Below are positions 1 through 64,000 of a stretch of 64,000 nucleotides of DNA, one piece after another. A model generated the notes under the pieces. That model ran no database searches. It was not told the DNA's origin and saw only the letters and a list, made by a program, of their open reading frames with translations. Made by a program: the position numbers and the translations under genes. Within the stretch, counting starts at the first letter, position 1, and each line of letters starts with the position of its first letter. The stretch lies in assembly GCA_021157625.1 (NCBI GenBank), contig JAGGWD010000015.1, forward strand, positions 13,800 through 77,799. Reading direction: 5' to 3'. Source of the DNA: a bacterium (GTDB lineage Bacteria > Patescibacteriota > Minisyncoccia > Minisyncoccales > JAGGXC01).

Positions 1-815
1 GCTGTATAAGCAGTATTGGTACCTTTTACAATTGAAGAAACGATAGGTATTTTCAGCACCAATCCATCAAAAAACTTGCTTCCTTTTTTTGTCTTAAGGA
101 TCCGTTTAATGAGAAAAAGAATTCCAATAACTATTACCAGAAAGAGATACCAGAATTTAGTAATAAAATTAGCGCTATAGATTACCAGACGAGTAGTAAA
201 AGGAAGTTCTATTCCTAACTCATTAAAAGTTTGAGATAATTTTGGCACTACCATAATTAACATAAGTATTCCTATTCCTACCATTGCTATAATAATCACT
301 GCTGGATAAATCAAAGCACCTTTCACTCTTTCTTTTAATTCATAGGTTCTTTCCATCTGATAAGAAAGGTTTTCTAGAACTTGCTCTAAATTTCCTGATT
401 CCTCTCCTATCTTTACCATATTCCAGAAGATTTCTGGAAAAATATCAGGCCATCTTTTCATAGATTCTGAAAGAGCTTTTCCTCTTATCACTTCTTCTCT
501 GATATCCAAGAGTGCTCTTTTAAACCTGTTGTTCTTTGTCTGAGAAGCAAGAACTGCTAAAGCTCGCGGAAGAGGAACTCCCGTTCTTACCATTAATGCA
601 AAATTTCGTGTAAAAAAGAGTTTTTCTTTTAAAGAAACTCTTCTAAAGCTAAAAGAGAGCTCTATTTTCTTTTTAGCTTTCTGTTCTGTAGCGGAAATCA
701 AAATGTATCCTTTCTCTCGAAGGATCTTTGCTAATTCATGTTCGTTGGCAGCTTCAGAAACACCTTTTTCTATCTCGCCTGTTTGAGAAGTAGCTGTATA
801 AGAATATCGAGGCAT
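1..815 (-). CDS. pilC: Type IV pilus / type II secretion platform protein PilC/GspF (partial, C-terminus cut by window edge)
   Basis: Reverse-strand translation from the ATG at 815-813 gives MPRYSYTATSQTGEIEKG...FFTRNFALMVRTGVPL...KIGEESGNLE..., the typical GspF/PilC repeat domain with polytopic TM segments. It sits directly downstream of the PilB ATPase on the same strand. Confidence 0.75.
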   Translation of the reverse strand, partial: MPRYSYTATSQTGEIEKGVSEAANEHELAKILREKGYILISATEQKAKKKIELSFSFRRVSLKEKLFFTRNFALMVRTGVPLPRALAVLASQTKNNRFKRALLDIREEVIRGKALSESMKRWPDIFPEIFWNMVKIGEESGNLEQVLENLSYQMERTYELKERVKGALIYPAVIIIAMVGIGILMLIMVVPKLSQTFNELGIELPFTTRLVIYSANFITKFWYLFLVIVIGILFLIKRILKTKKGSKFFDGLVLKIPIVSSIVKGTNTAYT

Positions 816-822
816 ATCTTGA

Positions 823-2568
823 TTATTCTATAATAACTCTAAGAACTTCCTCGATTGAAGTAATTCCTTGAGCCGCTTTGATAAAACCATCTTCTATCAT
901 TGTTCTCATTCCTTCCTTTCGAGCCTGTGCTTGAATTTCATCAGCTGTGGCTGATTTATTAATGAGTTCCTTTATTGACTCGGAGACAGCAAGTACTTCA
1001 AAAATTCCTATCCGTCCTGAATATCCATCTGGACAATCTTTGGAAGGTTTAGGTCGAAAAAATGTTATATCAGCCAAAGTATCTTTGGGCCGTGCTAGCC
1101 CTTCTTCTTTTAAAACCTTAAGGATCATAGAGGTATCGCAATATTTCTCCAAACTTTTGATCTCTGACTTCTTGAGGGTGTAGCTTTGTTTCTCCTCACA
1201 TAAACGTCGTACTAGTCTTTGAGCTAACACAATATTCAGAGTAGAGGAAATTAGAAAAGGCTCTGCCTTCATATCAATTAAACGAGGAATTGCTCCAGCC
1301 GCATTAGTGGTGTGAAGAGTCGAAAGGACCAAATGACCAGTAAGGGCAGCATTTATCGCCAAAGAAGCAGTCTCAGAGTCTCGAATCTCTCCCACCATCA
1401 AAATATCTGGATCTTGTCTGAGGAGTGATCTCAAGCCCGAGGCAAAAGTGAGACCAATCTTAGGATTGACTTGTGTTTGATTAACTCGAGGCATTCTATA
1501 CTCCACAGGATCTTCAATGGTAGAAATGTTAACTTCGGGAGTATTAAGAATCTCCATCATTGCATAAAGGGTAGTAGTCTTTCCTGAACCAGTAGGTCCG
1601 GTTACAAGAATCATTCCTACTGGTCTACGTAAAGCTCTTTGAACTTTCTCAAGAGCTTCTCCTCTCAAACCAAGCTCTTCTAAAGTGTATGCTTTAGCTG
1701 TTTCTGAAAGCAATCTCATTACCACTTTTTCACCATTTATTGTAGGCAAAATAGAAACCCTAATTGAATATTTATAATCTTCCGATTCTACTTTAAACCG
1801 ACCATCCTGAGGAAGACGATGTTCATCTAATTTTAGATTAGATAAAACTTTTATCCTTGCTACAATACCAGACGCTGCTTTCTTGGGAAGCGTCATTGCT
1901 TCTCTCAAAATTCCATCTATTCGATATCGAACCAAGACTTCCTTCTCTGTGGGTTCTATATGAATATCAGAAGCTCTTTGAAGAATAGCATGACGAATTA
2001 AAGTATCTACAATTCTTATCACAGGAAGCTCCTCAGCAACTTTTTTAAGTTCTTTTTCTTCTTCAAGTGGCTTCTCTTTTATTACTTTAATTCCTCCCGC
2101 TTCCTTCTTAATAAGTTCTCCAAACTCAGCCTCGAGAGTTTTCTGATATTGCCTCAGGGCATTTTTAATGCTCGCAGGATTTGTAAGTCTAGGTAAAATT
2201 CGAAGGTTAGCTTTCTTTCTTATAAACTCAATGGTTCTTAAATCTTCAGGATCCAGCATTGCTACTTCTAGATCCTTTCCTTTTTTTCTGAAAGCAATAA
2301 TGTTATGAGATCTTGCAATCGGTTCAGGGATGATCTTTAAAACTTCCGGAGGAATCTTTTCTTTCTCTAAATTCACAAAAGGAATACCCAAGATATAGGC
2401 TTTAAGACGAATAAGCTCTTCTTGAGAAACTAGCCCTTCTGAGATTAAAACATCTTCTACCCTTTTCCCTGTCTTTTGAGCTTTTTTTAGGGCTTTATCA
2501 AACTGCTTTTCTTCAACTAGTCCCGCATCTAATAAAAAAGCTTTTAATCTTTTTGGTTCAACTTGCAT
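823..2568 (-). CDS. pilB: Type IV pilus assembly ATPase PilB / GspE family (581 aa)
   Basis: N-terminal GSPII_E_N-like region, Walker A GPTGSGKTT, Asp box and His box, and the C-terminal Cys motif of GspE/PilB. Operonic with pilC. Confidence 0.85.
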   Translation of the reverse strand: MQVEPKRLKAFLLDAGLVEEKQFDKALKKAQKTGKRVEDVLISEGLVSQEELIRLKAYILGIPFVNLEKEKIPPEVLKIIPEPIARSHNIIAFRKKGKDLEVAMLDPEDLRTIEFIRKKANLRILPRLTNPASIKNALRQYQKTLEAEFGELIKKEAGGIKVIKEKPLEEEKELKKVAEELPVIRIVDTLIRHAILQRASDIHIEPTEKEVLVRYRIDGILREAMTLPKKAASGIVARIKVLSNLKLDEHRLPQDGRFKVESEDYKYSIRVSILPTINGEKVVMRLLSETAKAYTLEELGLRGEALEKVQRALRRPVGMILVTGPTGSGKTTTLYAMMEILNTPEVNISTIEDPVEYRMPRVNQTQVNPKIGLTFASGLRSLLRQDPDILMVGEIRDSETASLAINAALTGHLVLSTLHTTNAAGAIPRLIDMKAEPFLISSTLNIVLAQRLVRRLCEEKQSYTLKKSEIKSLEKYCDTSMILKVLKEEGLARPKDTLADITFFRPKPSKDCPDGYSGRIGIFEVLAVSESIKELINKSATADEIQAQARKEGMRTMIEDGFIKAAQGITSIEEVLRVIIE

Positions 2569-2594
2569 ATTTTTTTAAGTATCCTCTTGCTAAT

Positions 2595-2972
2595 CTATTC
2601 TTCACTGTCTCCCAATGTCTTTTTAATCTTTTTTATTACCTCTTCTAGACTATAATTAACCTTTACAAGATAAGTTGTGGCTCCCAGTTCTAGAGCTTTA
2701 TCAATATCAGACATTCTCTCTAAGTTAGTAAGAATTATCACAGGAATTTCTTTTGTTTGAGGATCTTCTTTGAGTTTTTTCAGAACTTCAAAACCGTTTA
2801 AACGAGGAAGGATAAGATCAAGAAGAATTAAATCAGGCTTCTGTGTTTGAGCTAATTTAAGACCTGTTTCTCCATCAAGCGCAGAAATTATATCATAGCC
2901 TTCTGCTCTCAGGGCTTTTTCAAAGGTTTTTTGAAGCACTGATTCGTCTTCGATGAATAAGATCTTTTTCAT
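2595..2972 (-). CDS. Response regulator, receiver domain only (CheY-like)
   Basis: 125 aa with the DD...D...T...K receiver signature (IEDE, LILLDLILP, K at C-term) and no output domain. Adjacent to a histidine kinase. Confidence 0.8.
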   Translation of the reverse strand: MKKILFIEDESVLQKTFEKALRAEGYDIISALDGETGLKLAQTQKPDLILLDLILPRLNGFEVLKKLKEDPQTKEIPVIILTNLERMSDIDKALELGATTYLVKVNYSLEEVIKKIKKTLGDSEE

Positions 2973-3047
2973 AGTTTTAGAACAGAGAAAAACTTTTTTG
3001 TTGTTTCTCTCTGTCGTTATATTTAATTAATAAAATTTTTTAAAAAT

Positions 3048-4007
3048 TTATTGTTGTTGTTCAGCAATAGGTATAGTAAACCAAAAAGTGCTTCCTTTTC
3101 CCTCTTGAGACTTGAATCCTATTTTTCCCTTGTGAGCAAGAATAATTGACTTTGCTATAAACAAACCAAGTCCTGACCCCTGTGTTTGATGTTTGAAAGC
3201 ACTTTTAGCACGGAAAAATTTCTGAAAGATATATTTCTGATCTTCTTTGGGAATACCTACTCCTGAATCTTTAACTTCAAGATAAAGAGATTTATCTTTC
3301 TTGAATACTGAAATTTCTACTTCTCCTTTACCTTTGCTATACTTAATAGCATTATCTAAAAAGTTCTCTATTACTTCTCTAATGCGAGCTTGGTCTCCAA
3401 ACGCTTTGGGAAGATTTTCTTGAATATTGAGTGTGATTTTTACATTAGAAGCTTCTGCATAAGCACGTGCACTAGTAATAACTTTTTGAACTAATTCTTT
3501 TAATGAGAAGGGTTTCTTGTCCAAGGGAAATTGTCCTGCCTCGATTTTAGATGCAGTAATTATTTTATTTATTAACTCTTCCAGCCTTTTACTATTTTCC
3601 GCCAGAATATCTAAGTATTCTTTCTGGTCATTGGATATTGTACCAATCTTTCCAGATACCAAAAGATCAATGATCCATTTTAAATTAGCAAAAGGGGCTC
3701 TTAACTGGTGTGTCATGATCGTCAAAAACTCCATTTTTAGACGAGCAGCATCAGCCAATTTCTCCACTCCATGAGTAACTACATACGCCATAATTAGGAG
3801 GATCCAACTAATTAAAAGAACTATTAATGCAATCAACAAAGGATCATCTATATATTTAAAGCTAATGCTATAAGTAAAAAGAGCAGAAATAATAATAACT
3901 ATCCCCATTAGCACAAAAATAAACTGAGGACACTGCCATATAGGAAGTGGATATTTTTTACACTGCTGACGAATATTTAATCGCTGAAGAATAGTTTCTT
4001 TATTCAT
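3048..4007 (-). CDS. Sensor histidine kinase (2 TM, HisKA + HATPase_c)
   Basis: Two N-terminal TM helices, an H-box (THQLRAPF), and N, G1 (DSGVGI), G2 (GSGLGL) boxes. Confidence 0.8.
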   Translation of the reverse strand: MNKETILQRLNIRQQCKKYPLPIWQCPQFIFVLMGIVIIISALFTYSISFKYIDDPLLIALIVLLISWILLIMAYVVTHGVEKLADAARLKMEFLTIMTHQLRAPFANLKWIIDLLVSGKIGTISNDQKEYLDILAENSKRLEELINKIITASKIEAGQFPLDKKPFSLKELVQKVITSARAYAEASNVKITLNIQENLPKAFGDQARIREVIENFLDNAIKYSKGKGEVEISVFKKDKSLYLEVKDSGVGIPKEDQKYIFQKFFRAKSAFKHQTQGSGLGLFIAKSIILAHKGKIGFKSQEGKGSTFWFTIPIAEQQQ

Positions 4008-4097
4008 TAATTCTATTATACCCCAGAGAGAAAAATTAAAGCAAGGAAAATACTTGTCAAAAAATCTGCTCTATAGTAAAATGCTAAATGCATTATA

Positions 4098-4168
4098 CGG
4101 AGAGTGGTGTAATGGTAGCACGAGTCCTTTGGGAGGATTTAGTCCGGGTTCAAATCCCGGCTCTCCGA
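4098..4168 (+). tRNA. tRNA-Pro (anticodon UGG)
   Basis: Cloverleaf read by eye: 7-bp acceptor stem cggagag/ctctccg with the C1:G72 pair typical of tRNA-Pro, anticodon stem agtcc/ggatt with loop ttTGGga, T-arm ccggg-ttcaaat-cccgg. No encoded CCA. Confidence 0.8.
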
Positions 4169-4176
4169 AAGAAAAT

Positions 4177-4247
4177 GCGGGATTAGTTGAGCGGTTCAAC
4201 GTCACCCTTCCAAGGTGAAAAGACGGGTTCGACTCCCGTATCCCGCT
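4177..4247 (+). tRNA. tRNA-Gly (anticodon UCC)
   Basis: Acceptor gcgggat/atcccgc, anticodon stem tcacc/ggtga with loop ctTCCaa, T-arm acggg-ttcgact-cccgt. No CCA. Confidence 0.75.
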
Positions 4248-4255
4248 CAAGAATA

Positions 4256-4288
4256 CAAAAACCCCTTGCTTTTAGCGACGGGGTTTTT
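4256..4288. terminator. Bidirectional intrinsic terminator (A-run, GC hairpin, T-run)
   Basis: aaaaacccc...ggggttttt between convergent units: the tRNA pair on + and the hup gene on -. Confidence 0.5.
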
Positions 4289-4311
4289 GTATATCACAAA
4301 AAACCAAAGTC

Positions 4312-4584
4312 TTATTTCACTGCTTTCTTTAATTGCTTTCCGGGTTTAAAGCGAGGGACTTTCCTTGCAGGAATTTTTATCTTTTCTCCTGTTTGTGGAT
4401 TTCGACCTGTTCTTGCTTTTCTTTTTGCTACCAAAAAAGTACCAAACCCAGTCAGTGCCACTGTTTTTCCTTTAGCTAGAGCGTTAGTAATCTCATCAAG
4501 AATTGTATTCAAACAAGCTGTCGCACAAGCCTTTGAACACTTTGCTTTCTTGGCAAGAATTTTTACAAGATCTCCTTTTGTCAT
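4312..4584 (-). CDS. hup: DNA-binding protein HU
   Basis: 90 aa with HU/IHF family motifs (GFGTF, RKARTGRNPQTGE). Confidence 0.85.
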   Translation of the reverse strand: MTKGDLVKILAKKAKCSKACATACLNTILDEITNALAKGKTVALTGFGTFLVAKRKARTGRNPQTGEKIKIPARKVPRFKPGKQLKKAVK

Positions 4585-4633
4585 ATTTTTTGACTTTTTG
4601 ATTAACTACGACCTTTACTTCATTATATCATTT

Positions 4634-6169
4634 CTATCTCGCATACTCAACTATCCGTGATTCTCTTATTAAAGTAATCTTTATTTCTCCCGGATACTTA
4701 AGTTCTGATTCAATTTTTTTCGCAATTTGTCGAGCTAATTCTCTGGCTTTAAGATCATCTACTTCTTCTGGTTTTACAAATACTCTGATTTCTCTTCCTG
4801 CCTGAAGCGCATAAGCTTTTTGAACTCCTTCAAAAGAAAGAGCAACTTTCTCAAGCGTTTCTAACCTCTTCAGGTAATTCTCCAAAGTATCTTTCCTTGC
4901 ACCGGGACGACTTCCAGAGATTGCATCAGCTACATGGACTATCACTGCTTCTAGTGTCTCTGGGGGATAATCTTCATGATGAGATTTCATTGCATCAATG
5001 ACTTTTTTCTCTACTCCGAATTTCTCTAAAATTCTTATCCCAATGTCAACATGAGACCCTTCGATCTGGTGATCAACGGCTTTCCCAATATCATGTAAGA
5101 GACCTGCTTTCTTTGCCACTTCTGAATCTGCACCCAACTCATCAGCTAAAGCGCCAGCAAGATGAGCTACTTCAATTGAATGAAGTAAAACGTTCTGACC
5201 ATAACTCCGTCTGAAATAAAGCCTTCCCAAAAGATTAATTAAGCGAGGATCGAGTCCTATTACCCCTACATCATAAACTGCCTGTTGGCCAAGTTCTTTT
5301 ATTTTTTCAGCTATTTCCTCTTTTACTTTTTGAACAGTGTCCTCAATTCTTGCTGGTTGGATTCGTCCGTCAGCAATCAGCCTTTCTAGAGCAATCTTAG
5401 CAATTTGGCGACGAATAGGATCAAAAGCAGAGATAATGACAGTCTCCGGCGCTTCATCAATTATCAACTCAGTACCAGTTACTTTCTCAAAAGTCTGAAT
5501 ATTGCGCCCTTCTTTTCCAATAATCCTACCTTTTATATCTTCATTTGGTAAAGTAACAGTGGTGGTAGTAAGCTCTTGAGCTTGAGAAACGGCCAACTTC
5601 TGAATAACAGTAGCAAGGATTTCTTTTGCTCTGGCTTGAAACCTTTCTTCCTTTTCTTTTTCTAATTTCTTAATCTTCTCTAGAATTTCTTTCTGATACT
5701 CTGCTTCCAGACTCGCAAACAATTCTTTTTTGGCCTGCGATTTCTTTAATCCTGAAATCCTCTCAAGATTTTTCACAGCTTCCTCCTTTAGTTTCTCCAA
5801 GGTTTCTTTTATTTTCTTAACCTTCTCTATTTTTTCTGTAAGTTCTTTCTCTTTGTTCTCAAGCTCACTAGATTTTTCATTTAGAACTTTTTCTCTTTCC
5901 AAGAGAAGATCCTGAATCTTCAAAAGCTCTGCTTTCTTCTGAGATTCTTCTCTCTGGGCTCGTTCTATAATACTGGACGCTCTTCTCTTTGCTTTCGCTA
6001 AAATCTCTTCACTTTCTTGCTTGGCTTGAGAGATCTTTCTTTGAAGCGTTTCTTCAATCGAACCAATTTTCCTCCGAGCAATAGATTGACGAGTAAAATA
6101 TCCCACCAGAGAACCTAACGCTAAACAAACTGTTGCTACAATGATTAGTGAAAAGGGTTCCATTTCCAT
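4634..6169 (-). CDS. rny: Ribonuclease Y (N-terminal TM anchor, coiled coil, KH, HD domain)
   Basis: 511 aa with an N-terminal TM, a long coiled coil, KH motif (IGKEGRNI) and HD motif (LLHDIGK...H...D). Confidence 0.85.
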   Translation of the reverse strand: MEMEPFSLIIVATVCLALGSLVGYFTRQSIARRKIGSIEETLQRKISQAKQESEEILAKAKRRASSIIERAQREESQKKAELLKIQDLLLEREKVLNEKSSELENKEKELTEKIEKVKKIKETLEKLKEEAVKNLERISGLKKSQAKKELFASLEAEYQKEILEKIKKLEKEKEERFQARAKEILATVIQKLAVSQAQELTTTTVTLPNEDIKGRIIGKEGRNIQTFEKVTGTELIIDEAPETVIISAFDPIRRQIAKIALERLIADGRIQPARIEDTVQKVKEEIAEKIKELGQQAVYDVGVIGLDPRLINLLGRLYFRRSYGQNVLLHSIEVAHLAGALADELGADSEVAKKAGLLHDIGKAVDHQIEGSHVDIGIRILEKFGVEKKVIDAMKSHHEDYPPETLEAVIVHVADAISGSRPGARKDTLENYLKRLETLEKVALSFEGVQKAYALQAGREIRVFVKPEEVDDLKARELARQIAKKIESELKYPGEIKITLIRESRIVEYAR

Positions 6170-6249
6170 GTTTTATTTCAGAATTTTGGCCACTTAACAT
6201 CTCCTCGATGATAAGGACCTAAATTCTGGAGTTTAGTGATATTTACAAA

Positions 6250-6276
6250 AACAAACCCACTCCTTAGGTGGGTTTG
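6250..6276 (-). terminator. Intrinsic terminator downstream of clpP
   Basis: Hairpin aaacccac-ctaagga-gtgggttt followed by a T-run on the minus strand just after the clpP stop. Confidence 0.5.
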
Positions 6277-6317
6277 GTACACTTTCAAGATTATTATTTC
6301 TTCGCTAAAACTCTTTC

Positions 6318-6923
6318 TTATTCTTTTGCTTTCAGTTTACTTTCTTTGGTTTCCAAAACTTCATCAATAATACCATACTCTTTTGCTTCTTGAGCAGAAA
6401 GGAAAAGATCACGATCAGTATCTTTTTCAATCTTCTTAATCGGTTGACCTGTATGCTTGGAGAGTATCCGATTAAGTTTATCTTTGATCTTCATCATATG
6501 CTTCGTCCAAATTTCTACATCTACTGCCTGACCAGCGGCTTTTCCCATTACTTGATGAAGAAGTATCTCAGAATTTGGTAAAGCATATCTTTTGCCTTTG
6601 GCTCCAGCAGCAAGCAAAATTGCTCCACCCGAGGCTGCTTGTCCAAGACAGCATGTCGAAACATCGCATTCTACATATTGCATAGTATCATATATAGCTA
6701 AAGCAGAAGTAACTATCCCACCTGGACTGTTTATATAAAGATAAATATCTTTTTTAGGATCTTGAGAAGCTAAGAACAATAATTGAGCAATGATCAAATT
6801 AGCCAGTCCATCAGTAATTGGTCCTGTTAGCAAAATTATCCTTTCCTTCAAAAGCCGTGAATAAATATCATAAGCTCTTTCTCCGAATTGACTTTTCTCA
6901 ACTATTGTTGGGACTAAGGGCAT
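6318..6923 (-). CDS. clpP: ATP-dependent Clp protease proteolytic subunit
   Basis: 201 aa with the catalytic Ser context GQAASGGA and His/Asp motifs; highly conserved ClpP sequence. Confidence 0.9.
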
Positions 6924-6950
6924 AGTTTTTGATGAAATATCAGGTTGGTA

Positions 6951-8231
6951 TCAAACTCTTTCAGCAAAACCCTCCAATAATTGAAGAGTTTTCTCATTAA
7001 TAATTCTCTCCTTAGTATACTCTTTTAACTTCTCCAAATCAAGTGACTTGGCAGATTCAATATCTGGATAATTCTTAAGTAACTGATTAATCTGATCTTC
7101 TATCTCTTGAGGAGAAGCGGTAATATTTTCTCTCTTACTGATTTCTCTAAGAACCAGAGAGATCTTAATGTTCCTGAGTGCTGGCTCCAGAAAGCTATCT
7201 TTGATTTCTTTCTCTGTTTTCTTTGTTTTTGCTAAATAATCTTCAAACGACATCTTAGAGTTATTCAAAAAACTTTCTTTAAATTCAGAGAACAATCTAT
7301 TTTTTTCTGCTTCTATAAGAACTTGAGGAATATCCCATCTAATAGAATTAATGATTTTTTCTAAAATTTTCTGTCTGAATTTTTCTTTTGCTTTATTTTC
7401 TTTTTCTGCCAAGATCCCTTCTCTTATACTTTCTTTCAAAGAAGAGAGGTCCCGAAAGTTTCCAAGAGATTGAGCAAATCTATCATTTAATTCAGGTAAT
7501 TCCATTCTAAATACAGAAATCAGTTTTATTTTGAAAGTTACTTTTTTCCCTGCTAGCTCTCTCACAAAGTGATTTTGAGGAATAGTTAAAGAAAATTCCT
7601 CTGTTTCTTGACCTGCTTTCATTCCTTCTATTTTTTGCTCAAATCCAGGAATAAAACCTCCCTGTCCTAAAATAAAACCGTCCTTTCTTTTCTTTCCATT
7701 TTCTATCTGGGGAGAAAAATATTCAATTTCGACAAAATCTCCCTTTCTTGCTTCTCTGCCGAGAGCAATTAACTTTGCTCGAGAACGACGCAACCAATCT
7801 ATTGTCTTCTGAACTTCTTGATCGCTAACCTGAACCCTTTCTCTTTTCAGAGAAGATGCAATCTTCCGGTAATCTGGCAGTTCAATTTCTGGTAGAACTG
7901 TCACTCTGGCTCTAAAACTAAACGGACTTCCGAGAGCCATCTTTAGAATTTCGATCTTTGGCCTATCAATTACCTGAAGATTGTTTTCTTTTACAATCTT
8001 TATGTAATATTGAGTTACCGCTTCTTGAGCAGCCCTCTCAAGAATCCGTAGCGTTCCTATTTTCTCCTCTATTATCGATTGAGGAACATGCCCTTTTCTG
8101 AAACCTTTAATTTCTATATCTTTCCCTAAATCAGAAATTGCCTTTCTGTAATATAAAACAAACTCTTCTGAAGGAATTTCAACTTTTATTTCAATTTCGG
8201 AATTAGATATTTTTTTAATTGACTGAGTCAT
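6951..8231 (-). CDS. tig: Trigger factor
   Basis: 426 aa with an N-terminal ribosome-binding region (GFRKGHVP motif) and a typical tig-clpP arrangement. Confidence 0.8.
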   Translation of the reverse strand: MTQSIKKISNSEIEIKVEIPSEEFVLYYRKAISDLGKDIEIKGFRKGHVPQSIIEEKIGTLRILERAAQEAVTQYYIKIVKENNLQVIDRPKIEILKMALGSPFSFRARVTVLPEIELPDYRKIASSLKRERVQVSDQEVQKTIDWLRRSRAKLIALGREARKGDFVEIEYFSPQIENGKKRKDGFILGQGGFIPGFEQKIEGMKAGQETEEFSLTIPQNHFVRELAGKKVTFKIKLISVFRMELPELNDRFAQSLGNFRDLSSLKESIREGILAEKENKAKEKFRQKILEKIINSIRWDIPQVLIEAEKNRLFSEFKESFLNNSKMSFEDYLAKTKKTEKEIKDSFLEPALRNIKISLVLREISKRENITASPQEIEDQINQLLKNYPDIESAKSLDLEKLKEYTKERIINEKTLQLLEGFAERV

Positions 8232-8264
8232 TGGAATATGATAGCATCTGAATAGTTCTTTGAG

Positions 8265-8753
8265 GTGAGAATAATGATTAGGAGATTAATAGCCGGTTTT
8301 GTTCTCCTTTGCTTCAACGGAATAGGAGGAGTTACTGCTTATCGATTGCTTGGAATACCTTTTCATATTACTTTTTTCATTGTGACTGTATACTGGTCGG
8401 GCACACTACTCCTTACCTATTATGGGACAGGATGGATAGCCAAAAGAATAAGAAAATGGAAATATATCAATATTCTTATCAGCTCAGCAACAGGCTGGTG
8501 GAGACAAAAAATGGTACTTCTCCAAAGTCAAGAAAGACTAAGGGAAAAATGTATTCTCTGGCTAGTGAAGCAAAAAGAATGGGTTGTGATGGTGCTTACT
8601 TTTGTTCCTCTTATTCCTGAACTACCAACCATAACCATCATAGCAGCTCGACTAATGAAAATAAAATATGCACTTCCTATCCTCTTGACAGGGAATCTTT
8701 TCAGAACGTTTGTATTGGTAGCAACTATTTATCACCTCCTTCCTTCTCTATAA
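8265..8753 (+). CDS. Hypothetical polytopic membrane protein (162 aa)
   Basis: Multiple predicted TM helices and no recognisable motif. Confidence 0.35.
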   Translation: MRIMIRRLIAGFVLLCFNGIGGVTAYRLLGIPFHITFFIVTVYWSGTLLLTYYGTGWIAKRIRKWKYINILISSATGWWRQKMVLLQSQERLREKCILWLVKQKEWVVMVLTFVPLIPELPTITIIAARLMKIKYALPILLTGNLFRTFVLVATIYHLLPSL

Positions 8754-8758
8754 GCGTC

Positions 8759-9313
8759 CTAGCACGCTTCTTTTTGTTTCTGGCGCCAGGCTTTTGCGGC
8801 CTTCTCGATTATTTGAAATGCTTCTTTGCGATCTTTCCATCCCTCTACTTTTACATACTTGTATTTCTCCTTTTCCAGTTTTTTATAATCAGAAAAGAAG
8901 AGTTTTATTTCTTCTCTTAGGTGTTCGCCCAAATCCTCAATATCTCTTATTTCCTTAAATCGTGGATCTACTTTATCAACTGGCACAGCAATAATTTTGT
9001 TATCTGGTCCTTTCTCATCTTTCATCAAAAGCACACCAATAGGACGAGCTTTCACTACGCAACCCGAAAAAGTTGGATAAGTAGCTAAAAGCACAACATC
9101 CAGAGAATCGCCGTCTTCAGAACATGTTTGAGGAATAAACCCGTATTCAAAAGGAAAGAACAAAGGAGAATAAATCACTCTATCTAGTTCAAAATAACCT
9201 TTTTCTTCATTGTATTCGAACTTGCTTTTTGAACCTTTAGGAATATCGATTACAACATTAATCTCTTCAGGTAGATTCTCTCCTGGATGTATATCTTTAA
9301 AGAGATTAGTCAT
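8759..9313 (-). CDS. ppa: Inorganic pyrophosphatase
   Basis: 184 aa family I PPase motifs (DxDxD-type acidic residues, NVVIDIPKGS, DGDPLDVL-like segment). Confidence 0.85.
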   Translation of the reverse strand: MTNLFKDIHPGENLPEEINVVIDIPKGSKSKFEYNEEKGYFELDRVIYSPLFFPFEYGFIPQTCSEDGDSLDVVLLATYPTFSGCVVKARPIGVLLMKDEKGPDNKIIAVPVDKVDPRFKEIRDIEDLGEHLREEIKLFFSDYKKLEKEKYKYVKVEGWKDRKEAFQIIEKAAKAWRQKQKEAC

Positions 9314-9327
9314 AGTTTAAAATAAAA

Positions 9328-10608
9328 TTATTTTTTATCATTTCCTTTTTCTTCCTTTTGGTTTTTGTTTTCTTCATTTCCTTTTTCTTCCTTTTGGTTT
9401 TTGTTTTCTTCTGTGTCTTTTGCTTCTTCTTTTGCTTCTTCTTTTGCTTCTTCTTCGTTTCCTTGAGCTGTCTCAATGCTATCACCTTCTTGAGCTTGAA
9501 CATCTATTCTCCAACCGGTCAATTTTGCCGCTAATCGTACATTCTGACCATTCTTTCCAATGGCCAAGGATAATTGATCTTCAGGCACAATAACCTTGGC
9601 TTTATTCTTGGGTTCTATTTTCACCTCCAAGACTTTTGCAGGAGCTAGAGAATTAGCTATATATTTCTCTGGGTCTTCTGACCATTCAATAACATCTATC
9701 TTTTCTCCTCCTAGTTCATTAATCACTGCCATAACCCTTGTCCCTCGTTGACCAACTACAGAACCAATAGGATCAATCCCTTCAACAGTAGAAGTGACAG
9801 CAATCTTTGAACGAGAGCCCGGTTCCCTTGCTATAGATTTTATCACCACCTCTCCTGAGGCAATTTCTGGAACCTCCAATTCAAACAATTTTGAAATAAA
9901 TTTAGGATAAGCGCGGGAAAGAAAAACTAAAGGACCTTTCGGAGTTTTTTCTACTTTAAGAACGTAAGCCTTAAGCCTTTGAGAAACACGGTAAAACTCT
10001 CCCGGGGTCTGCTCAGCAGGAGGAAGAATGCCCAGAGTTCTTCCTAGATCTAGGTAAACATTTTTTCCTTCTATTCTCTGAACAATACCTGAAACTATCT
10101 CGCCTTCTTTCTTTTGAAATTCTTCAAAAATAGTCTCTCTTTCTGTCTCTTTAATTCTCTGCAAAATTACCTGTTTGGCAGTCTGAGCCGCAATTCTTCC
10201 ATAATCTTTTTCAGTCTTCAAAGGTATGTGGAGTTCTTCTCCTGCCTTTATTTTAGGATCTATTTTTCTGGCCTCTTCTATCATAATATGCCTTTCTGGA
10301 TTGAAACGCACTTTCTTTTTTTCCTTTAATTCCTCCTGCTTGGTCGAGTCTTTGGGCTTCTTTTTTAATTCTTCTATCTCTTTGTCGGTAAGCAACATAT
10401 CCTTATCAACTACTAATTTAACCTGCCAAAATTTAAGATCGCCGGTTTTGGGATTGAGTTTCGCCCGGATCTTTTGTCCCTTCTTTCCATAATCTTTTTT
10501 ATAAGCAGCGGCTATTGCTTGCTCGATAATCTCAATAACTTTCTCCTCAGGTATTCCTTTCTCTTCCGCAATTTGAGCAACAGCCGAACTGAATGTCTTC
10601 AAATCCAT
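9328..10608 (-). CDS. nusA: Transcription termination/antitermination factor NusA with acidic low-complexity C-terminal tail
   Basis: N-terminal domain, S1 and two KH motifs (GxxG); the C-terminus carries EEAK x3 and 12-aa x2 tandem repeats. Confidence 0.85.
   Translation of the reverse strand: MDLKTFSSAVAQIAEEKGIPEEKVIEIIEQAIAAAYKKDYGKKGQKIRAKLNPKTGDLKFWQVKLVVDKDMLLTDKEIEELKKKPKDSTKQEELKEKKKVRFNPERHIMIEEARKIDPKIKAGEELHIPLKTEKDYGRIAAQTAKQVILQRIKETERETIFEEFQKKEGEIVSGIVQRIEGKNVYLDLGRTLGILPPAEQTPGEFYRVSQRLKAYVLKVEKTPKGPLVFLSRAYPKFISKLFELEVPEIASGEVVIKSIAREPGSRSKIAVTSTVEGIDPIGSVVGQRGTRVMAVINELGGEKIDVIEWSEDPEKYIANSLAPAKVLEVKIEPKNKAKVIVPEDQLSLAIGKNGQNVRLAAKLTGWRIDVQAQEGDSIETAQGNEEEAKEEAKEEAKDTEENKNQKEEKGNEENKNQKEEKGNDKK
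9338..9409. repeat. 36-bp perfect tandem repeat x2 (inside the nusA 3' end), followed by a 12-bp x3 repeat
   Basis: tcatttcctttttcttccttttggtttttgttttct occurs twice back to back, then cttttgcttctt x3. Confidence 0.7.
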
Positions 10609-10696
10609 TTTATTCTTTAATATTTATTCCTTTATATTTTAAAAAAGGTCTCTTGAGACGACCTTTTAATTAAGTATAGGAAAAGGAGAAAAACTG

Positions 10697-11104
10697 TCAA
10701 GAGTCAGAGATAGCATTTCTTATATGATGGATTTTTGCCTTTCTCTCCTTGAGAAATATCTCCACAGTTATAACATCTATTTGCCACTTAGTTTCCTGAG
10801 GATAAGCCTTCTCCAGAAGATAACTTTCTGAGGTTTTAATAATCTTTCTTTGTTTAAGAAAATTCACCTTATCCTCAGGAAAGAAAACCTTTTCTTCAGA
10901 ATCCTCAGAATTTTTACAGACCACGGTCTTTACTTCAACAAACAAAAGCGTATCTTCTTTTTGAGCTATAATATCTATCTCTCCTTGAATTGGCCCTGAA
11001 ATAAAATTGGGAGAATAATTCCTCTCCAAAATTTTGTATCCTCTCTTTTTAAGATATACAGCAGCAATCTCTTCTCCCAGCTTTCCTACTTGAGAAGAAT
11101 TCAT
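10697..11104 (-). CDS. YraN/UPF0102 family endonuclease-like protein
   Basis: 135 aa matching the YraN pattern (GE.IA..YL...GY.IL.RN......GEIDII..., ...FVEVK). Confidence 0.65.
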   Translation of the reverse strand: MNSSQVGKLGEEIAAVYLKKRGYKILERNYSPNFISGPIQGEIDIIAQKEDTLLFVEVKTVVCKNSEDSEEKVFFPEDKVNFLKQRKIIKTSESYLLEKAYPQETKWQIDVITVEIFLKERKAKIHHIRNAISDS

Positions 11105-11259
11105 ATTACTGAGAATTGTACTTGATGTTATTCAACCATCTCGATATTAAAAATCCCAAAGCTCTCATTAAGCGATAGAGGTTTTCTCATTTTATTCGGC
11201 CGAATCTCTCTCTTTGGTAGAAATAACACAACTATTGAAATACCAATATGGAAGTTTTT

Positions 11260-11577
11260 CTAACCAATGAGTATCCAAGTTATAATAATGAAGAGATAAG
11301 AAAATACAGTAGAAGATCCCAGGAGAATTCCTAGAATAGCCAGTGATTCACCTTTTAACTCTCTTTTTTTGATATCGATTAAAGCTTTTATTCCAAGAAT
11401 AACCGCGATAAAGGGGACTATCAGAAGCGCCCCGATCATAATATCCATAAGAATCTCTTTTATAATTGGATTCATAGCCATGCCTACTATGGTATTATTT
11501 AGCCAAATAAAAAATACCAAGGTAGACAAAATACCCAAAAAGAAACTCCATATTGCAAAACCGCTAGTTTTAGACAT
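11260..11577 (-). CDS. Small hypothetical membrane protein (3 TM)
   Basis: 105 aa, hydrophobic. Confidence 0.35.
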   Translation of the reverse strand: MSKTSGFAIWSFFLGILSTLVFFIWLNNTIVGMAMNPIIKEILMDIMIGALLIVPFIAVILGIKALIDIKKRELKGESLAILGILLGSSTVFSYLFIIITWILIG

Positions 11578-11718
11578 GTTTCAAAATATTTTGAGATCTT
11601 TTGACCTTTAATCAAGAGTGTTAGAGAAAGTGTAAACAGACAGCTTTTATCAACTCCTGTATCAAACTAAAACTTGGTGAACCCATTATTCTTATCAGCT
11701 GTTCGAACTTGTCCTTTT

Positions 11719-11792
11719 TGGTGGACCTGATGGGAGTCGAACCCATGTCTTCCCGATGCGAACGGGATGCTCTACCGTTGAGCTACAGGCCC
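11719..11792 (-). tRNA. tRNA-Ala (anticodon CGC), CCA encoded
   Basis: Reverse complement reads gggcctg...caggtcc-a-cca. The G3:U70 pair is the alanine identity element; anticodon loop ttCGCat; T-arm atggg-ttcgact-cccat. Confidence 0.8.
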
Positions 11793-12244
11793 TTTTTTCT
11801 TTTGAAACAAAACCTTAGCATTTTAGAAAATCTTGTAGAAAGAAAAACTGCTCCTACTTCTAAAGCAGTAGTATGAACTTCGGCAAGGGTATTTAAAGGA
11901 TGACCTTCTTCTGAGAAGGAAAAATACCCTTTAGTAATAAAATTTATGAAAGAAAGAGAGACGGCAAAAATAATCCATGCATACAAGAACCATTCTCCTT
12001 TTCTCTCTTTTTCTTTCTCTCCCATCCATCTTAACATCTCTTTATGAAGAGAATAGATAAGAAGAACTCCTACATAAAAAATGTTCATCTGGCTTGGTGG
12101 GAAATTGCCTCTTGTAAAAAATTCTATTGCAATAGTTCCCATTAATAGAAATGTCGTTAGAGAACATATAAGAAAAAGTTTTGCGTTAACCGCTTTTTCT
12201 ATTTTCCTTATCTCATTCATCTTGCTAAGCTCTTTTTCTTTCAT
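11783..12244 (-). CDS. Hypothetical membrane protein; start moved to the internal Met because the longer ORF overlaps tRNA-Pro
   Basis: The ORF track gives 11783..12334, but residues 1-30 overlap the tRNA at 12251..12321. The Met at 12244 (MKEKELSK...) lies just downstream of the tRNA. Confidence 0.35.
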   Translation of the reverse strand: MKEKELSKMNEIRKIEKAVNAKLFLICSLTTFLLMGTIAIEFFTRGNFPPSQMNIFYVGVLLIYSLHKEMLRWMGEKEKERKGEWFLYAWIIFAVSLSFINFITKGYFSFSEEGHPLNTLAEVHTTALEVGAVFLSTRFSKMLRFCFKRKKGL

Positions 12245-12250
12245 ATTTTT

Positions 12251-12321
12251 TCGGGATACCCAGATTCGAACTGGGGCTACACCCTCCCGAAGGGTGCGTG
12301 CTACCACTACACCATATCCCG
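12251..12321 (-). tRNA. tRNA-Pro (anticodon CGG)
   Basis: Reverse complement reads cgggata...tatcccg-a. C1:G72 pair, anticodon stem caccc/gggtg, loop ttCGGga, T-arm cccag-ttcgaat-ctggg. Confidence 0.75.
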
Positions 12322-13785
12322 TCAAGCAACCCAATATTTTTCTTTTGTCATTTTATCTTTTTTGATAATGACTTCGTTTATTTTCTTTTTGGCTTCCAGC
12401 GATTCTTTTTTCAAAGTCTCTTGGTCCAACTTTCCTAATTCTTTTACTCTCTTCAAAAGGTATTCTTTTTCATTTCTTGAAGGATCATCCAAAACCTCTC
12501 CTAAAAGAATTTGAAGTATCTGTCCAATCATAGGGCCGGGAGGAATTTTAAGAGTCTGCATTATTTCATTTCCTCCTATCTTGAGCATTTTTACATCAAT
12601 AGGGTCTTGAGAAACCTTATCAACCACATAAAGGAAATGTCTTAATTTATAAGGTAGAGCTTTAGGACATCCAGAACCAATACGATCACACATTCTTACT
12701 TGAACAAGCTCTTTTATGTTCTCTTTCCCAACTCTACGCAACAACCTTCTTACAGAAGATTCTCCTACCTCACCTACATTATAATAAAACAAGTGATATC
12801 TTACTAACTTAACAATTTTTTCTATATCTTTTTTGGGAAATCTAAGACGTTCTAAAATCTCGCGAGTCATCCTGGCTCCTACTATTTCATGATTGTAAAA
12901 AGTTGCATCCGGCCCTTCTCCTTTCTTTACCCTAGGTTTTGCAATATCGTGCAATAAAGCAGCTAATCGCACATATTTGTTGAAATTCCTTTTAGCAGCA
13001 TAATCCAAAGATCGAAGAGAATGCTCATAAACATCATAAATGTGGTGTTTGTTTTGAGTAACTCCATATCCTTCTTCTAACTCAGGTATAATATACCTAA
13101 GAAGTCCTAGTTTTCTTAGCAATTCTACTCCTTGTGCCGCATTCTCTGACATAATGATTTTCATAAATTCATCTCTGATTCTCTCTTTAGAAATAACCTT
13201 AAGCCATGAGGCGTTTTTTTTAATCGCCAAAAATGTATCTTTTTCTATCTCAAAACCAAGAATAGTAGCAAAACGCGCTGCTCTCATCATTCGTAAAGCA
13301 TCTTCGGAAAACCTCTCTTGAGGATCTCCCACTGCTCGAATAATTTTTTCCTTCAAATCTTTTTGCCCAAAAAACGGATCTATTATCTCTAATGCTTTTT
13401 TCTTTTCTAATATTCGAGCAGCCATTGCATTAATAGTGAAATCGCGTCTGGCTAAATCCTCTCTAATTGTCTTTGCCCAATGTACCTTATCTGGATGACG
13501 CTTATCAGTGTACTTTTCATCAATTCTATAAGGTGTAATTTCAACTTCTTTTAGAGTAGGATCAGAGGATCCAGTTAAAACAGTGACTGTTCCAAACTTG
13601 TTGTCAATATAGCTTTTAGGAAAAACTTTCCTGATCTGCTCAGGTTTAGCATTGGTTGCTACATCCCAATCTTTTGGTTTGGTTCCTCTCAATAAATCTC
13701 GCACACATCCTCCTACAATAAAAGCTTCGAAACCTGCTTTTTCAAGCTTGTTTATGATAGAGTTGACTTCCTGAGGAATTTCCAT
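12322..13785 (-). CDS. cca: CCA-adding tRNA nucleotidyltransferase with C-terminal HD domain
   Basis: N-terminal pol-beta nucleotidyltransferase motif (GGCVRD...DWD) and an HD domain (LHDIAK); 487 aa. Confidence 0.8.
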   Translation of the reverse strand: MEIPQEVNSIINKLEKAGFEAFIVGGCVRDLLRGTKPKDWDVATNAKPEQIRKVFPKSYIDNKFGTVTVLTGSSDPTLKEVEITPYRIDEKYTDKRHPDKVHWAKTIREDLARRDFTINAMAARILEKKKALEIIDPFFGQKDLKEKIIRAVGDPQERFSEDALRMMRAARFATILGFEIEKDTFLAIKKNASWLKVISKERIRDEFMKIIMSENAAQGVELLRKLGLLRYIIPELEEGYGVTQNKHHIYDVYEHSLRSLDYAAKRNFNKYVRLAALLHDIAKPRVKKGEGPDATFYNHEIVGARMTREILERLRFPKKDIEKIVKLVRYHLFYYNVGEVGESSVRRLLRRVGKENIKELVQVRMCDRIGSGCPKALPYKLRHFLYVVDKVSQDPIDVKMLKIGGNEIMQTLKIPPGPMIGQILQILLGEVLDDPSRNEKEYLLKRVKELGKLDQETLKKESLEAKKKINEVIIKKDKMTKEKYWVA

Positions 13786-13844
13786 TATACCTTATCTTAG
13801 CCAAGAAGCTTGTTTTTTTCAACATTTTTGATAAAATACAGAAA

Positions 13845-13916
13845 GCCCTCGTAGTTGAATGGATACAACGACGGTCTTCGGAACCGTAGGTCCCCGTTCG
13901 AGTCGGGGCGAGGGCA
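13845..13916 (+). tRNA. tRNA-Arg (anticodon UCG)
   Basis: Acceptor gccctcg/cgagggc-a, anticodon stem acggt/accgt, loop ctTCGga, T-arm ccccg-ttcgagt-cgggg. Confidence 0.8.
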
Positions 13917-13927
13917 TTATATCAATT

Positions 13928-14458
13928 ATGAAAAAAATATTTCTTATATTCTTTATAATCTTCTTACTTTCTCCTTTGTTTGCCCTGGCAGAAGCGAAAA
14001 CTTATTCTATAACAGTAAAGCCGGCCGGAACTAGTCATACAGTAACCTATGAGGGTTTTGTTCCTTGCGGAAGATGTCTTGTTACCACTCCTCCTATATT
14101 GGGATTAAGCCCATGCGAAGGGACAGCAAATCAATATTTTATTCCTTGCCAGCCCTGTCACATTTTTATCATGATTGACTCGATAATTGATTTTATTCTC
14201 TTGACAATTGTCCCTCCTATTGCCACAATCATCTTTATAGCAGGTGGAGTTTCCTTCTATTTAGCAGGAGCAAATCCTGGACAGTTCCAGAAAGCAAAAT
14301 CTGTTTTGACAGCAGCAATTATTGGAGTTGTTATTATTTATACTTCGTGGATTATAGTAAACACCACACTCACTGCAGTAGGGGTGGCAGATTGGGTCGG
14401 TTTCGGTAAAGGATGGTTTGAGATAAAATGTCCTGTAGTATTAGAAGTATCCCCATGA
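13928..14458 (+). CDS. Secreted Cys-rich protein with a C-terminal pilin-like hydrophobic hairpin (VirB2/TrbC-like topology); paralog of the hairpin modules at 27.7-28.1 kb and 28.9-29.2 kb
   Basis: Start moved to the Met after tRNA-Arg. Signal peptide MKKIFLIFFIIFLLSPLFALA, then a VPCGRC...CQPCH motif. Two TM helices are separated by the charged loop GANPGQFQKAKS; this aligns residue-by-residue with the C-terminus of the 836-aa protein. Confidence 0.5.
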   Translation: MKKIFLIFFIIFLLSPLFALAEAKTYSITVKPAGTSHTVTYEGFVPCGRCLVTTPPILGLSPCEGTANQYFIPCQPCHIFIMIDSIIDFILLTIVPPIATIIFIAGGVSFYLAGANPGQFQKAKSVLTAAIIGVVIIYTSWIIVNTTLTAVGVADWVGFGKGWFEIKCPVVLEVSP

Positions 14459-14470
14459 TATAAAAATTCT

Positions 14471-14543
14471 GCGTCCATAGCTCAATTGGTAGAGCAGGGG
14501 CCTCTTAAGCCCAAGGTTGCAGGTTCGACTCCTGCTGGACGCA
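14471..14543 (+). tRNA. tRNA-Lys (anticodon CUU)
   Basis: Acceptor gcgtcca/tggacgc-a, D-arm gctcaattggtagagc, anticodon loop ctCTTaa, T-arm tgcag-gttcgac-tcctgc (one mismatch). Confidence 0.75.
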
Positions 14544-14570
14544 CAGAAAAACAGATCTTTTCTGTTTTTT
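14544..14570 (+). terminator. Intrinsic terminator after tRNA-Lys
   Basis: cagaaaa-acagatc-ttttctg followed by tttttt. Confidence 0.5.
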
Positions 14571-14597
14571 AATTTTAATGTAAAATAATAAAACAAT

Positions 14598-14864
14598 ATG
14601 CTTACTCCAGAGAAAAAAGAAGAAATAATTAAAAAATATAAAATTCATGACACCGATACTGGATCTCCTGAGGTCCAGATTGCTTTGCTTTCTGAGGAAA
14701 TCAAACAACTTTTGGAACATCTAAAGAAACATCCAAAAGATCTTCATTCCAAAAGAGGGCTACTTCGTATGGTTTCAAAAAGAAAAGCTCTTCTGGATTA
14801 TCTAAAACAAAAAGATCAAAAAAGATATAAGACCCTAATTAAAAAAATCGGACTCAAAAAATAG
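14598..14864 (+). CDS. rpsO: 30S ribosomal protein S15
   Basis: 88 aa; conserved S15 sequence ([15 protein letters not shown]...[16 protein letters not shown]). Confidence 0.9.
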
Positions 14865-14868
14865 AGGT

Positions 14869-15387
14869 ATGATTTCTGTCACGAGACATAAAGAGCAAAG
14901 AATCGGCGTACTGATAGATGTTCAGAATCTTTATCATTCAGCAAAAAATCTCTACGGAGCAAAAGTTAATTTTGGAGAAGTTCTCAAAACAGCCGTTTCA
15001 GGACGAAAACTCATTAGGGCTTTTGCTTATGTAGTCCGAACTAAAACAGGAGAAGAAAGACCATTCTTTGAAGCTCTCACTAAACTAGGCATAGAGACAA
15101 GAGTAAGAGATCTTCAAGAATTTTACGGAGGAATGAAAAAGGCAGACTGGGACGTAGGTATAGTCATTGACGCTATAAGAACAGCTCCTAGCTTGGATGT
15201 AATAGTGCTTTGCTCAGGAGATGGTGATTTTATTCCTCTTGTAGAATATCTAAAAAATCAAGGCAAAAGAGTAGAAATTATTGCTTTTGGAAAGACTACC
15301 TCTTCCAAACTAAGAGAAATCAGCGATGAATTTATAGATTTAGACAAAAATCCTTCTAAATATCTTCTAAAGAAAAAATCAAAATAA
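14869..15387 (+). CDS. NYN/LabA-like (PIN-like) domain protein, predicted RNase
   Basis: 172 aa; RIGVLIDVQNLYHSAK and acidic residues (DGDF) are typical of the NYN/LabA fold. It is inserted between rpsO and pnp. Confidence 0.65.
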   Translation: MISVTRHKEQRIGVLIDVQNLYHSAKNLYGAKVNFGEVLKTAVSGRKLIRAFAYVVRTKTGEERPFFEALTKLGIETRVRDLQEFYGGMKKADWDVGIVIDAIRTAPSLDVIVLCSGDGDFIPLVEYLKNQGKRVEIIAFGKTTSSKLREISDEFIDLDKNPSKYLLKKKSK

Positions 15388-17508
15388 ATGGAGACAAAAG
15401 AATTTAGGCTAAAGGTAGGAAATAAAGATCTAATAGTAGAAGTTAAAAACTTAGCTGAAAGAGCAAATGGAGAAATTCTGGTTCGTTACGGAGACACTCT
15501 TGTCTTAGCTACCTGTGTAATGAGCCAGGAAGAATCAAAAGAAACTGGCTTTTTTCCTCTAAGCGTGAATTACGAAGAGAGATATTATGCTGCTGGAAAA
15601 ATCAGAGGACCAAAATATATCAAACGCGAAGGAAAACCATCTGATGAAGCAGTTATAAACTCAAGATTAATCGACAGAGCCATTCGGCCTCAATTCCCTA
15701 AAGATCTTCACAGAGAAGTACAAGTAATTGTTACATGTCTTTCTTGGGATAGCGAAAACGATGCAGATGTCTTAGGAGTTAATGCAGCATCAATTGCTCT
15801 TTCTCTATCAGATATTCCTTGGAAAGGACCAGTAGCAAGCGTCAGAATAGGTAGAGTAAATGGAAATTTTGTAGTAAATCCTACCTATAGTCAAAGAGAC
15901 GAATCAGATCTGGATCTTGTATGCTCAGGGATAGAAGAAAACGGTGAAATTCTAATAAACATGATCGAATGTGGGGCTGAAGAGGTTGAAGAAGAAACAA
16001 TTCTCGAAGCTTTTTCATTTAGTAAGAAATATCTAAAGGAAATAATTGATTTTCAAAAAAGAATAAAAAACCTTTTAGGAAAAGAGAAAGTCGTAATTGA
16101 GCCCTTCAAGGATACAGGAATAGAAAAAGAAGTAAGAAAATGGCTACAGGATAAATTAGAAAAGGCTATTTTTTCAGAAGAGAGTAATCATCCAAAAACC
16201 TTGGATGATCTTAGAAGAGATTTCTTACATTTCTTTGAGACAAAATATACCGACATTCAAGAACTCAGATTTGTCTTAGAGAGCTTTGAAAAGGAAATAA
16301 GAAACTTAGTCCACAGAAAGATTATCGAAGAAGAAAAAAGACCAGATGGAAGAAAGCTAGACCAAATAAGACCCATGGAAGCAGCGGTAGCGCTTGTTCC
16401 TCGAAGCCACGGCTCTGGATTTTTCTCTCGTGGGAAAACAAAGGCTCTCTCAATTCTGACCCTAGGAGCACCAGGTGATCAACAGATTATAGAAGGAATG
16501 GAAATTGTAGGAAAGAAAAGATTTATGCATCATTATAATTTTCCTCCTTATTGTGCAGGCGAGATAAAACCATTAAGAGGACCAGGGAGAAGAGAAATAG
16601 GACACGGAATGCTTGTAGAAAAAGCTCTCTCACCCCTAATCCCTTCCTCTGAGGAGTTTCCTTATACCATAAGAATAGTCTCAGAAATACTTTCCTCAAA
16701 TGGATCAACATCTATGGCCTCGGTTTGCTCATCCTCTCTAGCTTTAATGGATGGCGGAGTGCCTATTTCAAGACCTGCTGCAGGAATTGCTATAGGATTG
16801 ATGATGGAAAATCAACAAAAATATAAAATTCTCACAGATATCCAAGGCGTAGAAGATCATCATGGAGACATGGATTTTAAAGTAGCAGGTACAGAAAAAG
16901 GAATAACTGCAATACAGATGGATGTAAAAATTCCAGGAATCGGGGACCAAATTTTAAGAGAATCATTGATGAGAGCAAAGAAAGCAAGATTAGAAATTCT
17001 AGAGAAAATGAAACAGGTTCTTTCTTGTCCTCGACTCCATCTCTCTCCCTGGGCGCCGCGGATTTACACTCTTAAGATTAACCCAGAAAAAATTGGAGAA
17101 CTTATCGGCACAGGCGGAAAGACTATTAGAAAAATAACTGAAGATTTTGAAGTAGTAATTGATATTGAAGAAGACGGAAAAATATTTGTCACTGCACAAA
17201 AAGAAGAAAACGCCAAGAAAGCTATTGCATTAATAAAGAATATTACCCGAGAGGTAAAAGTGGGAGAAATATTTCAAGGCAAAGTCACAAAAATCTTTGA
17301 CTTCGGTACTATGGTTGAATTTCTGCCAGGCAGAGAAGGGCTCATACATTCTTCTCGTTTAAGAAGAAGATTAAAACCTGGCGAAACAGTTATGGTAAGG
17401 GTAGCTGAAATAGATCCTCAAGGAAGAATTAATCTTTCTCTCTTCAGACAAAAAAAGATAACCCCAACAAGAAGTAAATATGGCCCAAAAAGAAGACAAA
17501 GGAGATAG
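15388..17508 (+). CDS. pnp: Polyribonucleotide nucleotidyltransferase (PNPase)
   Basis: 706 aa with two RNase PH domains, KH (GxxG) and a C-terminal S1 domain. Confidence 0.9.
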   Translation: METKEFRLKVGNKDLIVEVKNLAERANGEILVRYGDTLVLATCVMSQEESKETGFFPLSVNYEERYYAAGKIRGPKYIKREGKPSDEAVINSRLIDRAIRPQFPKDLHREVQVIVTCLSWDSENDADVLGVNAASIALSLSDIPWKGPVASVRIGRVNGNFVVNPTYSQRDESDLDLVCSGIEENGEILINMIECGAEEVEEETILEAFSFSKKYLKEIIDFQKRIKNLLGKEKVVIEPFKDTGIEKEVRKWLQDKLEKAIFSEESNHPKTLDDLRRDFLHFFETKYTDIQELRFVLESFEKEIRNLVHRKIIEEEKRPDGRKLDQIRPMEAAVALVPRSHGSGFFSRGKTKALSILTLGAPGDQQIIEGMEIVGKKRFMHHYNFPPYCAGEIKPLRGPGRREIGHGMLVEKALSPLIPSSEEFPYTIRIVSEILSSNGSTSMASVCSSSLALMDGGVPISRPAAGIAIGLMMENQQKYKILTDIQGVEDHHGDMDFKVAGTEKGITAIQMDVKIPGIGDQILRESLMRAKKARLEILEKMKQVLSCPRLHLSPWAPRIYTLKINPEKIGELIGTGGKTIRKITEDFEVVIDIEEDGKIFVTAQKEENAKKAIALIKNITREVKVGEIFQGKVTKIFDFGTMVEFLPGREGLIHSSRLRRRLKPGETVMVRVAEIDPQGRINLSLFRQKKITPTRSKYGPKRRQRR

Positions 17509-19927
17509 AAAATTTCTAAGCAGAGAAAAGATAATGACGATGAAGAAGGACATCGAGATGGCTAAATTGGGCAAATTTCCTGAAAGAGAGAAAGAGAAAT
17601 TGGTAGCCCAAAAGAAAAAGGAAGAAGAACAAAGAAAGATAGAAGAAGAAAGAAAAAGGATGGAAGAGATAAGAAAAAGGAAGGAAGAGCAAAGAAGAAA
17701 AATGGAGGAAGAGCAAAGAAGAAAAATGGAGGAAGAGCAAAGAAGAAAAATGGAGGAGGAATGGATAAGAAAAGAAATGGAAAGAAAGAAAAGAGAAGAA
17801 GAAGAAAGAAAAAGAAGAGAAGAAGAGAGAAAAAAGAGAATTGAGGAAGAAATGAGAAGAATAGAAGAAGAAAGGAAGAAGAGAGAAGAAGAAAGAAGAA
17901 AAAGAGAAGAAGAACGAAAGAAAGAAGAGATGGAAAGAATGAAAGCCTTAGCCCAAAAACCTTTGAAAGAAAGAATAAAAGAAGAAAAGGAAGAGATAGA
18001 GAAAGAGTTATCTCTCATTCAGGCTAAAAAACAACCTCTCCAAGAAAAGAAAAGGGAAATTTTAGAGCGAAAGAATAAAGTAAAAGAGGATCTCAACATT
18101 GCTTTAGAAAACGAGAAAAGGATTGAAGAAGAAGTCTTCAGGCTCCAAAAATTGGAGGAATCCGCTTCCTTTGACGAAAAAGAAAAGATAGAGGCTCAAA
18201 GATGGGAAATGGAAAGAAAAAGAAGAGAAGCAGAAGAAAAAAGATGGGCCATAGAGGATATACTTTATCAAATAGCAGAAGAAGAAGAGAAAATAGAAGA
18301 AGAATGGCAAGAAATTTCTAGTCAGGAAGAAAGATTGAATAAAAAACTAGAACAAATCTCAGCTCAGGAAGAATTGATAAAACTCCAAGAAAAGAAAAAG
18401 AAATTAGAAAATCGCCTTAGAGAACTTTTAGAACAAAGAGAGCCATTAGAGAACAAATTATCTAAAATCTCTGAGAGAAAATCCGAAACAGAAAAGCTTC
18501 TTAATGAAATTCTTGTTAGAGAAAATGAAATAGAGAAAGCAATAGCAGCGCTTGAAGAAAAAGAAAAGAGTACCCCTCTTTCTCCAGAAAAAAGAAGAAT
18601 AGAACAAAAAAGATGGGAAACTGAAAAAGAAAGAGAAAGAATAGAACAAAAAAGATGGCAAATAAATAATGAAATAAAAGCAATAGAAAAGGAAGAGAAA
18701 GAACTAAAGACAAGTTATGAAGACCTCTCAAGAAAGATTGAGATTGTGAAAAAGAGAATTGAAGAGATAGATCTTCTCATAGAAGAAAAGAGAAAGATTA
18801 TTACATCTACAGAAGAATTTGTATCACCAGCCCAAAAGAAAAAGGAAGAAGAACAAAGAAAGATAGAAGAAGAAAGAAAAAGGATGGAAGAGATAAGAAA
18901 AAGGGAGGAAGAGCAAAGAAGAAAAATGGAGGAGGAATGGATAAGAAAAGAAATGGAAAGAAAGAAAAGAGAAGAAGAAGAAAGAAAAAGAAGAGAAGAA
19001 GAGAGAAAAAAGAGAATTGAAGAAGAACTTAGACTTCTAAGAGAGAGAGCTCAAAAAGAAAGAGAAAGGATTATTGTCGAAGAAATCAGAAGAAAAGCAA
19101 AGGAAAGAGCAGAGAAAGAAAAAATGGAAGAGGAAAGGATTCTTAAACCAGAGCAACTACCCCAAAAAAGAGAACTTCCCAAGAAACCTTCCTTGCTCCA
19201 GAAAATAATCATAAGAATATTTGTTCTCCTTTTAATTCTTATTATTGCAGCAACAGCCTTATTCTTCTGGTGGTATTTTAGAGAAAAAGCAAAACCTCCT
19301 CTTCCTCCTCAACAACCGACTCAACCACAAGAAACCATACCCCTCCCTCCTTCTCCTCCTCTCTTTGTAATCACCCAAGCCAGTACAACTATAGAAGCCT
19401 CGAGCTCTCAGGAAATTCCTTCTGCATTAGAAGACTTTCTGAGAAAGCAAGAAATTAAAGAAGGGGATTTCCTTCAATTGCAGGTAAAGAATCTGGAAGC
19501 CAACAAAGAGATTAAGCTTGACGAATTTCTGACAGCTCTTGAAATGAACTCTCTCAAGGATCTTTCTTTATGCTTTGAAGAAAAATTTTCCCTTTTTGTC
19601 TATTCTCAGCCAACAGGAAAAAGATTAGGCTTTGCTATTACTCTCAAAAACAAAGAAGAAATAGAAGAATTAATGAAATCTTGGGAAGACAATGCCCAGC
19701 AAGACTTTCAGAAATTCTTTCTCTTAATGGAACATAAAGGTTCAGCCATGAATCCTGTGTTTAGAGATGCTGTTTACAAAACAAAACATTTTCGTTATCT
19801 TACATATTCAAGAAAAGATTTAGGAATCTGTTATCTGATATCAGAAGATTTCCTCATCTTTACCAGTTCTTATGAAAGCATGAAGAAAATAATTGAATAT
19901 TTAAATGAACAACAAATAAATGAATAA
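17480..19927 (+). CDS. ER/K-rich coiled-coil / single-alpha-helix-like bitopic membrane protein (815 aa)
   Basis: ~530 aa of E/R/K repeats (EEERKRREEERKK...), one TM helix (IIIRIFVLLLILIIAATALFFWWYF), a Pro-rich linker, and a ~190-aa C-terminal globular domain. The start overlaps the pnp 3' end (alternative Met at 17534). Confidence 0.6.
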   Translation: MAQKEDKGDRKFLSREKIMTMKKDIEMAKLGKFPEREKEKLVAQKKKEEEQRKIEEERKRMEEIRKRKEEQRRKMEEEQRRKMEEEQRRKMEEEWIRKEMERKKREEEERKRREEERKKRIEEEMRRIEEERKKREEERRKREEERKKEEMERMKALAQKPLKERIKEEKEEIEKELSLIQAKKQPLQEKKREILERKNKVKEDLNIALENEKRIEEEVFRLQKLEESASFDEKEKIEAQRWEMERKRREAEEKRWAIEDILYQIAEEEEKIEEEWQEISSQEERLNKKLEQISAQEELIKLQEKKKKLENRLRELLEQREPLENKLSKISERKSETEKLLNEILVRENEIEKAIAALEEKEKSTPLSPEKRRIEQKRWETEKERERIEQKRWQINNEIKAIEKEEKELKTSYEDLSRKIEIVKKRIEEIDLLIEEKRKIITSTEEFVSPAQKKKEEEQRKIEEERKRMEEIRKREEEQRRKMEEEWIRKEMERKKREEEERKRREEERKKRIEEELRLLRERAQKERERIIVEEIRRKAKERAEKEKMEEERILKPEQLPQKRELPKKPSLLQKIIIRIFVLLLILIIAATALFFWWYFREKAKPPLPPQQPTQPQETIPLPPSPPLFVITQASTTIEASSSQEIPSALEDFLRKQEIKEGDFLQLQVKNLEANKEIKLDEFLTALEMNSLKDLSLCFEEKFSLFVYSQPTGKRLGFAITLKNKEEIEELMKSWEDNAQQDFQKFFLLMEHKGSAMNPVFRDAVYKTKHFRYLTYSRKDLGICYLISEDFLIFTSSYESMKKIIEYLNEQQINE
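17606..17860. repeat. Intragenic direct repeat copy 1 (~200 bp shared with copy 2; includes a 24-bp x3 tandem at 17684-17755)
   Basis: gcccaaaagaaaaaggaagaagaacaaagaaagatagaag... is nearly nucleotide-identical to 18830-19030. Copy 1 carries two extra 24-bp units (gaagagcaaagaagaaaaatggag), giving EEQRRKME x3. Confidence 0.8.
18830..19030. repeat. Intragenic direct repeat copy 2
   Basis: Near-identical to 17606-17860 minus the two extra 24-bp units. Confidence 0.8.
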
Positions 19928-20285
19928 AAAAATTCTTAAACAATTAGAAAAACAATTAAAAGAAGAAAAAGAAGCTATAGAAGCTGAACTCAAGAAGTTT
20001 GCCAAGAAAGATAAAAAATTAGAAGGAGATTGGGATACACGTTTTCCTCACTTTGATGGAGAAACAGGTGGAGCTATTCTTGAAAAAGCTGCTGATGAAG
20101 TAGAGGAATACGAAGCTCTTTTGCCTGTTGAATTTAGCCTAGAGAAAAAGCTCCAAGATATTAATTTAGCTCTTGAGAAAATAAAAAAAGGGAAATACGG
20201 AATATGCGAGAAATGCAAAAAACCTATTTCTCTGGAGCGTCTGAAAGCGTTCCCTGCAGCAAGAACTTGTAAGAAATGTAAATAA
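19920..20285 (+). CDS. DksA/TraR-family C4-type zinc-finger protein
   Basis: 121 aa with an N-terminal coiled coil and C-terminal CEKCKKPI...ARTCKKCK (CxxC-x17-CxxC). Confidence 0.6.
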   Translation: MNKKILKQLEKQLKEEKEAIEAELKKFAKKDKKLEGDWDTRFPHFDGETGGAILEKAADEVEEYEALLPVEFSLEKKLQDINLALEKIKKGKYGICEKCKKPISLERLKAFPAARTCKKCK

Positions 20286-20334
20286 TTTTATTTTGAAATA
20301 AAAAAGAGGCCGCGGACAAAGAGCCGGGCCATAT

Positions 20335-21261
20335 TCATTTTAAGAGAGTAGGTAGTCTTATTCTGGGAATCTTGGCAGGTCTCCAGTCAATATTGATCCA
20401 TGGGTATTCTGTATTACCGTGCTCTACAGTTCCCCAAATTATCTTAACTATATGAGGCACTCCCCAGTAATTTCCTCTCCATTGCGCTCTCAAGCAATTA
20501 TGAAAAGTTGCTGATTTTACCCCTAATCCTAGAAATCCAAGAAGAACATCTGGCTCAAGAAAATTATTGTTTACTATCTGGCAGTAACTCTCTGTAGGAT
20601 AATCGAAGTTAATCGAAATTCCTGTCTGGTATCCGGCAAATGTATTACCGGATATCTCAAGACTGAACGCTCTCGAAGTATAAATACATTCTCTATCTCC
20701 CCAGAAATCGTTATTCTCTACAGTATTAAAAGAGTTATATATCTGAACACCCACAGTGTTTAATCCGATAGAGTTACTAGAAATTACATTTCCAGAACCC
20801 CAGATAACAATTCCTGCGTAACTGTTCAGTATTGTGTTTTCTTTTATGATGTTGTTGCTGCCTTTGACATAAATTGCTGTCCGTGCTTTATCTCCCATAA
20901 CTTTGAATCCTTGAACAACACAAGAATCAGCGGAGATCGAAATAATAGGACTACTCGCACCAGTGGAGCCTATTACTGGAATAGCCGGACCATTAGGATC
21001 CTTCTCTCCCTTGAGGATAATAGATGATTTATAGATATTAATACTTTCGTAGTAGACTCCTCCTCTTACTATAATTGTATCTCCGGATTTCGCAGCTACT
21101 ATTCCTTGCCGAATCTTAGTGTAATCACCGTCTCCGTCATCATCAACTATAATTGTCTTGCTAGTATCCTGCGCCAGAGCATTTCCTAAATTCGTACCAG
21201 CTAAACCACACACAGAGAGAATCGCTAGCGCCAAAAATATCCTCCTCAAAACTTTTTCCAT
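20335..21261 (-). CDS. Secreted right-handed parallel beta-helix repeat protein (pectin-lyase/NosD-like fold)
   Basis: Signal peptide, then repeated G-rich/N-rich beta-helix coil motifs (GIVIWGSGN, NSIGLNTVGVQIYNS, NNDFWGD). Confidence 0.5.
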   Translation of the reverse strand: MEKVLRRIFLALAILSVCGLAGTNLGNALAQDTSKTIIVDDDGDGDYTKIRQGIVAAKSGDTIIVRGGVYYESINIYKSSIILKGEKDPNGPAIPVIGSTGASSPIISISADSCVVQGFKVMGDKARTAIYVKGSNNIIKENTILNSYAGIVIWGSGNVISSNSIGLNTVGVQIYNSFNTVENNDFWGDRECIYTSRAFSLEISGNTFAGYQTGISINFDYPTESYCQIVNNNFLEPDVLLGFLGLGVKSATFHNCLRAQWRGNYWGVPHIVKIIWGTVEHGNTEYPWINIDWRPAKIPRIRLPTLLK

Positions 21262-21450
21262 TCATCTCACCTCCATATTCATTTTTCAAACTTCCAAGAT
21301 TACTTGGAAGGCAAGAGAAACAATTTCTGTTTCTCTTGCGCTTATATTATACCATATTTTTGGAATACTTGTCAAGTATGCTTGGATATCATTCCGAAAT
21401 ATGGTAATTTAAAAAAGTACTGAAACCCATTTTTTTGTTGATTTTCGAAT

Positions 21451-22890
21451 ATGCAAAAACAAAGCATTTTTTATAGATATCCCCTACTTTATCAACAAAG
21501 CTTAAAGTTAATTCATAGAAAGAATCTAAAGAAAAGATATCAATTGATTGCCTCTTTTATAAAGGAAGGAGAGAAAGTCCTCGAACCTGGCTGTGGAACA
21601 GGATTTTTGAAAAATTTTTTACCTTCAGGGTCTTTTTATTTTGGATTTGATCTTAACAAAAATTTCATTAACTGGGCTCAGAAAAAATATAAAGATTCGG
21701 TTTTTTACCTGGGAGATGTGCTTGATTCCAAAAGCTATTTCTCTGTAGATGTGGTTGTTATATGTGATGTCTTACATCATATAGAGACTTCAAAACAGAA
21801 AATGTTCTTGAGCAACTGCTGGAGATCAGCCAAAAAGAAATTAATTCTCTGTGAACCGAAAGGGAAAAATACTCTTTTATTAGGAAAGAAATTCTTTAGA
21901 TATTTCGAGCAAGACGGAATCAACCAACCAGATGCAGAAACTCTCTGGACAGAACAAGAGTTAAAAAAAATGATAAAAGAAGGATTTGGAGTTATTCCAT
22001 CAGAAATCCCGCGCCATATAGAAGAGATTGGGAAAGATATTCTCTGTGTTTTCTACAAAGAAAAAAAGTCTCTTGAAAAAAACACAAAGAAAGTATCAGC
22101 GGTTATTCCTGTGTTTAATGAAGAAAAAACAGTTGGGAAAATAGTGGAAACTTTTCTGAAGTCAGATTTAATAGATGAAGTAATCTGTGTAAATGATGGC
22201 TCCACTGACAGAAGTTTAGAAATTCTCGAAAGTTTTGGAGATAAAATAAAACTCATTAATCTCAAAGAAAACAAAGGTAAAGGATATGCTCTTGCAAAAG
22301 GCACAGAAATAGCAAAAGGAGAAATCATTGTCTTCTGGGACGCGGATTTTCCAAACCTTTCTCTCGAGCATATAGAAATTTTGGTTAAACCTGCCCTAAA
22401 AAGAAACTTTAAGGCAATTCTAGGAGTCCCAGTAAAAAACAGGTTTCAGTTCTCTCTTCCTACCCGTATCTATCTAACTGGCGAGAGAGTATATCCCAAA
22501 GACCTTCTACTTCCTCACCTTCAAGAAATGAAGAAGACAAGATTTGGAGTAGAGATTTTCCTAAATCGTCTGGTAGAGAAAAAACATACTCAGATTATTC
22601 CCCTAAAAGGCCTCATTTTCCCTTACAAATATGAAAAAAGATCTCTAGCCCAGGCCTCAAAAGAATATCTTTTGGAAGCAGTAGAATTAGCAAAAGAGTT
22701 TAGTAGGACCAGATCTCTCTTGCCTGAAGATCTGCGGATTATTGAGGGTTTAAAAGAAATTAATACCTTAACAGAGCTCAAAATACAGATCAAGAAAATT
22801 AAAGACGAAAAACTAAAAAAATTGTTAAAAGATTACATTTTAAAATACATAGATCGAGTAAGAAGAAATATAAAAAGGATTTCAATTTAA
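21451..22890 (+). CDS. Bifunctional class I SAM-dependent methyltransferase / family 2 glycosyltransferase fusion
   Basis: N-terminal MTase motif I (VLEPGCGTGF); C-terminal GT2 signature (VSAVIPVFNEE...NDGSTD...DAD). Confidence 0.65.
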   Translation: MQKQSIFYRYPLLYQQSLKLIHRKNLKKRYQLIASFIKEGEKVLEPGCGTGFLKNFLPSGSFYFGFDLNKNFINWAQKKYKDSVFYLGDVLDSKSYFSVDVVVICDVLHHIETSKQKMFLSNCWRSAKKKLILCEPKGKNTLLLGKKFFRYFEQDGINQPDAETLWTEQELKKMIKEGFGVIPSEIPRHIEEIGKDILCVFYKEKKSLEKNTKKVSAVIPVFNEEKTVGKIVETFLKSDLIDEVICVNDGSTDRSLEILESFGDKIKLINLKENKGKGYALAKGTEIAKGEIIVFWDADFPNLSLEHIEILVKPALKRNFKAILGVPVKNRFQFSLPTRIYLTGERVYPKDLLLPHLQEMKKTRFGVEIFLNRLVEKKHTQIIPLKGLIFPYKYEKRSLAQASKEYLLEAVELAKEFSRTRSLLPEDLRIIEGLKEINTLTELKIQIKKIKDEKLKKLLKDYILKYIDRVRRNIKRISI

Positions 22891-22894
22891 AAAT

Positions 22895-24430
22895 ATGTCT
22901 TCTAAGGTTTTCTCAGCTGCTTTAGTAGGATTAGATGCTCAGATAATTGAAGTAGAAACAGATATCTCTTATGGATTAAGACGATTGGAGATAGTAGGTC
23001 TTGGCGATAAAGCGATTCAAGAATCAAAAGAAAGGGTAAGCGCAGCTATAAAAAGTTCTTATTTAAAACCTCCCTATCATTTTCCCCAAAGAGTTCTTAT
23101 TAATCTCGCCCCTGCTGATTTGAAAAAAGAAGGAGCTTGTTATGATCTTCCTATCGCTCTTTGTTATTTGCTTGCTTCAAAACAAGTGAATTTCTCTCCT
23201 CATGGCAAGCTCATAGTTGGGGAACTAGCATTGGATGGGAAATTAAGAAAAATAAAAGGAGTGCTTGCTCTAGCACTGCTTGCCCAAAAAAAGAATTTTA
23301 AAGAAATTATCCTTCCCAAAGCAAATGCTCCTGAAGCTGCTCTCATAAAGGGATTGAGGGTAATTGGAGTAGAAACATTAAAAGAAGCTATAGAATATCT
23401 TGAAGGGAGAAAAGAAATTCTCCCTTTTTTGGTAGATATCGATTCTATTAAATCAGAGAATGAATATTCCATCGATTTAGGACTTATCAAAGGGCAAGAA
23501 TATGCAAAAAGAGGATTAGAAATTGCTGCTGCTGGAGGACATAATCTTTTAATGATAGGACCGCCAGGCACCGGCAAAACTCTTCTGGCAAAAGCTATTA
23601 CTGGCATCTTGCCTTCTCTCTCTTTTGAAGAATCGCTTGAGGTGACAAAGATCTACAGCATTGCAGGACTTCTTTCTCAAGAAAAACCTTTAATCAAAAT
23701 ACGACCATTTCGTTCACCTCATCATAGCTGCTCTGAAGTAGCACTGATCGGTGGAGGTAACCCTCCTCGACCTGGAGAGATCACCCTTGCCCACAGGGGA
23801 GTACTTTTTTTGGATGAATTTCCTGAATTTCACCGAGATGTCTTGGAATCTCTCCGCCAGCCGATGGAAAATGGCTACATTATTATTGCAAGAGCCCGGA
23901 CCAGAGTAAAATTTCCAGCAAATTTCACATTGGTAGCTGCTTCCAATCCTTGTCCTTGTGGCTACTTAAACGATCCAACAAGAGAATGCAAATGTAGTAG
24001 CGCTCAGATCCAAAAATATCAAAGAAAACTCTCCGGTCCTATTATAGATAGAATAGATGTCTTTGTAGAAGTTCCTCCTGTAAAATATGAGAGATTAACA
24101 GAAGAGTATATAAAAAATTCAAGCGAGCACATAAGAAAAAGGGTAGAAAAAGCTCGCCAGATTCAAAGAGAAAGATTTAAAAAAGAAAAATCTCTCACTC
24201 AGACCACCAATAGTGAACTTACAATTGATCAAATTAAAAAATATTGCCAACTTGATTCAAAATCTCGCGCTCTGTTAAGAAAATTTGTAAATTCAGGAAA
24301 ACTTTCTGTTCGTGGTTATCATAGAGTTCTTAAAATGGCTCGCACTATTGCTGATCTTGAAGGAAAGCTTTCTATTTCTTTTTCTCATCTAAGTGAGGCT
24401 TTAATGTATAGGATAAGAGAAGAAAAATAA
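22895..24430 (+). CDS. comM: YifB/ComM family Mg-chelatase-like AAA+ ATPase
   Basis: 511 aa with an N-terminal Lon-protease-like domain and an AAA core (GPPGTGKT, VLFLDEFPEF). Confidence 0.85.
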   Translation: MSSKVFSAALVGLDAQIIEVETDISYGLRRLEIVGLGDKAIQESKERVSAAIKSSYLKPPYHFPQRVLINLAPADLKKEGACYDLPIALCYLLASKQVNFSPHGKLIVGELALDGKLRKIKGVLALALLAQKKNFKEIILPKANAPEAALIKGLRVIGVETLKEAIEYLEGRKEILPFLVDIDSIKSENEYSIDLGLIKGQEYAKRGLEIAAAGGHNLLMIGPPGTGKTLLAKAITGILPSLSFEESLEVTKIYSIAGLLSQEKPLIKIRPFRSPHHSCSEVALIGGGNPPRPGEITLAHRGVLFLDEFPEFHRDVLESLRQPMENGYIIIARARTRVKFPANFTLVAASNPCPCGYLNDPTRECKCSSAQIQKYQRKLSGPIIDRIDVFVEVPPVKYERLTEEYIKNSSEHIRKRVEKARQIQRERFKKEKSLTQTTNSELTIDQIKKYCQLDSKSRALLRKFVNSGKLSVRGYHRVLKMARTIADLEGKLSISFSHLSEALMYRIREEK

Positions 24431-24433
24431 AAC

Positions 24434-24461
24434 AAAAAACTCTCGATTCGAGAGATTTTTG
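24434..24461. terminator. Bidirectional intrinsic terminator
   Basis: aaaaaa-ctctcg-att-cgagag-atttttg between convergent genes. Confidence 0.45.
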
Positions 24462-24476
24462 TTTCTTGCTAAATTC

Positions 24477-25556
24477 TTATCGGGCAAATGGATTTCGAGG
24501 AGGAGAACCTTGAGAACTATAAAGTCCAAAGTGAAGATGGCAACCAGCAGATCCAGCAGGAATAGTTTTTCCAGAATGTCCTATCAATCCAATAAGCTCT
24601 CCTTGCGAAACCTCCTGGCCGACTACTACCAGAATTTTTTGAAGATGTCCATAATGTGTTATCAGCCCATTTGGATGAAGGATTCTAATATAATTTCCTG
24701 CTCCACGATTATAACCATATTTTACCTTCAGCACCTTTCCTCCGGCAGCAGCAAAAACAGGTTTTCCGCAACTATTACCTACATTAGCAAAATCAACAGC
24801 ATTATACCAATGAAGACCTTGAGTAACTCGATAAGGAGAGGAAACTGGGACGATAAAATAACTCGAAGCAACTGGAATTTGACTAAAGGAATAGCTGTAA
24901 CTCCTTACTTGAACAGGCTTAACTCCGCCGGGAATAACCAGAATATCTCCTACATAAATATCTCCCTCTTCTGAAAGATCATTAAAAGCAATAATATCCT
25001 CAATTTTTGCTTTATAAGTACGAGCAATCTCGCTTAAAGTATCACCTTTCTTTACATGGTGAATTACCCCTGAGACCGGAAGGATAATTAATTTCTGACC
25101 AGGACGAATAATAGAGTTTCTTCCTAAATCATTTGCCCATAAAATGGTATTTAAAGAAATACCAAAATCAGCAGCAATAGAACCAAGAGTATCGCCCGGT
25201 TGAACCACATATTCTGTAATTTCCTTTTTCTGAATTTCCTCTCCCGACAATGCAGCTAAGGTCTTGGAAGAAAAAATCTGGAGACAGGAAACTCCAGCTA
25301 AGCTGTTATTCTGGATAAAAGTAAGTTCAGGCGATTCGATATAAGATCTATCTTGAGAATTAATAAATAACTTCTGCTGCTTGAGAGAAACTGCCTGAAT
25401 TCTTTGATCTCCAAAAGAAAAACTCAACCAAAAACCTACAGAAATAACTAAAACCCCTATTAAAAAAACTAAAAATTTGCTCCACAAAGATTTTAACATC
25501 TTGTCTTCTAAATTAGTAAATCTATTCTGAAAGTCAAGTAATTTCTCCACAGCCAT
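24477..25556 (-). CDS. LysM (x2) + M23 family metallopeptidase (cell-wall hydrolase)
   Basis: Two LysM motifs (GDTLGSIAADFGISLNTILWAN; GDTLSEIARTYKAKIEDIIAFN) and an M23 catalytic region (HxxxD...HLHF). Confidence 0.8.
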   Translation of the reverse strand: MAVEKLLDFQNRFTNLEDKMLKSLWSKFLVFLIGVLVISVGFWLSFSFGDQRIQAVSLKQQKLFINSQDRSYIESPELTFIQNNSLAGVSCLQIFSSKTLAALSGEEIQKKEITEYVVQPGDTLGSIAADFGISLNTILWANDLGRNSIIRPGQKLIILPVSGVIHHVKKGDTLSEIARTYKAKIEDIIAFNDLSEEGDIYVGDILVIPGGVKPVQVRSYSYSFSQIPVASSYFIVPVSSPYRVTQGLHWYNAVDFANVGNSCGKPVFAAAGGKVLKVKYGYNRGAGNYIRILHPNGLITHYGHLQKILVVVGQEVSQGELIGLIGHSGKTIPAGSAGCHLHFGLYSSQGSPPRNPFAR

Positions 25557-25575
25557 TTTTATTTATGGATTCAGA

Positions 25576-28086
25576 ATGAAATTTATTATAAAATTAAAAA
25601 AAATAAGTATAACACCCATGAAAAAACAAAAAATTTATCTATCCCTTCTTGCGATAATAATATTGATCTCTCTTTTTATTATATTTTTAGCGACAACAAA
25701 AAATCAGCAAGTAGTAAAAGCATCCCCAGGGATATACCTAGAATTCAGATGCGACGAAAACAATAACAAGTGTGGCGACAGAATTCTGGTGAGAGCATGT
25801 GTTGGAACAGGAGGTGAAAAAGTATGTACTCCAGGTTTTGACAAAATAGACGATCTTATCCAGGCAATAAAGGAAAAATGGGGATGGGAAGAACCTGAAA
25901 ATTGGAGCGATCTCCCAAGTCTTTTGAAGTGTAAAGACTATCAAATTTGTACTAGATTAGCCCCTCCTCCTACTGAATGGAGTAAAATACCTGCTTATTG
26001 CAAATGTAAAGGAAAATGTATAGAAAAGCCTAAAAGAGCAGGAACCGAAGAATGCCCCGAATGTGGAATTAGAGACGGAATTGATTTTGTGAATCCTGAA
26101 AGCGGCCCCATCTTCTTACCTGCCCATTTTGATTGGGAAAAGGTAGAGGGAGCAAAATCATATCGATGGAAAGCTGTCCCTGTTGCAATCCCAGGTGTTA
26201 CATATGTACCAAGTACTAACACAAAAACCATAGTCTCTGATGTTATAAGAGATATCTCACACCCTCGCAATCCTCCTACCGAATATACACCACCCTCTTG
26301 TTCTCTTCAATCAGGAAACGCATATTATTGGAAAGTTCAGCCATGTTGTGATCTTGCTGGACTCAATTGTAAACCATGGGCAGAGCTTGATGCCTGGCCT
26401 TTTACTACAAGTCTAGCCCCTGAACCAGCTACTCCTTCTGATCCTGACTGGAATAACACTACCAGTGAAGCAGAAACGCAAGACATTCCTGTAATTCTGG
26501 ACTGGTGTGACCCTCCCGATAACACAGTTATGTTGGGCGAAGGCAGAAAAGGAGAATATTATTATGACCAAGGACGAGGAAAGAATATAACCAGTTATAA
26601 ATTAAAACTTTACCACATAAACAGTGAAAATCAGGAAGAGTGTCATCCTTTATTAGTTAAAGATGGAAAATGTATACCAAAAGAAATAATCCCTGGTTCT
26701 AATTGGCCATGGGATAAACTCTACTCTCTTTGGGAAGACTTCACAGGAACATATTTAATTGAGAACCAACGATATAGATGGCAAGTGGCTACTTGCTATT
26801 TATCGGAAGGAAAGGAATACTGTAGTGACTATAGCCAGAAATGGGGCTTTTCTGTAGGAACAAATATTAGAGAAACAGAATTGATAGCTCCTCCAAATAA
26901 TATCAATGATGCTATAGGTCTTCCTGTGACTTTTAAATGGAACAGAGCAATTGGAATCAATTCTTATAATTACAATATTGGAGGCCATACTGGTACTACC
27001 TCAGCAAACATCATAACTTTTGATTGGCCTGATTTTGAGCTCGATACAGTCTATAATTGGACAATCCAACCCTGTACTGACTATGCAGCTCAAAATTGCA
27101 AAGATTGGCTTGATCCTTGGCAATTCAAAATCACTGGTGCTCCTCCTGTTTTGCTTGCTCCTACAGGAACAGAAGCGCTTTCAGCAGTAATTCCTGTAAA
27201 ACTTGATTGGAAAGATGTCTCAGGAGCAGGCTCCTATGAGTATAGAATATTAGGAGGAATAAGCCCAGTAAAAGGAGTGGTGAATGTATCGGAAGTTGTA
27301 GTAGATTATCCTGATCTGAAACTAAACCATGTCTATACTTGGCAGGTTAGAACATGCGCCCATAAAGATGGAAGCGTATGCGGAAAGTGGAGCAATCTTG
27401 GCGCTTTCACTACTTTCTCAATGGGATTTCCTGTTCTCATAAAACCTTCTCTTAATGCAAAAATTGAAGAACCGGAAATACGGTTCTCTTGGAAACCGTT
27501 GAAAGGTGCTAAGTATTACGAATACGTTATAAAGAACAAGAACACAGGAGAGGAAATCTTTCATAAGATTATAAATTCAGATTCCATCACACACTATTCC
27601 TACGAGTTTCCTGAAGTAGGAGAGTATGAATGGAGAGTAAGAGGATGTCTTGATTCAAGCTGCGGAACGGGAGGTGCAGGACCATGGAGTAATTGGCGAA
27701 CTTTCAACTTAGCACTTACAGCGCCTCCACAAAGACAAGGAGGATTAGTTCCCTGTGGCCGTCTCTATGATGATCCCAACACACCATGGGATGAGAGAGA
27801 ACAATGCCAGATTAAACATCTCTTCTTGCTTATTAGAAATATCTTGGATTTTCTTCTCTGGAAGTTAGCAACCATTCTCTTAATACTCGCATTGGTAGCA
27901 GTTGGGGTTATGCTCTACATCTCTAAAGGAGAAACAACTATTATCTTGCAAGTAAAATCTGCTCTCAAATGGATAATCATAGGATATGGTCTAATACTTC
28001 TCGCTTGGTCTATTGTCAACTTCCTCTTAGCCCTTGCTGGATTTCGGTTTCAAATCTTTGGACATTGGTGGGAACTACCTTTCTAA
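25576..28086 (+). CDS. Large (836 aa) secreted Cys/Trp-rich FN3-like repeat protein ending in a pilin-like hydrophobic hairpin
   Basis: N-terminal signal/anchor; at least 6 repeated ~95-aa modules with FxWxxVxGAxxYxY and Y.W.V..C motifs (FN3-like with paired Cys). The C-terminus (VPCGR...CQIKH then 2 TM separated by KGETTIILQVKS) is homologous to 13928..14458. Confidence 0.6.
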   Translation: MKFIIKLKKISITPMKKQKIYLSLLAIIILISLFIIFLATTKNQQVVKASPGIYLEFRCDENNNKCGDRILVRACVGTGGEKVCTPGFDKIDDLIQAIKEKWGWEEPENWSDLPSLLKCKDYQICTRLAPPPTEWSKIPAYCKCKGKCIEKPKRAGTEECPECGIRDGIDFVNPESGPIFLPAHFDWEKVEGAKSYRWKAVPVAIPGVTYVPSTNTKTIVSDVIRDISHPRNPPTEYTPPSCSLQSGNAYYWKVQPCCDLAGLNCKPWAELDAWPFTTSLAPEPATPSDPDWNNTTSEAETQDIPVILDWCDPPDNTVMLGEGRKGEYYYDQGRGKNITSYKLKLYHINSENQEECHPLLVKDGKCIPKEIIPGSNWPWDKLYSLWEDFTGTYLIENQRYRWQVATCYLSEGKEYCSDYSQKWGFSVGTNIRETELIAPPNNINDAIGLPVTFKWNRAIGINSYNYNIGGHTGTTSANIITFDWPDFELDTVYNWTIQPCTDYAAQNCKDWLDPWQFKITGAPPVLLAPTGTEALSAVIPVKLDWKDVSGAGSYEYRILGGISPVKGVVNVSEVVVDYPDLKLNHVYTWQVRTCAHKDGSVCGKWSNLGAFTTFSMGFPVLIKPSLNAKIEEPEIRFSWKPLKGAKYYEYVIKNKNTGEEIFHKIINSDSITHYSYEFPEVGEYEWRVRGCLDSSCGTGGAGPWSNWRTFNLALTAPPQRQGGLVPCGRLYDDPNTPWDEREQCQIKHLFLLIRNILDFLLWKLATILLILALVAVGVMLYISKGETTIILQVKSALKWIIIGYGLILLAWSIVNFLLALAGFRFQIFGHWWELPF

Positions 28087-28101
28087 GAATGAAAGAATAC
28101 G

Positions 28102-28764
28102 ATGAAGAGAATATGGAAGTTATTAAAAATTATTCTCTTATTTCTTCTGGTAATAGGAATATTGATTTCTGTGGGCTTGTATTATGCGAGTCAAAAATTA
28201 GAAAAGATAAAAAACTCAATAGAGCCAGAGACTTTATCCCAGATTAATTTCCTAATAAGCAAAGAAGAGCAGAAAAATCTCGAACATAAGGAATTTGTAA
28301 CTCCTGACGGAAAATTAAAGCTCAAATATCTTTCTAATTGGAGAGAGATAAAAGATCCAGCAACGTTAGAAACAAGCCTTCCAAAAGAAATTAAGGAAAA
28401 TTACGGACTTGAGATTTTGTTTCTTGCAAGAAGATTAACGGGTAAAGGATTAAGCCAATTGGAGATATGCAAAGGAACATTGGAAGCTGAGTCTGTCAAA
28501 GAATTTATCGAAGCAACAAAAGCCTTATATCAAAAAGAAGGTTGGGAAATGGAAATTATTGATTCTTCAAAACCAAAAGATAATGAATATATTTTTGAGA
28601 TAAGGTACAGTAAGCCAAATCGGCATTCTTTTAGATCAAAGGAGAAAATAGTTTTCTTAGAAGATACAGCCTATATAGTAACCTTTTTCACAGCAGAAAG
28701 AGATTGGAATAATTTCCTAAAAGAGAGTAACGAAATAATGGATTCCGTAGAGATCATTGATTAA
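28102..28764 (+). CDS. N-terminally membrane-anchored hypothetical protein (220 aa); possible VirB8-like position
   Basis: A single N-terminal TM followed by a ~190-aa extracytoplasmic domain. The role is inferred from its location within the T4SS-like locus only. Confidence 0.35.
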   Translation: MKRIWKLLKIILLFLLVIGILISVGLYYASQKLEKIKNSIEPETLSQINFLISKEEQKNLEHKEFVTPDGKLKLKYLSNWREIKDPATLETSLPKEIKENYGLEILFLARRLTGKGLSQLEICKGTLEAESVKEFIEATKALYQKEGWEMEIIDSSKPKDNEYIFEIRYSKPNRHSFRSKEKIVFLEDTAYIVTFFTAERDWNNFLKESNEIMDSVEIID

Positions 28765-29905
28765 TTTAAAAATGGGTTGGTTTGTGTTAAAATTAAATAA
28801 TATGAAAAAATATAGAAGACAACTACTTACTGTCATTTTTATATCAATATTGATTAGTTTTCTTTCTTTTGGTTCTCAGGTAAAAGGATTAGAATTAAAC
28901 TGGCCTACTGCGCCCGGAGGAAAGGAACTAAGCGATGAAAGTACGCTAGTTGATTTCGTGGATTATGCTTATCGATGGGGAATATTTCTTGGAGGATTAG
29001 CTGCTTTTATTGCTCTCATTATTGCCGGATTTCAATATCTAACTTCGGTCGGAGATCCTGCTAAAATGAAGGAGGCAAGAGAAAGAATTATTGCTGCTAT
29101 TGCCGGTTTGGTTCTTTTACTTTCTACTTTTATTATCCTAAATACTTTGAATCCTGATTTAACAACCCTTTCTCCTCCTACAAGTGATATTAGCGGTATG
29201 CCAACTGGAAACTGGCAAAACCCTGATTGGGATAAACCATGTGAGTTTGTAAAAATCTATAAAGAAAAAAATTATAAAGGTCATATCCTCACAATAGGGA
29301 AAGGAGGGAAATTTGATCTAGAAGAATGTATTCTTACAGGAATAGGTATTCCCATAATACCAGGGGTATGGACATGGTACATTAGCGAAACCCCAATAAA
29401 ATCTGTTTTGATGAAGGGAGCATGCCAATTGAATTTATATGAAGAAGACAAGTGTAAAGGAAATTTCACAGGAATAGGAAAAAGCATGCCGAATCTTGAT
29501 TGGGTTTCCCAAAGTCACATTTATTCAATCAAAGCAGTAGACATTTCTCCTCCTATTCCGCCAAAAGTCAAAACTGTAACATTTCCTCCTCCTACTCCTC
29601 TGAAACAACCCGATGGAACATACAAGGCAACTTTAAAAGGAGCACTGCTTGATTTCGGAAGGACCGACAGAGTAAGAGTACATTTTGAATATGGGAAAAA
29701 CAAACTCTATCTTGATAAAACAGCTCCGCCAGACCCTGAACAGTTTCAAGAGATCTTTGTTCAAGATATACCTGCTGGAGGAATACCGTTTTCTGTAGAG
29801 ATTGAAGGATTAGCTACCAACACTACTTATTTCTGGAGAGCCATAGCAGCAAATGAAGCAGGGCCTGCTTATGGAACTACTTCCAGTTTTACTACAGGAC
29901 CATAA
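28757..29905 (+). CDS. N-terminal pilin-like hydrophobic hairpin module (VirB2/TrbC-like topology) fused to a C-terminal FN3-like extracellular domain
   Basis: Signal peptide (alternative start at 28802, MKKYRRQ...), then helix-loop-helix FIALIIAGFQYLTSVG-DPAKMKEARERI-IAAIAGLVLLLSTFIILNTL. The C-terminus ends with the classic FN3 strand motif YFWRAIAANEAGPAYGTTSSFTT. Confidence 0.55.
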   Translation: MINLKMGWFVLKLNNMKKYRRQLLTVIFISILISFLSFGSQVKGLELNWPTAPGGKELSDESTLVDFVDYAYRWGIFLGGLAAFIALIIAGFQYLTSVGDPAKMKEARERIIAAIAGLVLLLSTFIILNTLNPDLTTLSPPTSDISGMPTGNWQNPDWDKPCEFVKIYKEKNYKGHILTIGKGGKFDLEECILTGIGIPIIPGVWTWYISETPIKSVLMKGACQLNLYEEDKCKGNFTGIGKSMPNLDWVSQSHIYSIKAVDISPPIPPKVKTVTFPPPTPLKQPDGTYKATLKGALLDFGRTDRVRVHFEYGKNKLYLDKTAPPDPEQFQEIFVQDIPAGGIPFSVEIEGLATNTTYFWRAIAANEAGPAYGTTSSFTTGP

Positions 29906-29921
29906 AGAAGATTTTAAATCA

Positions 29922-32162
29922 ATGTCATCCCAAAAAACCAAAATATTCTTATTTATTCTCCTGTTAATCTCTTTCTCTCTCACTTGTCCAAAACCGACAC
30001 ACGCTATTATTGGGACGGGAATTTTTGATTGGGCAGACTCGGTCCTTAATGCTCTGGATTCTTTTGATCAAGCTATTCTCTCTTTCCTTTTGAAGCTTGT
30101 AATCTTTGCTTTCCTTTCAGCCGGATTTGCTGTTCTTTCTGCCTATCTACTGGAATGGGCAGTAGACCTTCCTTTATATTTAAATAATCCTGCTGTGCTT
30201 GCAGGTTTTCATTTCATAGTTGGGCTCGTAAATCTTTTTTTTGTTCTTGCTATTGTTTTTATTGCTTTAGCCTATATTCTAAGAATAGAAACATTTCAAC
30301 TCAAGAAGGTTTTTGCTCGTTTAATTCTTGCAATATTATTAGTGAACTTTAGTCTCCTTATAGTTGGCGCTTTTGTTGACATCGCACAATTTTTTATGAA
30401 TACCCTGCTTAGCGCCTATGGAAAGGATTTTGCTAACACCGCTCTTCTTCCTTTAAGAAGTTCTTTGGGAGCTATTACAAATGTAATTATTGCTACAATT
30501 ACAGGATATGTAGCCTCCGCCTTTACTGTATTTGGTGCTCCTTTCTCGCTTGTTTATTTAGGCTTGATGTTTTGGCAAGGAAACTTACTGGGAAATGTAT
30601 TTTCAATAGTAGTACTGATTCTATTCAATCTTGTAATGGGAGCAATCTTTTTTGTTTTTACTGTGCTGTTTATAATAAGAATCGCTGCTCTTTGGATTTT
30701 AGGAATATTTGCTCCTCTGGGAGTCTTTTGTTTTGTTTTCGATCAGACCAAAAAATACGGATGGGAATGGCTAAAAGCAACGTTTCAGTGGGCTACTCTT
30801 GGAATAGTTGCTTTCTTTCTGTTAGGGCTTATCCTATCTATTTTTAGTGCTGCTTTTCTCAGTAGACCCGGAAATATTGATATATCCCCAATCGCAGGCG
30901 TACCCAGCTTCCAATTACCTCCCTCAATTTATAATTATTTGTTCTTGATTATTTTCTTAATAGTCGCTTTCTACGGAAGCTTAAGATATGTTCCAGTAGG
31001 CGCCCAAGAAGTAATTGGAGTAATGAAGGCACAATTAAAAGCTTTAGGAGGTGTAGCAGGAATAACTAGTTTAATGAAAAAAGGAGTAGGTGGCGTCGCA
31101 AGAAGAGTAGTTCCTGAGAAAGTAAGAAGAAAAGCAGAGCAATTAGCAACTGCTCCAGGCCTTCCCACAAGAGAGGAGTTCGAAAAGATGTCACGAAGAG
31201 AAAAACTAAAAAGACTAGTCATTTCTCCTTACGCTAAGAGAGCGTTAGGCAGAGCAATAACATCTGTAACTGTTAAAGCCGATGAAGGTGTTTATACAGA
31301 AACAAAGAAAAAATTCAAAGGAAAAGATGTTCAAACTAAAGTAGAATGGTTCCACAAGGAAAGCGATTTCGTAAAGAAGGCTGCCATTCTTGCATCGTTG
31401 ATTGAAGAAAAACAACTCAAAGATGCAATGGATAAAGGACGGTTTGGAACTAACGCTCTTCAATATAGTGGGGCAGAATTAAATGCAGCTTTGAGAAAAT
31501 TAGTAAGAATGGGAAAGGAAGATGAGTGGAAAGCAATGCTTAGAGCATTCAAGGACAAAAAAGACGAATTTTATAACATTCTTAGAGAAGAAAAAACGCT
31601 TACAGAAAAAGACCTTTCAAAGAAAGGATACAAAAACATTACTGAATACATAGCAGGAGAAACTAAGAAAGCAGATCAAATAAAACAGTTAAATAAAGAT
31701 TGGTTTGATGACGATGAATTTGCAGACGCTATTCACAAATTTTGGGGAGGCCATCAAGTTGGAGAAGCCGCAAAAGCTTTCGGTCGGAAATTCACTGATA
31801 CTTTTAATGCTCACGCCAAACCACTTGACTGGTATTATGAGATAGACCCTTCAACTGGAAAAATGAGAAATGCTCAACTACCTCGATATCTAGCAAGCAC
31901 AGGAGCAATGAATGCAGGGCTTTATCCAATTGAAGGTGGAGAAGATAGAAAGAAACTAAATGAATTATTTAGAAAAGGTTTAGAGAAAGAAAAAGCATGG
32001 ACAAGCGCACCTCCTTCCTTTGAAGAAGTAGAAAAAGAAGAGAAAAAAGAACCCCCCTCTACTCCTCCACGAGGAAGCAGAGGTTTAGGAGGAAGAAAAC
32101 CACCAAGAGGAAGTAGAGGCCTTGAAGGAGGAAAGCCTCCAAGAGGAAGCAGAGGAGTATAA
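29922..32162 (+). CDS. VirB6/TrbL-like polytopic membrane protein with a large hydrophilic C-terminal domain and terminal Pro/Arg/Gly repeats
   Basis: Start set at the Met after the upstream stop; signal-like N-terminus, ~7 TM helices (aa 60-390), a ~350-aa C-terminal soluble region, and a 3x tandem PPRGSRGLxGG(K) at the end. Confidence 0.5.
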   Translation: MSSQKTKIFLFILLLISFSLTCPKPTHAIIGTGIFDWADSVLNALDSFDQAILSFLLKLVIFAFLSAGFAVLSAYLLEWAVDLPLYLNNPAVLAGFHFIVGLVNLFFVLAIVFIALAYILRIETFQLKKVFARLILAILLVNFSLLIVGAFVDIAQFFMNTLLSAYGKDFANTALLPLRSSLGAITNVIIATITGYVASAFTVFGAPFSLVYLGLMFWQGNLLGNVFSIVVLILFNLVMGAIFFVFTVLFIIRIAALWILGIFAPLGVFCFVFDQTKKYGWEWLKATFQWATLGIVAFFLLGLILSIFSAAFLSRPGNIDISPIAGVPSFQLPPSIYNYLFLIIFLIVAFYGSLRYVPVGAQEVIGVMKAQLKALGGVAGITSLMKKGVGGVARRVVPEKVRRKAEQLATAPGLPTREEFEKMSRREKLKRLVISPYAKRALGRAITSVTVKADEGVYTETKKKFKGKDVQTKVEWFHKESDFVKKAAILASLIEEKQLKDAMDKGRFGTNALQYSGAELNAALRKLVRMGKEDEWKAMLRAFKDKKDEFYNILREEKTLTEKDLSKKGYKNITEYIAGETKKADQIKQLNKDWFDDDEFADAIHKFWGGHQVGEAAKAFGRKFTDTFNAHAKPLDWYYEIDPSTGKMRNAQLPRYLASTGAMNAGLYPIEGGEDRKKLNELFRKGLEKEKAWTSAPPSFEEVEKEEKKEPPSTPPRGSRGLGGRKPPRGSRGLEGGKPPRGSRGV

Positions 32163-32189
32163 AAAAAGAGGAAGTTGGCTTCCTCATAT

Positions 32190-33281
32190 TTATTTTTGGA
32201 GATTTTTTTGGATTTTTTTCAAAAGTTCTTTAAACTCTCTAATCTCTTCTTGGGTTATTGCCTCAGGCGGCTTTCCAAAAATACCCCGAAGAACCTCCTG
32301 AATACCTGGAATTGCTTGTATTGTAAGACTTGCTGCCAATTCACTTTTTTCTACTGCTTCACAGACCCTAATCAACTTTCCAATGTCTCCAAAATCCTGA
32401 ATAGTAGAGTAAACCCTCTCTATCCTTGCCTTCTCTGCCTCTGCCTCTGTGATAATTTTGTCTTTTTCTCTTTCGGCTAAATATTTAGCAATCGTTGCCT
32501 TTCTATACTCTTCTGGAGGATTAATATCTTTAACCTCGATCTTTCTTATTTTTATCCCATATCTCTCTTCGAACTCTTCTTTCCCTATTCTTTCTGTAAT
32601 TTCTCGACCAATCGAAGCCAAATCTTGAATCCAATGTTCATAAGACTTCTGAGTGATAATATTTCTTGTCTGAGCACGAGCCCTGTTTATAACTGCCTCC
32701 AACCAATTCTCAATGTTAAACAACGCCTTATAAGGATTAACCACCTGAATCGTAAATAATAGTTCTAGCGTTAAAGGCAGTTTATTTTTATCCTCTGCTT
32801 TCTCTACCTTAGCCCAGTATACATCCTCTTTCAGCAAAATATAGTCAAGCGTTTCCTTTGGATGAGATTCCACTTTTCCATCTTCAGTTACTCCTGTCCA
32901 CTTGAAATCATAGATATAAACATCGTAGATTGGCCAGAGACCATAATATCTTAATCCTCCAAAAGGATGCCATGGTTCTCTGCCTTCTATGACTTCCCAG
33001 GTTTCTGGATCTAATGTATGCCCTTTCCACTGAATTAACATTTGAGCAACTTCTCCTCCTCTGACAATTGCCTTTGCTGTTCCTTCTCTAACAAATGTAA
33101 AATATAGATTTCTTGGTGCCAGATAAAAATAGATAATCAGAAATGAAAGCAAGAAAAATAGTGGCACCACCAGCAAAGGCAAGGCTATTCCAAACAATCC
33201 TAGCAAAAAAGCAACTATCCACCAGAGAACAAGAGAAATTACAACCCATATTATTACTCCTCCAATCTTCATTCCTCTCAC
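32190..33281 (-). CDS. SPFH/band-7 (stomatin/prohibitin-like) membrane protein
   Basis: N-terminal TM hairpin, an SPFH core and a coiled-coil C-terminus (EAEAEKARIER). Confidence 0.7.
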   Translation of the reverse strand: MRGMKIGGVIIWVVISLVLWWIVAFLLGLFGIALPLLVVPLFFLLSFLIIYFYLAPRNLYFTFVREGTAKAIVRGGEVAQMLIQWKGHTLDPETWEVIEGREPWHPFGGLRYYGLWPIYDVYIYDFKWTGVTEDGKVESHPKETLDYILLKEDVYWAKVEKAEDKNKLPLTLELLFTIQVVNPYKALFNIENWLEAVINRARAQTRNIITQKSYEHWIQDLASIGREITERIGKEEFEERYGIKIRKIEVKDINPPEEYRKATIAKYLAEREKDKIITEAEAEKARIERVYSTIQDFGDIGKLIRVCEAVEKSELAASLTIQAIPGIQEVLRGIFGKPPEAITQEEIREFKELLKKIQKNLQK

Positions 33282-33399
33282 CTCCTTATTTAGTTTTCAA
33301 CTTCTTTATATTATAAAAATATTTTTTGATTTTGTCAAGGTTTTGTAAAATCTCGAAAAATGGTATCATTATATAACAACAAAGTCTTATCTTTGCAAC

Positions 33400-33849
33400 A
33401 TGTTAAAAGAATATACTCCTGAACAATTTTGGAAACTTTACGAAAAACTTCCTCAAGATCTTCAGGACGCTATCTTCTCAGAAGAGACAGCAAACAATAT
33501 TTATACCATTTGTGACAGATACCAGATAGATGAAATTCCAAAAGTTGCAAAAATTGTGGGATTTATTTTACTTGGTGTTCTTCCCCCTGATGAACTTTAT
33601 GAAACTCTAGTAAAAGAGTTATATATAGAACCTGAAGTAGCCAAGAAGGCAACCCGAGAAATTATAAGATTTATTCTTTATCCTGTAAGAAAAAGTTTAG
33701 AAGGCTTATATGGTATCGGCGCAAAATTCTCTTTGGAAGAAACAGAAGAAAGAATAGTTGTTCCTAAAAAGAAAACTATTTCTTCCAAAACTGCTCCCAA
33801 AACTACCAAAAGAGATATCTACAGAGAACCTATTGAAGAAGAGGAATAA
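33400..33849 (+). CDS. Hypothetical cytoplasmic protein (149 aa)
   Basis: No recognisable motif; an intrinsic terminator follows. Confidence 0.35.
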   Translation: MLKEYTPEQFWKLYEKLPQDLQDAIFSEETANNIYTICDRYQIDEIPKVAKIVGFILLGVLPPDELYETLVKELYIEPEVAKKATREIIRFILYPVRKSLEGLYGIGAKFSLEETEERIVVPKKKTISSKTAPKTTKRDIYREPIEEEE

Positions 33850-33867
33850 GTTTGTTTCTAACAATTT

Positions 33868-33897
33868 TGAATAAAAAGACAGCAATGCTTTTCTGTC
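33868..33897 (+). terminator. Intrinsic terminator
   Basis: aaaagacag-caatgctttt-ctgtctttt followed by a T-run. Confidence 0.45.
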
Positions 33898-33956
33898 TTT
33901 TTATTCAATTTGATTAACTTTTATGGTACAATTTTACTAAAAACAGTATAGTTAAG

Positions 33957-34364
33957 ATGGAATTCACAGTTCCTCAATTTATTGAACACGAAGCAAAGGT
34001 AATAGGACCTTTCACTTTTAAACAATTTATTATAGTCGCCATTGCAGGAATAATCTGTTTTGTGGCTTATTACAAAACTCCTCTTTGGGTCTTTATCCCT
34101 GTCTGTATTATTGTAGGAGGAGGAGCTCTTGCTATTGTCTTTGTAAAGATTCAAGGTCGCTCTCCTTTGGTAATGGTAGCCAATTTTATAAGCTTTATCT
34201 TTTCTCCCAAAGTATATTTATGGAAGAGAAAGATAGTACCTATAAGAGTAACTCCAAGAAAGCCGCTTAAAGAAGAAGAAAAAGTCAAAGAACAGATGCC
34301 AAAAAGAGTCAAAAAAAGTAGATTAAGAGAACTATCAATAAAAATAGAGACAACAAGAAGATAA
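33957..34364 (+). CDS. Small 2-TM protein, VirB3-like candidate
   Basis: 135 aa with two adjacent TM helices near the N-terminus and a basic C-terminal tail. It lies immediately upstream of the VirB4-like genes (VirB3-VirB4 synteny). Confidence 0.4.
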   Translation: MEFTVPQFIEHEAKVIGPFTFKQFIIVAIAGIICFVAYYKTPLWVFIPVCIIVGGGALAIVFVKIQGRSPLVMVANFISFIFSPKVYLWKRKIVPIRVTPRKPLKEEEKVKEQMPKRVKKSRLRELSIKIETTRR

Positions 34365-34366
34365 AT

Positions 34367-35002
34367 ATGGCCCAAATACCAACACAAAAATTTTTAGAGA
34401 TAGAAGATATTAGAGAAGGAATAGTTATTCTAAAAAACAAAACATTGAGAGGCGTTTTAATAGTATCTTCTTTAAATTTTGCCCTAAAATCAGAAGAAGA
34501 ACAAAATGCTACTATTTTTCAATTTCAAGAATTTCTAAACTCTTTGGATTTTCCTCTTCAAATCGTGGTGCAATCAAGAAGATTAAACATCACTGGTTAT
34601 CTAGATAAGTTAAAGAGTCTTGAAGAAAGACAAGAAAATGAATTATTGAAAGCTCAAACTGCTGAATACAGAAAATTTATAAAAGATCTGATAGCCAAAG
34701 CCTCAATTATGCAAAAGAATTTCTTTGTAGTGGTTCCTTTTATACCTTTCGGCGCAGAGGCTACCAAAAAAGGCTTCTTTGCTAAACCAACACTTCCTAC
34801 TTTGACAGAAGAAGTTTTTCAACGAGCAAAAGTTCAGCTCTGGCAAAGAATGGAGTTCATTATACTTGGTCTAAGAAGATGTGGTCTTCAAGCTCAACCA
34901 TTAGATAGTCCTGAGTTAATTGAACTTTTCTGGAGCATTTATAATCCCGAAGAAGCTGAATTCGGATATTATCCCGAGATTCCTCCTGAACTTATAAGAT
35001 AA
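34367..35002 (+). CDS. Hypothetical soluble protein (211 aa); possibly the detached N-terminal domain of VirB4
   Basis: Tightly linked, only 17 nt upstream of the VirB4-like ORF; 211 + 608 aa is close to the usual VirB4 length. Stop codons occur in all frames between the ORFs, so it is not a simple frameshift. Confidence 0.4.
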   Translation: MAQIPTQKFLEIEDIREGIVILKNKTLRGVLIVSSLNFALKSEEEQNATIFQFQEFLNSLDFPLQIVVQSRRLNITGYLDKLKSLEERQENELLKAQTAEYRKFIKDLIAKASIMQKNFFVVVPFIPFGAEATKKGFFAKPTLPTLTEEVFQRAKVQLWQRMEFIILGLRRCGLQAQPLDSPELIELFWSIYNPEEAEFGYYPEIPPELIR

Positions 35003-35019
35003 CTAAATAATAAATTAAT

Positions 35020-36846
35020 ATGCCTTTTCCTTTCTTTAAAAGAAAATCAAGCATACCAGAATTAGAGAAAATCGCTCAAGAAACTATTTTAGATGTAAAA
35101 GATATTATCGCTCCTTCTTCCATTATCGTAGGAGATGAGTCTATAAAATTGGGAGGGCGATTAGCAAAAAGCTTCTTTATTTTCTCTTATCCCCGCTATC
35201 TTAGTACAGGATGGCTTTCTCCTGTAATCAATCTAGATACTCCAATGGATATTGCTATCTTTATTCATCCTCTTGAAACAGGGCCATTACTCAAAAAACT
35301 AAGAAGACGAGTAACAGAGGTACAGGCAGAAATTGCTGAAAGAGAAGAGAAGGGACTAATAAGAGATCCGGCTCTTGAAACTGCTTATCGGGATCTAGAA
35401 ACCTTGAGAGAAAGACTCCAAACTGCTCAAGAAAGAATGGCAAATCTTGGGGTATACATCACTATTTATGGAGAAAATGAAAAACAATTAAAAGAAATCG
35501 AAACAACAATTCGTTCAATCCTTGAAGCAAGGCTTATATATATAAAACCCAATACTTACAAACAAAGAGAAGGTTTCATTTCTGCTCTTCCCTATGGAAT
35601 GGATAAGATCCAAAGGTATACTTTAATGAACACTTCTCCTATATCAAGCATTTTTCCGTTTATTTCTTTTGATTTAAGTAGTAACGAAGGAATTCTTTAT
35701 GGAATTAATAAACACAACAACTCTCTCATCCTCTTTGATAGATTTTCTCTTGAGAATGCCAACGAAGTTGTCTTTGGAAAAGCGGGAGGAGGTAAAAGCT
35801 ATGCTGTGAAATTAGAAATTCTAAGACTGCTAATGCAGGGAGTAGATGTGATAGTAATCGATCCTGAAAACGAATATGAGTTTTTAGCTGATGCCGTGGG
35901 CGGTTCGTTCTTTAACATATCTCTCTCTTCCCAAAACCATATCAATCCTTTTGATTTGCCAGTTGTAAGAGAAGATGAAAAACCTGAAGATGTCTTAAGA
36001 GCAAATGTAATAAACCTAGTAGGACTCCTCCGAATAATGCTAGGAGGGTTAACTCCAGAAGAAGACGCTATAATAGACAGAGCTATTACTGAAACCTATG
36101 CTGCCAGAGATATAACCCCAGAAACAAATCCTGAAACCTGGCACGCCAATATTCCTTTAATGGAGGATTTAGAATCTGTTCTGGAAGGAATGGAAGGAAC
36201 AGAGTCTCTGGTAAGAAGATTAAGAAAATTCACAAAAGGCACTTACTCTCAATTTTTTAATCAACCTACAAACATCTCTATGGAAAAAAGTTTTGTCTCT
36301 TTTGGAATAAGAGACATGGAAGAGGAATTACGTCCAATGGCAATGTTTGTAATTATGCGCTATATCTGGAACAAAGTAAGATCAGAATTGAAAAAAAGAG
36401 TTCTTGTAGTAGATGAAGCATGGTGGATAATGCAGACAGAAGATGGCGCCTCTTTCCTATATGGTCTTGCAAAGAGAGCAAGAAAATACTGGTTAGGAGT
36501 GACTACCGTAACTCAAGACGTTGGTGATTTTATGAAATCCACTTATGGCCAACCAATTATCACTAATTCTTCTATTCAACTACTTCTAAAACAAAGCCCT
36601 GCCACTATAGATGTAGTCCAGAAAGCGTTTAATTTAACCGAACAAGAAAAGTATCTATTGCTTGAATCAGCAGTAGGAGAGGGATTGTTTTTTGCTGGGC
36701 CCAAGCATGTGGCAATTAAAATAGTAGCTTCTTATGCTGAAGATCAATTCATTACCACTTCCCCAGAACAAGTTCTCAAAATTAAAAAAGCCAAAGAAAA
36801 ATTAGCTAAAGAAAAACCTCTATCTGAGGAAGAAAAACTTTATTAA
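35020..36846 (+). CDS. VirB4/TrbE/CagE-family type IV secretion ATPase (608 aa)
   Basis: Walker A GKAGGGKSY, Walker B VLVVDEAWW, and N-terminal conserved YPRYLSTGWLSPV, as in monoderm VirB4 homologues. Confidence 0.75.
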   Translation: MPFPFFKRKSSIPELEKIAQETILDVKDIIAPSSIIVGDESIKLGGRLAKSFFIFSYPRYLSTGWLSPVINLDTPMDIAIFIHPLETGPLLKKLRRRVTEVQAEIAEREEKGLIRDPALETAYRDLETLRERLQTAQERMANLGVYITIYGENEKQLKEIETTIRSILEARLIYIKPNTYKQREGFISALPYGMDKIQRYTLMNTSPISSIFPFISFDLSSNEGILYGINKHNNSLILFDRFSLENANEVVFGKAGGGKSYAVKLEILRLLMQGVDVIVIDPENEYEFLADAVGGSFFNISLSSQNHINPFDLPVVREDEKPEDVLRANVINLVGLLRIMLGGLTPEEDAIIDRAITETYAARDITPETNPETWHANIPLMEDLESVLEGMEGTESLVRRLRKFTKGTYSQFFNQPTNISMEKSFVSFGIRDMEEELRPMAMFVIMRYIWNKVRSELKKRVLVVDEAWWIMQTEDGASFLYGLAKRARKYWLGVTTVTQDVGDFMKSTYGQPIITNSSIQLLLKQSPATIDVVQKAFNLTEQEKYLLLESAVGEGLFFAGPKHVAIKIVASYAEDQFITTSPEQVLKIKKAKEKLAKEKPLSEEEKLY

Positions 36847-37304
36847 GGATAAGGACGCACAACTACTCTTCTCTTGGGCTCTTTCCCAATACTCTCTGTG
36901 GTAACGCTTCTGCGATCAGCTAATTCTAAATGAATGATTCTTCTTTCATAAGCAGGCATTGGAGGTAGAACTTTTTCTTTCTTTGTTAAAGTTACATCAT
37001 CAGCAATAGAACGAGCAAGCTGACGAAGATATTCTATTTTCTTTTTTTTATATCCATTTATGTCAAGATCAATATAGAAACTTTTATCAATTTTTCTCCT
37101 CAAGATTGCTTTCAAAAGACGCTGAACTTCTAACAATGTTTGGCCTCTCTCGCCGATTAAAATCTGAGGCTCCTGAACCTTAACATCAATAGGTAATGTA
37201 TCTTGGTGACAAGCGCCTACCTTTATCTCTGCCGAGATATTCATCTTTTCGAAAAACTCCTCTACAACATTCTTGATATTAGTAATTTCTTGTGAGGTTA
37301 ACAT
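36843..37304 (-). CDS. khpB: Jag/KhpB RNA-binding protein (KH + R3H)
   Basis: 153 aa with KH-like GxxG (IGERGQTL) and an R3H C-terminus; downstream of yidC. Confidence 0.8.
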   Translation of the reverse strand: MLTSQEITNIKNVVEEFFEKMNISAEIKVGACHQDTLPIDVKVQEPQILIGERGQTLLEVQRLLKAILRRKIDKSFYIDLDINGYKKKKIEYLRQLARSIADDVTLTKKEKVLPPMPAYERRIIHLELADRRSVTTESIGKEPKRRVVVRPYP

Positions 37305-38016
37305 TTTTTTGATGATGGAAAATCAAATATTGTTGTCCTATAGAAAAAATGGTAGAAGTAAGCCAATAAAGTCCAATCGCAGCAGGTAATTGCCATAAAA
37401 TTACAACGGTCATAAAAGCAAAAATATAAGTCATTTGTTTTTGCATTGCTTGAGAAAAATCTTCTATCTTTCTAGAAGAACTCCGCGGCTCAACCATCTT
37501 AGATTGTAAAAATTGAAATACTCCTGCCAATAGAGCTAAAGATTTGGAAGGATTAGTAAGAGCGATGATTCCCAAAAACATAGGATTAATTTCAGAAGGA
37601 GGAGTTACAAAACTATATAAAAGAGAGGGCTCTATACTTCCTGAATCAAAACTTATATTTTTGAGGACCAAAAATAAAGCAATTAAAATTGGTAATTGAA
37701 TCAATAAAGGCAAACAACCAGAAAAAGGATTTATCTCTTTCTTTTTGTAAAGTTCCATTATAGCTTTTGCTTGTTTTTCTTTATCTTCCTTAAACTTCTT
37801 TTGAATTTCTTTTATTTGAGGTTGAATTTCTTGAAGAGCTTTCTGTGATTTTATTGACTTAAGAGAGACAGGGAAAAGGACAATTTTTATAATACATGTT
37901 AAAGCAATAATAGCCACGCCAAAATCATGGCCCGGCAGATAGTTATACAGAAGAACTAAACTATTAATTATGGGACGATATAAGATAATATTAAAAAAAG
38001 CTCTTAAGATCTCCAT
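37279..38016 (-). CDS. yidC: Membrane protein insertase YidC/Oxa1 (short form)
   Basis: 245 aa with 5 TM helices and the YidC signature around PLLIQLPILIALF. Confidence 0.85.
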   Translation of the reverse strand: MEILRAFFNIILYRPIINSLVLLYNYLPGHDFGVAIIALTCIIKIVLFPVSLKSIKSQKALQEIQPQIKEIQKKFKEDKEKQAKAIMELYKKKEINPFSGCLPLLIQLPILIALFLVLKNISFDSGSIEPSLLYSFVTPPSEINPMFLGIIALTNPSKSLALLAGVFQFLQSKMVEPRSSSRKIEDFSQAMQKQMTYIFAFMTVVILWQLPAAIGLYWLTSTIFSIGQQYLIFHHQKNVNLTRNY

Positions 38017-38017
38017 T

Positions 38018-38242
38018 TTAAGGAATATCTACTCCTCCTTTATTTAATGGATGGCATTTTAATATTCTCTTAACTGCCAAAAATATTCCTTTCCTTGCGC
38101 CGTATTTCTTTATGCTCAAAAAACAATATTCAGAACAAGTAGGATAAAAACGACAATGCTTTCCAATCAAAGGAGAAATGAATCTCTGATAAAATTTAAT
38201 TATCTTAAGAAGACCTTTTTTCATTAAACAATTTTGCTTCAT
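38018..38242 (-). CDS. yidD: Membrane protein insertion efficiency factor YidD
   Basis: 74 aa with YQRFISP...[10 protein letters not shown] motif. Confidence 0.8.
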
Positions 38243-38561
38243 TAAAGAGATTCTCTACTATTTTCTCTAATTCCACAAAAGTTTTTCTTTCTATTCCTGG
38301 CCTAGCAATTAAAACCCCGTCTACCTTTTTCTTTATACTGGGCAATCTCTTTCTTACTATCTCTCTCAATCTCCTTTTTATCTTGTTTCGCACCACCGCT
38401 TTTTTGCTCACTTTCTGTGAAACCACAAAACCAAATCTGGGGTTTTCTAAATTATTATCAACAATCTTTAAAATCAAGACTTCTTCCTCAAACCCTTTGC
38501 CTCTTTTAAATACATATTCAAAATCCTTTCTTTTTTTTAGTCTATTTTCTGCAGGAAGCAT
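38205..38561 (-). CDS. rnpA: Ribonuclease P protein component
   Basis: 118 aa, basic, with RNR-like motif ([15 protein letters not shown]). Confidence 0.8.
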
Positions 38562-38563
38562 TT

Positions 38564-38698
38564 CTAGACAGTAATTCTTTTTCTTTTCTTTTTCCTTCTT
38601 CTCTTTATTACTCTTCTACCTCCTGGGGTTTTCTTTCTTTTTCTAAAACCGTGAGTCTTTTTTCTCTTTCGCTTTTTTGGTTGGTAAGTAATACTCAT
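38564..38698 (-). CDS. rpmH: 50S ribosomal protein L34 (not in the ORF track; 44 aa)
   Basis: Manual translation of the minus strand gives [44 protein letters not shown], the canonical L34 pattern (xxQPxxxKRxxxHGFRxR...GRxVLxxRRxKGR). rpmH-rnpA-yidD-yidC-jag is the conserved order. Confidence 0.8.
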
Positions 38699-38863
38699 TG
38701 TTTTTCTAGTATAAAGCTTTCTCAAGAAGAAGTCAACTTTACTAAAAATTCACAGATTCTCCCCAATTTTTTAACAAAAAACCGTTTTTTTACTATTTCT
38801 TATGAATATTTGACACCCCTAAAAAGACAATACTATAATATGTTAGGAACTAATTAAAAAACT

Positions 38864-40219
38864 ATGACCAAAGAAGAACTGTGGGAAGCAGTTTTGGCTC
38901 AAATTAAATTTAAAATCTCTAAAGCTAACTTTGCTACTTGGTTTAGAAATACAGAAATTATTGACAAAAAAGGAAACGCTATAATCATCTCTGTCCCAAA
39001 CGCTTTTTCGAAAGAATGGCTAGAACAGAAATATAATAAATTCATTTTAAAAATCCTCCATAATTTAGATAGAGAAATAAAGGAAGTAAAATATGTCATA
39101 AGCCATGGACAGCCCAAAAAGCAAGAAACGGAAGATCTTTCTGTTTCTGACATTGTGCCTGATCAATTGGAACTCGAGGAGTATAAAATCAACAAATTAA
39201 CAAATATAAATCCGCGTTATACTTTTGAAAACTTTGTAGTAGGACCTTTCAACGAAATGGCTCATGCAGCCGCGACAGCTGTTACTAAAAATCCAGGCAG
39301 AATTTATAATCCATTATTTATCTATGGAGGTGTAGGATTAGGAAAAACCCATCTTCTTCAGGCAATAGGAAATAAGATTATTGAAGATTTTCCTGAGAAG
39401 ACAGTAAGATATATTCCTGCAGAAAGATTTATTTCAGGCATCGTTAATTCTATAAGGAATCATGATATAGAGAGTTTTAAATTAGAGTACCAAAAGGTAG
39501 ATGTATTGATTATTGATGATATTCAGTTTTTAGCTGGAAAAGAAAAAACTCAAGAAGAATTCTTCCATCTTTTTAATTCGCTTTATGAAAGAGACAAGCA
39601 AATTGTATTATCCTCGGACCGTCCTCCAAAAGCTATCCCTTCTCTGGAAGAAAGGTTGCGTTCTCGCTTTGAGGGAGGAATGATTGCTGACATTGGACTT
39701 CCTGATTATGAAACCCGATTAGCTATTTTAAAAACAAAGATTAAACAAAAAGGAACAAATCTTCCAGAGAAGATTTTGAGCTTTATTGCTTCAAATATTA
39801 AAAATAACATACGAGAATTAGAAGGGGCTCTAAACAGACTCGTAGCCTACCAAAAATTAAACAACAAAACTCCTACCTTAGAAGTAGCTCAATCTCTTCT
39901 TAAAAATTTAATCCAGGGTCCCAAAAAAGTTATAACCGCAAAACAATTAATAAAAACAGTGGCTGAATTCTATGATTTAAAAGAAAAGGATCTTCTAGCG
40001 CCTTCAAGAAAAAAAGAAGTAGTAAAACCTCGTCAAATAGTAATGTATTTATTAAGAGAAGAATTGAAATATTCGTATCCTGCTATAGGGAGAAAATTAG
40101 GAGGAAAAGATCATACCACAATCATTTATGGGTGTGAAAAAATAAGTAAAGAATTAGAGAAAAATGAAAGTTTAGCTGAGGAGTTAAGGTTAATCCGACA
40201 GAGAATAGTAAGTGGATAA
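38864..40219 (+). CDS. dnaA: Chromosomal replication initiator DnaA
   Basis: 451 aa with AAA+ Walker A GGVGLGKTHLLQAIGN, box VII, and a C-terminal DNA-binding domain. Confidence 0.95.
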   Translation: MTKEELWEAVLAQIKFKISKANFATWFRNTEIIDKKGNAIIISVPNAFSKEWLEQKYNKFILKILHNLDREIKEVKYVISHGQPKKQETEDLSVSDIVPDQLELEEYKINKLTNINPRYTFENFVVGPFNEMAHAAATAVTKNPGRIYNPLFIYGGVGLGKTHLLQAIGNKIIEDFPEKTVRYIPAERFISGIVNSIRNHDIESFKLEYQKVDVLIIDDIQFLAGKEKTQEEFFHLFNSLYERDKQIVLSSDRPPKAIPSLEERLRSRFEGGMIADIGLPDYETRLAILKTKIKQKGTNLPEKILSFIASNIKNNIRELEGALNRLVAYQKLNNKTPTLEVAQSLLKNLIQGPKKVITAKQLIKTVAEFYDLKEKDLLAPSRKKEVVKPRQIVMYLLREELKYSYPAIGRKLGGKDHTTIIYGCEKISKELEKNESLAEELRLIRQRIVSG

Positions 40220-40384
40220 ATATGGGATAAAGTAAAACAAACCAAATAATCCCCAATCAAACCCCATTCCCTTAAACAATTTCTTTTATCCTCACAAGCC
40301 TATAAACACAACAAGAAACCCAAAAAATATTAAAAACAAAAAAATTCTACAATTATTAAGATTAAATAATTTAGAATAAAAAAT
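40220..40384. other. Candidate oriC / DnaA-box region (dnaA-dnaN intergenic)
   Basis: Degenerate DnaA boxes (ttatcctca at ~40297, tgggataaa at ~40224) plus a strongly AT-rich stretch (aaaaaatattaaaaacaaaaaaattctacaattattaag). A second candidate is the rpmH-dnaA spacer at 38699-38863. Confidence 0.35.
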
Positions 40385-41512
40385 ATGAAATTATCTATCT
40401 TAAAAGATGAACTACAAGCAGGACTAAATGCAATTACCAGAATAACTTCTAAATCGATTACTTTACCTATTCTGAATAACATTTTAATTGCCTGCGAGAA
40501 AAATTTTCTAAAACTTGCAAGTACTGATCTAGAAATAGGGATAAAATACTGGATCTTAGCTAAAACAGAAAAAGAAGGTGCTATCACTGTTCCTGCAAAA
40601 TTTTTCGCTAATCTGATAAACCTTATTCCTGATCAAAAAATAGATTTAGAAGAAAAAAACAATATCTTATATATCGAAACAAAAAATTACAAAAGCCAAA
40701 TAAAAGGAATTAGCGCAGATGATTTTCCTATTATTCCTCAGATAAAAAGTAATAAAATTTTAGAGATAAAAGCAAAAACATTAAGTGAAGGACTTTCTCA
40801 AATTATAGATACAGCTTCACCTTCTCAAACAAGGCCTGAAATATCCGGAATTTCTTTTTCCGTTTCTAAAAATATAGTAGAGATGGCAGCTACTGACAGT
40901 TTTAGGTTAGCAGAGAAAAAGATTATACTTCCGAAAGAATCTTCGATTCCTGAGACATCAGTGATTCTTCTTCAAAAGGCAGCCAGAGAAATAATCAATA
41001 TATTTGGAGAAGATACAAAAAGAATTAAGATTTATTTTTCTCCGAACCAAGTGATGTTTGAATCAGAAATGAACGAAGTTAAACATCCACATATTCAGTT
41101 GATCTCACGCCTTATAGAGGGCGAATATCCAAATTATAAAGAAATTATTCCTTCTAGTTTTAAAACGCAAATTGTACTTTCTCGACAGGATTTCTTAAAT
41201 CAAATAAAAACTGCCAGCTTATTCAGTGGAAAGATTAATGAGATAAAAATCAAGGCCAATCCAGAGCAAGAAATAGTTGAGGTTTATGCTCAAAATCCAG
41301 ATCTTGGACAGAATAAATCCAGAATAAAAGCAAAAGTAAGAGGCCAAAAAGCAGAGGTTTGTTTTAATCATAGATTTCTTACGGCTGGGCTTTCAAATAT
41401 AAAAACAAAAGAGGTAATTTTTGGCCTGAACGGAGAAGAAGATCCTGCTGTTCTTAAGCCTCTAGATGATGAGAGTTTTATTTATGTAGTAATGCCTATA
41501 AAAAGTAGTTAG
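40385..41512 (+). CDS. dnaN: DNA polymerase III beta sliding clamp
   Basis: 375 aa directly downstream of dnaA, with three-domain clamp architecture. Confidence 0.9.
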   Translation: MKLSILKDELQAGLNAITRITSKSITLPILNNILIACEKNFLKLASTDLEIGIKYWILAKTEKEGAITVPAKFFANLINLIPDQKIDLEEKNNILYIETKNYKSQIKGISADDFPIIPQIKSNKILEIKAKTLSEGLSQIIDTASPSQTRPEISGISFSVSKNIVEMAATDSFRLAEKKIILPKESSIPETSVILLQKAAREIINIFGEDTKRIKIYFSPNQVMFESEMNEVKHPHIQLISRLIEGEYPNYKEIIPSSFKTQIVLSRQDFLNQIKTASLFSGKINEIKIKANPEQEIVEVYAQNPDLGQNKSRIKAKVRGQKAEVCFNHRFLTAGLSNIKTKEVIFGLNGEEDPAVLKPLDDESFIYVVMPIKSS

Positions 41513-43723
41513 GTTTTGAATTCTGGATGTAGTAAAAGCCATCTTTTAATTCCTTCTTCCCAGTTTTTAAATTGAATGTCTTGGCTTGGATCTTGTGGAT
41601 TCGGACCTAAGGGGTCGTTTTTATTTACATAATAAAGAATAGAATGATTACCCTTACCTATTTGTCCGTTCAAAACGGGTTTGGTGGTTGAGGCATTTTC
41701 TGGTTTTTCAAAATTTTGAGAAGGAAAATTCTTAAGTGCCTCTTCCATAAAACTATGGAAAATAGGTCCTGCTAGTACCACTCCTGGTTTTTTGAAGGTA
41801 GGAAGGTTGTTATTATTCCCTACCCATACTCCTACTACAATTGAAGGGGTATAACCAATAGTCCAGGCATCTCTGTATTCTTGAGTTGTTCCTGTTTTTG
41901 CTGCTACTTCTTTTTCTTGAAAGTATAAAGGGGAATGTAAACCAAACATTGGCGTTCTTGCTTCGTTGTCAGAGAGAATATCATTGATTTGTCTACAAAC
42001 TTCTTTATCTAATACTCTTTTGGGAGTGATTTTAGCTTCTTCTAAAATGTTTCCTTGCGAATCTTCAATTTTTAGTATGCTTATCGGGGGGTACTTTTAA
42101 TCCTTCTGTAGCAAAAACTCCATAAGCAGAAACCATATCGAGAAGCTTTACCTCCCCTCCTCCTAAAACTAATGAAAGGCCATATTCAGAAGGTTTTTTG
42201 TTGAGGGTAGTAATCCCTAGTTTTTTTGCTAAGTTAATAGTATTTTCAACACCAGCAAGATAAAGAACTTTTACTGAAGTAACATTAATAGACTGAGCAA
42301 GAGAACTTTTAGCGGTAATAGGTCCTCGGAATTTTCCGTCATAGTTTTGAGGATGATAGCATTTTAATCCATATTTATCTTTTGTTTGAGTAGCAGAAGG
42401 GTCACAGTTTGGGTTAAATTCAGTTTCTACGTCCCAAAGAATCATTTGAGGAGTAAAGCCTTTTTCAAAAGCGGCCGCATAGGCAAATGGTTTAAAAGCG
42501 GAGCCTGGCTGACGACCTGGATTGCTTTTTGTTCCTACGGCAATATTAAACTTTGGGTCAAAAAGGCATGTCTTTCCGGAAATACAATCTTTGGGATAAG
42601 GTTCTGCAAACCAATCAGCTGAACCAACCATAGATAGAATCTCTCCATTTTTTGGGTTTATTGCTACTAGAGCTGCGTTGTAGGCATTATAATTTCTATT
42701 TATTTTTACTCTCTCAGCTACAATTTTTTCTGCTTTTTTTTGAAGTTCCCAGTCAAGAGTAGTATAAACCTTTAGACCATTTTCGTTTAAAAAATCTTGA
42801 CCATACTTTTTGAGTAATTGTTGCTTAACATATAAGACAAAATGAGGAGCTTTAATTGGTTCTGTGACTTCTGCAAATTTTAACTTTTGATTTTTGGCTT
42901 CCTTGGCTTCTTGTGCGCTAATAAAGCCTAGATTTAACATACGATCTATTATATAATCTTTTCTTTCGAGTAATTCGTCTTTATGCATTCCATAGGGAGA
43001 AAGATAAGAAGGTGCTTTTATTAATGCAGCGAGCGTTGCCGCTTCTGCTAATGTAAGATCTTTGGCTGGTTTTTTAAAGAAGGTCTGGCTTGCAGCTTCA
43101 GCTCCATATGCATTAGAACCAAAAGGTACTTGGTTGAGATACCATTCCAATATCTGTTCTTTGGGATATTTCATCTCCAGTTCTAAACTTAAAACCACTT
43201 CTCTTATTTTGCGCTTTATAGTTTTCTCTCGTCCAAGAAACGAGGAACGGATGAGCTGTTGAGTAATAGTTGATCCTCCCTGAATCGGTTTTTTTAGTTT
43301 TAGATCGACCAGGATAGAGCGTATAATCCCTCCAAAATCTACTCCGTGATGGTGCCAGAAATTTTCATCTTCTGCTGCAATTACTGCTTTTTGTAGGAAA
43401 GGAGAAATTTCTTCTAAGGGCACAACTTCTCTTTTCTCCTCTCCATGAATGGTATACAGAAGCACTTTGCCTGTTCGGTCGTAGATCTTTGTAGATTGAA
43501 AAACTTTTCTCTCCAAAAAATCTTCTGGTCGAGGAAGATCCTTGATATAATAAACAAAGATAGCTGCACATCCCAAAAAAACAATCAAAAAAAACCCTCC
43601 CAGAAATTTAAAAACAAACAAGATCTTTTTGGGTAAGGTGTTTTTTTTGTATATCTTTAAATGTCTTTTTCTTCTTGCCATAAATGTCACTCTCATTTTA
43701 GAAAAATTGTTTTGAATTGGCAA
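41509..43723 (-). pseudogene. Class A penicillin-binding protein (GT51 + transpeptidase), interrupted by a 1-nt frameshift in a C6 homopolymer
   Basis: ORF 42065..43723 holds the N-terminal TM, GT51 motifs (EDENFWHHHG, GGSTITQQL) and TP SxxK (GSAFKP). ORF 41509..41949 holds the KTG motif (AKTGTT). Both frames encode Pro-Pro across gggggg at 42086-42091, and the second frame stays open upstream to 42097. Confidence 0.7.
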
Positions 43724-43751
43724 TTTATTCTTTTTTTTGTATGATTAAAAA

Positions 43752-44945
43752 ATGGTGAGCGTCAATCAAAAAAAGATAAATGAGCTTTTAACAAGAGGGG
43801 TAGAGACTATTATAGAGAAAAAGAGCCTGCTCAAAAAACTAAAGAGCGGAAAGAAGCTAAGAGTAAAACACGGAATAGATCCCACAGGTCCTAATATTCA
43901 TGTGGGAAGAGCGATTTCTTTTTGGAAACTAAGAGAGTTTCAAGAATTAGGGCACCAGGCTGTCTTGGTAATAGGAGATTTTACGGCTTGTATCGGAGAT
44001 GCTTCTGACAAAATAACAATGCGTCGCCCATTGACTCGTCCTGAAGTTAAAAGAAATTTAGCAACTTATTTAGATCAGATAGGTAAAATTTTGGATCTCA
44101 AAAAGACAGAAATTCACTACAATAGTGAGTGGTTGGACAAACTTAAAGCTCAAGAATTGGTTGAATTGGCAATGCATTTTACGGTTTATCAAATGATTAA
44201 CAGAAGAAATTTCAGAGAAAGATTTGAAGCAAAGAAACCGATTGGTCTTCATGAAATACTTTATCCTCTTTTTCAAGGGTATGATTCTATGATGGTTAGA
44301 GCTGATATTGAAATTGGAGGTTTTGATCAATTGTTTAATTTTATAATAGCAAGAAAAATTCAGGAAATTTATCATCAGAAGCCTCAGGATATTATAACCT
44401 TCAAATTGCTTTATGGAACTGACGGAAGGAAGATGAGTACTACTTGGGGAAATGTAATAAATATTTCTGATTCTCCCCAGGAACAATATGGAAAGGTGAT
44501 GTCTATAAGAGATGATTTAATAATTAATTATTTTGAAATGCTAACAAAGGTTCCGCTTAAGGAAGTAAAGGATATAAAAAAGGCTCTCTCTTTAGGAAAG
44601 CTTAGTCCTCGCGACGCAAAAGCAAGGCTAGCAAGAGAAATAGTAAAACTCTATTACGGAGAAAAAGAGGCTCTAAGAGCAGAAAAGGAATTTGAAAGAG
44701 TGTTTAAGGAGAAAAAACTTCCTTCCAAAATCAAAGCTATCTCTCTCAAAGAAAAGAAAATGAACATATGTGATTTGTTGAAGAAAACAGGACTTGTTTC
44801 TTCTAAATCTGAGGCCAAAAGGCTAATAATCCAAAAAGGTGTTAGAATTGATGGTCAACTTCAAGATAATTGGCAGAGAGAAGTAGAAATAAAAAAAGGA
44901 ATGATAATTCAAGTAGGAAAGAGAAAATTTGTAAAGATAAATTAA
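43752..44945 (+). CDS. tyrS: Tyrosyl-tRNA synthetase (class I, with C-terminal S4-like domain)
   Basis: HIGH-type motif (HVGR), KMSTT (KMSKS) and a C-terminal S4 RNA-binding motif. Confidence 0.75.
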   Translation: MVSVNQKKINELLTRGVETIIEKKSLLKKLKSGKKLRVKHGIDPTGPNIHVGRAISFWKLREFQELGHQAVLVIGDFTACIGDASDKITMRRPLTRPEVKRNLATYLDQIGKILDLKKTEIHYNSEWLDKLKAQELVELAMHFTVYQMINRRNFRERFEAKKPIGLHEILYPLFQGYDSMMVRADIEIGGFDQLFNFIIARKIQEIYHQKPQDIITFKLLYGTDGRKMSTTWGNVINISDSPQEQYGKVMSIRDDLIINYFEMLTKVPLKEVKDIKKALSLGKLSPRDAKARLAREIVKLYYGEKEALRAEKEFERVFKEKKLPSKIKAISLKEKKMNICDLLKKTGLVSSKSEAKRLIIQKGVRIDGQLQDNWQREVEIKKGMIIQVGKRKFVKIN

Positions 44946-54284: not shown

Positions 54285-54662
54285 ATGGCTAATTCTAAAA
54301 AGACAATTCTAATAATTGAAGATGATAAGTTCTTGAGAGATTTAATTACACGGAAGTTGTCAAAAGAAGGTTATGAAGTGTTTGTAGCAGTAAACGGAGA
54401 AGAAGGGCTAAAAAAAACAAAAGAGAAGAAACCAGATTTAATTCTTCTTGATTTGATCCTCCCTGGTATTGATGGGTTTGAGGTCCTGGCAAGGATAAAA
54501 AAGGAACCTCTGATAGCTAAAATTCCTGTGATTATATTATCTAATCTTGGTCAAAAAGAAGATATAGAACGAGGTTTACAATTAGGAGCAGTTGATTATT
54601 TGATTAAGGCCCATTTTACGCCGGGTGAGATTATAGAAAAGATTAAAAAATTCTTAGAGTAA
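54285..54662 (+). CDS. Response regulator, receiver domain only (tandem paralog)
   Basis: 125 aa; the same signature. Confidence 0.8.
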   Translation: MANSKKTILIIEDDKFLRDLITRKLSKEGYEVFVAVNGEEGLKKTKEKKPDLILLDLILPGIDGFEVLARIKKEPLIAKIPVIILSNLGQKEDIERGLQLGAVDYLIKAHFTPGEIIEKIKKFLE

Positions 54663-54712
54663 AACCTTATTTTTTCTTTCCTGACGCAGTGCAGTTTTAT
54701 TAATATGTTAAT

Positions 54713-55585
54713 ATGCCGGAGCTTCCCGAAATAGAAATTACTGTGAGAGAATTGAAGAAAAAGGTCCTTGAGAGGACCTTTGTTGATGTTTGGACTGACT
54801 CCAAAAAGCAGATTAAAAAGCCAAAAGATTTCGCTCTATTTAAAAAAGAGATTAAGGGAAAAAAGATAAGGAATATCAAAAGAAGAGCAAAACTCATTCT
54901 TTTTGATCTTTCTGGGGATAAAACCCTCTTAATTCATCAAAAACTTACCGGCCATCTTCTTTTGGGTAAATGGGAGAAGAAGGATAATCAATGGAGGCCT
55001 CCTCCTGGATTTCTTTCTGAGAAAATGAATACCTTTATTCATCTTCTCTTTTTCTTAGATAATGGATTAATGCTGGCACTTTCTGATTTAAGAAAATTTG
55101 CTAAAGTAGAACTTTGGAATACAAAAGAGCTCTTGAGTTCTGAGCAAATGAAGAAGTTGGGAGTAGAGCCTTTAAGTAAAGAGTTTACTTTTGAGAAGCT
55201 TCGAAAGCTTTTAGAAGGAAAGAAGAGGAAAATCAAGCAAGTATTAATGGATCAAGAAGTAATTGCAGGTATTGGTAATATTTATTCAGATGAGATATTG
55301 TTTGAGGCAAAGATAAATCCTTTCAAAACCTCTTCAGATCTTAATATCGCTGAGCTAAAAAGGCTTTATTCTGCTATAATTAAAATCCTCAAGAAAGCCA
55401 TAAAACTGCAGGGGGAAAGTATAAGTGACTGGAGAATGCCTGATGGAAGGAAAGGTTCTTTTGATAGATATAGAAAAGTTTATCGAAGAGAAGGTCAACC
55501 CTGTTTTAATTGTGGTACTCTGATTTTAAGAAAAAAGATAGGGACTCGCTCAACTTATTTCTGTCCTAAATGTCAACCACTATGA
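54713..55585 (+). CDS. mutM: Formamidopyrimidine-DNA glycosylase (Fpg/Nei family)
   Basis: N-terminal MPELPEIE (catalytic P2/E3), H2TH, and a C-terminal zinc finger CxxC...CxxC. Confidence 0.85.
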   Translation: MPELPEIEITVRELKKKVLERTFVDVWTDSKKQIKKPKDFALFKKEIKGKKIRNIKRRAKLILFDLSGDKTLLIHQKLTGHLLLGKWEKKDNQWRPPPGFLSEKMNTFIHLLFFLDNGLMLALSDLRKFAKVELWNTKELLSSEQMKKLGVEPLSKEFTFEKLRKLLEGKKRKIKQVLMDQEVIAGIGNIYSDEILFEAKINPFKTSSDLNIAELKRLYSAIIKILKKAIKLQGESISDWRMPDGRKGSFDRYRKVYRREGQPCFNCGTLILRKKIGTRSTYFCPKCQPL

Positions 55586-56523
55586 TTGCGTTTTTATATG
55601 GTCAAGATATCTATCGGCTTCGTCAAAAGTTAAGAGAATTGATAAATGATTTTGAAAGGGAGCACAAAAATTGCTCTTTGATTAAGCATTTTGATGCCAA
55701 AGACTTGGATTTTGAGAGTTTCAGAAATGAAATTCAGACATCTTCCATATTTAAAGAAAAAAAGTTAATAACAATTGGCCATGTTTTTTCTAATTCAATT
55801 TTTTTGGAAAAGACACTAAAGTTTTTTAATGAAAATAGAGAAAAAACAGAAAATACTCTTCTTTTCTGGGAAGAAAAGAAGATAGATCCAGATCATCCTT
55901 TAATAAAAGAAATTGCACGGATAGGAAAAGTATACAAGTTTGATCTGCTTTCGGAAGCAGAACTTAAGAGATGGATCAGGAGAGAGTTTGGAAAGTATAA
56001 AGTAGAAATTGAGCCAGGTATCATAGAGGCTCTTTGGGAGTTTGGAGGTAACGATTTGTGGTTAATCTCTGGAGAGATAAAAAAACTTATTGCTTTTGCA
56101 GGTAAAAGTAAAAAAGTATTTCTCAAAGATTTAAAGCTTCTGAGTAAACCAGAAGTCGAGACAGATATTTTTACTACTCTGGACGCAATATCTTCTGACA
56201 ATAAGAAAAGAGCTTTAGATTTGCTTCATAATCATTTAAAAAAAGGAGAATCTCCTCTTTATCTTTTCTCAATGCTCAAAAAACAGATTTCTAATCTTTT
56301 GATAGTAAAAGATCTAAGAAACAAGAGAATTCCCTCTTCTTTTATCGCTCAAGAGTCCAAACTTCATCCTTTTGTAGTAAAGAAATGCTTAAGGTTGTCA
56401 GAGAAGTTTACTTTTGATCAACTAAAAAAGATATATTGGAAGATTTTTCAATACGAAATTAAAATAAAAACAGGAAAGATAGATCCTGTTTTGGCTCTTG
56501 ACTTGCTTACAATAGAAATCTAA
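55570..56523 (+). CDS. holA: DNA polymerase III delta subunit
   Basis: 317 aa with AAA+-like delta fold motifs (LYGQD...); low similarity, position next to rpsT. Confidence 0.6.
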   Translation: MSTTMIAFLYGQDIYRLRQKLRELINDFEREHKNCSLIKHFDAKDLDFESFRNEIQTSSIFKEKKLITIGHVFSNSIFLEKTLKFFNENREKTENTLLFWEEKKIDPDHPLIKEIARIGKVYKFDLLSEAELKRWIRREFGKYKVEIEPGIIEALWEFGGNDLWLISGEIKKLIAFAGKSKKVFLKDLKLLSKPEVETDIFTTLDAISSDNKKRALDLLHNHLKKGESPLYLFSMLKKQISNLLIVKDLRNKRIPSSFIAQESKLHPFVVKKCLRLSEKFTFDQLKKIYWKIFQYEIKIKTGKIDPVLALDLLTIEI

Positions 56524-56786
56524 GACCCCCCTTTATTTATTAGCAAGGTTATTCTTGATTTCTTTCTTGCTGCTGTATTTTTCTTAATAGTTCCTACCTT
56601 AGCAGCTTTGTCCAAAGCTTTATAGAGCTGAGGAAGAAGTTTCTTTGCTTCTTCTCTTTTGTTTTCTGCAACCAACTCCTTTATCTCTTTTATGAGCATT
56701 TTTATCTTTCTCTTTCTCTGAAGATTTCTTTGTCTTCTCTTGATATTTTGACGTAAAGCCTTTTTTGCTGATCTTGTAATAGGCAT
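56520..56786 (-). CDS. rpsT: 30S ribosomal protein S20
   Basis: Start set at MPITRSAKKALRQNIKRRQRN...; the ORF track's longer N-terminus is probably not translated. Confidence 0.8.
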   Translation of the reverse strand: MPITRSAKKALRQNIKRRQRNLQRKRKIKMLIKEIKELVAENKREEAKKLLPQLYKALDKAAKVGTIKKNTAARKKSRITLLINKGGS

Positions 56787-56861
56787 AGCTGATTTTTTGA
56801 TAATTTCTGATACAATAAAAAAGAATATCACAAAACTTAAAACTGTTCAATAGTTCTGATA

Positions 56862-58169
56862 ATGAAAGCCATTATTAAAAAAATTATTCCTTCGTTTTTG
56901 ATTAACTGGTATCATTTTTTACTGGCACTTTTGGGCGCTTTTTTATATAGGTTTCCCTCAAGAAAGCTCAAAGTTATTGGAGTGACAGGGACAAATGGAA
57001 AATCAACTGTTGTTTATTTAATTACAAAAATATTAGAAGAAGCCGGATTTGTGACTGCTTCTATTTCTTCTATTGAGTTTAAGATTGCAGACAAAAGATG
57101 GCAGAACACTCTTAAGATGACAATGCCAGGACGCTTGAAACTTCAGAGGTTTTTGAGAAGGGCAGTTAAAGAAAGATGTGAGTATGTAGTTATAGAAGTT
57201 ACATCAGAGGGAATCTTGCAACATAGACATAGATTTATTGATTTCGATGTGGCTGTGTTTACTAATCTGACCCCTGAGCATATTGAATCTCATGGTTCTT
57301 TTGAGAATTATAAAAAAGCAAAAGGAAAATTATTTGAGAGTCTAGAGAAAAGCAGGAAGGAAAACACAATTTCTGTAGTAAATCTGGATGACGAAAATGC
57401 AAATTATTTTCTTGAGTTTGGGGCAGATAAAAAAATTGGCTATAGCACAAAAGAAAAAATAGATAAAAAGTTCGATCTTTTTGAGGTAATCCAGGCTACA
57501 GAAATAAAACGTGCCAGAGAAAAGACAGAGTTCCAAGTAAAAGGTACAACATTTTCTTTAAAATTAAAGGGGTTATTTAATGTATACAATGCTTTAGCAG
57601 CAATCTCTGTAGCTCTCTCTCAGGGTATAGATATCTTGGTTATAAAGAAAGCTCTTGAGAAAGTAGAAACTATTCCTGGTAGGTTGGAAAAAGTGATTAC
57701 TGAACCTTTTGAGGTGATTGTAGATTATGCTCACACCCCAGATGCTCTTGAAAAGATCTATAATGCTCTCTCTTCAGAAAAGTCTTCTCTCATTTGTGTT
57801 TTAGGTTCATGTGGCGGAGGAAGGGATAAGTGGAAAAGGCCTGTATTGGGAAAGATTGCTGATAATTTTTGCAAAAGGATTATTCTTACAAATGAAGACC
57901 CATATGATGAAGATCCTTACAAAATTATAGAAGAGATAAGAGAAGGAATTAAAAACAAAGACAAAATTATAGAGATTATTGACAGAAGGCAGGCAATAAA
58001 GAAGGCTCTTGAGTTTGCAGAAAGAGGTGATATAGTGATAATTACAGGAAAAGGGTGTGAGCCATGGATGTGCACAAAAGGAGGAAAAAAGATACCTTGG
58101 GATGATAGAAAAATAGCAAGAGAAGAAATGCAAAAGCTAAGGAAAATAAAATATGAAAAAAAATTATGA
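56862..58169 (+). CDS. Mur ligase family protein (MurE-like, short N-terminus)
   Basis: P-loop VIGVTGTNGKST, DYAHTPDAL and GSCGGGRDKWKRPVLG motifs of Mur ligases. Confidence 0.6.
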   Translation: MKAIIKKIIPSFLINWYHFLLALLGAFLYRFPSRKLKVIGVTGTNGKSTVVYLITKILEEAGFVTASISSIEFKIADKRWQNTLKMTMPGRLKLQRFLRRAVKERCEYVVIEVTSEGILQHRHRFIDFDVAVFTNLTPEHIESHGSFENYKKAKGKLFESLEKSRKENTISVVNLDDENANYFLEFGADKKIGYSTKEKIDKKFDLFEVIQATEIKRAREKTEFQVKGTTFSLKLKGLFNVYNALAAISVALSQGIDILVIKKALEKVETIPGRLEKVITEPFEVIVDYAHTPDALEKIYNALSSEKSSLICVLGSCGGGRDKWKRPVLGKIADNFCKRIILTNEDPYDEDPYKIIEEIREGIKNKDKIIEIIDRRQAIKKALEFAERGDIVIITGKGCEPWMCTKGGKKIPWDDRKIAREEMQKLRKIKYEKKL

Positions 58170-58560
58170 AATTCTTGATCACACCGCAGATTTAAAAATC
58201 AGAGTCTTCGGTAATACAAAGAAAGAACTATTTTTAAATGCGGTTTACGCTGTGGCTTCTTTGCAAGACCCAGATTTATCTGAAGAATCTGTCGCAAAGA
58301 AGATCAAAATACAATCTCCAGATATTCTTTCTTTGCTTGTTGATTTCTTGAGCGAAATTCTTTATTTGAGTCAGACAGAAAGGGAAGTTTATTTGAGGGC
58401 AGAATTTGAAGAATTTTCCGATACATTTCTTGAAGCAAAATTGTTTGGGAGAAAAGTAAAAAGATTCAGAGAAGATATCAAAGGAGTTACCTATCATGAT
58501 TTAGAAATAAAACAACAAAAGAACGGAACTTGGGAAGCCACAATTTTATTTGATATCTAA
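58153..58560 (+). CDS. Archease
   Basis: 135 aa with N-terminal YEILDHTADLKIRVFG, the archease family signature; immediately upstream of rtcB. Confidence 0.75.
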   Translation: MKKNYEILDHTADLKIRVFGNTKKELFLNAVYAVASLQDPDLSEESVAKKIKIQSPDILSLLVDFLSEILYLSQTEREVYLRAEFEEFSDTFLEAKLFGRKVKRFREDIKGVTYHDLEIKQQKNGTWEATILFDI

Positions 58561-58575
58561 CCCCTTACTTTAATT

Positions 58576-60018
58576 ATGATTTCAAAAGAGGATTTAAAAA
58601 AAATTACTCCATGGCTTTGGGAAATTCCTCGGTCTTTTAGGGCAGATATGAGAGTGCCGGCGAGGATTTATACTTCCGAGAAAATGTTAGGAGATATTTT
58701 TAGAGATAAGTCTCTGGAGCAATTGGTCAATACCACTACTCTACCCGGTATAGTGAAGTATGCTATCGGTATGCCTGATATCCATGAAGGATATGGTCCG
58801 CCAATTGGAGGGGTGGGAGGAATTAAATTGTCAGAAGGGGTAATTTCTCCCGGGTTTGTTGGTTTTGATGAAAATTGCGGATGTCGTCTTTTGCTCTCCG
58901 AATATTCAAGTAAGGAAATAAAACCATTCTTAGAAAAGCTAGCAGACGAGATTCAAAGAGAAGTACCTTCAGGTCTTGGGAGAGGAAGGCAGATAAAATT
59001 ATCAATTGAGCAAATTAACAGAATTTTAGAAGGAGGGGTGCCTTATTTGGTGGAGAAAGGTTATGGCCAGAAAGAAGATATTGAGAATTGTGAACATAAA
59101 GGAAGAATGGAGGAGGCTGATGCTTCTTGTGTTTCTCATAAAGCCAAAATGCGAGGAAGGGATCAGGTAGGAACACTTGGTTCTGGAAATCATTTTATAG
59201 AAATTCAGAAAGTAGATGAGATTTTTGATCAAGAAACTGCTCAGATATTTGGATTATTTGAAAGTCAAATAGTTATATTTATCCATACCGGATCTCGAGG
59301 GTTAGGTCATCAAAATTGTACTGATTACCTAAGATTGATTATTCCTATATATTCCAAGTATGGAATAAAATTGCCAGATAAAGAATTGGCTTGTGTTCCC
59401 TTTAACTCTCCAGAGGGGCAAAGGTTTTTTAGAGCAATGTCGGCGGCTTGTAATTATGCATGGGCAAACCGTCATATGATTATGTGTTATGTAAGAAAAG
59501 CATGGAAGAAGGTTATTGGATCTGATGCAAAATTAAGACTCCTTTATGATGTTGCTCACAATATTGCTAAGATTGAAGAACACGAAATAGATGGAAAAAA
59601 GACAAAATTGATTGTTCATAGAAAAGGAGCAACGAGAGCTTTTCCTCCAGGCCATCCCGAGATTCCTCAGAGATATCAAAAGACAGGTCAGCCCGTTCTT
59701 ATTCCTGGTTCAATGGGTACTTCTTCTTATGTTTGTGTAGGGACAGAAAAATCTAAGGAGGCTTTCTACACTGTAAACCACGGAGCAGGAAGGACAATGT
59801 CTCGACGTCAGGCTGTAAGAACAATTTCTGGAGCAGAAGTAATTGAGAAATTGAAGAAAAAAGGAATTCTTGTTAAATGCTGGTCAATGAGAGGAATCGC
59901 AGAAGAAGCTCCTCTGGCTTATAAAGATATCGATGATGTTATTGAAGTAGTTCACAATGCTGGGCTTGCTAAAAAAGTAGCTAAATTAACCCCTTTAGCA
60001 GTAATAAAAGGAGAATAA
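58576..60018 (+). CDS. rtcB: RNA-splicing ligase RtcB
   Basis: 480 aa with RtcB metal-binding and GMP-His motifs (GSMGTSSY, NHGAGR). Confidence 0.9.
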   Translation: MISKEDLKKITPWLWEIPRSFRADMRVPARIYTSEKMLGDIFRDKSLEQLVNTTTLPGIVKYAIGMPDIHEGYGPPIGGVGGIKLSEGVISPGFVGFDENCGCRLLLSEYSSKEIKPFLEKLADEIQREVPSGLGRGRQIKLSIEQINRILEGGVPYLVEKGYGQKEDIENCEHKGRMEEADASCVSHKAKMRGRDQVGTLGSGNHFIEIQKVDEIFDQETAQIFGLFESQIVIFIHTGSRGLGHQNCTDYLRLIIPIYSKYGIKLPDKELACVPFNSPEGQRFFRAMSAACNYAWANRHMIMCYVRKAWKKVIGSDAKLRLLYDVAHNIAKIEEHEIDGKKTKLIVHRKGATRAFPPGHPEIPQRYQKTGQPVLIPGSMGTSSYVCVGTEKSKEAFYTVNHGAGRTMSRRQAVRTISGAEVIEKLKKKGILVKCWSMRGIAEEAPLAYKDIDDVIEVVHNAGLAKKVAKLTPLAVIKGE

Positions 60019-60271
60019 TTTTGCAAAAATAATAAAATTAAGTTATTATAGATAAATATATGTTGCCTAGCGAGACAATCTTTTTTATTTATGCTCAAGA
60101 GAAAACTTCCCAGAAGCTTAAGAAAATATATTCGCAAAGAGAAGGCACGGATTCGCCAGAAAACTTTGAGTTTGAAAGAGCGAGAAGAACTTATTAGATT
60201 ATTGTATGAGAGATTAGGAATTAAAATTAATAAAAAAATACTACCTCAAACCAATACTAATCATTCAAAAA

Positions 60272-61216
60272 ATGACAGTAAGAGAAATATTCAATCTAGC
60301 AATAAAAATGGGAATTGAAGCTGATTTTCGAGGCAAAGAGGGTGTAAGTGAATTTCTTGAAAGGAAGAGAAAGAAATATGAGAGACTAACAGAAAAAGAG
60401 AAAGAAGAGTTTGATAAAGAAGCCCTGCAAAATCCTTATCTTGATTCGCGTATTCACAATATCTCTCAAGACAAAGAAGTTAAAAAAGTTTTGGCAGGAA
60501 TAGATGTTGAACCTGCTGAGATATTGCTTGCCAAAGAGCTTGGAGATATTGATTTAGTAATTGCTCATCATCCTTTAGGAAAAGGCTTGGCTTATTTAGC
60601 AGACATGATGGAATTGCAATGCGACGTTTTGAATTTTTATGGTGTTCCTATAAATATTGCTGAGGGTTTAATGAAAGAAAGAATTGATGAAGTGGCAAGA
60701 GGAGTTAATGCTAAAAATCATCAAAGAACAGTTGATTGTGCTAAAATTCTTGGTGTTAATTTAATCAACACTCATACCCCCTGTGATAATCTAGCTGCTC
60801 AATTTTTAAGAAGAGAAATCGAAGAAAAATCACCTCAAAGAATAGAGGATCTTTTAGAGATTCTCAAGAATATTCCCGAATACAAAGAAGCAATAAAGAT
60901 TGGTGCAGGCCCCAAGATTTTTGTTGGAAGTCCTGAGAGAAGATGTGGAAAAATTGCTTTAACTGAAATTACTGGAGGAACAGAAGGCTCCCCTAAGCTT
61001 TATGAGAAAATGGCTCAGGCGGGCATTGGCACAGTGGTAGGAATGCATATCTCCGAAGAGCATAGAAAGGAAGCTGAAACTGCAAATATTAATGTAGTGA
61101 TTGCTGGTCATATGTCATCTGATTCTTTAGGAATGAATCTCTTCTTAGATAAACTTCAAGAACAAGGGATTGAGATTATTCCTTTTTCTGGTTTAATTAG
61201 AGTAAGTAGAATATAG
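60272..61216 (+). CDS. Conserved hypothetical protein, possibly NIF3/YbgI-like dinuclear metal protein
   Basis: LVIAHHPL motif and paired His/Glu-rich segments; weak assignment. Confidence 0.35.
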   Translation: MTVREIFNLAIKMGIEADFRGKEGVSEFLERKRKKYERLTEKEKEEFDKEALQNPYLDSRIHNISQDKEVKKVLAGIDVEPAEILLAKELGDIDLVIAHHPLGKGLAYLADMMELQCDVLNFYGVPINIAEGLMKERIDEVARGVNAKNHQRTVDCAKILGVNLINTHTPCDNLAAQFLRREIEEKSPQRIEDLLEILKNIPEYKEAIKIGAGPKIFVGSPERRCGKIALTEITGGTEGSPKLYEKMAQAGIGTVVGMHISEEHRKEAETANINVVIAGHMSSDSLGMNLFLDKLQEQGIEIIPFSGLIRVSRI

Positions 61217-61237
61217 TTTCATTGTTTTATTTTTTAT

Positions 61238-62473
61238 TTGAATAGATGCGGCTGGCTGAGAAGCCAGTTTTTTGATAGAATGAAAGATATGCGTACAGGC
61301 ATCGCGACGGTTCCTTTAGATTATGGAAGATGTCCCAAGTGGCTTTTTGAGAGGATGAAAAAACTTTCAAGGGGAATAGTTTTGGCTATTGTTGAAGAAT
61401 TTGGACAAGAAGAGCTTCTAAGGAGATTAGCGGATCCTGTGTGGTTTCAATCATTAGGATGTGTGATAGGGTTTGATTGGAATTCCTCTGGACTGACTAC
61501 TACTACTTTAGGAGCTCTAAAAGAAGGGTTGAGAGGATTAGAATCAGAACTTGGAATTTTCATTTGCGGAGGTAAAGGGAAAACTTCAAGGAAAACACCT
61601 CAACAAATTCAAAACTGGGGAGAGTTTTTAGGTTGGCCAATGCAAAAAATTGATCAGCTTATTTATGCCAGCAAAATTTCAGCTAAAGTAGATAGCTCTG
61701 CTTTGCAGGACGGATTTCAAATTTATGCTCACAATTTAATTTTTACAAAATCTGGTCACTGGGCAGTTATTCAGCAGGGAATGAACACAATTTTTCAGAA
61801 GGCTCGTCGTTATCATTGGTTATCTCAAAAAGTAAAGGATTTTGTTGAGACTCCTCATTCCGGAATTATTTCTGATATAAAATTGAAATCTTTAAATCTC
61901 CTTGCCCCAGAAAGCAAAGAAAATAAAAAAATCTCTACTGAGTTAGTGAGAGAAGAACCCCAAACGTTTTTAAGGGATATAAAATTGATTTCCAAAGCTT
62001 CTCTCAAAAGCTGCTCTTCAAACCAGCGATCATTTATTTTGGAGTCAGGAGTGGTTAGAAAAAAAAGAAGGGGCAATTTTGCTGAAATGGAGCTCTATGA
62101 TAGAGAATTTCATTGGCATCCAGTAGTTAATGAAAAGTTCGATTTAAAAAGATTAAAAAAGATAATTGAGAGGGCTCACTTTTTGAGACCAGAAAATTTC
62201 GAACAGTTGCTGATGATAAAAGGGGTAGGACCAAAAACAATTCGAGCTTTATCTCTTGTGGCAGAAATAATCTATGGAGCAAAGCCTTCTTTTGAGGATC
62301 CGGCAAGATACTCCTTTGCCCATGGAGGAAAAGATGGAACCCCTTTTTTTGTTGAAAGAGATATTTATGATAAAACAATAGAAGTTATAGAAAAAGGAAT
62401 TAAAAAGGCCCATATTTCTAATAAAGAAAAAGCCCAAGCCCAAAGAAGATTATTAAGTATTTTAAAATTATGA
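61238..62473 (+). CDS. Conserved hypothetical protein (possibly DUF763-like)
   Basis: 411 aa; N-terminal [22 protein letters not shown] segment; no catalytic motif recognised. Confidence 0.35.
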
Positions 62474-63621
62474 AAAAATTTCTTTTTACCTCAGAATCAG
62501 TTACAGAAGGTCATCCTGATAAAATAGCAGATGCTATTGCTGATGCAGTATTAGATGAAGTCCTGAGGCAAGACAAATATGGAAGAGTGGCTTGTGAAGT
62601 AATGGTTGGAAACGGTTATGTGATTGTTGGAGGGGAGATTACTACATCTGCTTGGGTAGATATTAATGATTTAACAAGAAGAGTCATAAAAGATATTGGC
62701 TACAATAGAACAGATTATGGATTTGATTATCACACGGTAGGTGTTTTTAATACTATCCATGAACAATCACCTGATATTGCTCGGGGCGTAAGGAAAACAG
62801 CCAGCAAAAAACAAGGAAGTGGAGATCAAGGGATGATGGTGGGATATGCCTGTAAAGAAACACCTGAACTGATGCCTCTTCCTATAATGCTGGCGCATCA
62901 ATTAGTACGTCGCCTTGCTTTAGTAAGAAAGAAAAAGATTATTCCTTATCTTCGTCCAGACGGAAAGAGCCAAGTGACTATTGAATATAAGAATGGACGA
63001 CCTAGTTCTCTTAGTTCAGTGGTGATATGTGCTCAACATGATCCTGATGTTTCTTTATCAAAAATCAGAAGAGATATTATTCAAAAAGTAATAAATCCTG
63101 TTTGTAGGAAATATCTGACAAAGAAAACTAAATTCTACATTAACAATACAGGTCGTTTTGTGATAGGAGGACCAGTTTCTGATACAGGAGCTACAGGAAG
63201 AAAAATTATAGTTGATTCCTATGGTGGAGTAGTTCCTGTAGGTGGAGGTAGTTTCTCGGGTAAGGATCCAACAAAAGTTGATAGATCAGGCGCTTATATG
63301 GCTCGCTATGTAGCAAAGAATATTGTAGCTGCAGGCCTGGCAGAGAAATGTCTAGTAAGGTTGGCTTATGTAATAGGAGGAACAAAACCATTAGAGATAA
63401 GCATAGACACTTTTGGCACAGGAAAGATTTCGGAGGAAAAAATAACTAGAGCTATTTCGCAGGTCTTTGATTTTTCACCAGGAGGGATTATTAAAGAACT
63501 AGATTTATTGCGCCCTATTTATCGAAAGATTTCTTGTTATGGTCATTTTGGTAGAAAAGAAAAAGAGTTTAGTTGGGAAAAAACAGATAAAGTTAAAGAA
63601 ATCCTTAAGTTAGTAAGATGA
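62470..63621 (+). CDS. metK: S-adenosylmethionine synthetase
   Basis: [20 protein letters not shown]-terminus, [19 protein letters not shown] motif. Confidence 0.9.
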
Positions 63622-63711
63622 TTCTTTTTGATAAATGAAGAAGTATTCTTCAAAGAGAGCCAAAAAGGGAAAAGTGGCTTTTCGAACACAAAGTCAGTTT
63701 ATTTATAAGAA

Positions 63712-64000
63712 ATGCCAGAAAGTCAAGAAGATAAAGAAAAAAAGGTAAATCCAAGAATTTTTTTCTGGGAGTTTATCTTGTTTTCCTCTACCCTATTGTT
63801 GGGAATTGCTACTGCTTTTCGGATGAGCAGTATTTTTAGAATTCAGAATATCAGTGTTTCTCCCATCGAGCCTTGGAAATTTATTTTATATTTTATAATT
63901 GCAACTCTAATCGTTTTATTTTTGGCTTTCGTTATAAAATCTAGTCCTGCTAAAGGAAAGATATTTAAAATTCTTTTTGTTTTTTCTGTCTTTTGGGGAG
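63712..64000 (+). CDS. Hypothetical polytopic membrane protein (partial, continues beyond window)
   Basis: An open frame from the ATG at 63712 with successive hydrophobic segments; not in the ORF track because it is truncated by the window end. Confidence 0.3.
   Translation, partial: MPESQEDKEKKVNPRIFFWEFILFSSTLLLGIATAFRMSSIFRIQNISVSPIEPWKFILYFIIATLIVLFLAFVIKSSPAKGKIFKILFVFSVFWG

Follow-up and report, generated by a model that had tools for sequence, protein, structure and literature searches.

A Short, Cysteine-Rich Pilin-Like Gene Conserved between Two tRNA Genes in Parcubacteria

Why should a gene for a small exported protein lie tightly packed between two tRNA genes? We ask this of a gene in a 64-kb window (the whole stretch of DNA analysed, 64,000 nucleotides) from a Parcubacteria/Paceibacteria (CPR) bacterium. 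An earlier note on this DNA had read the gene product as the third member of a pilin-like hairpin family occurring in three fusion contexts, and had suggested that the module is mobile, or duplicated by recombination, at a tRNA integration hotspot. We find that the family relationship is well founded, that the gene has the marks of vertical inheritance rather than mobility, and that its placement suggests a transcript in which the pilin message is bounded by tRNAs on both sides.

The Gene and Its Immediate Surroundings

The open reading frame (ORF) at 13928-14458 (plus strand) is real and encodes a protein of 176 amino acids. The ORF list gives a longer form of 199 amino acids (13859-14458, plus strand, from ATG 13859), whose first 23 codons fall within a tRNA gene. 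Since all 18 orthologs (18/18) begin with MKK(I/L)F and continue with a hydrophobic stretch that resembles a signal peptide and ends in A-x-A, we take ATG 13928 as the true start. The upstream tRNA gene, tRNA-Arg (anticodon TCG; 13845..13916, plus strand), is recognized by ARAGORN and by Rfam (RF00005, 65.1 bits), has no encoded CCA, and occupies the same position in relatives. The downstream one, tRNA-Lys (anticodon CTT; 14471..14544, or ending at 14543, plus strand), is found by the same two means and is likewise conserved. Only 11 nt separate tRNA-Arg from the pilin gene, and 12 nt separate the pilin stop codon from tRNA-Lys. Upstream of tRNA-Arg and divergent from it lies cca (12322-13785, minus strand; its orthologs carry the PolyA_pol and HD Pfam families), while rpsO, a NYN-domain gene and pnp (PNPase) follow tRNA-Lys. 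ARAGORN, Rfam and the ORF map thus bear out the placement between tRNA-Arg and tRNA-Lys, next to cca, that had been reported for this gene.

The strand layout also changes here. The genes to the left of about 13800 (823-13785) are all on the minus strand, those rightward to about 20 kb are mostly on the plus strand, and the GC skew changes sign near the same point. Because dnaA lies at 38864, with dnaA/dnaN and rnpA/yidC at 37-41 kb and away from the switch at 13.8 kb, a replication origin was set aside as the cause, and the change probably reflects coding strand where promoters diverge.

One Domain Family in Three Fusion Contexts

Are the three proteins related beyond what generic hydrophobic helices would give? 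By BLASTP, residues 43-152 of the 176 amino acid protein align with residues 723-822 of an 836 amino acid protein (32% identity over 110 amino acids, E-value 2e-10), and the alignment takes in the VPCGR, C-Q-x-x-H-x-F, I-D-F-L, K-S and I-I-G motifs. The shared "SIVN" of the earlier note is WSIVN in the 836 amino acid protein and WIIVN in the 176 amino acid protein. A 382 amino acid protein matches over a shorter span (residues 99-146 against 83-130, 31% identity, E-value 5e-6); the 836 and 382 amino acid proteins have no significant pairwise BLASTP match to each other. Against Pfam PF18895 (T4SS_pilin; gathering score 26.6) the 176 and 382 amino acid proteins score above the threshold (31.4 and 35.5 bits) and the 836 amino acid protein just below it (24.4 bits); the latter is tied to the family by its BLASTP match and by an ortholog profile (E-value 3.5e-10). 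When this profile, a hidden Markov model (HMM) of the orthologs of the 176 amino acid protein, is run unfiltered on all 592 six-frame stop-to-stop ORFs of the window, it matches these three only (E-values 1.7e-77, 3.5e-10 and 1.8e-8). The next-best ORF has an E-value of 0.21, so the profile finds no fourth copy among the 592. The similarity among the three far exceeds that of generic hydrophobic helices, and they share one domain family.

The contexts are indeed three. In the 176 amino acid protein the module stands alone. In the 836 amino acid paralog (25576..28086, plus strand) it is C-terminal (residues ~723-822, nt 27742-28041), behind a signal/anchor segment and six Ig-like repeats. The repeats end in Y-x-W-x-[VI]-x-x-C (YRWKAV, YYWKVQPC, YRWQVATC, YNWTIQPC, YTWQVRTC, YEWRVRGC), one of them matches the Ig-like domain PF25788, and the region is probably a displayed adhesin stalk. 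In the 382 amino acid paralog (28757..29905, plus strand) the module is N-terminal (residues ~77-130, nt 28985-29146) and a beta-rich, Fn3-like C-terminal region follows. The listed starts of this ORF (TTG 28757) and of a 769 amino acid ORF (ATG 29853) run into the genes before them, and starts further inside are more plausible, at MKKYRRQ (~28802) and at MSSQKTKIF downstream of 29853, respectively.

The family reaches far beyond the window. PF18895 is carried by all but one of 25 full-length homologs, and the ortholog profile collects 17,561 cluster representatives at E-value ≤ 1e-3. The module may be terminal, at either the N or the C end of a protein, or repeated 5-8 times in tandem; the tandem-hairpin members P0075 (820 amino acids), P0101 (786 amino acids) and P0161 (563 amino acids), with 5-8 hairpins in a single polypeptide, are hard to reconcile with a simple pilus subunit. 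The 176 amino acid protein is therefore a further member of an already known and very large family, within which the locus defines a subfamily of short, Cys-rich pilins (156 cluster representatives at E-value ≤ 1e-30). The additions made here are modest: a deeply conserved, tRNA-bracketed placement and a Cys4-His subfamily signature.

Protein Anatomy and Cysteines

An AlphaFold2 model built on the ortholog alignment (pLDDT 85.3, pTM 0.69) has a signal helix (2-19), four short strands (24-72), two helices (76-113 and 117-151) joined by the short K-rich loop NPGQFQKAKS, and three short C-terminal strands. A signal peptide is predicted for residues ~1-21 (MKKIF...FALA) and would be cleaved before EA. 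This signal peptide and the two long hydrophobic helices with a short basic loop are as in PF18895. Among the orthologs, the N-terminal beta region (22-73), which contains VPCGR, is the most variable part and holds the indels; the hairpin and the W/G-rich C-terminal tail are conserved.

Five residues are invariant in the 18 orthologs: C47, C74, C77, H78, and C168 in the C-terminal tail. Of 174 family sequences, 149 show the same CCCHC pattern. The 836 amino acid paralog keeps the first two cysteines and the histidine, and lacks both C77 (replaced by K, giving C-x-x-K-H) and C168. This joint loss suggests that the protein probably forms two extracytoplasmic disulfides, C47-C74 and C77-C168, the second of which would link the hairpin's two extracytoplasmic ends. 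The C-x-x-C-H sequence at the start of helix 1 (C74-Q-P-C77-H78; nt 14147-14161) is formally a haem c attachment or CxxC redox pattern, a point to which we return below.

A Type IV Secretion System in the Same Window

Genes for type IV secretion system (T4SS) machinery, together with the two pilin fusions, lie 10-23 kb downstream of the 176 amino acid gene and adjoin dnaA. From 24477 to 41512 the order is LysM/M23 hydrolase, 836 amino acid fusion, 220 amino acid protein, 382 amino acid fusion, 769 amino acid protein, PrgI-like protein, 211 amino acid protein and VirB4-like ATPase, and then the minus-strand genes jag, yidC and rnpA, followed by dnaA and dnaN. The hydrolase (LysM + M23 peptidase; 24477..25556, minus strand), which adjoins the pilin fusions, is a candidate VirB1-like cell-wall hydrolase. 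The PrgI/VirB3-like membrane protein (33957..34364, plus strand) matches PF12666 (E-value 1e-7), and the VirB4/TraC-like ATPase (35020..36846, plus strand) matches the TraG P-loop family PF19044 (E-value 1.7e-26), AAA_10 and TraC_F_IV. The 769 amino acid polytopic membrane protein has no Pfam match and may be VirB6-like. Two PilB/T2SSE-type ATPases (823-2568 and 47596-48891) have two-component and PAS/FIST signalling genes nearby and are a sign that this part of the genome also encodes a separate type IV pilus system.

The stretch at 24477-41512 is a complete-looking T4SS neighbourhood beside replication-origin genes, and it matches the published Patescibacteria layout, in which T4SS clusters often adjoin dnaA/dnaN/rnpA, LysM/M23 hydrolases are associated with the T4SS in Paceibacteria, and many VirB2-like pilins lie away from virB4 (PMC12102498, Microb Genom 2025). 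In that survey 1,948 assemblies had VirB2-like pilins by the PF18895 profile, just 1,135 of them with the pilins close to virB4, and the pilin arrays consist of divergent paralogs (mean identity 25%). The 176 amino acid protein resembles these pilins in its above-threshold HMM score, its signal peptide and two-helix hairpin, the several divergent paralogs per genome (~25-54% identity reported in PMC12102498, 32% in the window), the presence of copies both near virB4 and elsewhere, and a T4SS that adjoins dnaA/dnaN/rnpA with a LysM/M23 hydrolase nearby. What sets its subfamily apart is an extra beta region, N-terminal and containing VPCG, together with an invariant CxxCH and a W/G-rich C-terminal tail bearing a fourth cysteine; its gene is also fixed in a tRNA-Arg/tRNA-Lys unit, and tRNAs are unmentioned in PMC12102498.

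How close is the protein to the classical VirB2/TrbC pilins (PF04956; structure 8exh)? It shares with them a small hydrophobic helical hairpin with a signal peptide and a short basic loop, and such weak alignments as can be made are in register. The PF04956 profile gives 12.7 bits against a cut-off of 27.9 (E-value 0.15). With the model as query, Foldseek returns no significant match in the PDB; the Agrobacterium tumefaciens T-pilin (8exh_A) ranks fourth with an E-value of 3.3, a target-normalised TM-score of 0.61 and 22% identity over 73 columns. A PDB sequence search with the 176 amino acid protein returns no match, and hhalign to a VirB2 sequence gives an in-register alignment at 17.8% probability, which we treat as a lead. 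Because the VirB2/TrbC matches in sequence and structure are weak, we file the protein under PF18895 and not PF04956. The two groups differ in other ways as well: we see no sign of head-to-tail cyclisation in the 176 amino acid pilin, where a Cys pair may tie the ends instead, and the pilin belongs to a monoderm-like CPR host whose machine is MPF-FATA-like.

Conservation of the Locus in Relatives

We traced full-length orthologs (41-99% identity) to their contigs and fetched 21 species-representative genomes; the related loci come from metagenome-assembled genomes labelled Parcubacteria, Nealsonbacteria or Patescibacteria. The block cca / tRNA-Arg(TCG)-pilin-tRNA-Lys(CTT) / rpsO-NYN-pnp is present in 23 of 26 related loci (L001-L011, L014, L015, L017-L026). 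Both tRNAs surround the pilin gene in L001-L009, L011, L014, L015, L017, L019, L020 and L022-L025; in L018, L021 and L026 one tRNA is hidden by a contig end, and L010 has no tRNA-Arg or cca match although upstream DNA is present. By tblastn the flanks are alike, with cca bordering the unit at one end and rpsO-NYN-pnp at the other. Across the syntenic loci pilin identity falls from 80% to ~30% and PNPase identity from 80% to 46%; in the farthest relatives, where PNPase is just 46-51% identical and the pilin ~30%, the block is still kept. The pilin diverges faster than its neighbours (in L009, 39% identity compared with 75% for cca and 88% for NYN), which fits a protein predicted to be surface-exposed.

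Only in L012, L013 and L016 is the pilin gene placed elsewhere. L012 (3992-8486) has the order ComM-LysM-CHAP hydrolase-KsgA-small Cys-pilin, followed by two or three pilin fusions; this mirrors the window at 22.9-29.9 kb and physically ties the small-pilin subfamily to the T4SS pilin cluster. L016 probably has the same gene order, since its ORF layout is the same. In L013 (347-4441) the small Cys-pilin directly follows rpsL-rpsG-fusA, again a highly expressed operon context.

One gene fills the tRNA-Arg/tRNA-Lys interval in nearly all loci, and in some relatives that gene is an extended form of 416-532 amino acids, a putative pilin-adhesin fusion. The extension may be N-terminal, as a 250-300 amino acid insertion between the signal peptide and the VPCG motif (L014 1765-3085; L015 3229-4494), or C-terminal, adding 300-350 amino acids (L021 110-1705; L022 3007-4434; L024 3911-5509). 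The hairpin is thus repeatedly a foot for extra ectodomains, at a fixed site, as it is in the 836 and 382 amino acid paralogs.

Mobile Module, Membrane Anchor or Pilin?

Could the gene be a mobile module, or one placed by recent recombination, at a tRNA hotspot for integration, much as had been suggested? It has tRNA genes on both sides, its domain occurs in many fusion contexts, and in two relatives the tRNA cluster has attracted a mobile element: upstream of cca, the tRNA-Ala/tRNA-Pro interval carries an inserted IS605-type OrfB/TnpB (Cas12f-like) gene (L004 1717-2922; L005 1720-2925). The pilin is no part of that element. Against mobility, 23 of the 26 related loci have the gene at this same site, even where pilin identity has dropped to ~30%, and the patchy presence among related genomes expected of a mobile gene is not seen. 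The annotated genes of the 64-kb window include no integrase, transposase or recombinase (around the pilin gene lie cca, rpsO, NYN, PNPase, NusA and the like); no att-like direct repeats bracket the pilin gene, where only chance repeats of 10-18 nt occur; and its GC content (0.36-0.37) is like that of its surroundings and of the window. The in-genome paralogs are just ~32% identical, in contrast to orthologs in other genomes (up to 78-99%), so the duplication is ancient. These observations contradict mobility or duplication by recent recombination, a reading that we consider extremely improbable, and we infer that the gene is vertically inherited. The locus reveals neither a new kind of system nor a mobile element. 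It points to the Cys-rich short-pilin subfamily as a core, vertically inherited gene in highly expressed contexts (the tRNA unit and, in one relative, a position behind fusA), and contexts of this kind make the subfamily a good candidate for the principal structural subunit.

The reading that we favour, with somewhat better than even confidence, is that the protein is a small, Sec-exported, VirB2-like PF18895 pilin of the chromosomal T4SS. After removal of its signal peptide it would rest in the membrane as a hairpin whose K-rich loop faces inward; the C-terminal tail and the variable beta region near the N-terminus would face outward, and two disulfides would clamp the hairpin ends. The VirB4 machine would then extract it and build from it a surface filament or conduit in which it is the main short subunit. 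In the 836 and 382 amino acid paralogs the same hairpin would act as a foot on which large adhesin-like domains are displayed. What is established here is the family membership, the signal peptide with its two-helix hairpin, the two paralogs and the VirB3/VirB4 genes 10-23 kb away beside dnaA, and the deep conservation of the tRNA-Arg-pilin-tRNA-Lys order. Assembly of PF18895 proteins into a filament or pilus is a prediction, as is the role of the 176 amino acid pilin as major subunit, and, the gene being 20 kb from virB4, its link to the machine would rest on family membership and on the relatives L012 and L016. One could suppose instead that the hairpin is merely a membrane anchor, and the protein a static surface or membrane component (for example an envelope-organising or host-contact factor) that is neither polymerised nor handled by the T4SS. 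The distance from virB4 speaks for this reading, as does the lack of significant matches to solved pilin structures; the very large family includes the tandem multi-hairpin proteins P0075, P0101 and P0161, awkward for a simple pilin subunit; and monoderm MPF-FATA systems are normally without VirB2, the pilin function of PF18895 being putative (PMC12102498). We nevertheless hold the anchor reading to be rather unlikely. Of 1948 assemblies, 1135 have pilin-domain genes clustered with virB4 (PMC12102498), and the small Cys-pilin lies inside a pilin/T4SS neighbourhood in L012 and, judging by ORF layout, probably in L016. According to the work as cited in PMC12102498, Ca. Southlakia epibionticum, the only Patescibacteria strain so tested, depends on its T4SS cluster for epibiotic growth, and an essential pilin array is reported for it as well. 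If the protein is indeed a pilin, it would belong to a class of systems on which the epibiotic lifestyle depends in that strain.

The C-x-x-C-H motif raises one more alternative, namely that it marks a redox-active or haem c-binding extracytoplasmic protein, either a thiol-disulfide centre or a cytochrome-like pilin. As a pattern match, C74-x-x-C77-H78 is invariant in the 18 orthologs and present in 149 of the 174 family members, and in the model it sits at the N-terminus of a helix, the place that such a motif has in CxxC redox proteins. Yet no cytochrome c maturation genes (Ccm, CcsBA) or haem genes are found among the annotated genes of the 64-kb window, and the 836 amino acid paralog has C-x-x-K-H and also lacks C168, for which structural disulfide pairs are a better fit. 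CPR bacteria are not known to have haem synthesis or respiratory chains, which also counts against a haem. We therefore regard a haem or redox function as very improbable.

A Possible tRNA-mRNA-tRNA Transcript

How might the pilin gene be expressed from within a tRNA unit? A promoter-like element at 13810..13837 (plus strand) consists of TTGTTT (13810-13815), a 16-nt spacer and an extended -10 sequence, TGaTAAAAT (13829-13837), and ends 7 nt before tRNA-Arg. A generic promoter scan does not flag it. Of 16 orthologous loci, about 10 share a motif, CTTGTTTTTTTCAAnATTTtTGrTArAAT, with a -35 TTG and an extended -10, which there and in the window ends 6-9 nt ahead of tRNA-Arg. This recurrence suggests that the element acts as a promoter. 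Directly 3' of tRNA-Lys, at 14546..14570 (plus strand), is a terminator-like hairpin of the A-tract/stem/U-tract type (RNA fold -9.7 kcal/mol, z -4.5) that is conserved in the closer relatives; the generic scan misses it because its stem is AT-rich.

Across loci the spacer from tRNA-Arg to the pilin ATG is 1-64 nt (1 nt in L001) and that from the stop codon to tRNA-Lys is 2-132 nt, extended forms left out, which leaves little room for an independent pilin promoter. The arrangement is most simply read as a single tRNA-Arg-pilin-tRNA-Lys transcript. Transcription would start at the promoter ahead of tRNA-Arg and yield one tRNA-mRNA-tRNA precursor; processing at the tRNA borders, by RNase P and by 3' tRNA processing, would free a nearly leaderless pilin mRNA; and expression as part of a tRNA unit would give high, constitutive pilin production. 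A leaderless message would be no obstacle, since Shine-Dalgarno motifs are rare in this genome: GGAG, GAGG or AGGA occurs within 20 nt upstream of the start in just 8 of 57 genes of the window, and the lineage appears to start translation mostly without Shine-Dalgarno pairing. A GAGGG at the 3' end of tRNA-Arg was considered as a Shine-Dalgarno sequence and ruled out, its distance from the ATG varying from 3 to more than 20 nt among relatives and such motifs being rare.

We put it at about an even chance that a "tRNA-punctuated" pilin mRNA of this kind, cut from a single precursor made from the tRNA promoter and so coupled to the tRNA/translation regulon, is general in a broad Parcubacteria clade. 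Mixed tRNA-mRNA operons are known, an example being thrU-tyrU-glyT-thrT-tufB of E. coli, and for this reason the pilin precursor would be a variant of such operons and not a new principle. As with tufB, the coding gene would be carried on a tRNA promoter and freed from the tRNAs by processing. The pilin locus differs in that its ORF is bracketed by tRNAs on both sides at short spacings, and in that the cargo is a surface pilin and not a translation factor. In the literature that we searched we found no mention of a tRNA-bracketed transcript for CPR pilins. The layout yields a simple prediction that can be checked in metatranscriptomes.

Two observations on RNA metabolism in the window may be added. 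The genome's tRNA genes are without encoded CCA, so cca must be essential. The window is also rich in RNA-processing functions: an archease-RtcB RNA ligase pair (58153-60018) occurs alongside cca, RNase Y, PNPase, the NYN-domain gene and the RNase P protein.

What the first reader, a model, noticed from the sequence alone, without database searches (positions are those of the whole stretch)
17480..19927. 815-aa ER/K-rich probable single-alpha-helix membrane protein with nucleotide-identical internal repeats
About 530 residues are almost pure E/R/K (EEERKRREEERKKRIEEE...), the composition of stable single alpha helices (SAH/ER-K motif) used as molecular spacers. A single TM helix, a Pro-rich linker and a C-terminal globular domain follow. 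The charged segment contains a ~200-bp direct repeat (17606-17860 vs 18830-19030) and a 24-bp x3 tandem (17684-17755, EEQRRKME x3) that are near-identical at the DNA level. The rod length is therefore likely to vary by recombination or slippage. The gene overlaps the pnp stop and is followed by a DksA/TraR-type zinc finger gene. A cytoplasmic ruler tethered to the membrane is an odd architecture for a small genome.
Basis: seen in the sequence. Interest (0 to 1): 0.6.

Follow-up and report, generated by a model that had tools for sequence, protein, structure and literature searches.

The report
Envelope-spanning rod protein of Patescibacteria
This gene encodes a membrane protein, from a large and so far undescribed family of ultrasmall (Patescibacteria/CPR) bacteria, that probably links the cell wall outside to an unknown partner inside the cell; in this strain a stiff, highly charged helical spacer has recently been duplicated and is still changing length.

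Summary
The 815-aa ORF, single TM helix, Pro-rich linker, C-terminal domain and near-identical DNA repeats are real. Copy A (17605-17852) and copy B (18829-19028) match at 211/215 positions apart from a 48-bp indel, and the longest exact repeat is 117 nt against at most 26 in shuffles. "530 residues of pure E/R/K" is overstated. Only aa 39-161 and 449-527 look like single alpha helices. Between them lies a conserved fixed-length module of two 137-aa units, predicted as a ~20 nm three-helix rod (pLDDT 95).

The protein belongs to a Patescibacteria family (1,294 cluster representatives) with no Pfam or NCBIfam model. The family plan is an invariant N-terminal peptide (..RTMxKD..), a cytoplasmic spacer of 42-853 aa, a PKKPS box plus TM helix, and a novel extracellular domain often fused to peptidoglycan-binding or GH3 domains. 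The gene sits between pnp and a dksA-like gene in every full-length locus examined. Other lineages split it into two genes, and one paralogue is fused to PilM in a pilus operon.

A 97%-identical strain has one repeat unit fewer, so spacer length does vary. Most likely it is a trans-envelope tether. It is not EzrA or DivIVA, and not PilN by sequence. The cytoplasmic partner is unknown.

The parts
17480..19927 (+). Whole gene: 815-aa bitopic membrane protein (N-terminus in the cytoplasm, C-terminus outside). It starts 29 nt inside the end of pnp and ends 8 nt inside the start of the dksA-like gene.
17510..17572 (+). Conserved N-terminal peptide (aa 11-31, KFLSREKIMTMKKDIEMAKLG). The family consensus is ..EFLKREEIRTMxKDIARLRE... 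It is presumed to be a docking helix.
   Evidence: In 106 aligned relatives T is 100%, M 99%, K 94% and D 99% conserved. The peptide sits at the C-terminus in P0190 and P0192. In each locus it occurs only in this gene.
17594..17962 (+). ER/K segment 1 (aa 39-161), SAH-like, about 18 nm if fully helical.
   Evidence: E/R/K 0.7-0.9, high i/i+4 opposite-charge score, hydrophobic fraction at a/d positions 0.25-0.38
17605..17852 (+). DNA direct repeat, copy A (aa 42-125).
17671..17757 (+). 24-bp tandem array (EEQRRKME units, 3.6 copies). It accounts for the 48-bp difference between copies A and B and is 27 nt shorter in a sister strain.
17957..18775 (+). Conserved fixed-length helical module (aa 160-432) made of two tandem 137-aa units. 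It is predicted as three helices of 68, 134 and 63 residues, giving a rod of about 20 nm.
   Evidence: Essentially gapless alignment of 23 relatives. Motif spacing is exactly 137 aa in 23 of 24 two-copy sequences. AF2 pLDDT 95.1.
18197..18247 (+). First 'ERW' motif (QRWEMERKRREAEEKRW, aa 240-256), immediately after the first helix turn.
18608..18658 (+). Second 'ERW' motif (KRWETEKERERIEQKRW, aa 377-393), immediately after the second helix turn.
18824..19060 (+). ER/K segment 2 (aa 449-527), SAH-like, about 12 nm. It was created by the duplication.
18829..19028 (+). DNA direct repeat, copy B (aa 450-517). The offsets to copy A are 1224 and 1176 bp, both multiples of 3.
19175..19192 (+). Juxtamembrane box LPKKPS (the family consensus is I-R-P-L-P-K-K-P-S).
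19205..19279 (+). Single transmembrane helix (aa 576-600).
19280..19360 (+). Pro/Gln-rich extracytoplasmic linker (aa 601-627).
   Evidence: low pLDDT
19361..19924 (+). Conserved extracytoplasmic alpha/beta domain (aa 628-815), which defines the family. It has no curated model and no significant structural match.
19920..20285 (+). Overlapping (probably translationally coupled) downstream gene: a 121-aa DksA/TraR-type C4 zinc-finger protein, found after this family in all nine loci examined between pnp and the dksA-like gene.
   Evidence: PF01258 E=7.7e-10; below the NCBIfam DksA cut-offs; synteny
15388..17508 (+). Upstream gene pnp (polynucleotide phosphorylase), whose end overlaps the start of this gene. 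It belongs to the conserved rpsO-NYN-pnp-X-dksA-like string.

Best explanation
The gene encodes a trans-envelope tether or scaffold specific to Patescibacteria.

Shown:
- It is a bitopic protein. Its C-terminal alpha/beta domain is extracytoplasmic and functionally tied to peptidoglycan.
- The cytoplasmic part has four elements in order: an almost invariant N-terminal peptide, an ER/K helix, a conserved fixed-length two-unit helical rod, and a second ER/K helix.
- The second ER/K helix is a very recent in-frame duplicate of the first.
- The ER/K array changes length between strains.

Inferred:
- The ER/K helices act as stiff single-alpha-helix spacers, and the module as a rigid rod of about 20 nm.
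- Together they hold the N-terminal docking peptide up to roughly 30-40 nm from the membrane, so that a cytoplasmic partner is coupled to a cell-wall-anchored domain.
- This is the same logic as PilN/GspL, where a short cytoplasmic peptide docks the actin-like ATPase PilM. One paralogue of this family is literally fused to PilM and sits in the PilN position.
- Candidate partners are the co-translated DksA-like protein, PNPase or the NYN RNase from the same operon, or a PilM/FtsA-type ATPase.
- Slippage in the 24-bp array and recombination between copies A and B tune or remove the spacer. A x B recombination would give an in-frame product of 407 or 423 aa without the module, which has the short-form architecture of most family members.
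For: Family:
- 1,294 cluster representatives at E<=1e-3 and 549 at E<=1e-10.
- Source names are only 'hypothetical protein', from Patescibacteria or Paceibacterota.

Topology and cell-wall link:
- The shared domain carries C-terminal fusions to PG_binding_1 (one or two copies) or a GH3 NagZ-type glycosidase.
- Cys-rich extracellular linkers occur in L004 and P0072.
- A PilM domain is fused on the N-terminal side in P0059.
- A LysM-M23 or LysM-CHAP hydrolase gene is conserved next to the locus.

Conserved operon:
- The order cca | pilin-like, rpsO, NYN, pnp, X, dksA-like is seen in the window, L003, L004, L006-L009, L012 and L013, with abutting or overlapping reading frames.

Docking peptide:
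- T, M, K and D are 94-100% conserved.
- The peptide is portable to the C-terminus and unique to this gene in each locus.

Module:
- Exact 137-aa spacing, an essentially gapless alignment, and three long helices at pLDDT 95.

Split and fused forms:
- The module protein and the TM protein are adjacent separate genes in L004, L012 and L013.

PilN position:
- P0059 reads PilM_2 (3e-40), then INLIP, then PKQPTF, TM and C-domain. It sits inside a type IV pilus cluster.

SAH character:
-. The definition of SAH domains as charged, monomeric rigid connectors comes from PMC5812594 and PMC5347031.

Length variation:
-.
Against: - No partner has been identified and no experiment exists for any member.
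- The window's own juxtamembrane box (RELPKKPS) matches the INLLP-type motif poorly.
- There is no sequence or profile similarity to PilN or PilO.
- Foldseek did not retrieve PilN, PilO or GspL folds among its 50 best-ranked matches.
- The gene is not in a pilus operon, and no pilM gene was found among the 43 window ORFs of at least 180 aa, 37 of which were scanned against Pfam.
- Cytoplasmic spacer length varies 20-fold across the family, so a precise distance cannot be essential in general.
- SAH behaviour was judged with an ad hoc score of my own, not a published predictor or a measurement.
- The claim that both module termini meet at mid-rod is deduced from the helix lengths, not from inspected coordinates.
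Confidence: 0.5

Rival explanations
1. Transmembrane signalling device of the anti-factor type. The extracellular domain senses the state of the cell wall or muropeptides. The cytoplasmic N-terminal peptide sequesters the co-translated DksA-like RNA-polymerase-binding protein at the membrane and releases it on a signal.
For: - The dksA-like gene follows and usually overlaps this gene in nine of nine loci.
- The overall layout of cytoplasmic N-peptide, TM helix and extracellular sensor resembles anti-sigma factors (own knowledge).
- GH3/NagZ and PG-binding fusions fit cell-wall sensing.
Against: - There is no evidence of an interaction.
- A 30-40 nm rigid spacer is unnecessary for sequestration.
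- The PilM-fused paralogue has no dksA neighbour.
- In L013 the 119-aa gene in the dksA position has no Pfam hit on record.
Confidence: 0.15
2. Membrane anchor for RNA-processing machinery. The protein tethers PNPase and/or the NYN-domain RNase, encoded just upstream in the same operon, to the membrane. This would be analogous to the membrane-anchored, coiled-coil-bearing RNase Y or the RNase E scaffold.
For: - The gene start overlaps or abuts the pnp stop in all loci.
- The rpsO-NYN-pnp-X order is invariant.
- The RNase Y N-terminal region is also a charged helical segment next to a TM helix (own knowledge; the window's RNase Y was identified).
Against: - The extracellular domain, with its PG-binding and GH3 fusions, has no role in this model.
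- The genome already encodes RNase Y.
- Operon membership alone is weak evidence.
Confidence: 0.1
3. Sub-membrane skeleton. The two-unit module polymerises or dimerises (tektin- or intermediate-filament-like) into a lattice under the membrane, pinned to the wall through the TM helix and C-domain. It would give shape or rigidity to ultrasmall cells.
For: - The three-helix topology (68/134/63 residues) implies half-length helices packing on one long helix.
- The best structural analogues are tektins, at probability about 0.9 and TM 0.42-0.46.
- A weak profile hit to Tektin-3, E = 0.0098.
- The strictly fixed module length across divergent lineages fits a lattice element.
- Soluble stand-alone module proteins exist.
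Against: - The Foldseek E-values (0.25 and above) are not significant, and long helices match each other trivially.
- Most family members lack the module (47 of 188 carry the motif).
- There is no evidence of polymerisation.
Confidence: 0.12
4. Assembly artefact or meaningless low-complexity expansion. The second ER/K copy and/or the tandem units are mis-assembled, and the charged stretches are non-functional filler.
For: - Contigs of other assemblies break at or next to the repeats. L010 ends at window 17861. One arm of L001 ends at 19081. P0002 and P0004 start in or just after the charged region.
- A 200-bp perfect repeat exceeds the length of short reads.
Against: - A second contig arm encodes the identical 815-aa protein.
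- The sister strain keeps the reading frame despite a 27-nt difference.
- All indels and offsets are multiples of 3.
- ER/K segments at the same position are common in relatives.
- Contig breaks at the repeat borders are what a genuine repeat produces.
Confidence: 0.05
5. A conventional coiled-coil cell-division protein such as EzrA or DivIVA.
For: Long helical, charged cytoplasmic region next to a TM helix.
Against: - No Pfam or NCBIfam match at E<=1 for the whole protein or in 57 relatives.
- The TM helix is at aa 576-600 rather than at the N-terminus as in EzrA, and DivIVA has no TM helix (own knowledge).
- The ER/K parts lack a heptad core.
Confidence: 0.03

Closest known systems
PilN / GspL (alignment-complex proteins of type IV pili and type II secretion)
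   Same: Both are bitopic with the N-terminus inside. Both have a short conserved cytoplasmic peptide close to the TM helix and an extracytoplasmic alpha/beta domain. One family paralogue (P0059) is a PilM-INLIP-TM-C-domain fusion in a pilus operon, which is exactly the GspL-like arrangement.
   Different: There is no sequence or profile similarity to PilN or PilO and no PilN/PilO fold among the 50 best-ranked Foldseek matches. The extracellular domain is larger (~190 aa). There is a long N-terminal extension with its own docking peptide. The gene lies in the pnp-dksA operon, not a pilus operon.
ER/K single alpha helices (SAH domains) of myosin VI/X, caldesmon, CAF-1 KER and similar proteins
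   Same: About 80-90% E/R/K, an i/i+4 opposite-charge pattern and no hydrophobic seam. Both act, or are presumed to act, as rigid connectors between functional parts (PMC5812594, PMC5347031, PMC10335832).
   Different: This one is bacterial and membrane-tethered. It is present twice through a nucleotide-identical duplication that flanks a folded rod. Helicity and monomeric state have not been measured.
Tektins (axonemal filament proteins)
   Same: Both have two homologous halves and one long central helix with two half-length helices folding back on it. Tektins are the best Foldseek analogues, and there is a weak profile hit.
   Different: The scores are not significant and no Pfam Tektin hit was found. 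Tektins are eukaryotic ciliary proteins, so any likeness is probably convergent helical packing.
RodZ / FtsN / MapZ-type bitopic adaptors of the cell-wall machinery
   Same: A cytoplasmic N-terminal element that binds a cytoskeletal protein, a single TM helix, and an extracytoplasmic domain dealing with peptidoglycan (own knowledge). Here the peptidoglycan link comes from domain fusions and neighbouring genes.
   Different: No HTH, SPOR or other defining domain of those families was found. The partner is unknown.
TolA and the RNase Y N-terminal region
   Same: A membrane anchor followed by a long charged alpha-helical stretch used as a spacer (own knowledge).
   Different: In TolA the helix is periplasmic and the TM helix is N-terminal. 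RNase_Y_N (PF12072) matches the window's own RNase Y but not this protein.

Membership tests
Uncharacterised Patescibacteria family placed between pnp and the dksA-like gene (defined here) | Profile match to the PKKPS box, TM helix and ~190-aa C-terminal domain | tested here: met
   36-49% identity to P0002 and P0004. 1,294 relatives in the exhaustive profile search.
Uncharacterised Patescibacteria family placed between pnp and the dksA-like gene (defined here) | N-terminal ..RTMxKD.. peptide | tested here: met
   The window has KIMTMKKDI at aa 17-25. T, M, K and D are conserved in 94-100% of 106 relatives.
Uncharacterised Patescibacteria family placed between pnp and the dksA-like gene (defined here) | Position between pnp and a DksA/TraR-type zinc-finger gene | tested here: met
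ER/K single alpha helix (SAH) | Very high E/R/K content with i to i+4 (and i+3) opposite-charge pairs over at least ~30 residues | tested here: met
   aa 39-161 and 449-527: E/R/K 0.7-0.9 and score 0.55-0.79, against 0.05-0.28 elsewhere. The score is my own.
ER/K single alpha helix (SAH) | No heptad hydrophobic core (this separates SAH from coiled coils) | tested here: met
   The best-register hydrophobic fraction at a/d positions is 0.25-0.38 in the ER/K segments, against up to 0.75-1.0 in parts of the module.
ER/K single alpha helix (SAH) | Monomeric, stably helical in solution | not testable with these tools
   Needs CD, AUC or SAXS on aa 39-161.
PilN (PF05137) / PilO | Sequence or profile similarity | tested here: not met
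   No Pfam hit in the window protein or in 57 relatives. hhalign against E. coli HofN and HofO gave probabilities of 1.2% and 0.1%.
PilN (PF05137) / PilO | INLLP-type PilM-binding peptide next to the TM helix | tested here: inconclusive
   P0059 has INLIP. The family consensus is I-R-P-L-P-K-K-P-S. The window has RELPKKPS. The PilN motif itself is recalled from memory.
PilN (PF05137) / PilO | Encoded in a pilM-pilN-pilO pilus cluster | tested here: not met
   The window gene lies in the rpsO-pnp-X-dksA operon. No pilM was found among the 37 Pfam-scanned window ORFs of at least 180 aa. Only the paralogue P0059 is in a pilus cluster.
EzrA / DivIVA | Profile match and family topology | tested here: not met
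   No hit at E<=1. The TM helix is at aa 576-600, not at the N-terminus.
Tektin | Significant sequence or fold similarity | tested here: inconclusive
   Foldseek E=0.25-1, probability up to 0.94, TM 0.42-0.46. PDB profile hit E=0.0098. No Pfam hit.
DksA (the neighbouring gene, not the target) | C4 zinc finger of the DksA/TraR type, and an equivalog-level score | tested here: inconclusive
   PF01258 E=7.7e-10, above its cut-off. NCBIfam DksA and YteA models score 43-65 bits, below their cut-offs of 105-134. It is therefore DksA-like, not a demonstrated DksA.

The most novel reading that the evidence does not exclude
The gene, its split-gene equivalents and the coupled DksA-like protein form a previously undescribed, Patescibacteria-wide trans-envelope system. 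A wall-anchored extracellular domain is connected, through evolvable single-alpha-helix spacers and a fixed ~20 nm tektin-like rod that may oligomerise, to an invariant docking peptide. That peptide recruits a cytoplasmic machine (the RNA polymerase regulator, the RNA decay enzymes or an actin-like ATPase). This would amount to a new kind of bacterial membrane skeleton or signalling scaffold, built from three domain families that have no curated model.
Probability: 0.25. Interest if true: 0.8.

Novelty: new variant of a known kind. Interest (0 to 1): 0.55.

Why it matters
Patescibacteria/CPR make up a large share of bacterial diversity. Their genomes are tiny, and many of their conserved genes have no known function.

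This locus picks out one such family. It has more than a thousand 50%-identity clusters and sits at a fixed place in a core operon next to pnp and a DksA-like regulator. The analysis gives it a testable anatomy: three unmodelled sequence modules, a link to peptidoglycan, a PilM-fusion paralogue, and split and fused gene forms.

If the tether model holds, it would show how ultrasmall cells couple the wall to cytoplasmic machinery. It would also give a natural bacterial example of ER/K single-alpha-helix spacers whose length is tuned by slippage and recombination.

The narrower point is useful for annotators. The repeat is real and in frame, and it breaks short-read assemblies.

Tried and rejected
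- Pfam, NCBIfam, PADLOC and PHROGs scans of the whole protein and of the C-terminal part found no family. A Pfam scan of 57 relatives gave only scattered TM-type noise.
- PDB sequence searches with the single sequence and with two profiles returned only chance or generic coiled-coil hits.
- Foldseek against the PDB gave nothing significant. For the C-domain the best matches were DcrB, TM1622, LpqN, TP0453 and PsbP-like partial matches at E >= 0.009. For the module the best were tektins at E >= 0.25.
- hhalign of the family profile against E. coli HofN and HofO found nothing, so PilN membership is rejected on sequence grounds.
- The JGI name 'flagellar biosynthesis GTPase FlhF' for P0153 and the DUF3671 hit for P0159 were treated as low-complexity artefacts.
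- The antisense ORF 17371..18018 (215 aa, S/F/L-rich) is the mirror image of the purine-rich repeats, not a gene.
- Literature searches for the family, for CPR DksA and for CPR PilMN found nothing that describes it.
- The metagenome scan found no variant with the module deleted. It returned a single contig that ends inside the gene.
- Comparing copies A and B with the sister strain's copy A (2 against at least 4 differences) gave too few sites to separate gene conversion from a recent duplication.
Full report

The ORF at 17480..19927 (+) is present and encodes 815 aa, with E 23%, K 15% and R 11%. A single hydrophobic segment (aa 576-600) is followed by a Pro/Gln-rich stretch and a 188-aa C-terminal region.

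The DNA repeat is as described. Copy A (17605-17852) and copy B (18829-19028) are identical at 211 of 215 aligned positions. They differ only by one 48-bp gap, which equals two units of the 24-bp tandem array at 17671-17757. The longest exact repeat is 117 nt, against a mean of 16 and a maximum of 26 in 200 dinucleotide-preserving shuffles of the charged region. Chance and purine-rich composition therefore do not explain it.

The start of the gene overlaps the pnp stop by 29 nt, and its stop overlaps the start of a DksA/TraR-type zinc-finger gene by 8 nt.

E/R/K exceeds 0.74 only in aa ~45-150 and ~451-525. The ~300 residues between them are about 50% E/R/K with about 30% hydrophobic residues.

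**2. Could the repeats be an assembly artefact?**

Reads are not available, so this stays open in the strict sense. Several points argue for real repeats:

- The identical 815-aa product is encoded on JGI contig Ga0187538_156471, which is 99.96% identical to the window over 8.4 kb. That contig is a hairpin chimera, and its independence from the window's assembly is unknown.
- A contig from another sample (Ga0164318_10005434, 97% identical, so a sister strain) covers the 5' part of the gene and stops exactly at the end of copy A, at window 17861. A genuine repeat has this effect on a short-read assembly graph.
- In that strain copy A is 27 nt (9 aa) shorter: EEQRRKR-EEERRKM instead of three EEQRRKM units. 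The reading frame is preserved.
- All length differences and both A-to-B offsets (1224 and 1176 bp) are multiples of three.

The exact unit number in this assembly remains unverified.

**3. What family is it?**

- A word-indexed search with the C-terminal 256 aa found only the identical fragment and one 36% relative.
- An exhaustive profile search found 1,294 cluster representatives at E<=1e-3 and 549 at E<=1e-10.
- Where sources give a name, it is 'hypothetical protein' from Patescibacteria or Paceibacterota.
- Neither the window protein nor 57 relatives match any Pfam-A family in the shared region. NCBIfam, PADLOC and PHROGs also give nothing.
- An AlphaFold2 model of aa 560-815 built on 57 sequences is confident (pLDDT 89.7). 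It shows the TM helix, a disordered linker and an alpha/beta domain with eight strands.
- Foldseek finds no significant solved relative. The best matches are partial ones to DcrB, TM1622, LpqN, TP0453 and PsbP-type sandwiches at E >= 0.009. Profile searches of PDB sequences find nothing.

**4. Family anatomy.**

Comparison of about 190 relatives gives the following common plan.

- *N-terminal peptide.* The consensus is ..EKLEFLKREEIRTMxKDIARLRE.EA.KERERI. T, M, K and D are 100, 99, 94 and 99% conserved. The window has KFLSREKIMTMKKDIEMAKLG.
- *Cytoplasmic region of very variable length.* It spans 42 to 853 aa in 82 motif-bearing proteins.
- *Juxtamembrane box and TM helix.* The box has the consensus I-R-P-L-P-K-K-P-S.
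- *Linker.* It is acidic or Pro-rich, and in some members Cys-rich.
- *C-terminal domain.* This is the conserved part that defines the family.
- *Optional C-terminal additions.* These are one or two PG_binding_1 domains, or a GH3 (NagZ-type) glycosidase domain.

These fusions, the Cys-rich linkers and a PilM domain fused on the N-terminal side of one member fix the topology as N-in/C-out. They also tie the conserved domain to peptidoglycan.

**5. The middle of the 'rod' is a folded module.**

A 17-residue motif, E-[KR]-R-W-x2-E-x-[KR]-R-x3-E-x2-[RK]-W, occurs twice in the window protein, at aa 240 and 377. In 23 of the 24 sequences that carry two copies, the spacing is exactly 137 residues.

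About 275 residues align essentially without gaps across 23 sequences that share only 25-38% identity. This is a conserved domain of two tandem 137-aa units, not low complexity.

AlphaFold2, using 23 sequences, predicts it at pLDDT 95.1 as three helices of 68, 134 and 63 residues. Tight turns sit just before each ERW motif. From the lengths I infer that the two shorter helices fold back on the two halves of the 134-residue helix. That would give a rod of about 20 nm with both chain ends near its middle. I could not inspect coordinates, so this is an inference.

The nearest structural analogues are tektins (probability up to 0.94, TM 0.42-0.46). The E-values of 0.25 and above are not significant. 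The profile hit to Tektin-3 (E = 0.0098) is weak. I treat this as a resemblance in helical packing only.

The motif occurs in 47 of 188 sequences, so the module is limited to the long forms.

**6. The ER/K segments.**

With a simple score for i/i+3 and i/i+4 opposite charges, aa 39-161 and 449-527 stand out at 0.55-0.79, against 0.05-0.28 elsewhere. They have almost no hydrophobic residues at any heptad register. This fits the published description of SAH domains as charged, monomeric rigid connectors (PMC5812594, PMC5347031, PMC5378345). The score is my own, and no biophysical data exist.

ER/K stretches just after the N-terminal peptide are common in the family: 30 of 193 sequences pass my strict threshold. 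The window protein has the most SAH-like sequence (202 aa) and is the only one with two long segments.

The second segment is therefore a lineage-specific duplicate of the first, inserted after the module. The two copies bracket the module precisely. Homologous recombination between them would remove 392 or 408 codons in frame. The product, of 423 or 407 aa, would have the short-form architecture typical of the family. No such variant was found.

**7. Genomic context.**

In the window and in L003, L004, L006-L009, L012 and L013 the order is cca (opposite strand), a T4SS-pilin-like gene, rpsO, a NYN-domain gene, pnp, this gene, and a DksA-like zinc-finger gene. In L013 the 119-aa gene in that last position has no Pfam hit on record. 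In most loci a LysM-M23 or LysM-CHAP hydrolase and ksgA come next. Reading frames abut or overlap. The short contig L002 also keeps the dksA-like gene downstream.

In the window, three genes sit between the dksA-like gene and the hydrolase: a NosD-like beta-helix gene, a methyltransferase-GT2 fusion and a ComM-like gene.

In L004, L012 and L013 the slot holds two genes. The first encodes a soluble protein carrying the docking peptide (at its N- or C-terminus) and the module. The second encodes a TM protein. That second protein is a clear family member in L004 (E = 1.5e-90), a weak one in L012, and only architecturally similar in L013. The window gene therefore corresponds to a fusion of two genes that work side by side elsewhere.

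**8. The PilM clue.**

P0059 matches the family profile at E = 5.8e-51. It consists of a complete PilM_2 domain (E = 3e-40), the sequence SGINLIPLGKRPKQPTF, a TM helix and the family C-domain. It is encoded in a type IV pilus cluster between PilC, adhesin-like genes and a pilin.

INLLP is, from my own knowledge, the PilM-binding motif of PilN. The arrangement therefore equals a PilM-PilN (GspL-like) fusion, with the family domain in the PilN position.

However, no sequence or profile similarity to PilN or PilO exists. The window's box (RELPKKPS) is a poor INLLP. The window gene is not in a pilus operon. No pilM gene was found among the window ORFs of at least 180 aa scanned against Pfam. The protein may work like PilN/GspL, but I do not file it as a member.

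**9. Most likely function.**

I commit, at confidence about 0.5, to a trans-envelope tether with these parts:

- a peptidoglycan-associated extracellular domain
- one TM helix
- a stiff cytoplasmic arm made of an SAH segment, a rod of about 20 nm and a second SAH segment
- an invariant docking helix at the tip of that arm

If fully extended, the arm would place the docking helix some 30-40 nm from the membrane (0.15 nm per residue; inference). The partner is unknown. Candidates are the co-translated DksA-like protein, PNPase or the NYN RNase of the same operon, or a PilM/FtsA-type ATPase.

The rivals are listed separately with their tests. They are an anti-factor-type signalling device for the DksA-like protein, a membrane anchor for RNA decay enzymes, a tektin-like sub-membrane skeleton, and an assembly artefact or filler. 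A conventional EzrA or DivIVA assignment is rejected.

**10. Novelty and score.**

The individual ingredients are known kinds: bitopic adaptors, ER/K helices and repeat-driven length variation. The family itself has no curated model, no solved relative and no paper that I could find. That applies to the ..RTMxKD.. peptide, the 2 x 137-aa module and the extracellular domain.

I rate it a new variant of a known kind, with interest 0.55. It is a solid lead into conserved Patescibacteria biology, with a clear anatomy but no demonstrated function.

Noticed in passing
L001 / L005 (JGI contig Ga0187538_156471, 20,482 bp): The public contig is a hairpin chimera. Window 19081-25265 runs forward and is then followed by the reverse complement of window 24820-20151 and beyond. 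A further 99-nt inverted piece sits at its start. Gene calls on it are duplicated in mirror order.
   Followed up: partly
window 13845-13916 and 13859-14458: A tRNA (Rfam, 65 bits) overlaps the first ~58 nt of the listed 199-aa T4SS-pilin-like ORF. The real start is probably the internal MKKIFLIFF... signal-peptide-like Met. The same pilin-like gene precedes rpsO in all related loci.
   Followed up: no
window 20335-24430: In most related loci the LysM-M23 hydrolase follows the dksA-like gene directly, or after a ComM-like gene. This genome has a NosD-like beta-helix gene (minus strand) and a methyltransferase-GT2 fusion gene inserted between them.
   Followed up: no
window 17371-18018 (minus strand): A 215-aa antisense ORF rich in S, F and L lies opposite the ER/K-coding repeats. 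It is a by-product of the purine-rich sense strand, not a gene.
   Followed up: yes
L004 7475-9271; also P0005, P0006, P0012 and others: In lineages where the gene is split, the TM protein begins with a different conserved N-terminus, MSIxESIKKARxRGxSDxEILQEIIKQNPEK, repeated twice in L004. This is a small helical domain of unknown role and could be the receptor for the soluble module protein.
   Followed up: no
L004 aa ~170-215 of the second ORF; P0072 aa 100-150: Cys-rich modules (CxxxxDCPxGxxC repeats, with a weak DUF7107 hit) are inserted between the TM helix and the conserved domain. This is consistent with an extracellular, disulfide-bonded linker.
   Followed up: no
window 25576-32162 and 35020-36846: A cluster of very large proteins carrying C-terminal T4SS_pilin domains (836 aa and 382 aa), together with a VirB4/TraC-like ATPase, suggests a CPR-type conjugation-like or T4SS apparatus. 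An SPFH/Band 7 gene lies at 32190-33281.
   Followed up: no
window 38864-41512; composition profile: dnaA-dnaN lie at 38.9-41.5 kb. The cumulative GC-skew minimum and the switch of gene orientation are at ~13.8 kb, between cca and the pilin-like-rpsO string, not at dnaA.
   Followed up: no
window 46247-47419 (minus strand): A 390-aa protein with two Lamin Tail Domains (PF00932, E=1e-34) lies next to a PilT-like ATPase at 47596-48891. A PilB-like ATPase is at 823-2568.
   Followed up: no
P0190, P0192 (L013 6001-7398): These soluble relatives have a single module unit, a long ER/K-type stretch, and the docking peptide (LRTLKGDL or IRTFKSDM) near the C-terminus followed by KKIFPW. The peptide is therefore functional at either end of the chain.
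   Followed up: partly

Follow-up and report, generated by a model that had tools for sequence, protein, structure and literature searches.

A type IV secretion gene cluster lacking genes for DNA transfer, beside the dnaA cluster of a Paceibacteria-like bacterium

Our analysis largely confirms that positions 24477-36846 of the window (the whole 64-kb stretch of DNA analysed here) hold a genuine type IV secretion gene cluster, devoid of DNA-transfer genes and located near the replication origin of a CPR/Patescibacteria host, a Paceibacteria/Parcubacteria-like bacterium. With a probability of roughly 85%, we regard the locus as a 'Patescibacteria-type' type IV secretion system (T4SS) encoded on the chromosome close to the origin, which derives from the MPF_FATA conjugation machinery of monoderms and is no longer tied to DNA processing. 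Clusters of this kind were already described in 2023-2025 (Wang 2023 Cell; Quinonero-Coronel 2025 Microb Genom; FEMS review 2025), and the window adds a clear-cut case from Paceibacteria, leaving the overall picture unchanged. The present copy adds small details only: a 149-aa DxYRE protein family linked to prgI-trsD-virB4, and hairpin modules that are fused to very large ORFs in relatives. Patescibacteria account for a large part of the diversity of bacteria, and in the one member that is genetically tractable their relaxase-less T4SS is essential for life on the host cell.

Results

The ten ORFs that a preliminary description had placed in this region were all found again at the same coordinates (Table 1). 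The components of the locus form two plus-strand transcription units, and the hairpin ahead of prgI is retained in one relative (L001) with differing stem bases. The locus does not stand out in base composition. At 0.34-0.40, its GC content is similar to that of the remainder of the window.

Table 1. Positions of the features discussed, in window coordinates
Feature	Coordinates	Strand	Remarks
Stand-alone VirB2-like pilin, ~176 aa from ATG after tRNA-Arg	13928..14458	+	PF18895 31.2 bits, above gathering score
N-anchored peptidoglycan hydrolase, 2 x LysM + Peptidase_M23	24477..25556	-	PF01476 E 5e-27; PF01551 E 3e-22
Surface protein with C-terminal VirB2-like hairpin, 836 aa	25576..28086	+	PF18895 (sub-threshold), PF25788
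N-anchored extracytoplasmic protein, 220 aa	28102..28764	+	PsbP/DcrB/Mog1 fold
Modular VirB2-like pilin, 382 aa	28757..29905	+	PF18895; likely true start ATG at 28802
Extended VirB6/TrbL, 769 aa	29853..32162	+	Likely true start ATG at 29922
Terminator-like hairpin, bidirectional	32168..32185	.	Between convergent virB6 and SPFH genes
SPFH/Band-7 membrane protein	32190..33281	-	PF01145 E 1.3e-16
Soluble helical protein, 149 aa, uncharacterised family	33400..33849	+	Invariant C-terminal DxYRE, consensus DxYREPIE
Terminator-like hairpin, 19-bp arms	33867..33908	+	TTGATT...TACAAT promoter-like site next, ahead of prgI
PrgI/VirB3-like 2-TM protein, 135 aa	33957..34364	+	PF12666
TrsD-like protein, free-standing VirB4 N-terminal-domain counterpart, 211 aa	34367..35002	+	NF045975, NF045971, NF041427, PF26593
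VirB4 ATPase, central + C-terminal domains, 608 aa	35020..36846	+	Walker A and B intact

The 608-aa ATPase is a VirB4 protein, as had been proposed, and not a member of the FtsK or TraG families that were named as the alternative. It scored 369 bits against NCBIfam NF045971 (CD1110 family; cut-off 325, model positions 177-733), matched the VirB4 C-terminal domain of PDB 4ag5 with an E-value of 1.3e-44, and has PrgJ of plasmid pCF10 as a counterpart (see below). Walker A (GKAGGGKSY) occupies residues 253-261, Walker B (VLVVDEAW) residues 461-468, and the motif YPRYLSTGWL residues 57-66. Contig Ga0187538_155989 of JGI 3300017593 encodes an exactly identical VirB4. The 211-aa ORF, suspected of being the detached N-terminal domain of VirB4, indeed matches VirB4 models in their N-terminal part only. 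Its matches comprise NF045975 (positions 105-233, E 4e-11), NF045971 of the CD1110 family (positions 8-125, E 1e-5), NF041427 TrsD (E 1.3e-3) and a precomputed hit to the TraC-like PF26593; an alignment profile of the TrsD family found nothing meaningful among PDB sequences. TrsD is a separate ORF in 77/77 relatives. Directly upstream, the 135-aa protein exceeds the gathering score of PF12666 (32.8 bits against 27) and bears its TM hairpin at residues 15-67, in accord with the VirB3-like protein with two TM segments that was expected there.

Direct scanning of the 769-aa protein against Pfam and NCBIfam gave no match, and the best that its profile retrieved from the PDB was TrwI at an E-value of 1.7. 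The protein is nevertheless TrbL/VirB6, as judged from the Pfam matches of its family and from its fold, which upholds the earlier view of a polytopic VirB6/TrbL-like protein with a large C-terminal domain. About 7-8 TM helices span residues ~28-384 and are followed by a helical, probably cytoplasmic domain of ~330 aa and a tail of PPRGSRG repeats.

Two proteins of the locus carry a VirB2-like hairpin. The 382-aa protein consists of a signal peptide, the pilin hairpin and an FN3-like C-terminal extension of ~250 aa, with TM segments at 21-45, 71-96 and 108-133. Its residues 77-130 match PF18895 (T4SS_pilin) with 35.5 bits, which exceeds the gathering score of 26.6, and NF045849 (Mbov_0395 pilin-like) was matched at E 3e-6. 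In the 836-aa protein the two-TM hairpin is C-terminal, preceded by a signal anchor and a ~700-aa ectodomain that is Cys-rich and Ig/FN3-like (TM segments 17-44, 755-787 and 795-825). Its PF18895 match (residues 751-817, E 3e-5, 24.4 bits) lies slightly under the same gathering score, a PF25788 Ig-like domain was also matched, and homologues occur in 14/48 relatives. The preliminary description counted three hairpin proteins within the locus, which proved wrong: only the two above carry the hairpin there. A further, stand-alone pilin sits outside at a distance of 10 kb.

An iterated HMM of the hairpin recovered 132 ORFs from 71 loci, 80 of these ORFs being longer than 400 aa. Pfam left PF18895 unconfirmed on six of seven giant hairpin ORFs and gave the seventh only 19.7 bits. 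We therefore confine our claim about giant ORFs to direct BLAST similarity with the N-terminal module of the 382-aa protein, according to which modules resembling that of the pilin are fused to very large ORFs in relatives. In this lineage the VirB2-like hairpin thus usually appears as a single module within large surface proteins, a lead for study of the machine.

The 149-aa protein had no meaningful match in Pfam, NCBIfam or the PDB, including a family-profile search of PDB sequences. Its family nonetheless comprises 1,820 representative clusters at E <= 1e-3, and the DxYRE motif is invariant at the C-terminus in the family alignment. A member lies upstream of virB4 in 45/63 relatives, and in 36 metagenome loci that a subset of the family alignment recruited through this protein, TrsD came after it in 36/36 and VirB4 in 35/36. 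Fusion to PrgI in relatives missing the separate gene was considered and rejected, since the search turned up no PrgI ORF longer than 180 aa. The protein is a candidate for an unrecognised T4SS-associated component, and a further lead in its own right: very widespread, unannotated, small, ending in an invariant peptide and genetically locked to prgI-trsD-virB4.

These proteins bear on whether the same machine might be mainly a translocator that passes effectors or other proteins into the host cell, in the way of Bordetella Ptl or Brucella VirB, which lack a coupling protein (T4CP). The hairpin proteins would then form parts of the channel, or be its substrates, instead of building an adhesive fibre. 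Effector T4SSs without a T4CP do exist (PMC12857230), and protein export is one option suggested by Wang et al. (PMC10633639). The large helical domain of VirB6 could recruit substrates, and the 149-aa protein, whose C-terminal peptide is conserved, could act as an adaptor or be exported as a substrate. However, the locus showed neither candidate effectors nor immunity pairs, and proteins with hairpin/pilin modules are the most abundant of the conserved accessory genes. We consider such a role conceivable but rather unlikely.

Within the 64-kb window, Pfam scans of all ORFs of at least 110 aa revealed no relaxase, T4CP, FtsK-like or integrase family; the earlier statement that the window has neither a relaxase nor a VirD4/TraG-like coupling ATPase thus holds. 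The same is true of oriT-like repeats, the strong local inverted repeats being terminator-like hairpins only, and no border repeats of the locus were found. Its flanks are core housekeeping genes, also as claimed: ComM (22895-24430) precedes the locus and Jag-YidC-YidD-RnpA-DnaA-DnaN follows it, with the dnaA start 2 kb downstream of virB4. DnaA-box consensus matches in the window showed no excess over chance, so the origin proximity of the locus is read solely from the rnpA-dnaA-dnaN gene cluster. A site near the origin probably gives the locus a high gene dosage.

The VirB4 of the window is 66-91% identical to those of its 80 best genomic relatives, all of them Patescibacteria MAGs (named Paceibacter, Nealsonbacteria, Staskawiczbacteria and Wildermuthbacteria), and this nearest-neighbour identity suggests that it belongs to the Patescibacteria clade. 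TrsD was present in 77/80 of the relatives' loci, PrgI in 73/80 (and in 48/48 of those with enough flank), VirB6 in 46/52 with enough flank, and the Jag-YidC-RnpA-DnaA cluster within 10 kb downstream in 45/51. The locus is thus syntenic, as its earlier interpretation implied, and dozens of MAG species of the Paceibacteria type share the core order VirB6...PrgI-TrsD-VirB4 beside the dnaA cluster. Therefore, we view the locus as a vertically inherited chromosomal apparatus and not as an integrated conjugative element (ICE).

A decayed ICE, left as non-functional cargo after losing relaxase, T4CP and integrase, would explain why conjugation-specific genes are missing, and the VirB4 is of the CD1110/MPF_FATA family that is typical of Firmicutes ICEs and plasmids. 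Yet every ORF and the Walker motifs are intact, VirB4 is conserved to the degree given above at the same site beside dnaA across 80 species-level genomes, housekeeping genes abut both ends, and there is no integrase, border repeat or compositional anomaly. The conserved synteny effectively refutes decay, to which we assign next to no likelihood. The hallmarks of conjugative MPF_FATA systems and ICEs (MOB plus T4CP; integrase, att repeats, variable presence, foreign composition) were not found. Synteny in relatives and the missing relaxase, T4CP and integrase instead support reading the locus as a non-conjugative apparatus on the chromosome of a CPR bacterium, in keeping with what had been proposed and with the literature on Patescibacteria T4SSs (PMC10633639, PMC12102498, PMC12857230).

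The comM gene directly upstream belongs to a transformation-associated helicase family, is syntenic in at least 14/48 relatives and lends some appeal to the idea that the locus takes up DNA or nucleotides for a cell unable to make nucleotides, in the manner of H. pylori ComB or archaeal Ced. ComB likewise lacks relaxase and T4CP, T4SS loci of class ABY1 accompany comF/recG/radA (PMC12102498), and there are weak P-loop matches to CedB. These matches fall far under the cut-off, though (46 versus 700 bits), and the adjacency of comM may merely reflect neighbourhood conservation. Moreover, transformation of Ca. Southlakia epibionticum needs ComEC and T4P. Growth of this species does not require ComEC, whereas the T4SS is essential (PMC12857230), an essentiality that the review reads as unexplained by interaction with ComEC (PMC12857230). 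An uptake device is thus, in our judgement, improbable.

The LysM+M23 domains assigned earlier to the wall hydrolase were recovered; the protein has one TM segment (residues 20-50), is encoded upstream on the opposite strand in 32/48 relatives whose flank covered 9 kb or more, and is a candidate functional substitute for VirB1. The 220-aa protein had been guessed to be VirB8-like, which proved wrong. Its PsbP/DcrB/Mog1 fold, and not an NTF2-like domain, led us to reject VirB8, PrgL and TraM as its identity, and we regard it as a lineage-restricted accessory. No VirB8-like scaffold was found in the locus, and a PsbP/DcrB fold at the 'VirB8 position' is consistent with reports that canonical VirB8 is missing. 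The SPFH protein, correctly recognised before, has its own promoter, a perfect TTGACA-17-TATAAT at 33338-33310; occurring near the locus in just 10/48 relatives, it is probably an occasional neighbour and not a core part.

Discussion

The locus displays the features of a Patescibacteria-type T4SS: the VirB4 type, a separate TrsD, PrgI together with VirB6, PF18895 pilins, and the lack of relaxase and T4CP combined with proximity to dnaA. With neither a relaxase nor a T4CP beside it, the system is not a device for conjugation. Most genomes surveyed in 2025 had VirD4-like genes, though far from virB4 (PMC12102498), and a T4CP may be encoded elsewhere in this genome. Tn-seq has shown that epibiotic growth of S. 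epibionticum depends on its T4SS, whose cluster contains neither coupling protein nor relaxase (PMC10633639), a requirement demonstrated for that species alone (PMC10633639).

By homology with studied T4SSs, VirB6 and PrgI would form a membrane platform on which TrsD and VirB4 would dock as the ATPase, and the M23/LysM enzyme would open the wall locally. VirB2-like hairpin proteins inserted by Sec might then be pulled from the membrane by VirB4 and built into a surface fibre. Two of the hairpin proteins bear Ig/FN3-like ectodomains, and the putative fibre could make contact with host cells and might serve as a conduit.

More speculatively, the 149-aa protein could be a conserved cytoplasmic subunit of Paceibacteria T4SSs whose DxYRE peptide docks on TrsD/VirB4 or on the cytoplasmic domain of VirB6, an adaptor or gatekeeper that would partly replace the coupling protein. 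The 'pilins' of this lineage would at the same time be surface proteins of modular build, reaching ~2,200 aa in relatives, which use the VirB2-like hairpin as a module for VirB4-dependent export or assembly. We offer this combined proposal tentatively, with the odds against it.

Among known systems, Bordetella Ptl, Brucella VirB and H. pylori ComB resemble the locus in having no dedicated coupling protein or relaxase. They are, however, diderm systems with VirB7/9/10 outer-membrane cores, and evidence of common descent is limited to VirB4/B3/B6/B2. The Trs system of pGO1 (TrsD/TrsE) shares a small, separate TrsD, related to the VirB4 N-terminus and placed just before the VirB4 ATPase, but pGO1 is a conjugative plasmid with relaxase and T4CP.

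In the MPF_FATA prototype, the Prg/Pcf system of Enterococcus faecalis pCF10, prgH (VirB6), prgI (VirB3) and prgJ (VirB4) follow the order seen in the window. The window VirB4 matched PrgJ at E 1.7e-41, and hmmsearch/phmmer paired VirB6 with PrgH, PrgI with PrgI and TrsD with the N-terminus of PrgJ; E-values from this tiny database of 13 pCF10 proteins are relative and indicate best partners only. Aligning the family alignments with single pCF10 proteins in hhalign was uninformative, the templates being single sequences. VirB4 is one 796-aa polypeptide in pCF10 and split into 211 + 608 aa in the window. In pCF10 the T4CP PcfC and the relaxase PcfG lie within 12 kb of prgJ, whereas the 64 kb of the window contain neither. 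The plasmid also has the PrgK hydrolase, LPXTG adhesins and the VirB8-like PrgL, the last of which the window lacks; conversely, pilin-like proteins, found in the window, are missing from pCF10.

The T4SS of Ca. Southlakia epibionticum ML1 (SEML1_0006-0019; Wang et al. 2023, PMC10633639) shares with the window the order VirB6-like, PrgI, TrsD-position ORF, VirB4 (SEML1_0013/0011-0010-0009-0008), an extended VirB6 with a helical C-terminal domain (ARM-like being one option), PF18895 pilins, a wall hydrolase, a position near the chromosome start (by gene numbers) and the lack of coupling protein and relaxase in the cluster. That species belongs to a different class, Saccharimonadia, and has six small tandem pilins instead of two modular and one remote, a hydrolase of lysozyme/phage-tail-lysozyme type instead of M23, and the non-essential NTF2-like SEML1_0012 in place of the PsbP-fold protein of the window. 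The VirB6 and PrgI genes of that species have no evident separate 149-aa gene between them.

The closest likeness is to the Paceibacteria arrangement of Quinonero-Coronel 2025 (PMC12102498), a paper whose account of the whole clade includes TrsD, PrgI, PF18895 pilins, M23/LysM enzymes and dnaA proximity (PMC12102498). The 149-aa DxYREPIE family, the PsbP-fold protein, the SPFH neighbour and pilin hairpins on large ectodomains are not discussed there. In its VirB4 of MPF_FATA ancestry, TrsD adjoining virB4, PrgI/VirB3, divergent VirB6, PF18895 VirB2-like pilins and M23/LysM hydrolases, in having no relaxase or adjacent T4CP, and in its place beside dnaA/dnaN/rnpA, that arrangement is like the window, with no essential difference between the two.

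Architecture of the locus

The ten ORFs at window positions 24477-36846 comprise eight on the plus strand and two, the M23 and SPFH genes, on the minus strand. Terminator-like hairpins and the placement of a perfect sigma-70 consensus promoter before the SPFH gene divide the plus-strand genes into three units: a four-gene unit (836, 220, 382 and 769 aa), the monocistronic 149-aa gene, and prgI-trsD-virB4. Separating the 149-aa gene from prgI is a hairpin with 19-bp arms, retained with different stem bases in the relative L001. It probably acts as a terminator, and the promoter-like site (TTGATT...TACAAT) on its 3' side probably as the promoter of the prgI operon. No gene separates virB4 from jag in the window, where there is a 4-nt overlap.

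The flanks consist of housekeeping genes, as the preliminary description stated. ComM/YifB, a Mg-chelatase-like member of a transformation-associated helicase family, abuts the locus upstream; Jag, YidC, YidD, RnpA, DnaA and DnaN follow downstream and thus place the locus at the gene cluster of the replication origin. The window is uniform in GC content. A strong purine skew at 16-20 kb is accounted for by the gene for an 815-aa protein that belongs to no Pfam family. Its E/K/R-rich coiled coil of ~560 aa includes a long internal duplication, and the protein also has a single TM helix and ~200 aa of extracytoplasmic domain. Two PilB-like ATPases, of which one carries an MshEN domain, point to a type IV pilus system encoded in this genome, and two-component genes lie near them. 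The archease-to-synthetase genes are the usual housekeeping surroundings of a CPR genome.

Features of the locus and its surroundings, in window coordinates, with occurrence among related loci
Feature	Position	Strand	Related loci
PilB-like T2SSE ATPase	823-2568	-	
Response regulators, histidine kinases	2595-4007; 50523-54662		
Stand-alone PF18895 protein	13928-14458	+	
815-aa protein	17480-19927	+	
ComM/YifB	22895-24430	+	at least 14/48 (detection restricted by 10-kb flank)
Terminator-like hairpin	24440-24454		
1. 359-aa N-anchored hydrolase, 2 x LysM + Peptidase_M23		-	32/48
2. 836-aa surface protein		+	14/48
3. 220-aa N-anchored protein		+	7/48
4. 382-aa protein (T4SS_pilin hairpin)		+	
5. 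769-aa polytopic protein (VirB6/TrbL)		+	42/48; 46/52 with HMM
Three tandem 36-nt repeats	32064-32162	+	
Terminator-like hairpin	32168-32185		
6. SPFH/Band-7 protein		-	10/48
7. 149-aa soluble protein	33400-33849	+	45/63 (HMM)
Terminator-like hairpin	33867-33908		
8. 135-aa 2-TM protein (PrgI/VirB3)		+	73/80 (tblastn at 1e-5); 48/48 with at least 9 kb upstream
9. 211-aa soluble protein (TrsD-like)		+	77/80 (tblastn at 1e-5); 48/48 with at least 9 kb upstream
10. 608-aa P-loop ATPase (VirB4)		+	
PilB-like T2SSE ATPase	47596-48891	-	
Archease and RtcB RNA ligase pair, then DUF763 protein, S-adenosylmethionine synthetase	58153-60018; 61238-62473	+	

ATPase and membrane components

The 608-aa protein is a VirB4-family ATPase, as had been proposed. 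It scored 369 bits against NCBIfam NF045971 ('VirB4-like conjugal transfer ATPase, CD1110 family'; curated cut-off 325) over model positions 177-733 of 752, matched both the solved VirB4 C-terminal domain 4ag5 (E 1.3e-44) and residues 224-773 of pCF10 PrgJ (E 1.7e-41), and has intact Walker A (residues 253-261) and Walker B (461-468) motifs. The 211-aa protein, suggested to be its detached N-terminal domain, indeed matches VirB4 models in their N-terminal parts only (NF045975 positions 105-233, E 4e-11; NF045971 positions 8-125). It also matches TrsD NF041427 (E 1.3e-3), and its precomputed Pfam match is PF26593 'TraC-like'. Jointly, the two ORFs provide full VirB4 coverage. We rejected a frameshift artefact as the cause of this split, since the first ORF (TrsD) terminates before the virB4 start in all 77 relatives having both parts.

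The VirB3-like 2-TM protein was identified as PrgI with a Pfam score above threshold. The VirB6/TrbL-like protein of 769 aa gave no direct family match in Pfam and NCBIfam scans; 12 of its 19 aligned homologues matched PF04610 (TrbL/VirB6), and the highest-probability Foldseek matches of its AF2 model (pLDDT 72.6) were R388 TrwI/VirB6 (0.94, 0.91), in support of the assignment. It is of the 'extended VirB6' type: ~7-8 TM helices are followed by a C-terminal domain of ~330 aa, which is modelled with confidence as helical and which the positive-inside rule suggests is cytoplasmic. The tandem repeats at the virB6 3' end encode a (K)PPRGSRGL-type Arg/Gly-rich tail, modelled with low confidence.

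Surface and accessory proteins

Three pilin-like hairpin proteins were previously placed in the locus; two ORFs there carry such a hairpin. The PF18895 (T4SS_pilin) hairpin near the N-terminus of the 382-aa protein exceeded the gathering score (35.5 against 26.6 bits); that at the C-terminus of the 836-aa protein scored 24.4 bits, slightly under it. A third PF18895 protein is encoded outside, 10 kb away, between tRNA-Arg and tRNA-Lys, and its true start is likely the later ATG (13928) because the listed ORF (from 13859) overlaps a tRNA. Among relatives, ORFs directly 3' of virB4 reach 600-2,239 aa and often start with a module of ~130 aa for which BLAST shows similarity (E 1e-6 to 1e-22) with the hairpin region of the 382-aa protein; examples are found in the relatives L079 (11838-18554), L062 (12078-17090) and L052 (12166-16236), among others. 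The Pfam model left PF18895 unconfirmed on six of seven such giant ORFs, so the module is a lead rather than a result.

The 220-aa protein, despite its supposedly VirB8-like position, was rejected as VirB8. Because no more than 8 of 52 related loci contain its family, we regard it as an extracytoplasmic accessory restricted to this lineage. A canonical VirB8 is not evident, in line with a 2025 survey of 3,035 genomes: the few VirB8 homologues that it detected in Patescibacteria came almost all from class ABY1 (Quinonero-Coronel et al. 2025; PMC12102498).

One of the small new observations from this locus is the family of the 149-aa protein, which has no match in Pfam, NCBIfam or PDB and comprises 1,820 representative clusters. 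Following a variable linker, its C-terminal DxYRE motif (consensus DxYREPIE) has invariant D, Y and E and a nearly invariant R. The gene lies almost always immediately 5' of prgI-trsD-virB4. Metagenome loci recruited via the protein, where downstream DNA sufficed, carried TrsD in 36/36 and VirB4 in 35/36 cases, the sole exception being a contig that ends after trsD. The protein is a good candidate for an unrecognised T4SS component.

Conservation among relatives

With relatives sampled at one genome per species, the VirB4 scan returned 80 loci, all from Patescibacteria MAGs (those with names are Ca. Paceibacter normanii, Nealsonbacteria, Staskawiczbacteria and Wildermuthbacteria), with VirB4 66-91% identical. 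In 45 of 51 loci, Jag and DnaA are encoded no more than 10 kb downstream, and the same cluster is directly upstream in four others. The locus is thus a chromosomal apparatus and not an integrated conjugative element (ICE), as originally interpreted, and it is vertically inherited; synteny across relatives effectively excludes a decayed ICE as well. Consistent with the initial reading, Pfam scans covering all ORFs of at least 110 aa in the 64 kb revealed no relaxase, no VirD4/TraG/TcpA or FtsK-type coupling protein and no integrase, and the only strong local inverted repeats were terminator-like hairpins, none oriT-like.

Proposed function and relation to known systems

Our analysis establishes the parts list, gene order, operon boundaries and absence of DNA-processing genes. 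Homology with the R388 and pCF10 systems leads us to infer that VirB6 and PrgI would form a membrane platform, TrsD and VirB4 a docking ATPase, and that the M23/LysM enzyme would permit wall passage, while Sec-inserted VirB2-like hairpin proteins would be dislocated by VirB4 and assembled at the surface. Because two of the window's hairpin proteins bear Ig/FN3-like ectodomains, our preferred reading is a fibre for host contact or a display of adhesins, which might also serve as a conduit. The same machine might instead secrete effectors independently of a T4CP, or take up DNA or nucleotides; neighbouring comM hints weakly at uptake, but in Ca. Southlakia epibionticum the T4SS is essential whereas ComEC-dependent transformation is dispensable for growth (PMC12857230).

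In conclusion, the preliminary description is largely confirmed and its interpretation correct, yet this is already the published view. The essential T4SS of S. epibionticum, whose pilins are also essential, lacks any recognisable relaxase or coupling protein (Wang et al. 2023; PMC10633639), and its order of VirB6-like protein, PrgI, ORF in the TrsD position and VirB4 is that of the window (PMC10633639 tables). In the 2025 survey, the VirB4 proteins of Patescibacteria formed a monophyletic clade nested within MPF_FATA, with TrsD as their commonest partner, alongside PrgI/VirB3, a hard-to-detect VirB6, PF18895 pilins and M23/LysM-containing hydrolases; relaxases were near-absent, T4CP genes rarely adjacent, and Paceibacteria loci close to dnaA/dnaN/rnpA (PMC12102498). 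A 2025 FEMS review recognises the Patescibacteria systems as newcomers to the T4SS superfamily (PMC12857230). Since these published systems match, the window locus is an unremarkable example of an already known type of system.

What the first reader, a model, noticed from the sequence alone, without database searches (positions are those of the whole stretch)
25576..28086. 836-aa FN3-like repeat protein ending in a pilin-like membrane hairpin
The protein carries at least six ~95-aa modules with FN3-like strand motifs (FxWxxVxGAxxYxY; Y.W.V..C) plus conserved Cys pairs. Its last ~115 aa form a VPCGR...CQIKH motif followed by two TM helices separated by a short charged loop. That hairpin is the topology of VirB2/TrbC pilins, but here it is a C-terminal appendage of a huge ectodomain. 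A pilin-type module fused to an adhesin-like passenger is unusual. It suggests either a pilus-tip/shaft adhesin or a hairpin membrane anchor family not yet described.
Basis: seen in the sequence. Interest (0 to 1): 0.7.

Follow-up and report, generated by a model that had tools for sequence, protein, structure and literature searches.

The report
Type IV secretion pilin carrying an FN3 stalk
This gene from an ultra-small (Patescibacteria/CPR) bacterium encodes a type IV secretion "pilin" membrane hairpin with a roughly 670-residue rod of five fibronectin-like domains attached in front of it. Proteins like this may be how these epibionts' essential secretion machine touches the host cell, but databases list them only as hypothetical proteins.

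Summary
The ORF 25576..28086 (+) is real, 836 aa, or 822 aa from Met15. It has a Sec-type signal, a variable Cys-rich tip, five (not six) disulfide-type FN3-like modules, a conserved GLVPCG…C…H motif, and a C-terminal two-helix hairpin.

The hairpin is not an undescribed anchor. It matches Pfam PF18895 T4SS_pilin, the Patescibacteria VirB2-like pilin family, and more weakly TrbC/VirB2.

The gene opens a conserved chromosomal T4SS locus near dnaA. That locus holds a LysM/M23 hydrolase, this gene, a 220-aa protein, a second pilin with a C-terminal ectodomain, VirB6-like, PrgI/VirB3, TraC-like and VirB4.

An exhaustive profile search found 145 cluster representatives at E≤1e-30. Most of those listed are 600–1668 aa, and every match ends at or within a few residues of the C-terminus. 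Most apparently complete ones have five modules. Others have none or one, and one carries lectin/PKD domains. Short relatives place the signal peptide directly before GLVPCG.

Best reading: a modular VirB2-type pilin that displays an adhesin-like stalk outside the cell, either on a T4SS pilus or at its base. Polymerisation is inferred, not shown. The pilin family and the T4SS locus are known. I found no description of this fusion architecture, so I rate it a new variant of a known kind.

The parts
25576..28086 (+). Gene for the modular pilin. 836 aa from the first ATG; the likely true start is Met15 at nt 25618, giving 822 aa.
   Evidence: ORF list. Only 19 bp separate it from the divergent M23 gene. 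Near-identical NCBI proteins HDJ30368.1 and MCD6178070.1 are 822 aa and named 'hypothetical protein'.
25624..25722 (+). N-terminal Sec-type signal: hydrophobic segment within aa 17-44, then VVKA|SPG, a plausible signal-peptidase I site.
   Evidence: Hydropathy. Family members show analogous sites after the hydrophobic stretch, such as EVEA|SPG, EVKA|AN and LAQA|TV. Cleavage itself is inferred.
25723..26076 (+). Cys-rich distal 'tip' region, aa 50-167, with 11 Cys. It is the most variable part of the protein.
   Evidence: Cys positions. Mean identity to seven homologues is 21%, with 33% gaps. No Pfam or PDB sequence match. The AlphaFold2 model is of low to moderate confidence here.
26077..26418 (+). 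FN3-like module 1, aa 168-281.
   Evidence: Module alignment. Cross-detected by orthologue-only profiles of M3, M4 and M5.
26419..26886 (+). FN3-like module 2, aa 282-437, with a long insertion.
   Evidence: Its C-terminal half is detected by the other modules' profiles. pLDDT is low in the insertion.
26887..27189 (+). FN3-like module 3, aa 438-538.
   Evidence: pLDDT about 80-91.
27190..27459 (+). FN3-like module 4, aa 539-628.
   Evidence: pLDDT about 83-91.
27460..27723 (+). FN3-like module 5, aa 629-716.
   Evidence: Pfam PF25788 Ig_Rha78A_N, E=2.7e-8, 34.5 bits against a cut-off of 27.4. Also.
27724..27816 (+). Linker plus the conserved extracellular junction motif GGLVPCGRxYDDPxTPWxERExCQIKH, aa 717-747, containing Cys727 and Cys744.
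   Evidence: Most conserved region, 61% mean identity. Family consensus over 125 long members. In short pilins the same motif follows the signal peptide directly.
27817..28083 (+). VirB2-type pilin hairpin, aa 748-836. Helix 1 has an amphipathic start and a TM core at aa 764-781. A positively charged segment, aa 782-798, connects it to helix 2, which contains the second TM. The tail FGHWWELPF is conserved.
   Evidence: PF18895 at 29.6 bits and TrbC at E=7.7e-4. AlphaFold2 pLDDT 85.9. Hydropathy and charge.
24477..25556 (-). LysM + peptidase M23 cell-wall hydrolase, divergent neighbour. It could play the VirB1 role.
   Evidence: Pfam. Its position is conserved in related loci, where the catalytic domain is sometimes CHAP. 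The VirB1-like role is inferred.
28102..28764 (+). 220-aa protein with an N-terminal hydrophobic stretch; conserved operon member of unknown role.
   Evidence: only weak Pfam hits. Synteny.
28757..29905 (+). Second modular pilin in the mirror arrangement: signal peptide and PF18895 hairpin first, then a roughly 250-aa C-terminal extension. The likely start is MKKYRRQ at nt 28802.
   Evidence: PF18895 E=1.1e-8 at aa 77-130; weak FN3-like Pur_ac_phosph_N hit at aa 310-380. NCBIfam NF045849 pilin-like, E=3.3e-6. Synteny.
29853..32162 (+). Polytopic VirB6/TrbL-like membrane protein, 769 aa.
   Evidence: No Pfam hit for the window's copy. Its orthologue in L001 (phmmer E=1e-196) has a weak precomputed PF04610 TrbL hit.
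33957..34364 (+). PrgI / VirB3-like protein.
   Evidence: PF12666, E=1e-7.
34367..35002 (+). TraC-like 211-aa T4SS component.
   Evidence: Orthologues carry PF26593 TraC-like. phmmer E of 1e-77 to 1e-111 across loci.
35020..36846 (+). VirB4-type ATPase.
   Evidence: PF19044 E=1.7e-26, plus AAA_10, DUF87 and TraC_F_IV.
13928..14458 (+). Short stand-alone PF18895 pilin, 176 aa from Met24 of the ORF; candidate major subunit. Its position upstream of PNPase is conserved.
   Evidence: PF18895 at 31.4 bits. Family HMM E=3e-41. Synteny.

Best explanation
The protein is a modular VirB2-type pilin of the chromosomal type IV secretion system of a Patescibacteria bacterium, probably of the Paceibacteria/Parcubacteria group.

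**Proposed mechanism.**
1. A Sec signal exports the N-terminal part.
2. The ectodomain ends up outside the cell. It consists of a variable Cys-rich tip and five disulfide-stapled FN3 modules. At about 3.5 nm per FN3 domain this gives a rod of roughly 20 nm.
3. The C-terminal PF18895 hairpin inserts with both ends outside and its positively charged loop in the cytoplasm. That is the topology of VirB2/TraA before assembly.
4. In solved conjugative pili both pilin termini face outward. The VirB4/VirB6 machinery could therefore extract the hairpin and build it into the T4SS pilus or its base, together with the short pilin and the mirror-image pilin encoded nearby.
5. The FN3 stalk and its tip would then project from the filament as the host-contact (adhesin) element.

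**Shown:** the domain identities, the two-helix hairpin, the T4SS locus, the family-wide architecture, and the pattern of conservation.

**Inferred:** signal cleavage, topology, disulfides, incorporation into a pilus, and the adhesive role.
For: **Pilin identity of the hairpin.**
- PF18895 scores 29.6 bits (cut-off 26.6) and TrbC E=7.7e-4 on the isolated C-terminal domain.
- 62 of 65 relatives match PF18895 and 20 of 65 match TrbC.
- Stand-alone pilins of 146-150 aa are 43-53% identical to the hairpin domain. In P0011 the signal peptide directly precedes GLVPCG. In P0097 and P0139 only about 3-12 further residues intervene.
- AlphaFold2 predicts two helices of 34 and 37 residues, pLDDT 85.9. 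The connecting loop is positively charged.

**T4SS context.** The gene opens a locus holding a hydrolase, a 220-aa protein, a second pilin, VirB6-like, PrgI, TraC-like and VirB4, next to yidC and dnaA. The same gene order appears in 16 related loci.

**The ectodomain is a passenger on a constrained pilin.**
- 145 representatives reach E≤1e-30. Most of those listed are 600-1668 aa, and the pilin match is always C-terminal.
- 88 of 102 apparently complete long members have five modules. Forms with 0, 1 and 6 modules exist.
- One member, P0214, carries ConA-like lectin, PKD and Big domains instead.
- The same locus slot holds genes of 192-1003 aa.

**Conservation pattern.** Mean identity is 21% for the tip, 35-40% for the FN3 modules, 47% for the hairpin and 61% for the junction motif. 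The distance from the Cys of VPCG to the C-terminus is 110 aa in 67 of 125 members. I read this as more constraint than a plain membrane anchor would need.

**Topology consistency.** The neighbouring pilin carries its extension C-terminal to the hairpin. That fits both termini being outside. All 28 Cys lie in the predicted extracellular part.

[quoted passage not shown] In one Saccharibacteria species the T4SS, with its predicted pilins, is essential for epibiotic growth (PMC10633639). A survey of 3,035 Patescibacteria genomes detected no adhesins such as PrgB (PMC12102498).
Against: - No PF18895 protein has been shown experimentally to polymerise. 'Pilin' is a prediction for the whole family.
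- The full-length protein scores 24.4 bits on PF18895, below Pfam's cut-off.
- A roughly 75-kDa passenger on every subunit would have to pass the cell wall during pilus growth. Nothing here shows that this is possible.
- The N-terminal hydrophobic segment is long, about 22 residues. It might stay as a second anchor, which would hinder extraction into a filament.
Confidence: 0.55

Rival explanations
1. Static anchored adhesin or spacer. The pilin-derived hairpin serves only to hold the protein in the cytoplasmic membrane and dock it to the T4SS platform (VirB6/VirB3). It never polymerises. The five FN3 modules act as a rod of about 20 nm that carries the tip through the wall and surface layer. 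The role would resemble that of surface adhesins of Gram-positive conjugation systems.
For: - Monoderm T4SS classes generally lack pili and rely on surface adhesins (PMC12102498).
- The five-module number is strongly conserved, in 88 of 102 members. That would suit a fixed spacer length.
- The ectodomain is large.
- A separate short pilin is available as the filament subunit.
- No tool result shows polymerisation.
Against: - The hairpin and the extracellular junction motif are the most conserved parts, at 47-61% identity.
- They are shared with stand-alone pilins of 146-150 aa at 43-53% identity.
- The helices are 34-37 residues long, longer than a plain membrane span needs.
- Family members with zero or one module exist in the same subfamily and the same locus slot. 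The hairpin therefore has a role of its own.
Confidence: 0.3
2. Pro-protein. The ectodomain is cleaved off just before GLVPCG. This releases an ordinary short pilin for assembly and a soluble or wall-bound FN3 protein.
For: - In P0011 the mature N-terminus is predicted to begin at (A/G)GLVPCG directly after the signal peptide.
- Gly at position -4 relative to the Cys is 88% conserved in the fusions.
Against: - The fusions have no conserved AxA or other recognisable cleavage motif upstream of GLVPCG. Positions -20 to -6 are variable and resemble the Pro-rich linkers between modules.
- No hydrophobic segment precedes the site, as signal peptidase I would need.
- The window encodes no dedicated protease next to the gene other than the M23 wall hydrolase.
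Confidence: 0.08
3. The C-terminal helices are an ordinary stop-transfer anchor that resembles pilins by chance.
For: Hydrophobic helices give low-complexity similarity. The full-length PF18895 score is below the cut-off, and the TrbC hit is below its threshold.
Against: - A family profile finds the domain at E=9e-42 in the window.
- 145 representatives reach E≤1e-30.
- The soluble GLVPCG…C…H motif is shared with bona fide PF18895 proteins.
- The position in the T4SS locus is invariant.
Confidence: 0.02

Closest known systems
Patescibacteria VirB2-like pilins (Pfam PF18895 T4SS_pilin). Examples are the essential pilin array of Ca. Southlakia epibionticum ML1 and the pilins near virB4/dnaA surveyed in PMC12102498.
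   Same: Same hairpin domain, same GLVPCG…C motif, and the same chromosomal T4SS locus next to dnaA.
   Different: Described members are treated as small proteins, and their lengths are not tabulated. Those retrieved here by the word-index search are 87-201 aa. This protein has about 670 residues of ectodomain between the signal peptide and the mature pilin N-terminus. Precomputed Pfam annotation misses the pilin domain in P0001-P0009 and in the contig copies of P0002 and P0007.
TrbC/VirB2/TraA conjugative pilins of diderm bacteria (PF04956; F, pED208 and T pili).
   Same: A two-helix hydrophobic hairpin with a basic connecting loop, a Sec signal, and a gene inside a VirB4/VirB3/VirB6 cluster. 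There is weak profile similarity: E=7.7e-4 for this protein, and down to 3.8e-7 in relatives. Solved pili have both pilin termini on the outside (PMC5018250), which is compatible with terminal passengers.
   Different: The score is below the family threshold. No structural match could be demonstrated. The host is a monoderm. The ectodomain is very large. In my literature searches I found no natural VirB2 with a large passenger domain.
Modular type IV pilins (type IV pili, not T4SS), in which a functional module is grafted onto a pilin module, for example Streptococcus sanguinis PilB and PilC. This is cited from my own knowledge and was not checked here.
   Same: The same design principle: a polymerisation module plus a displayed adhesive module.
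   Different: An unrelated pilin fold and assembly machine. There the module sits C-terminal to the pilin domain. Here it sits N-terminal, and the neighbouring gene has it C-terminal.
VirB5-type pilus-tip proteins and the Gram-positive T4SS adhesin PrgB.
   Same: The proposed role: target-cell contact for a T4SS.
   Different: No sequence or fold relation. VirB5 is helical (PMC12624023), whereas this ectodomain is all-β FN3. PrgB-type adhesins are sortase-anchored, and this protein has no LPXTG motif.
Mycoplasma ICE 'Mbov_0395 family pilin-like conjugal transfer protein' (NCBIfam NF045849).
   Same: A VirB2-like hairpin protein in a monoderm T4SS. The neighbouring 382-aa pilin matches it at E=3.3e-6.
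   Different: This protein matches it only at E=0.05-0.39. That family is small, with a profile of 80 positions.

Membership tests
Pfam PF18895 T4SS_pilin (Patescibacteria VirB2-like pilins) | Match to the family HMM at or above the curated cut-off of 26.6 bits | tested here: met
   The C-terminal 119 aa alone score 29.6 bits, E=7.1e-7, covering profile positions 6-71 of 71. The full-length protein scores 24.4 bits, just below the cut-off. 62 of 65 relatives match.
Pfam PF18895 T4SS_pilin (Patescibacteria VirB2-like pilins) | Two long hydrophobic helices joined by a short basic loop | tested here: met
   Hydropathy segments at aa 749-787 and 795-825. AlphaFold2 helices at aa 746-782 and 787-820, pLDDT 85.9. 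The connecting segment has net charge +2.
Pfam PF18895 T4SS_pilin (Patescibacteria VirB2-like pilins) | Encoded in a T4SS locus with VirB4, VirB3/PrgI and VirB6-like genes | tested here: met
   The same order is seen in L001-L014.
Pfam PF18895 T4SS_pilin (Patescibacteria VirB2-like pilins) | Small protein whose signal peptide is followed directly by the mature pilin (GLVPCG…) | tested here: not met
   About 670 residues (Cys-rich region plus five FN3 modules) lie between the signal and GLVPCG. The relatives retrieved by the word-index search are 87-201 aa. This is the feature that makes the protein a variant.
TrbC/VirB2 pilins (PF04956) | Match to the family HMM at or above the cut-off of 27.9 bits | tested here: inconclusive
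   20.1 bits, E=7.7e-4, for the isolated domain, aligned to profile positions 41-98 of 98. 20 of 65 relatives match, best E 3.8e-7. The link holds at family level, but this protein is below threshold.
TrbC/VirB2 pilins (PF04956) | Fold and packing like solved VirB2/TraA pilins | tested here: inconclusive
TrbC/VirB2 pilins (PF04956) | Polymerises with phospholipid into an extracellular pilus | not testable with these tools
   Needs multimer modelling with lipid, or experiment.
Fibronectin type III / Ig-like β-sandwich repeats (including PF25788 Ig_Rha78A_N) | HMM match and a β-sandwich fold in tandem | tested here: met
   PF25788 at 34.5 bits (cut-off 27.4) on module 5. All-β model with pLDDT 80-91 for modules 3-5. 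Foldseek hits to gp130, leptin receptor, fibronectin FN3 7-10 and GhpA at E 6e-13 to 1e-11. Five homologous copies.
Sortase-anchored Gram-positive T4SS adhesins (PrgB type) | C-terminal LPXTG sorting signal and PrgB-type adhesin domains | tested here: not met
   No LPXTG-like motif near the C-terminus. No such Pfam domains.
VirB5 pilus-tip proteins | Helical VirB5/TraC fold or family HMM match | tested here: not met
   No Pfam match. The ectodomain model is all-β.

The most novel reading that the evidence does not exclude
T4SS filaments of many Patescibacteria are not bare VirB2 tubes. They would be 'bottle-brush' or sheathed heteropolymers built from modular pilins. One pilin carries an N-terminal FN3 stalk of about 20 nm (this gene). 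Another carries a C-terminal ectodomain (the gene at 28757..29905). Together with a short pilin they would form the wall-spanning, host-contacting conduit of a secretion system that is essential for the epibiotic lifestyle. The variable Cys-rich tip would set host range.
Probability: 0.2. Interest if true: 0.85.

Novelty: new variant of a known kind. Interest (0 to 1): 0.6.

Why it matters
**For Patescibacteria biology.** The T4SS is conserved, sits next to the replication origin, and is essential for epibiotic growth in the one species tested (PMC10633639). What it contacts on the host, and how, is unknown. The genome survey found no adhesins (PMC12102498). A widespread class of VirB2-type pilins with adhesin-like ectodomains is a concrete candidate for the host-contact element. 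The variable tip is a candidate determinant of host specificity.

**For T4SS structural biology.** VirB2 pilins are regarded as tiny, tightly packed subunits. Natural versions with 600-1500-residue passengers at either terminus would test how much the assembly pathway tolerates.

**For annotation.** These proteins fall just below Pfam's full-sequence cut-off because of their length. They are therefore deposited as 'hypothetical protein', and domain-level rescoring would recover them.

Tried and rejected
- **Self-BLAST of the protein** reported no internal repeats. The modules are too divergent, so profile methods were needed.
- **Word-index homology search with the 119-aa C-terminus alone** found one protein. 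A profile of ten hairpins found 66, nearly all short pilins or contig-truncated fragments, and did not list the long fusions. Only the exhaustive search revealed the fusion family.
- **The search for related loci with the full-length alignment** failed for lack of a conserved stretch. The hairpin alignment worked.
- **PDB sequence searches.** The hairpin profile reached VirB2 only at non-significant E-values. Its top hits were photosystem I PsaF signal regions sharing 'AGL(T/V)PCG', E about 0.5, which I rate as chance. The ectodomain had no PDB sequence match.
- **A sixth FN3 module in aa 50-167** is rejected.
- **A sortase or LPXTG anchor** is rejected.
- **A conserved cleavage motif before GLVPCG** was not found.
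- **A mobile-element or conjugative context** is rejected. Pfam scans of every ORF of 300 aa or more gave no relaxase or coupling-protein family. Two of those ORFs, the 769-aa VirB6-like protein and the 815-aa charged protein, gave no Pfam match at all. The neighbours are housekeeping genes (PNPase, dnaA, dnaN, yidC, tRNAs).
- **Literature searches** for ectodomain-fused or modular VirB2 pilins returned nothing. The survey's supplementary table lists VirB2 hits without lengths.
Full report
**Observation.** The ORF at 25576..28086 (+) exists and encodes 836 aa. The divergent LysM/M23 gene starts only 19 bp upstream, and near-identical NCBI proteins are 822 aa. Met15 at nt 25618 is therefore the likelier start.

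Hydropathy gives three hydrophobic segments: aa 17-44, 749-787 and 795-825. All 28 cysteines lie between aa 59 and 744.

Alignment of the internal modules shows five copies: aa 168-281, 282-437, 438-538, 539-628 and 629-716. Each module profile detects the other four in the query. The M4 profile, for example, scores M1 at 38.6, M3 at 33.3, M5 at 31.8 and M2 at 12.8 bits. No copy is found in aa 50-167. The count is therefore five, not 'at least six', and aa 50-167 is a separate Cys-rich region.

The C-terminal features are as described: VPCGR, CQIKH, and two helices separated by a short charged turn.

**What the parts are.** Pfam places the last ~70 residues in PF18895 T4SS_pilin. The isolated C-terminal 119 aa score 29.6 bits against a cut-off of 26.6. 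The full-length protein scores 24.4 bits, just below it. The isolated domain also hits PF04956 TrbC/VirB2 at E=7.7e-4, below that family's threshold. Of 65 relatives of the hairpin, 62 match PF18895 and 20 match TrbC, best E 3.8e-7.

AlphaFold2 on the 119-aa domain with a 65-sequence alignment gives mean pLDDT 85.9. It predicts helices at domain positions 29-65 and 70-103, which are aa 746-782 and 787-820 of the protein. The connecting segment ISKGETTIILQVKSALK has net charge +2 and the hydrophobic cores are uncharged. By the positive-inside rule this puts the loop in the cytoplasm and both ends outside.

Module 5 matches PF25788 Ig_Rha78A_N at 34.5 bits against a cut-off of 27.4. The full-length model is all-β from aa ~170 to 716, with pLDDT 80-91 for modules 3-5. 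Foldseek matches it to tandem FN3 arrays at E of 6e-13 to 1e-11: gp130, leptin receptor, fibronectin repeats 7-10, and the bacterial grappling-hook protein GhpA.

**Context.** The gene opens a T4SS locus with this order:
- LysM+M23 hydrolase (−)
- this gene
- a 220-aa protein
- a 382-aa protein with a PF18895 hairpin at aa 77-130 followed by a ~250-aa extension
- a 769-aa polytopic VirB6/TrbL-like protein
- a terminator-like hairpin scored on both strands
- an SPFH protein (−)
- a 149-aa protein
- PrgI/VirB3
- a TraC-like protein
- a VirB4 ATPase
- jag and yidC (−), then dnaA and dnaN

 A third, short pilin of 176 aa lies at 13928..14458.

Every ORF of 300 aa or more was scanned against Pfam. 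None matched a coupling-protein or relaxase family, although two of them (the 769-aa and 815-aa proteins) had no match at all. The remaining genes are housekeeping genes.

The same gene order recurs around homologues in metagenomic contigs. It also recurs in 13 GTDB genomes labelled Paceibacterales, Nealsonbacteria, Minisyncoccales, Parcubacteria or Patescibacteria. This is the chromosomal, origin-proximal Patescibacteria T4SS described by Quiñonero-Coronel et al. (PMC12102498). Its predicted pilins are essential in Ca. Southlakia epibionticum (PMC10633639).

**How common the architecture is.**
- The word-index search with the full protein found nine homologues with the same architecture, eight of them 673-1003 aa and one a 602-aa fragment lacking its N-terminus. 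It also found a Bacteroidota-type FN3 protein that matches only the modules.
- A profile of ten hairpins searched exhaustively against 1.84 billion representatives gave 8,959 hits at E≤1e-3 and 145 at E≤1e-30. Most of the 150 listed are 600-1668 aa, and the match ends at or within a few residues of the C-terminus in all of them.
- Among 102 apparently complete long members, 88 have exactly five modules and 7 have six. Members with one module (P0110, P0114 and P0169, about 245 aa) and with none (P0097 and P0139, about 150 aa) also exist.
- One long member, P0214, carries a different passenger: an ALK/LTK glycine-rich domain, a ConA-like lectin domain, PKD and Big_7.
- The same locus slot holds genes of 192-1003 aa in different genomes, and one genome has two tandem copies.
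- More distant relatives are ordinary pilins of about 110-200 aa. In many, the signal peptide ends directly before (A/G)GLVPCG.

The ectodomain is thus an insertion between the signal peptide and the mature pilin N-terminus.

**Conservation and the junction.** Mean identity to seven homologues is 21% for the Cys-rich tip, 35-40% for the FN3 modules, 47% for the hairpin and 61% for the junction motif. Across 125 long members the consensus is GG-L-V-P-C-G-R-x-Y-D-N/D-P-x-T-P-W-N-E-R-E-x-C-Q-I-K-H. The residues upstream are variable and Pro-rich, like the linkers between modules. There is no AxA-type site and no preceding hydrophobic stretch. The distance from that Cys to the C-terminus is 110 aa in 67 of 125 members. 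I therefore see no evidence that the ectodomain is cleaved off. The N-termini of family members look like ordinary Sec signals with AxA-like sites.

**Mechanism.** *Shown:* a PF18895 hairpin, a T4SS locus, an FN3 ectodomain on the N-terminal side, a mirror-image paralogue with its extension on the C-terminal side, and stronger constraint on the hairpin and junction than on the passenger.

*From established knowledge:* VirB2-type pilins sit in the membrane and are extracted with a phospholipid by the VirB4-powered machine. They are added at a VirB6 platform (PMC12624023). In the assembled F-like pilus both termini are on the outside and the inter-helix loop lines the lumen (PMC5018250).

*Inferred:* the FN3 stalk is displayed on the outside, either on a filament containing the short pilin or at the membrane next to the machine. 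It would serve host contact, with the variable tip as the binding end. At about 3.5 nm per FN3 domain (my own knowledge), five modules plus the tip would be about 20 nm long. A simple volume estimate from the published pilus dimensions (87 Å wide, pentameric layers) suggests that even full decoration is not sterically excluded. That estimate is mine and is not a tool result.

**Novelty.** The pilin family, the T4SS locus and its position near dnaA are all published. I found no paper describing VirB2-type pilins with large ectodomains. The survey paper states that no adhesins such as PrgB were detected, and its table of VirB2 hits gives no lengths. Public annotation calls close relatives 'hypothetical protein'. 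Precomputed Pfam annotation shows no pilin domain for P0001-P0009 or for the contig copies of P0002 and P0007. I therefore rate this a new variant of a known kind. It is of moderate to good interest for T4SS mechanism and for how Patescibacteria engage their hosts.

Noticed in passing
window 28757..29905 (+): The second pilin of the operon has the mirror architecture. A signal peptide and PF18895 hairpin (aa 77-130) come first, followed by a ~250-aa C-terminal extension with a weak FN3-like hit (Pur_ac_phosph_N, E=0.0011). It also matches the Mycoplasma ICE pilin-like family NF045849 at E=3.3e-6. The proteins that best match it in related loci are 124-505 aa long.
   Followed up: partly
window 13928..14458 (+): A short stand-alone PF18895 pilin (31.4 bits), 33% identical to the fusion's hairpin domain. 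It lies beside a tRNA cluster and about 11 kb upstream of the T4SS operon. Its position upstream of PNPase is conserved in L001, L003, L007, L011 and L014.
   Followed up: partly
window 17480..19927 (+): An 815-aa protein with no Pfam match. About 590 residues are extremely charged E/R/K-rich repeats (…EEERKRREEERKK…), followed by one TM helix and a ~190-aa C-terminal domain. It is conserved in synteny between PNPase and a DksA/TraR zinc-finger gene upstream of the T4SS locus.
   Followed up: no
window 32031..32159 (+): The VirB6-like protein ends in a short tandem repeat, PPRGSRG(L/V)(G/E)GGK, about three copies.
   Followed up: no
window 32168..32185: A perfect 7-bp-stem hairpin, scored as terminator-like on both strands, lies between the convergent VirB6-like and SPFH/Band 7 genes. 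It splits the T4SS genes into two transcription units, 25.6-32.2 kb and 33.4-36.8 kb.
   Followed up: no
window 25576 vs 25618: The annotated first ATG leaves only 19 bp to the divergent M23 gene. Met15 gives the 822-aa form found in NCBI entries HDJ30368.1 and MCD6178070.1.
   Followed up: partly
L012 5138..10315: A Minisyncoccales genome has two tandem fusion-pilin genes, of 930 and 795 aa, in the slot where this window has one.
   Followed up: no
window 823..2568 (-), 47596..48891 (-), 46247..47419 (-): Two T2SSE-family ATPases are present: one with an MshEN domain (PilB-like) and one shorter (PilT-like). A protein with two Lamin Tail Domain stretches is also present. The genome therefore also encodes type IV pilus machinery, separate from the T4SS.
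   Followed up: no
window ~12000..16000: Cumulative GC skew reaches its minimum near 12-14 kb. Gene orientation flips from minus to plus there, next to a cluster of six tRNA genes. This is about 25 kb from dnaA at 38864.
   Followed up: no
PDB search with alignment A3: The signal-peptide/'AGLVPCG' start of the short pilins weakly resembles the signal/'AGLTPCGESKE' start of photosystem I subunit PsaF (E about 0.5). I consider this chance.
   Followed up: no
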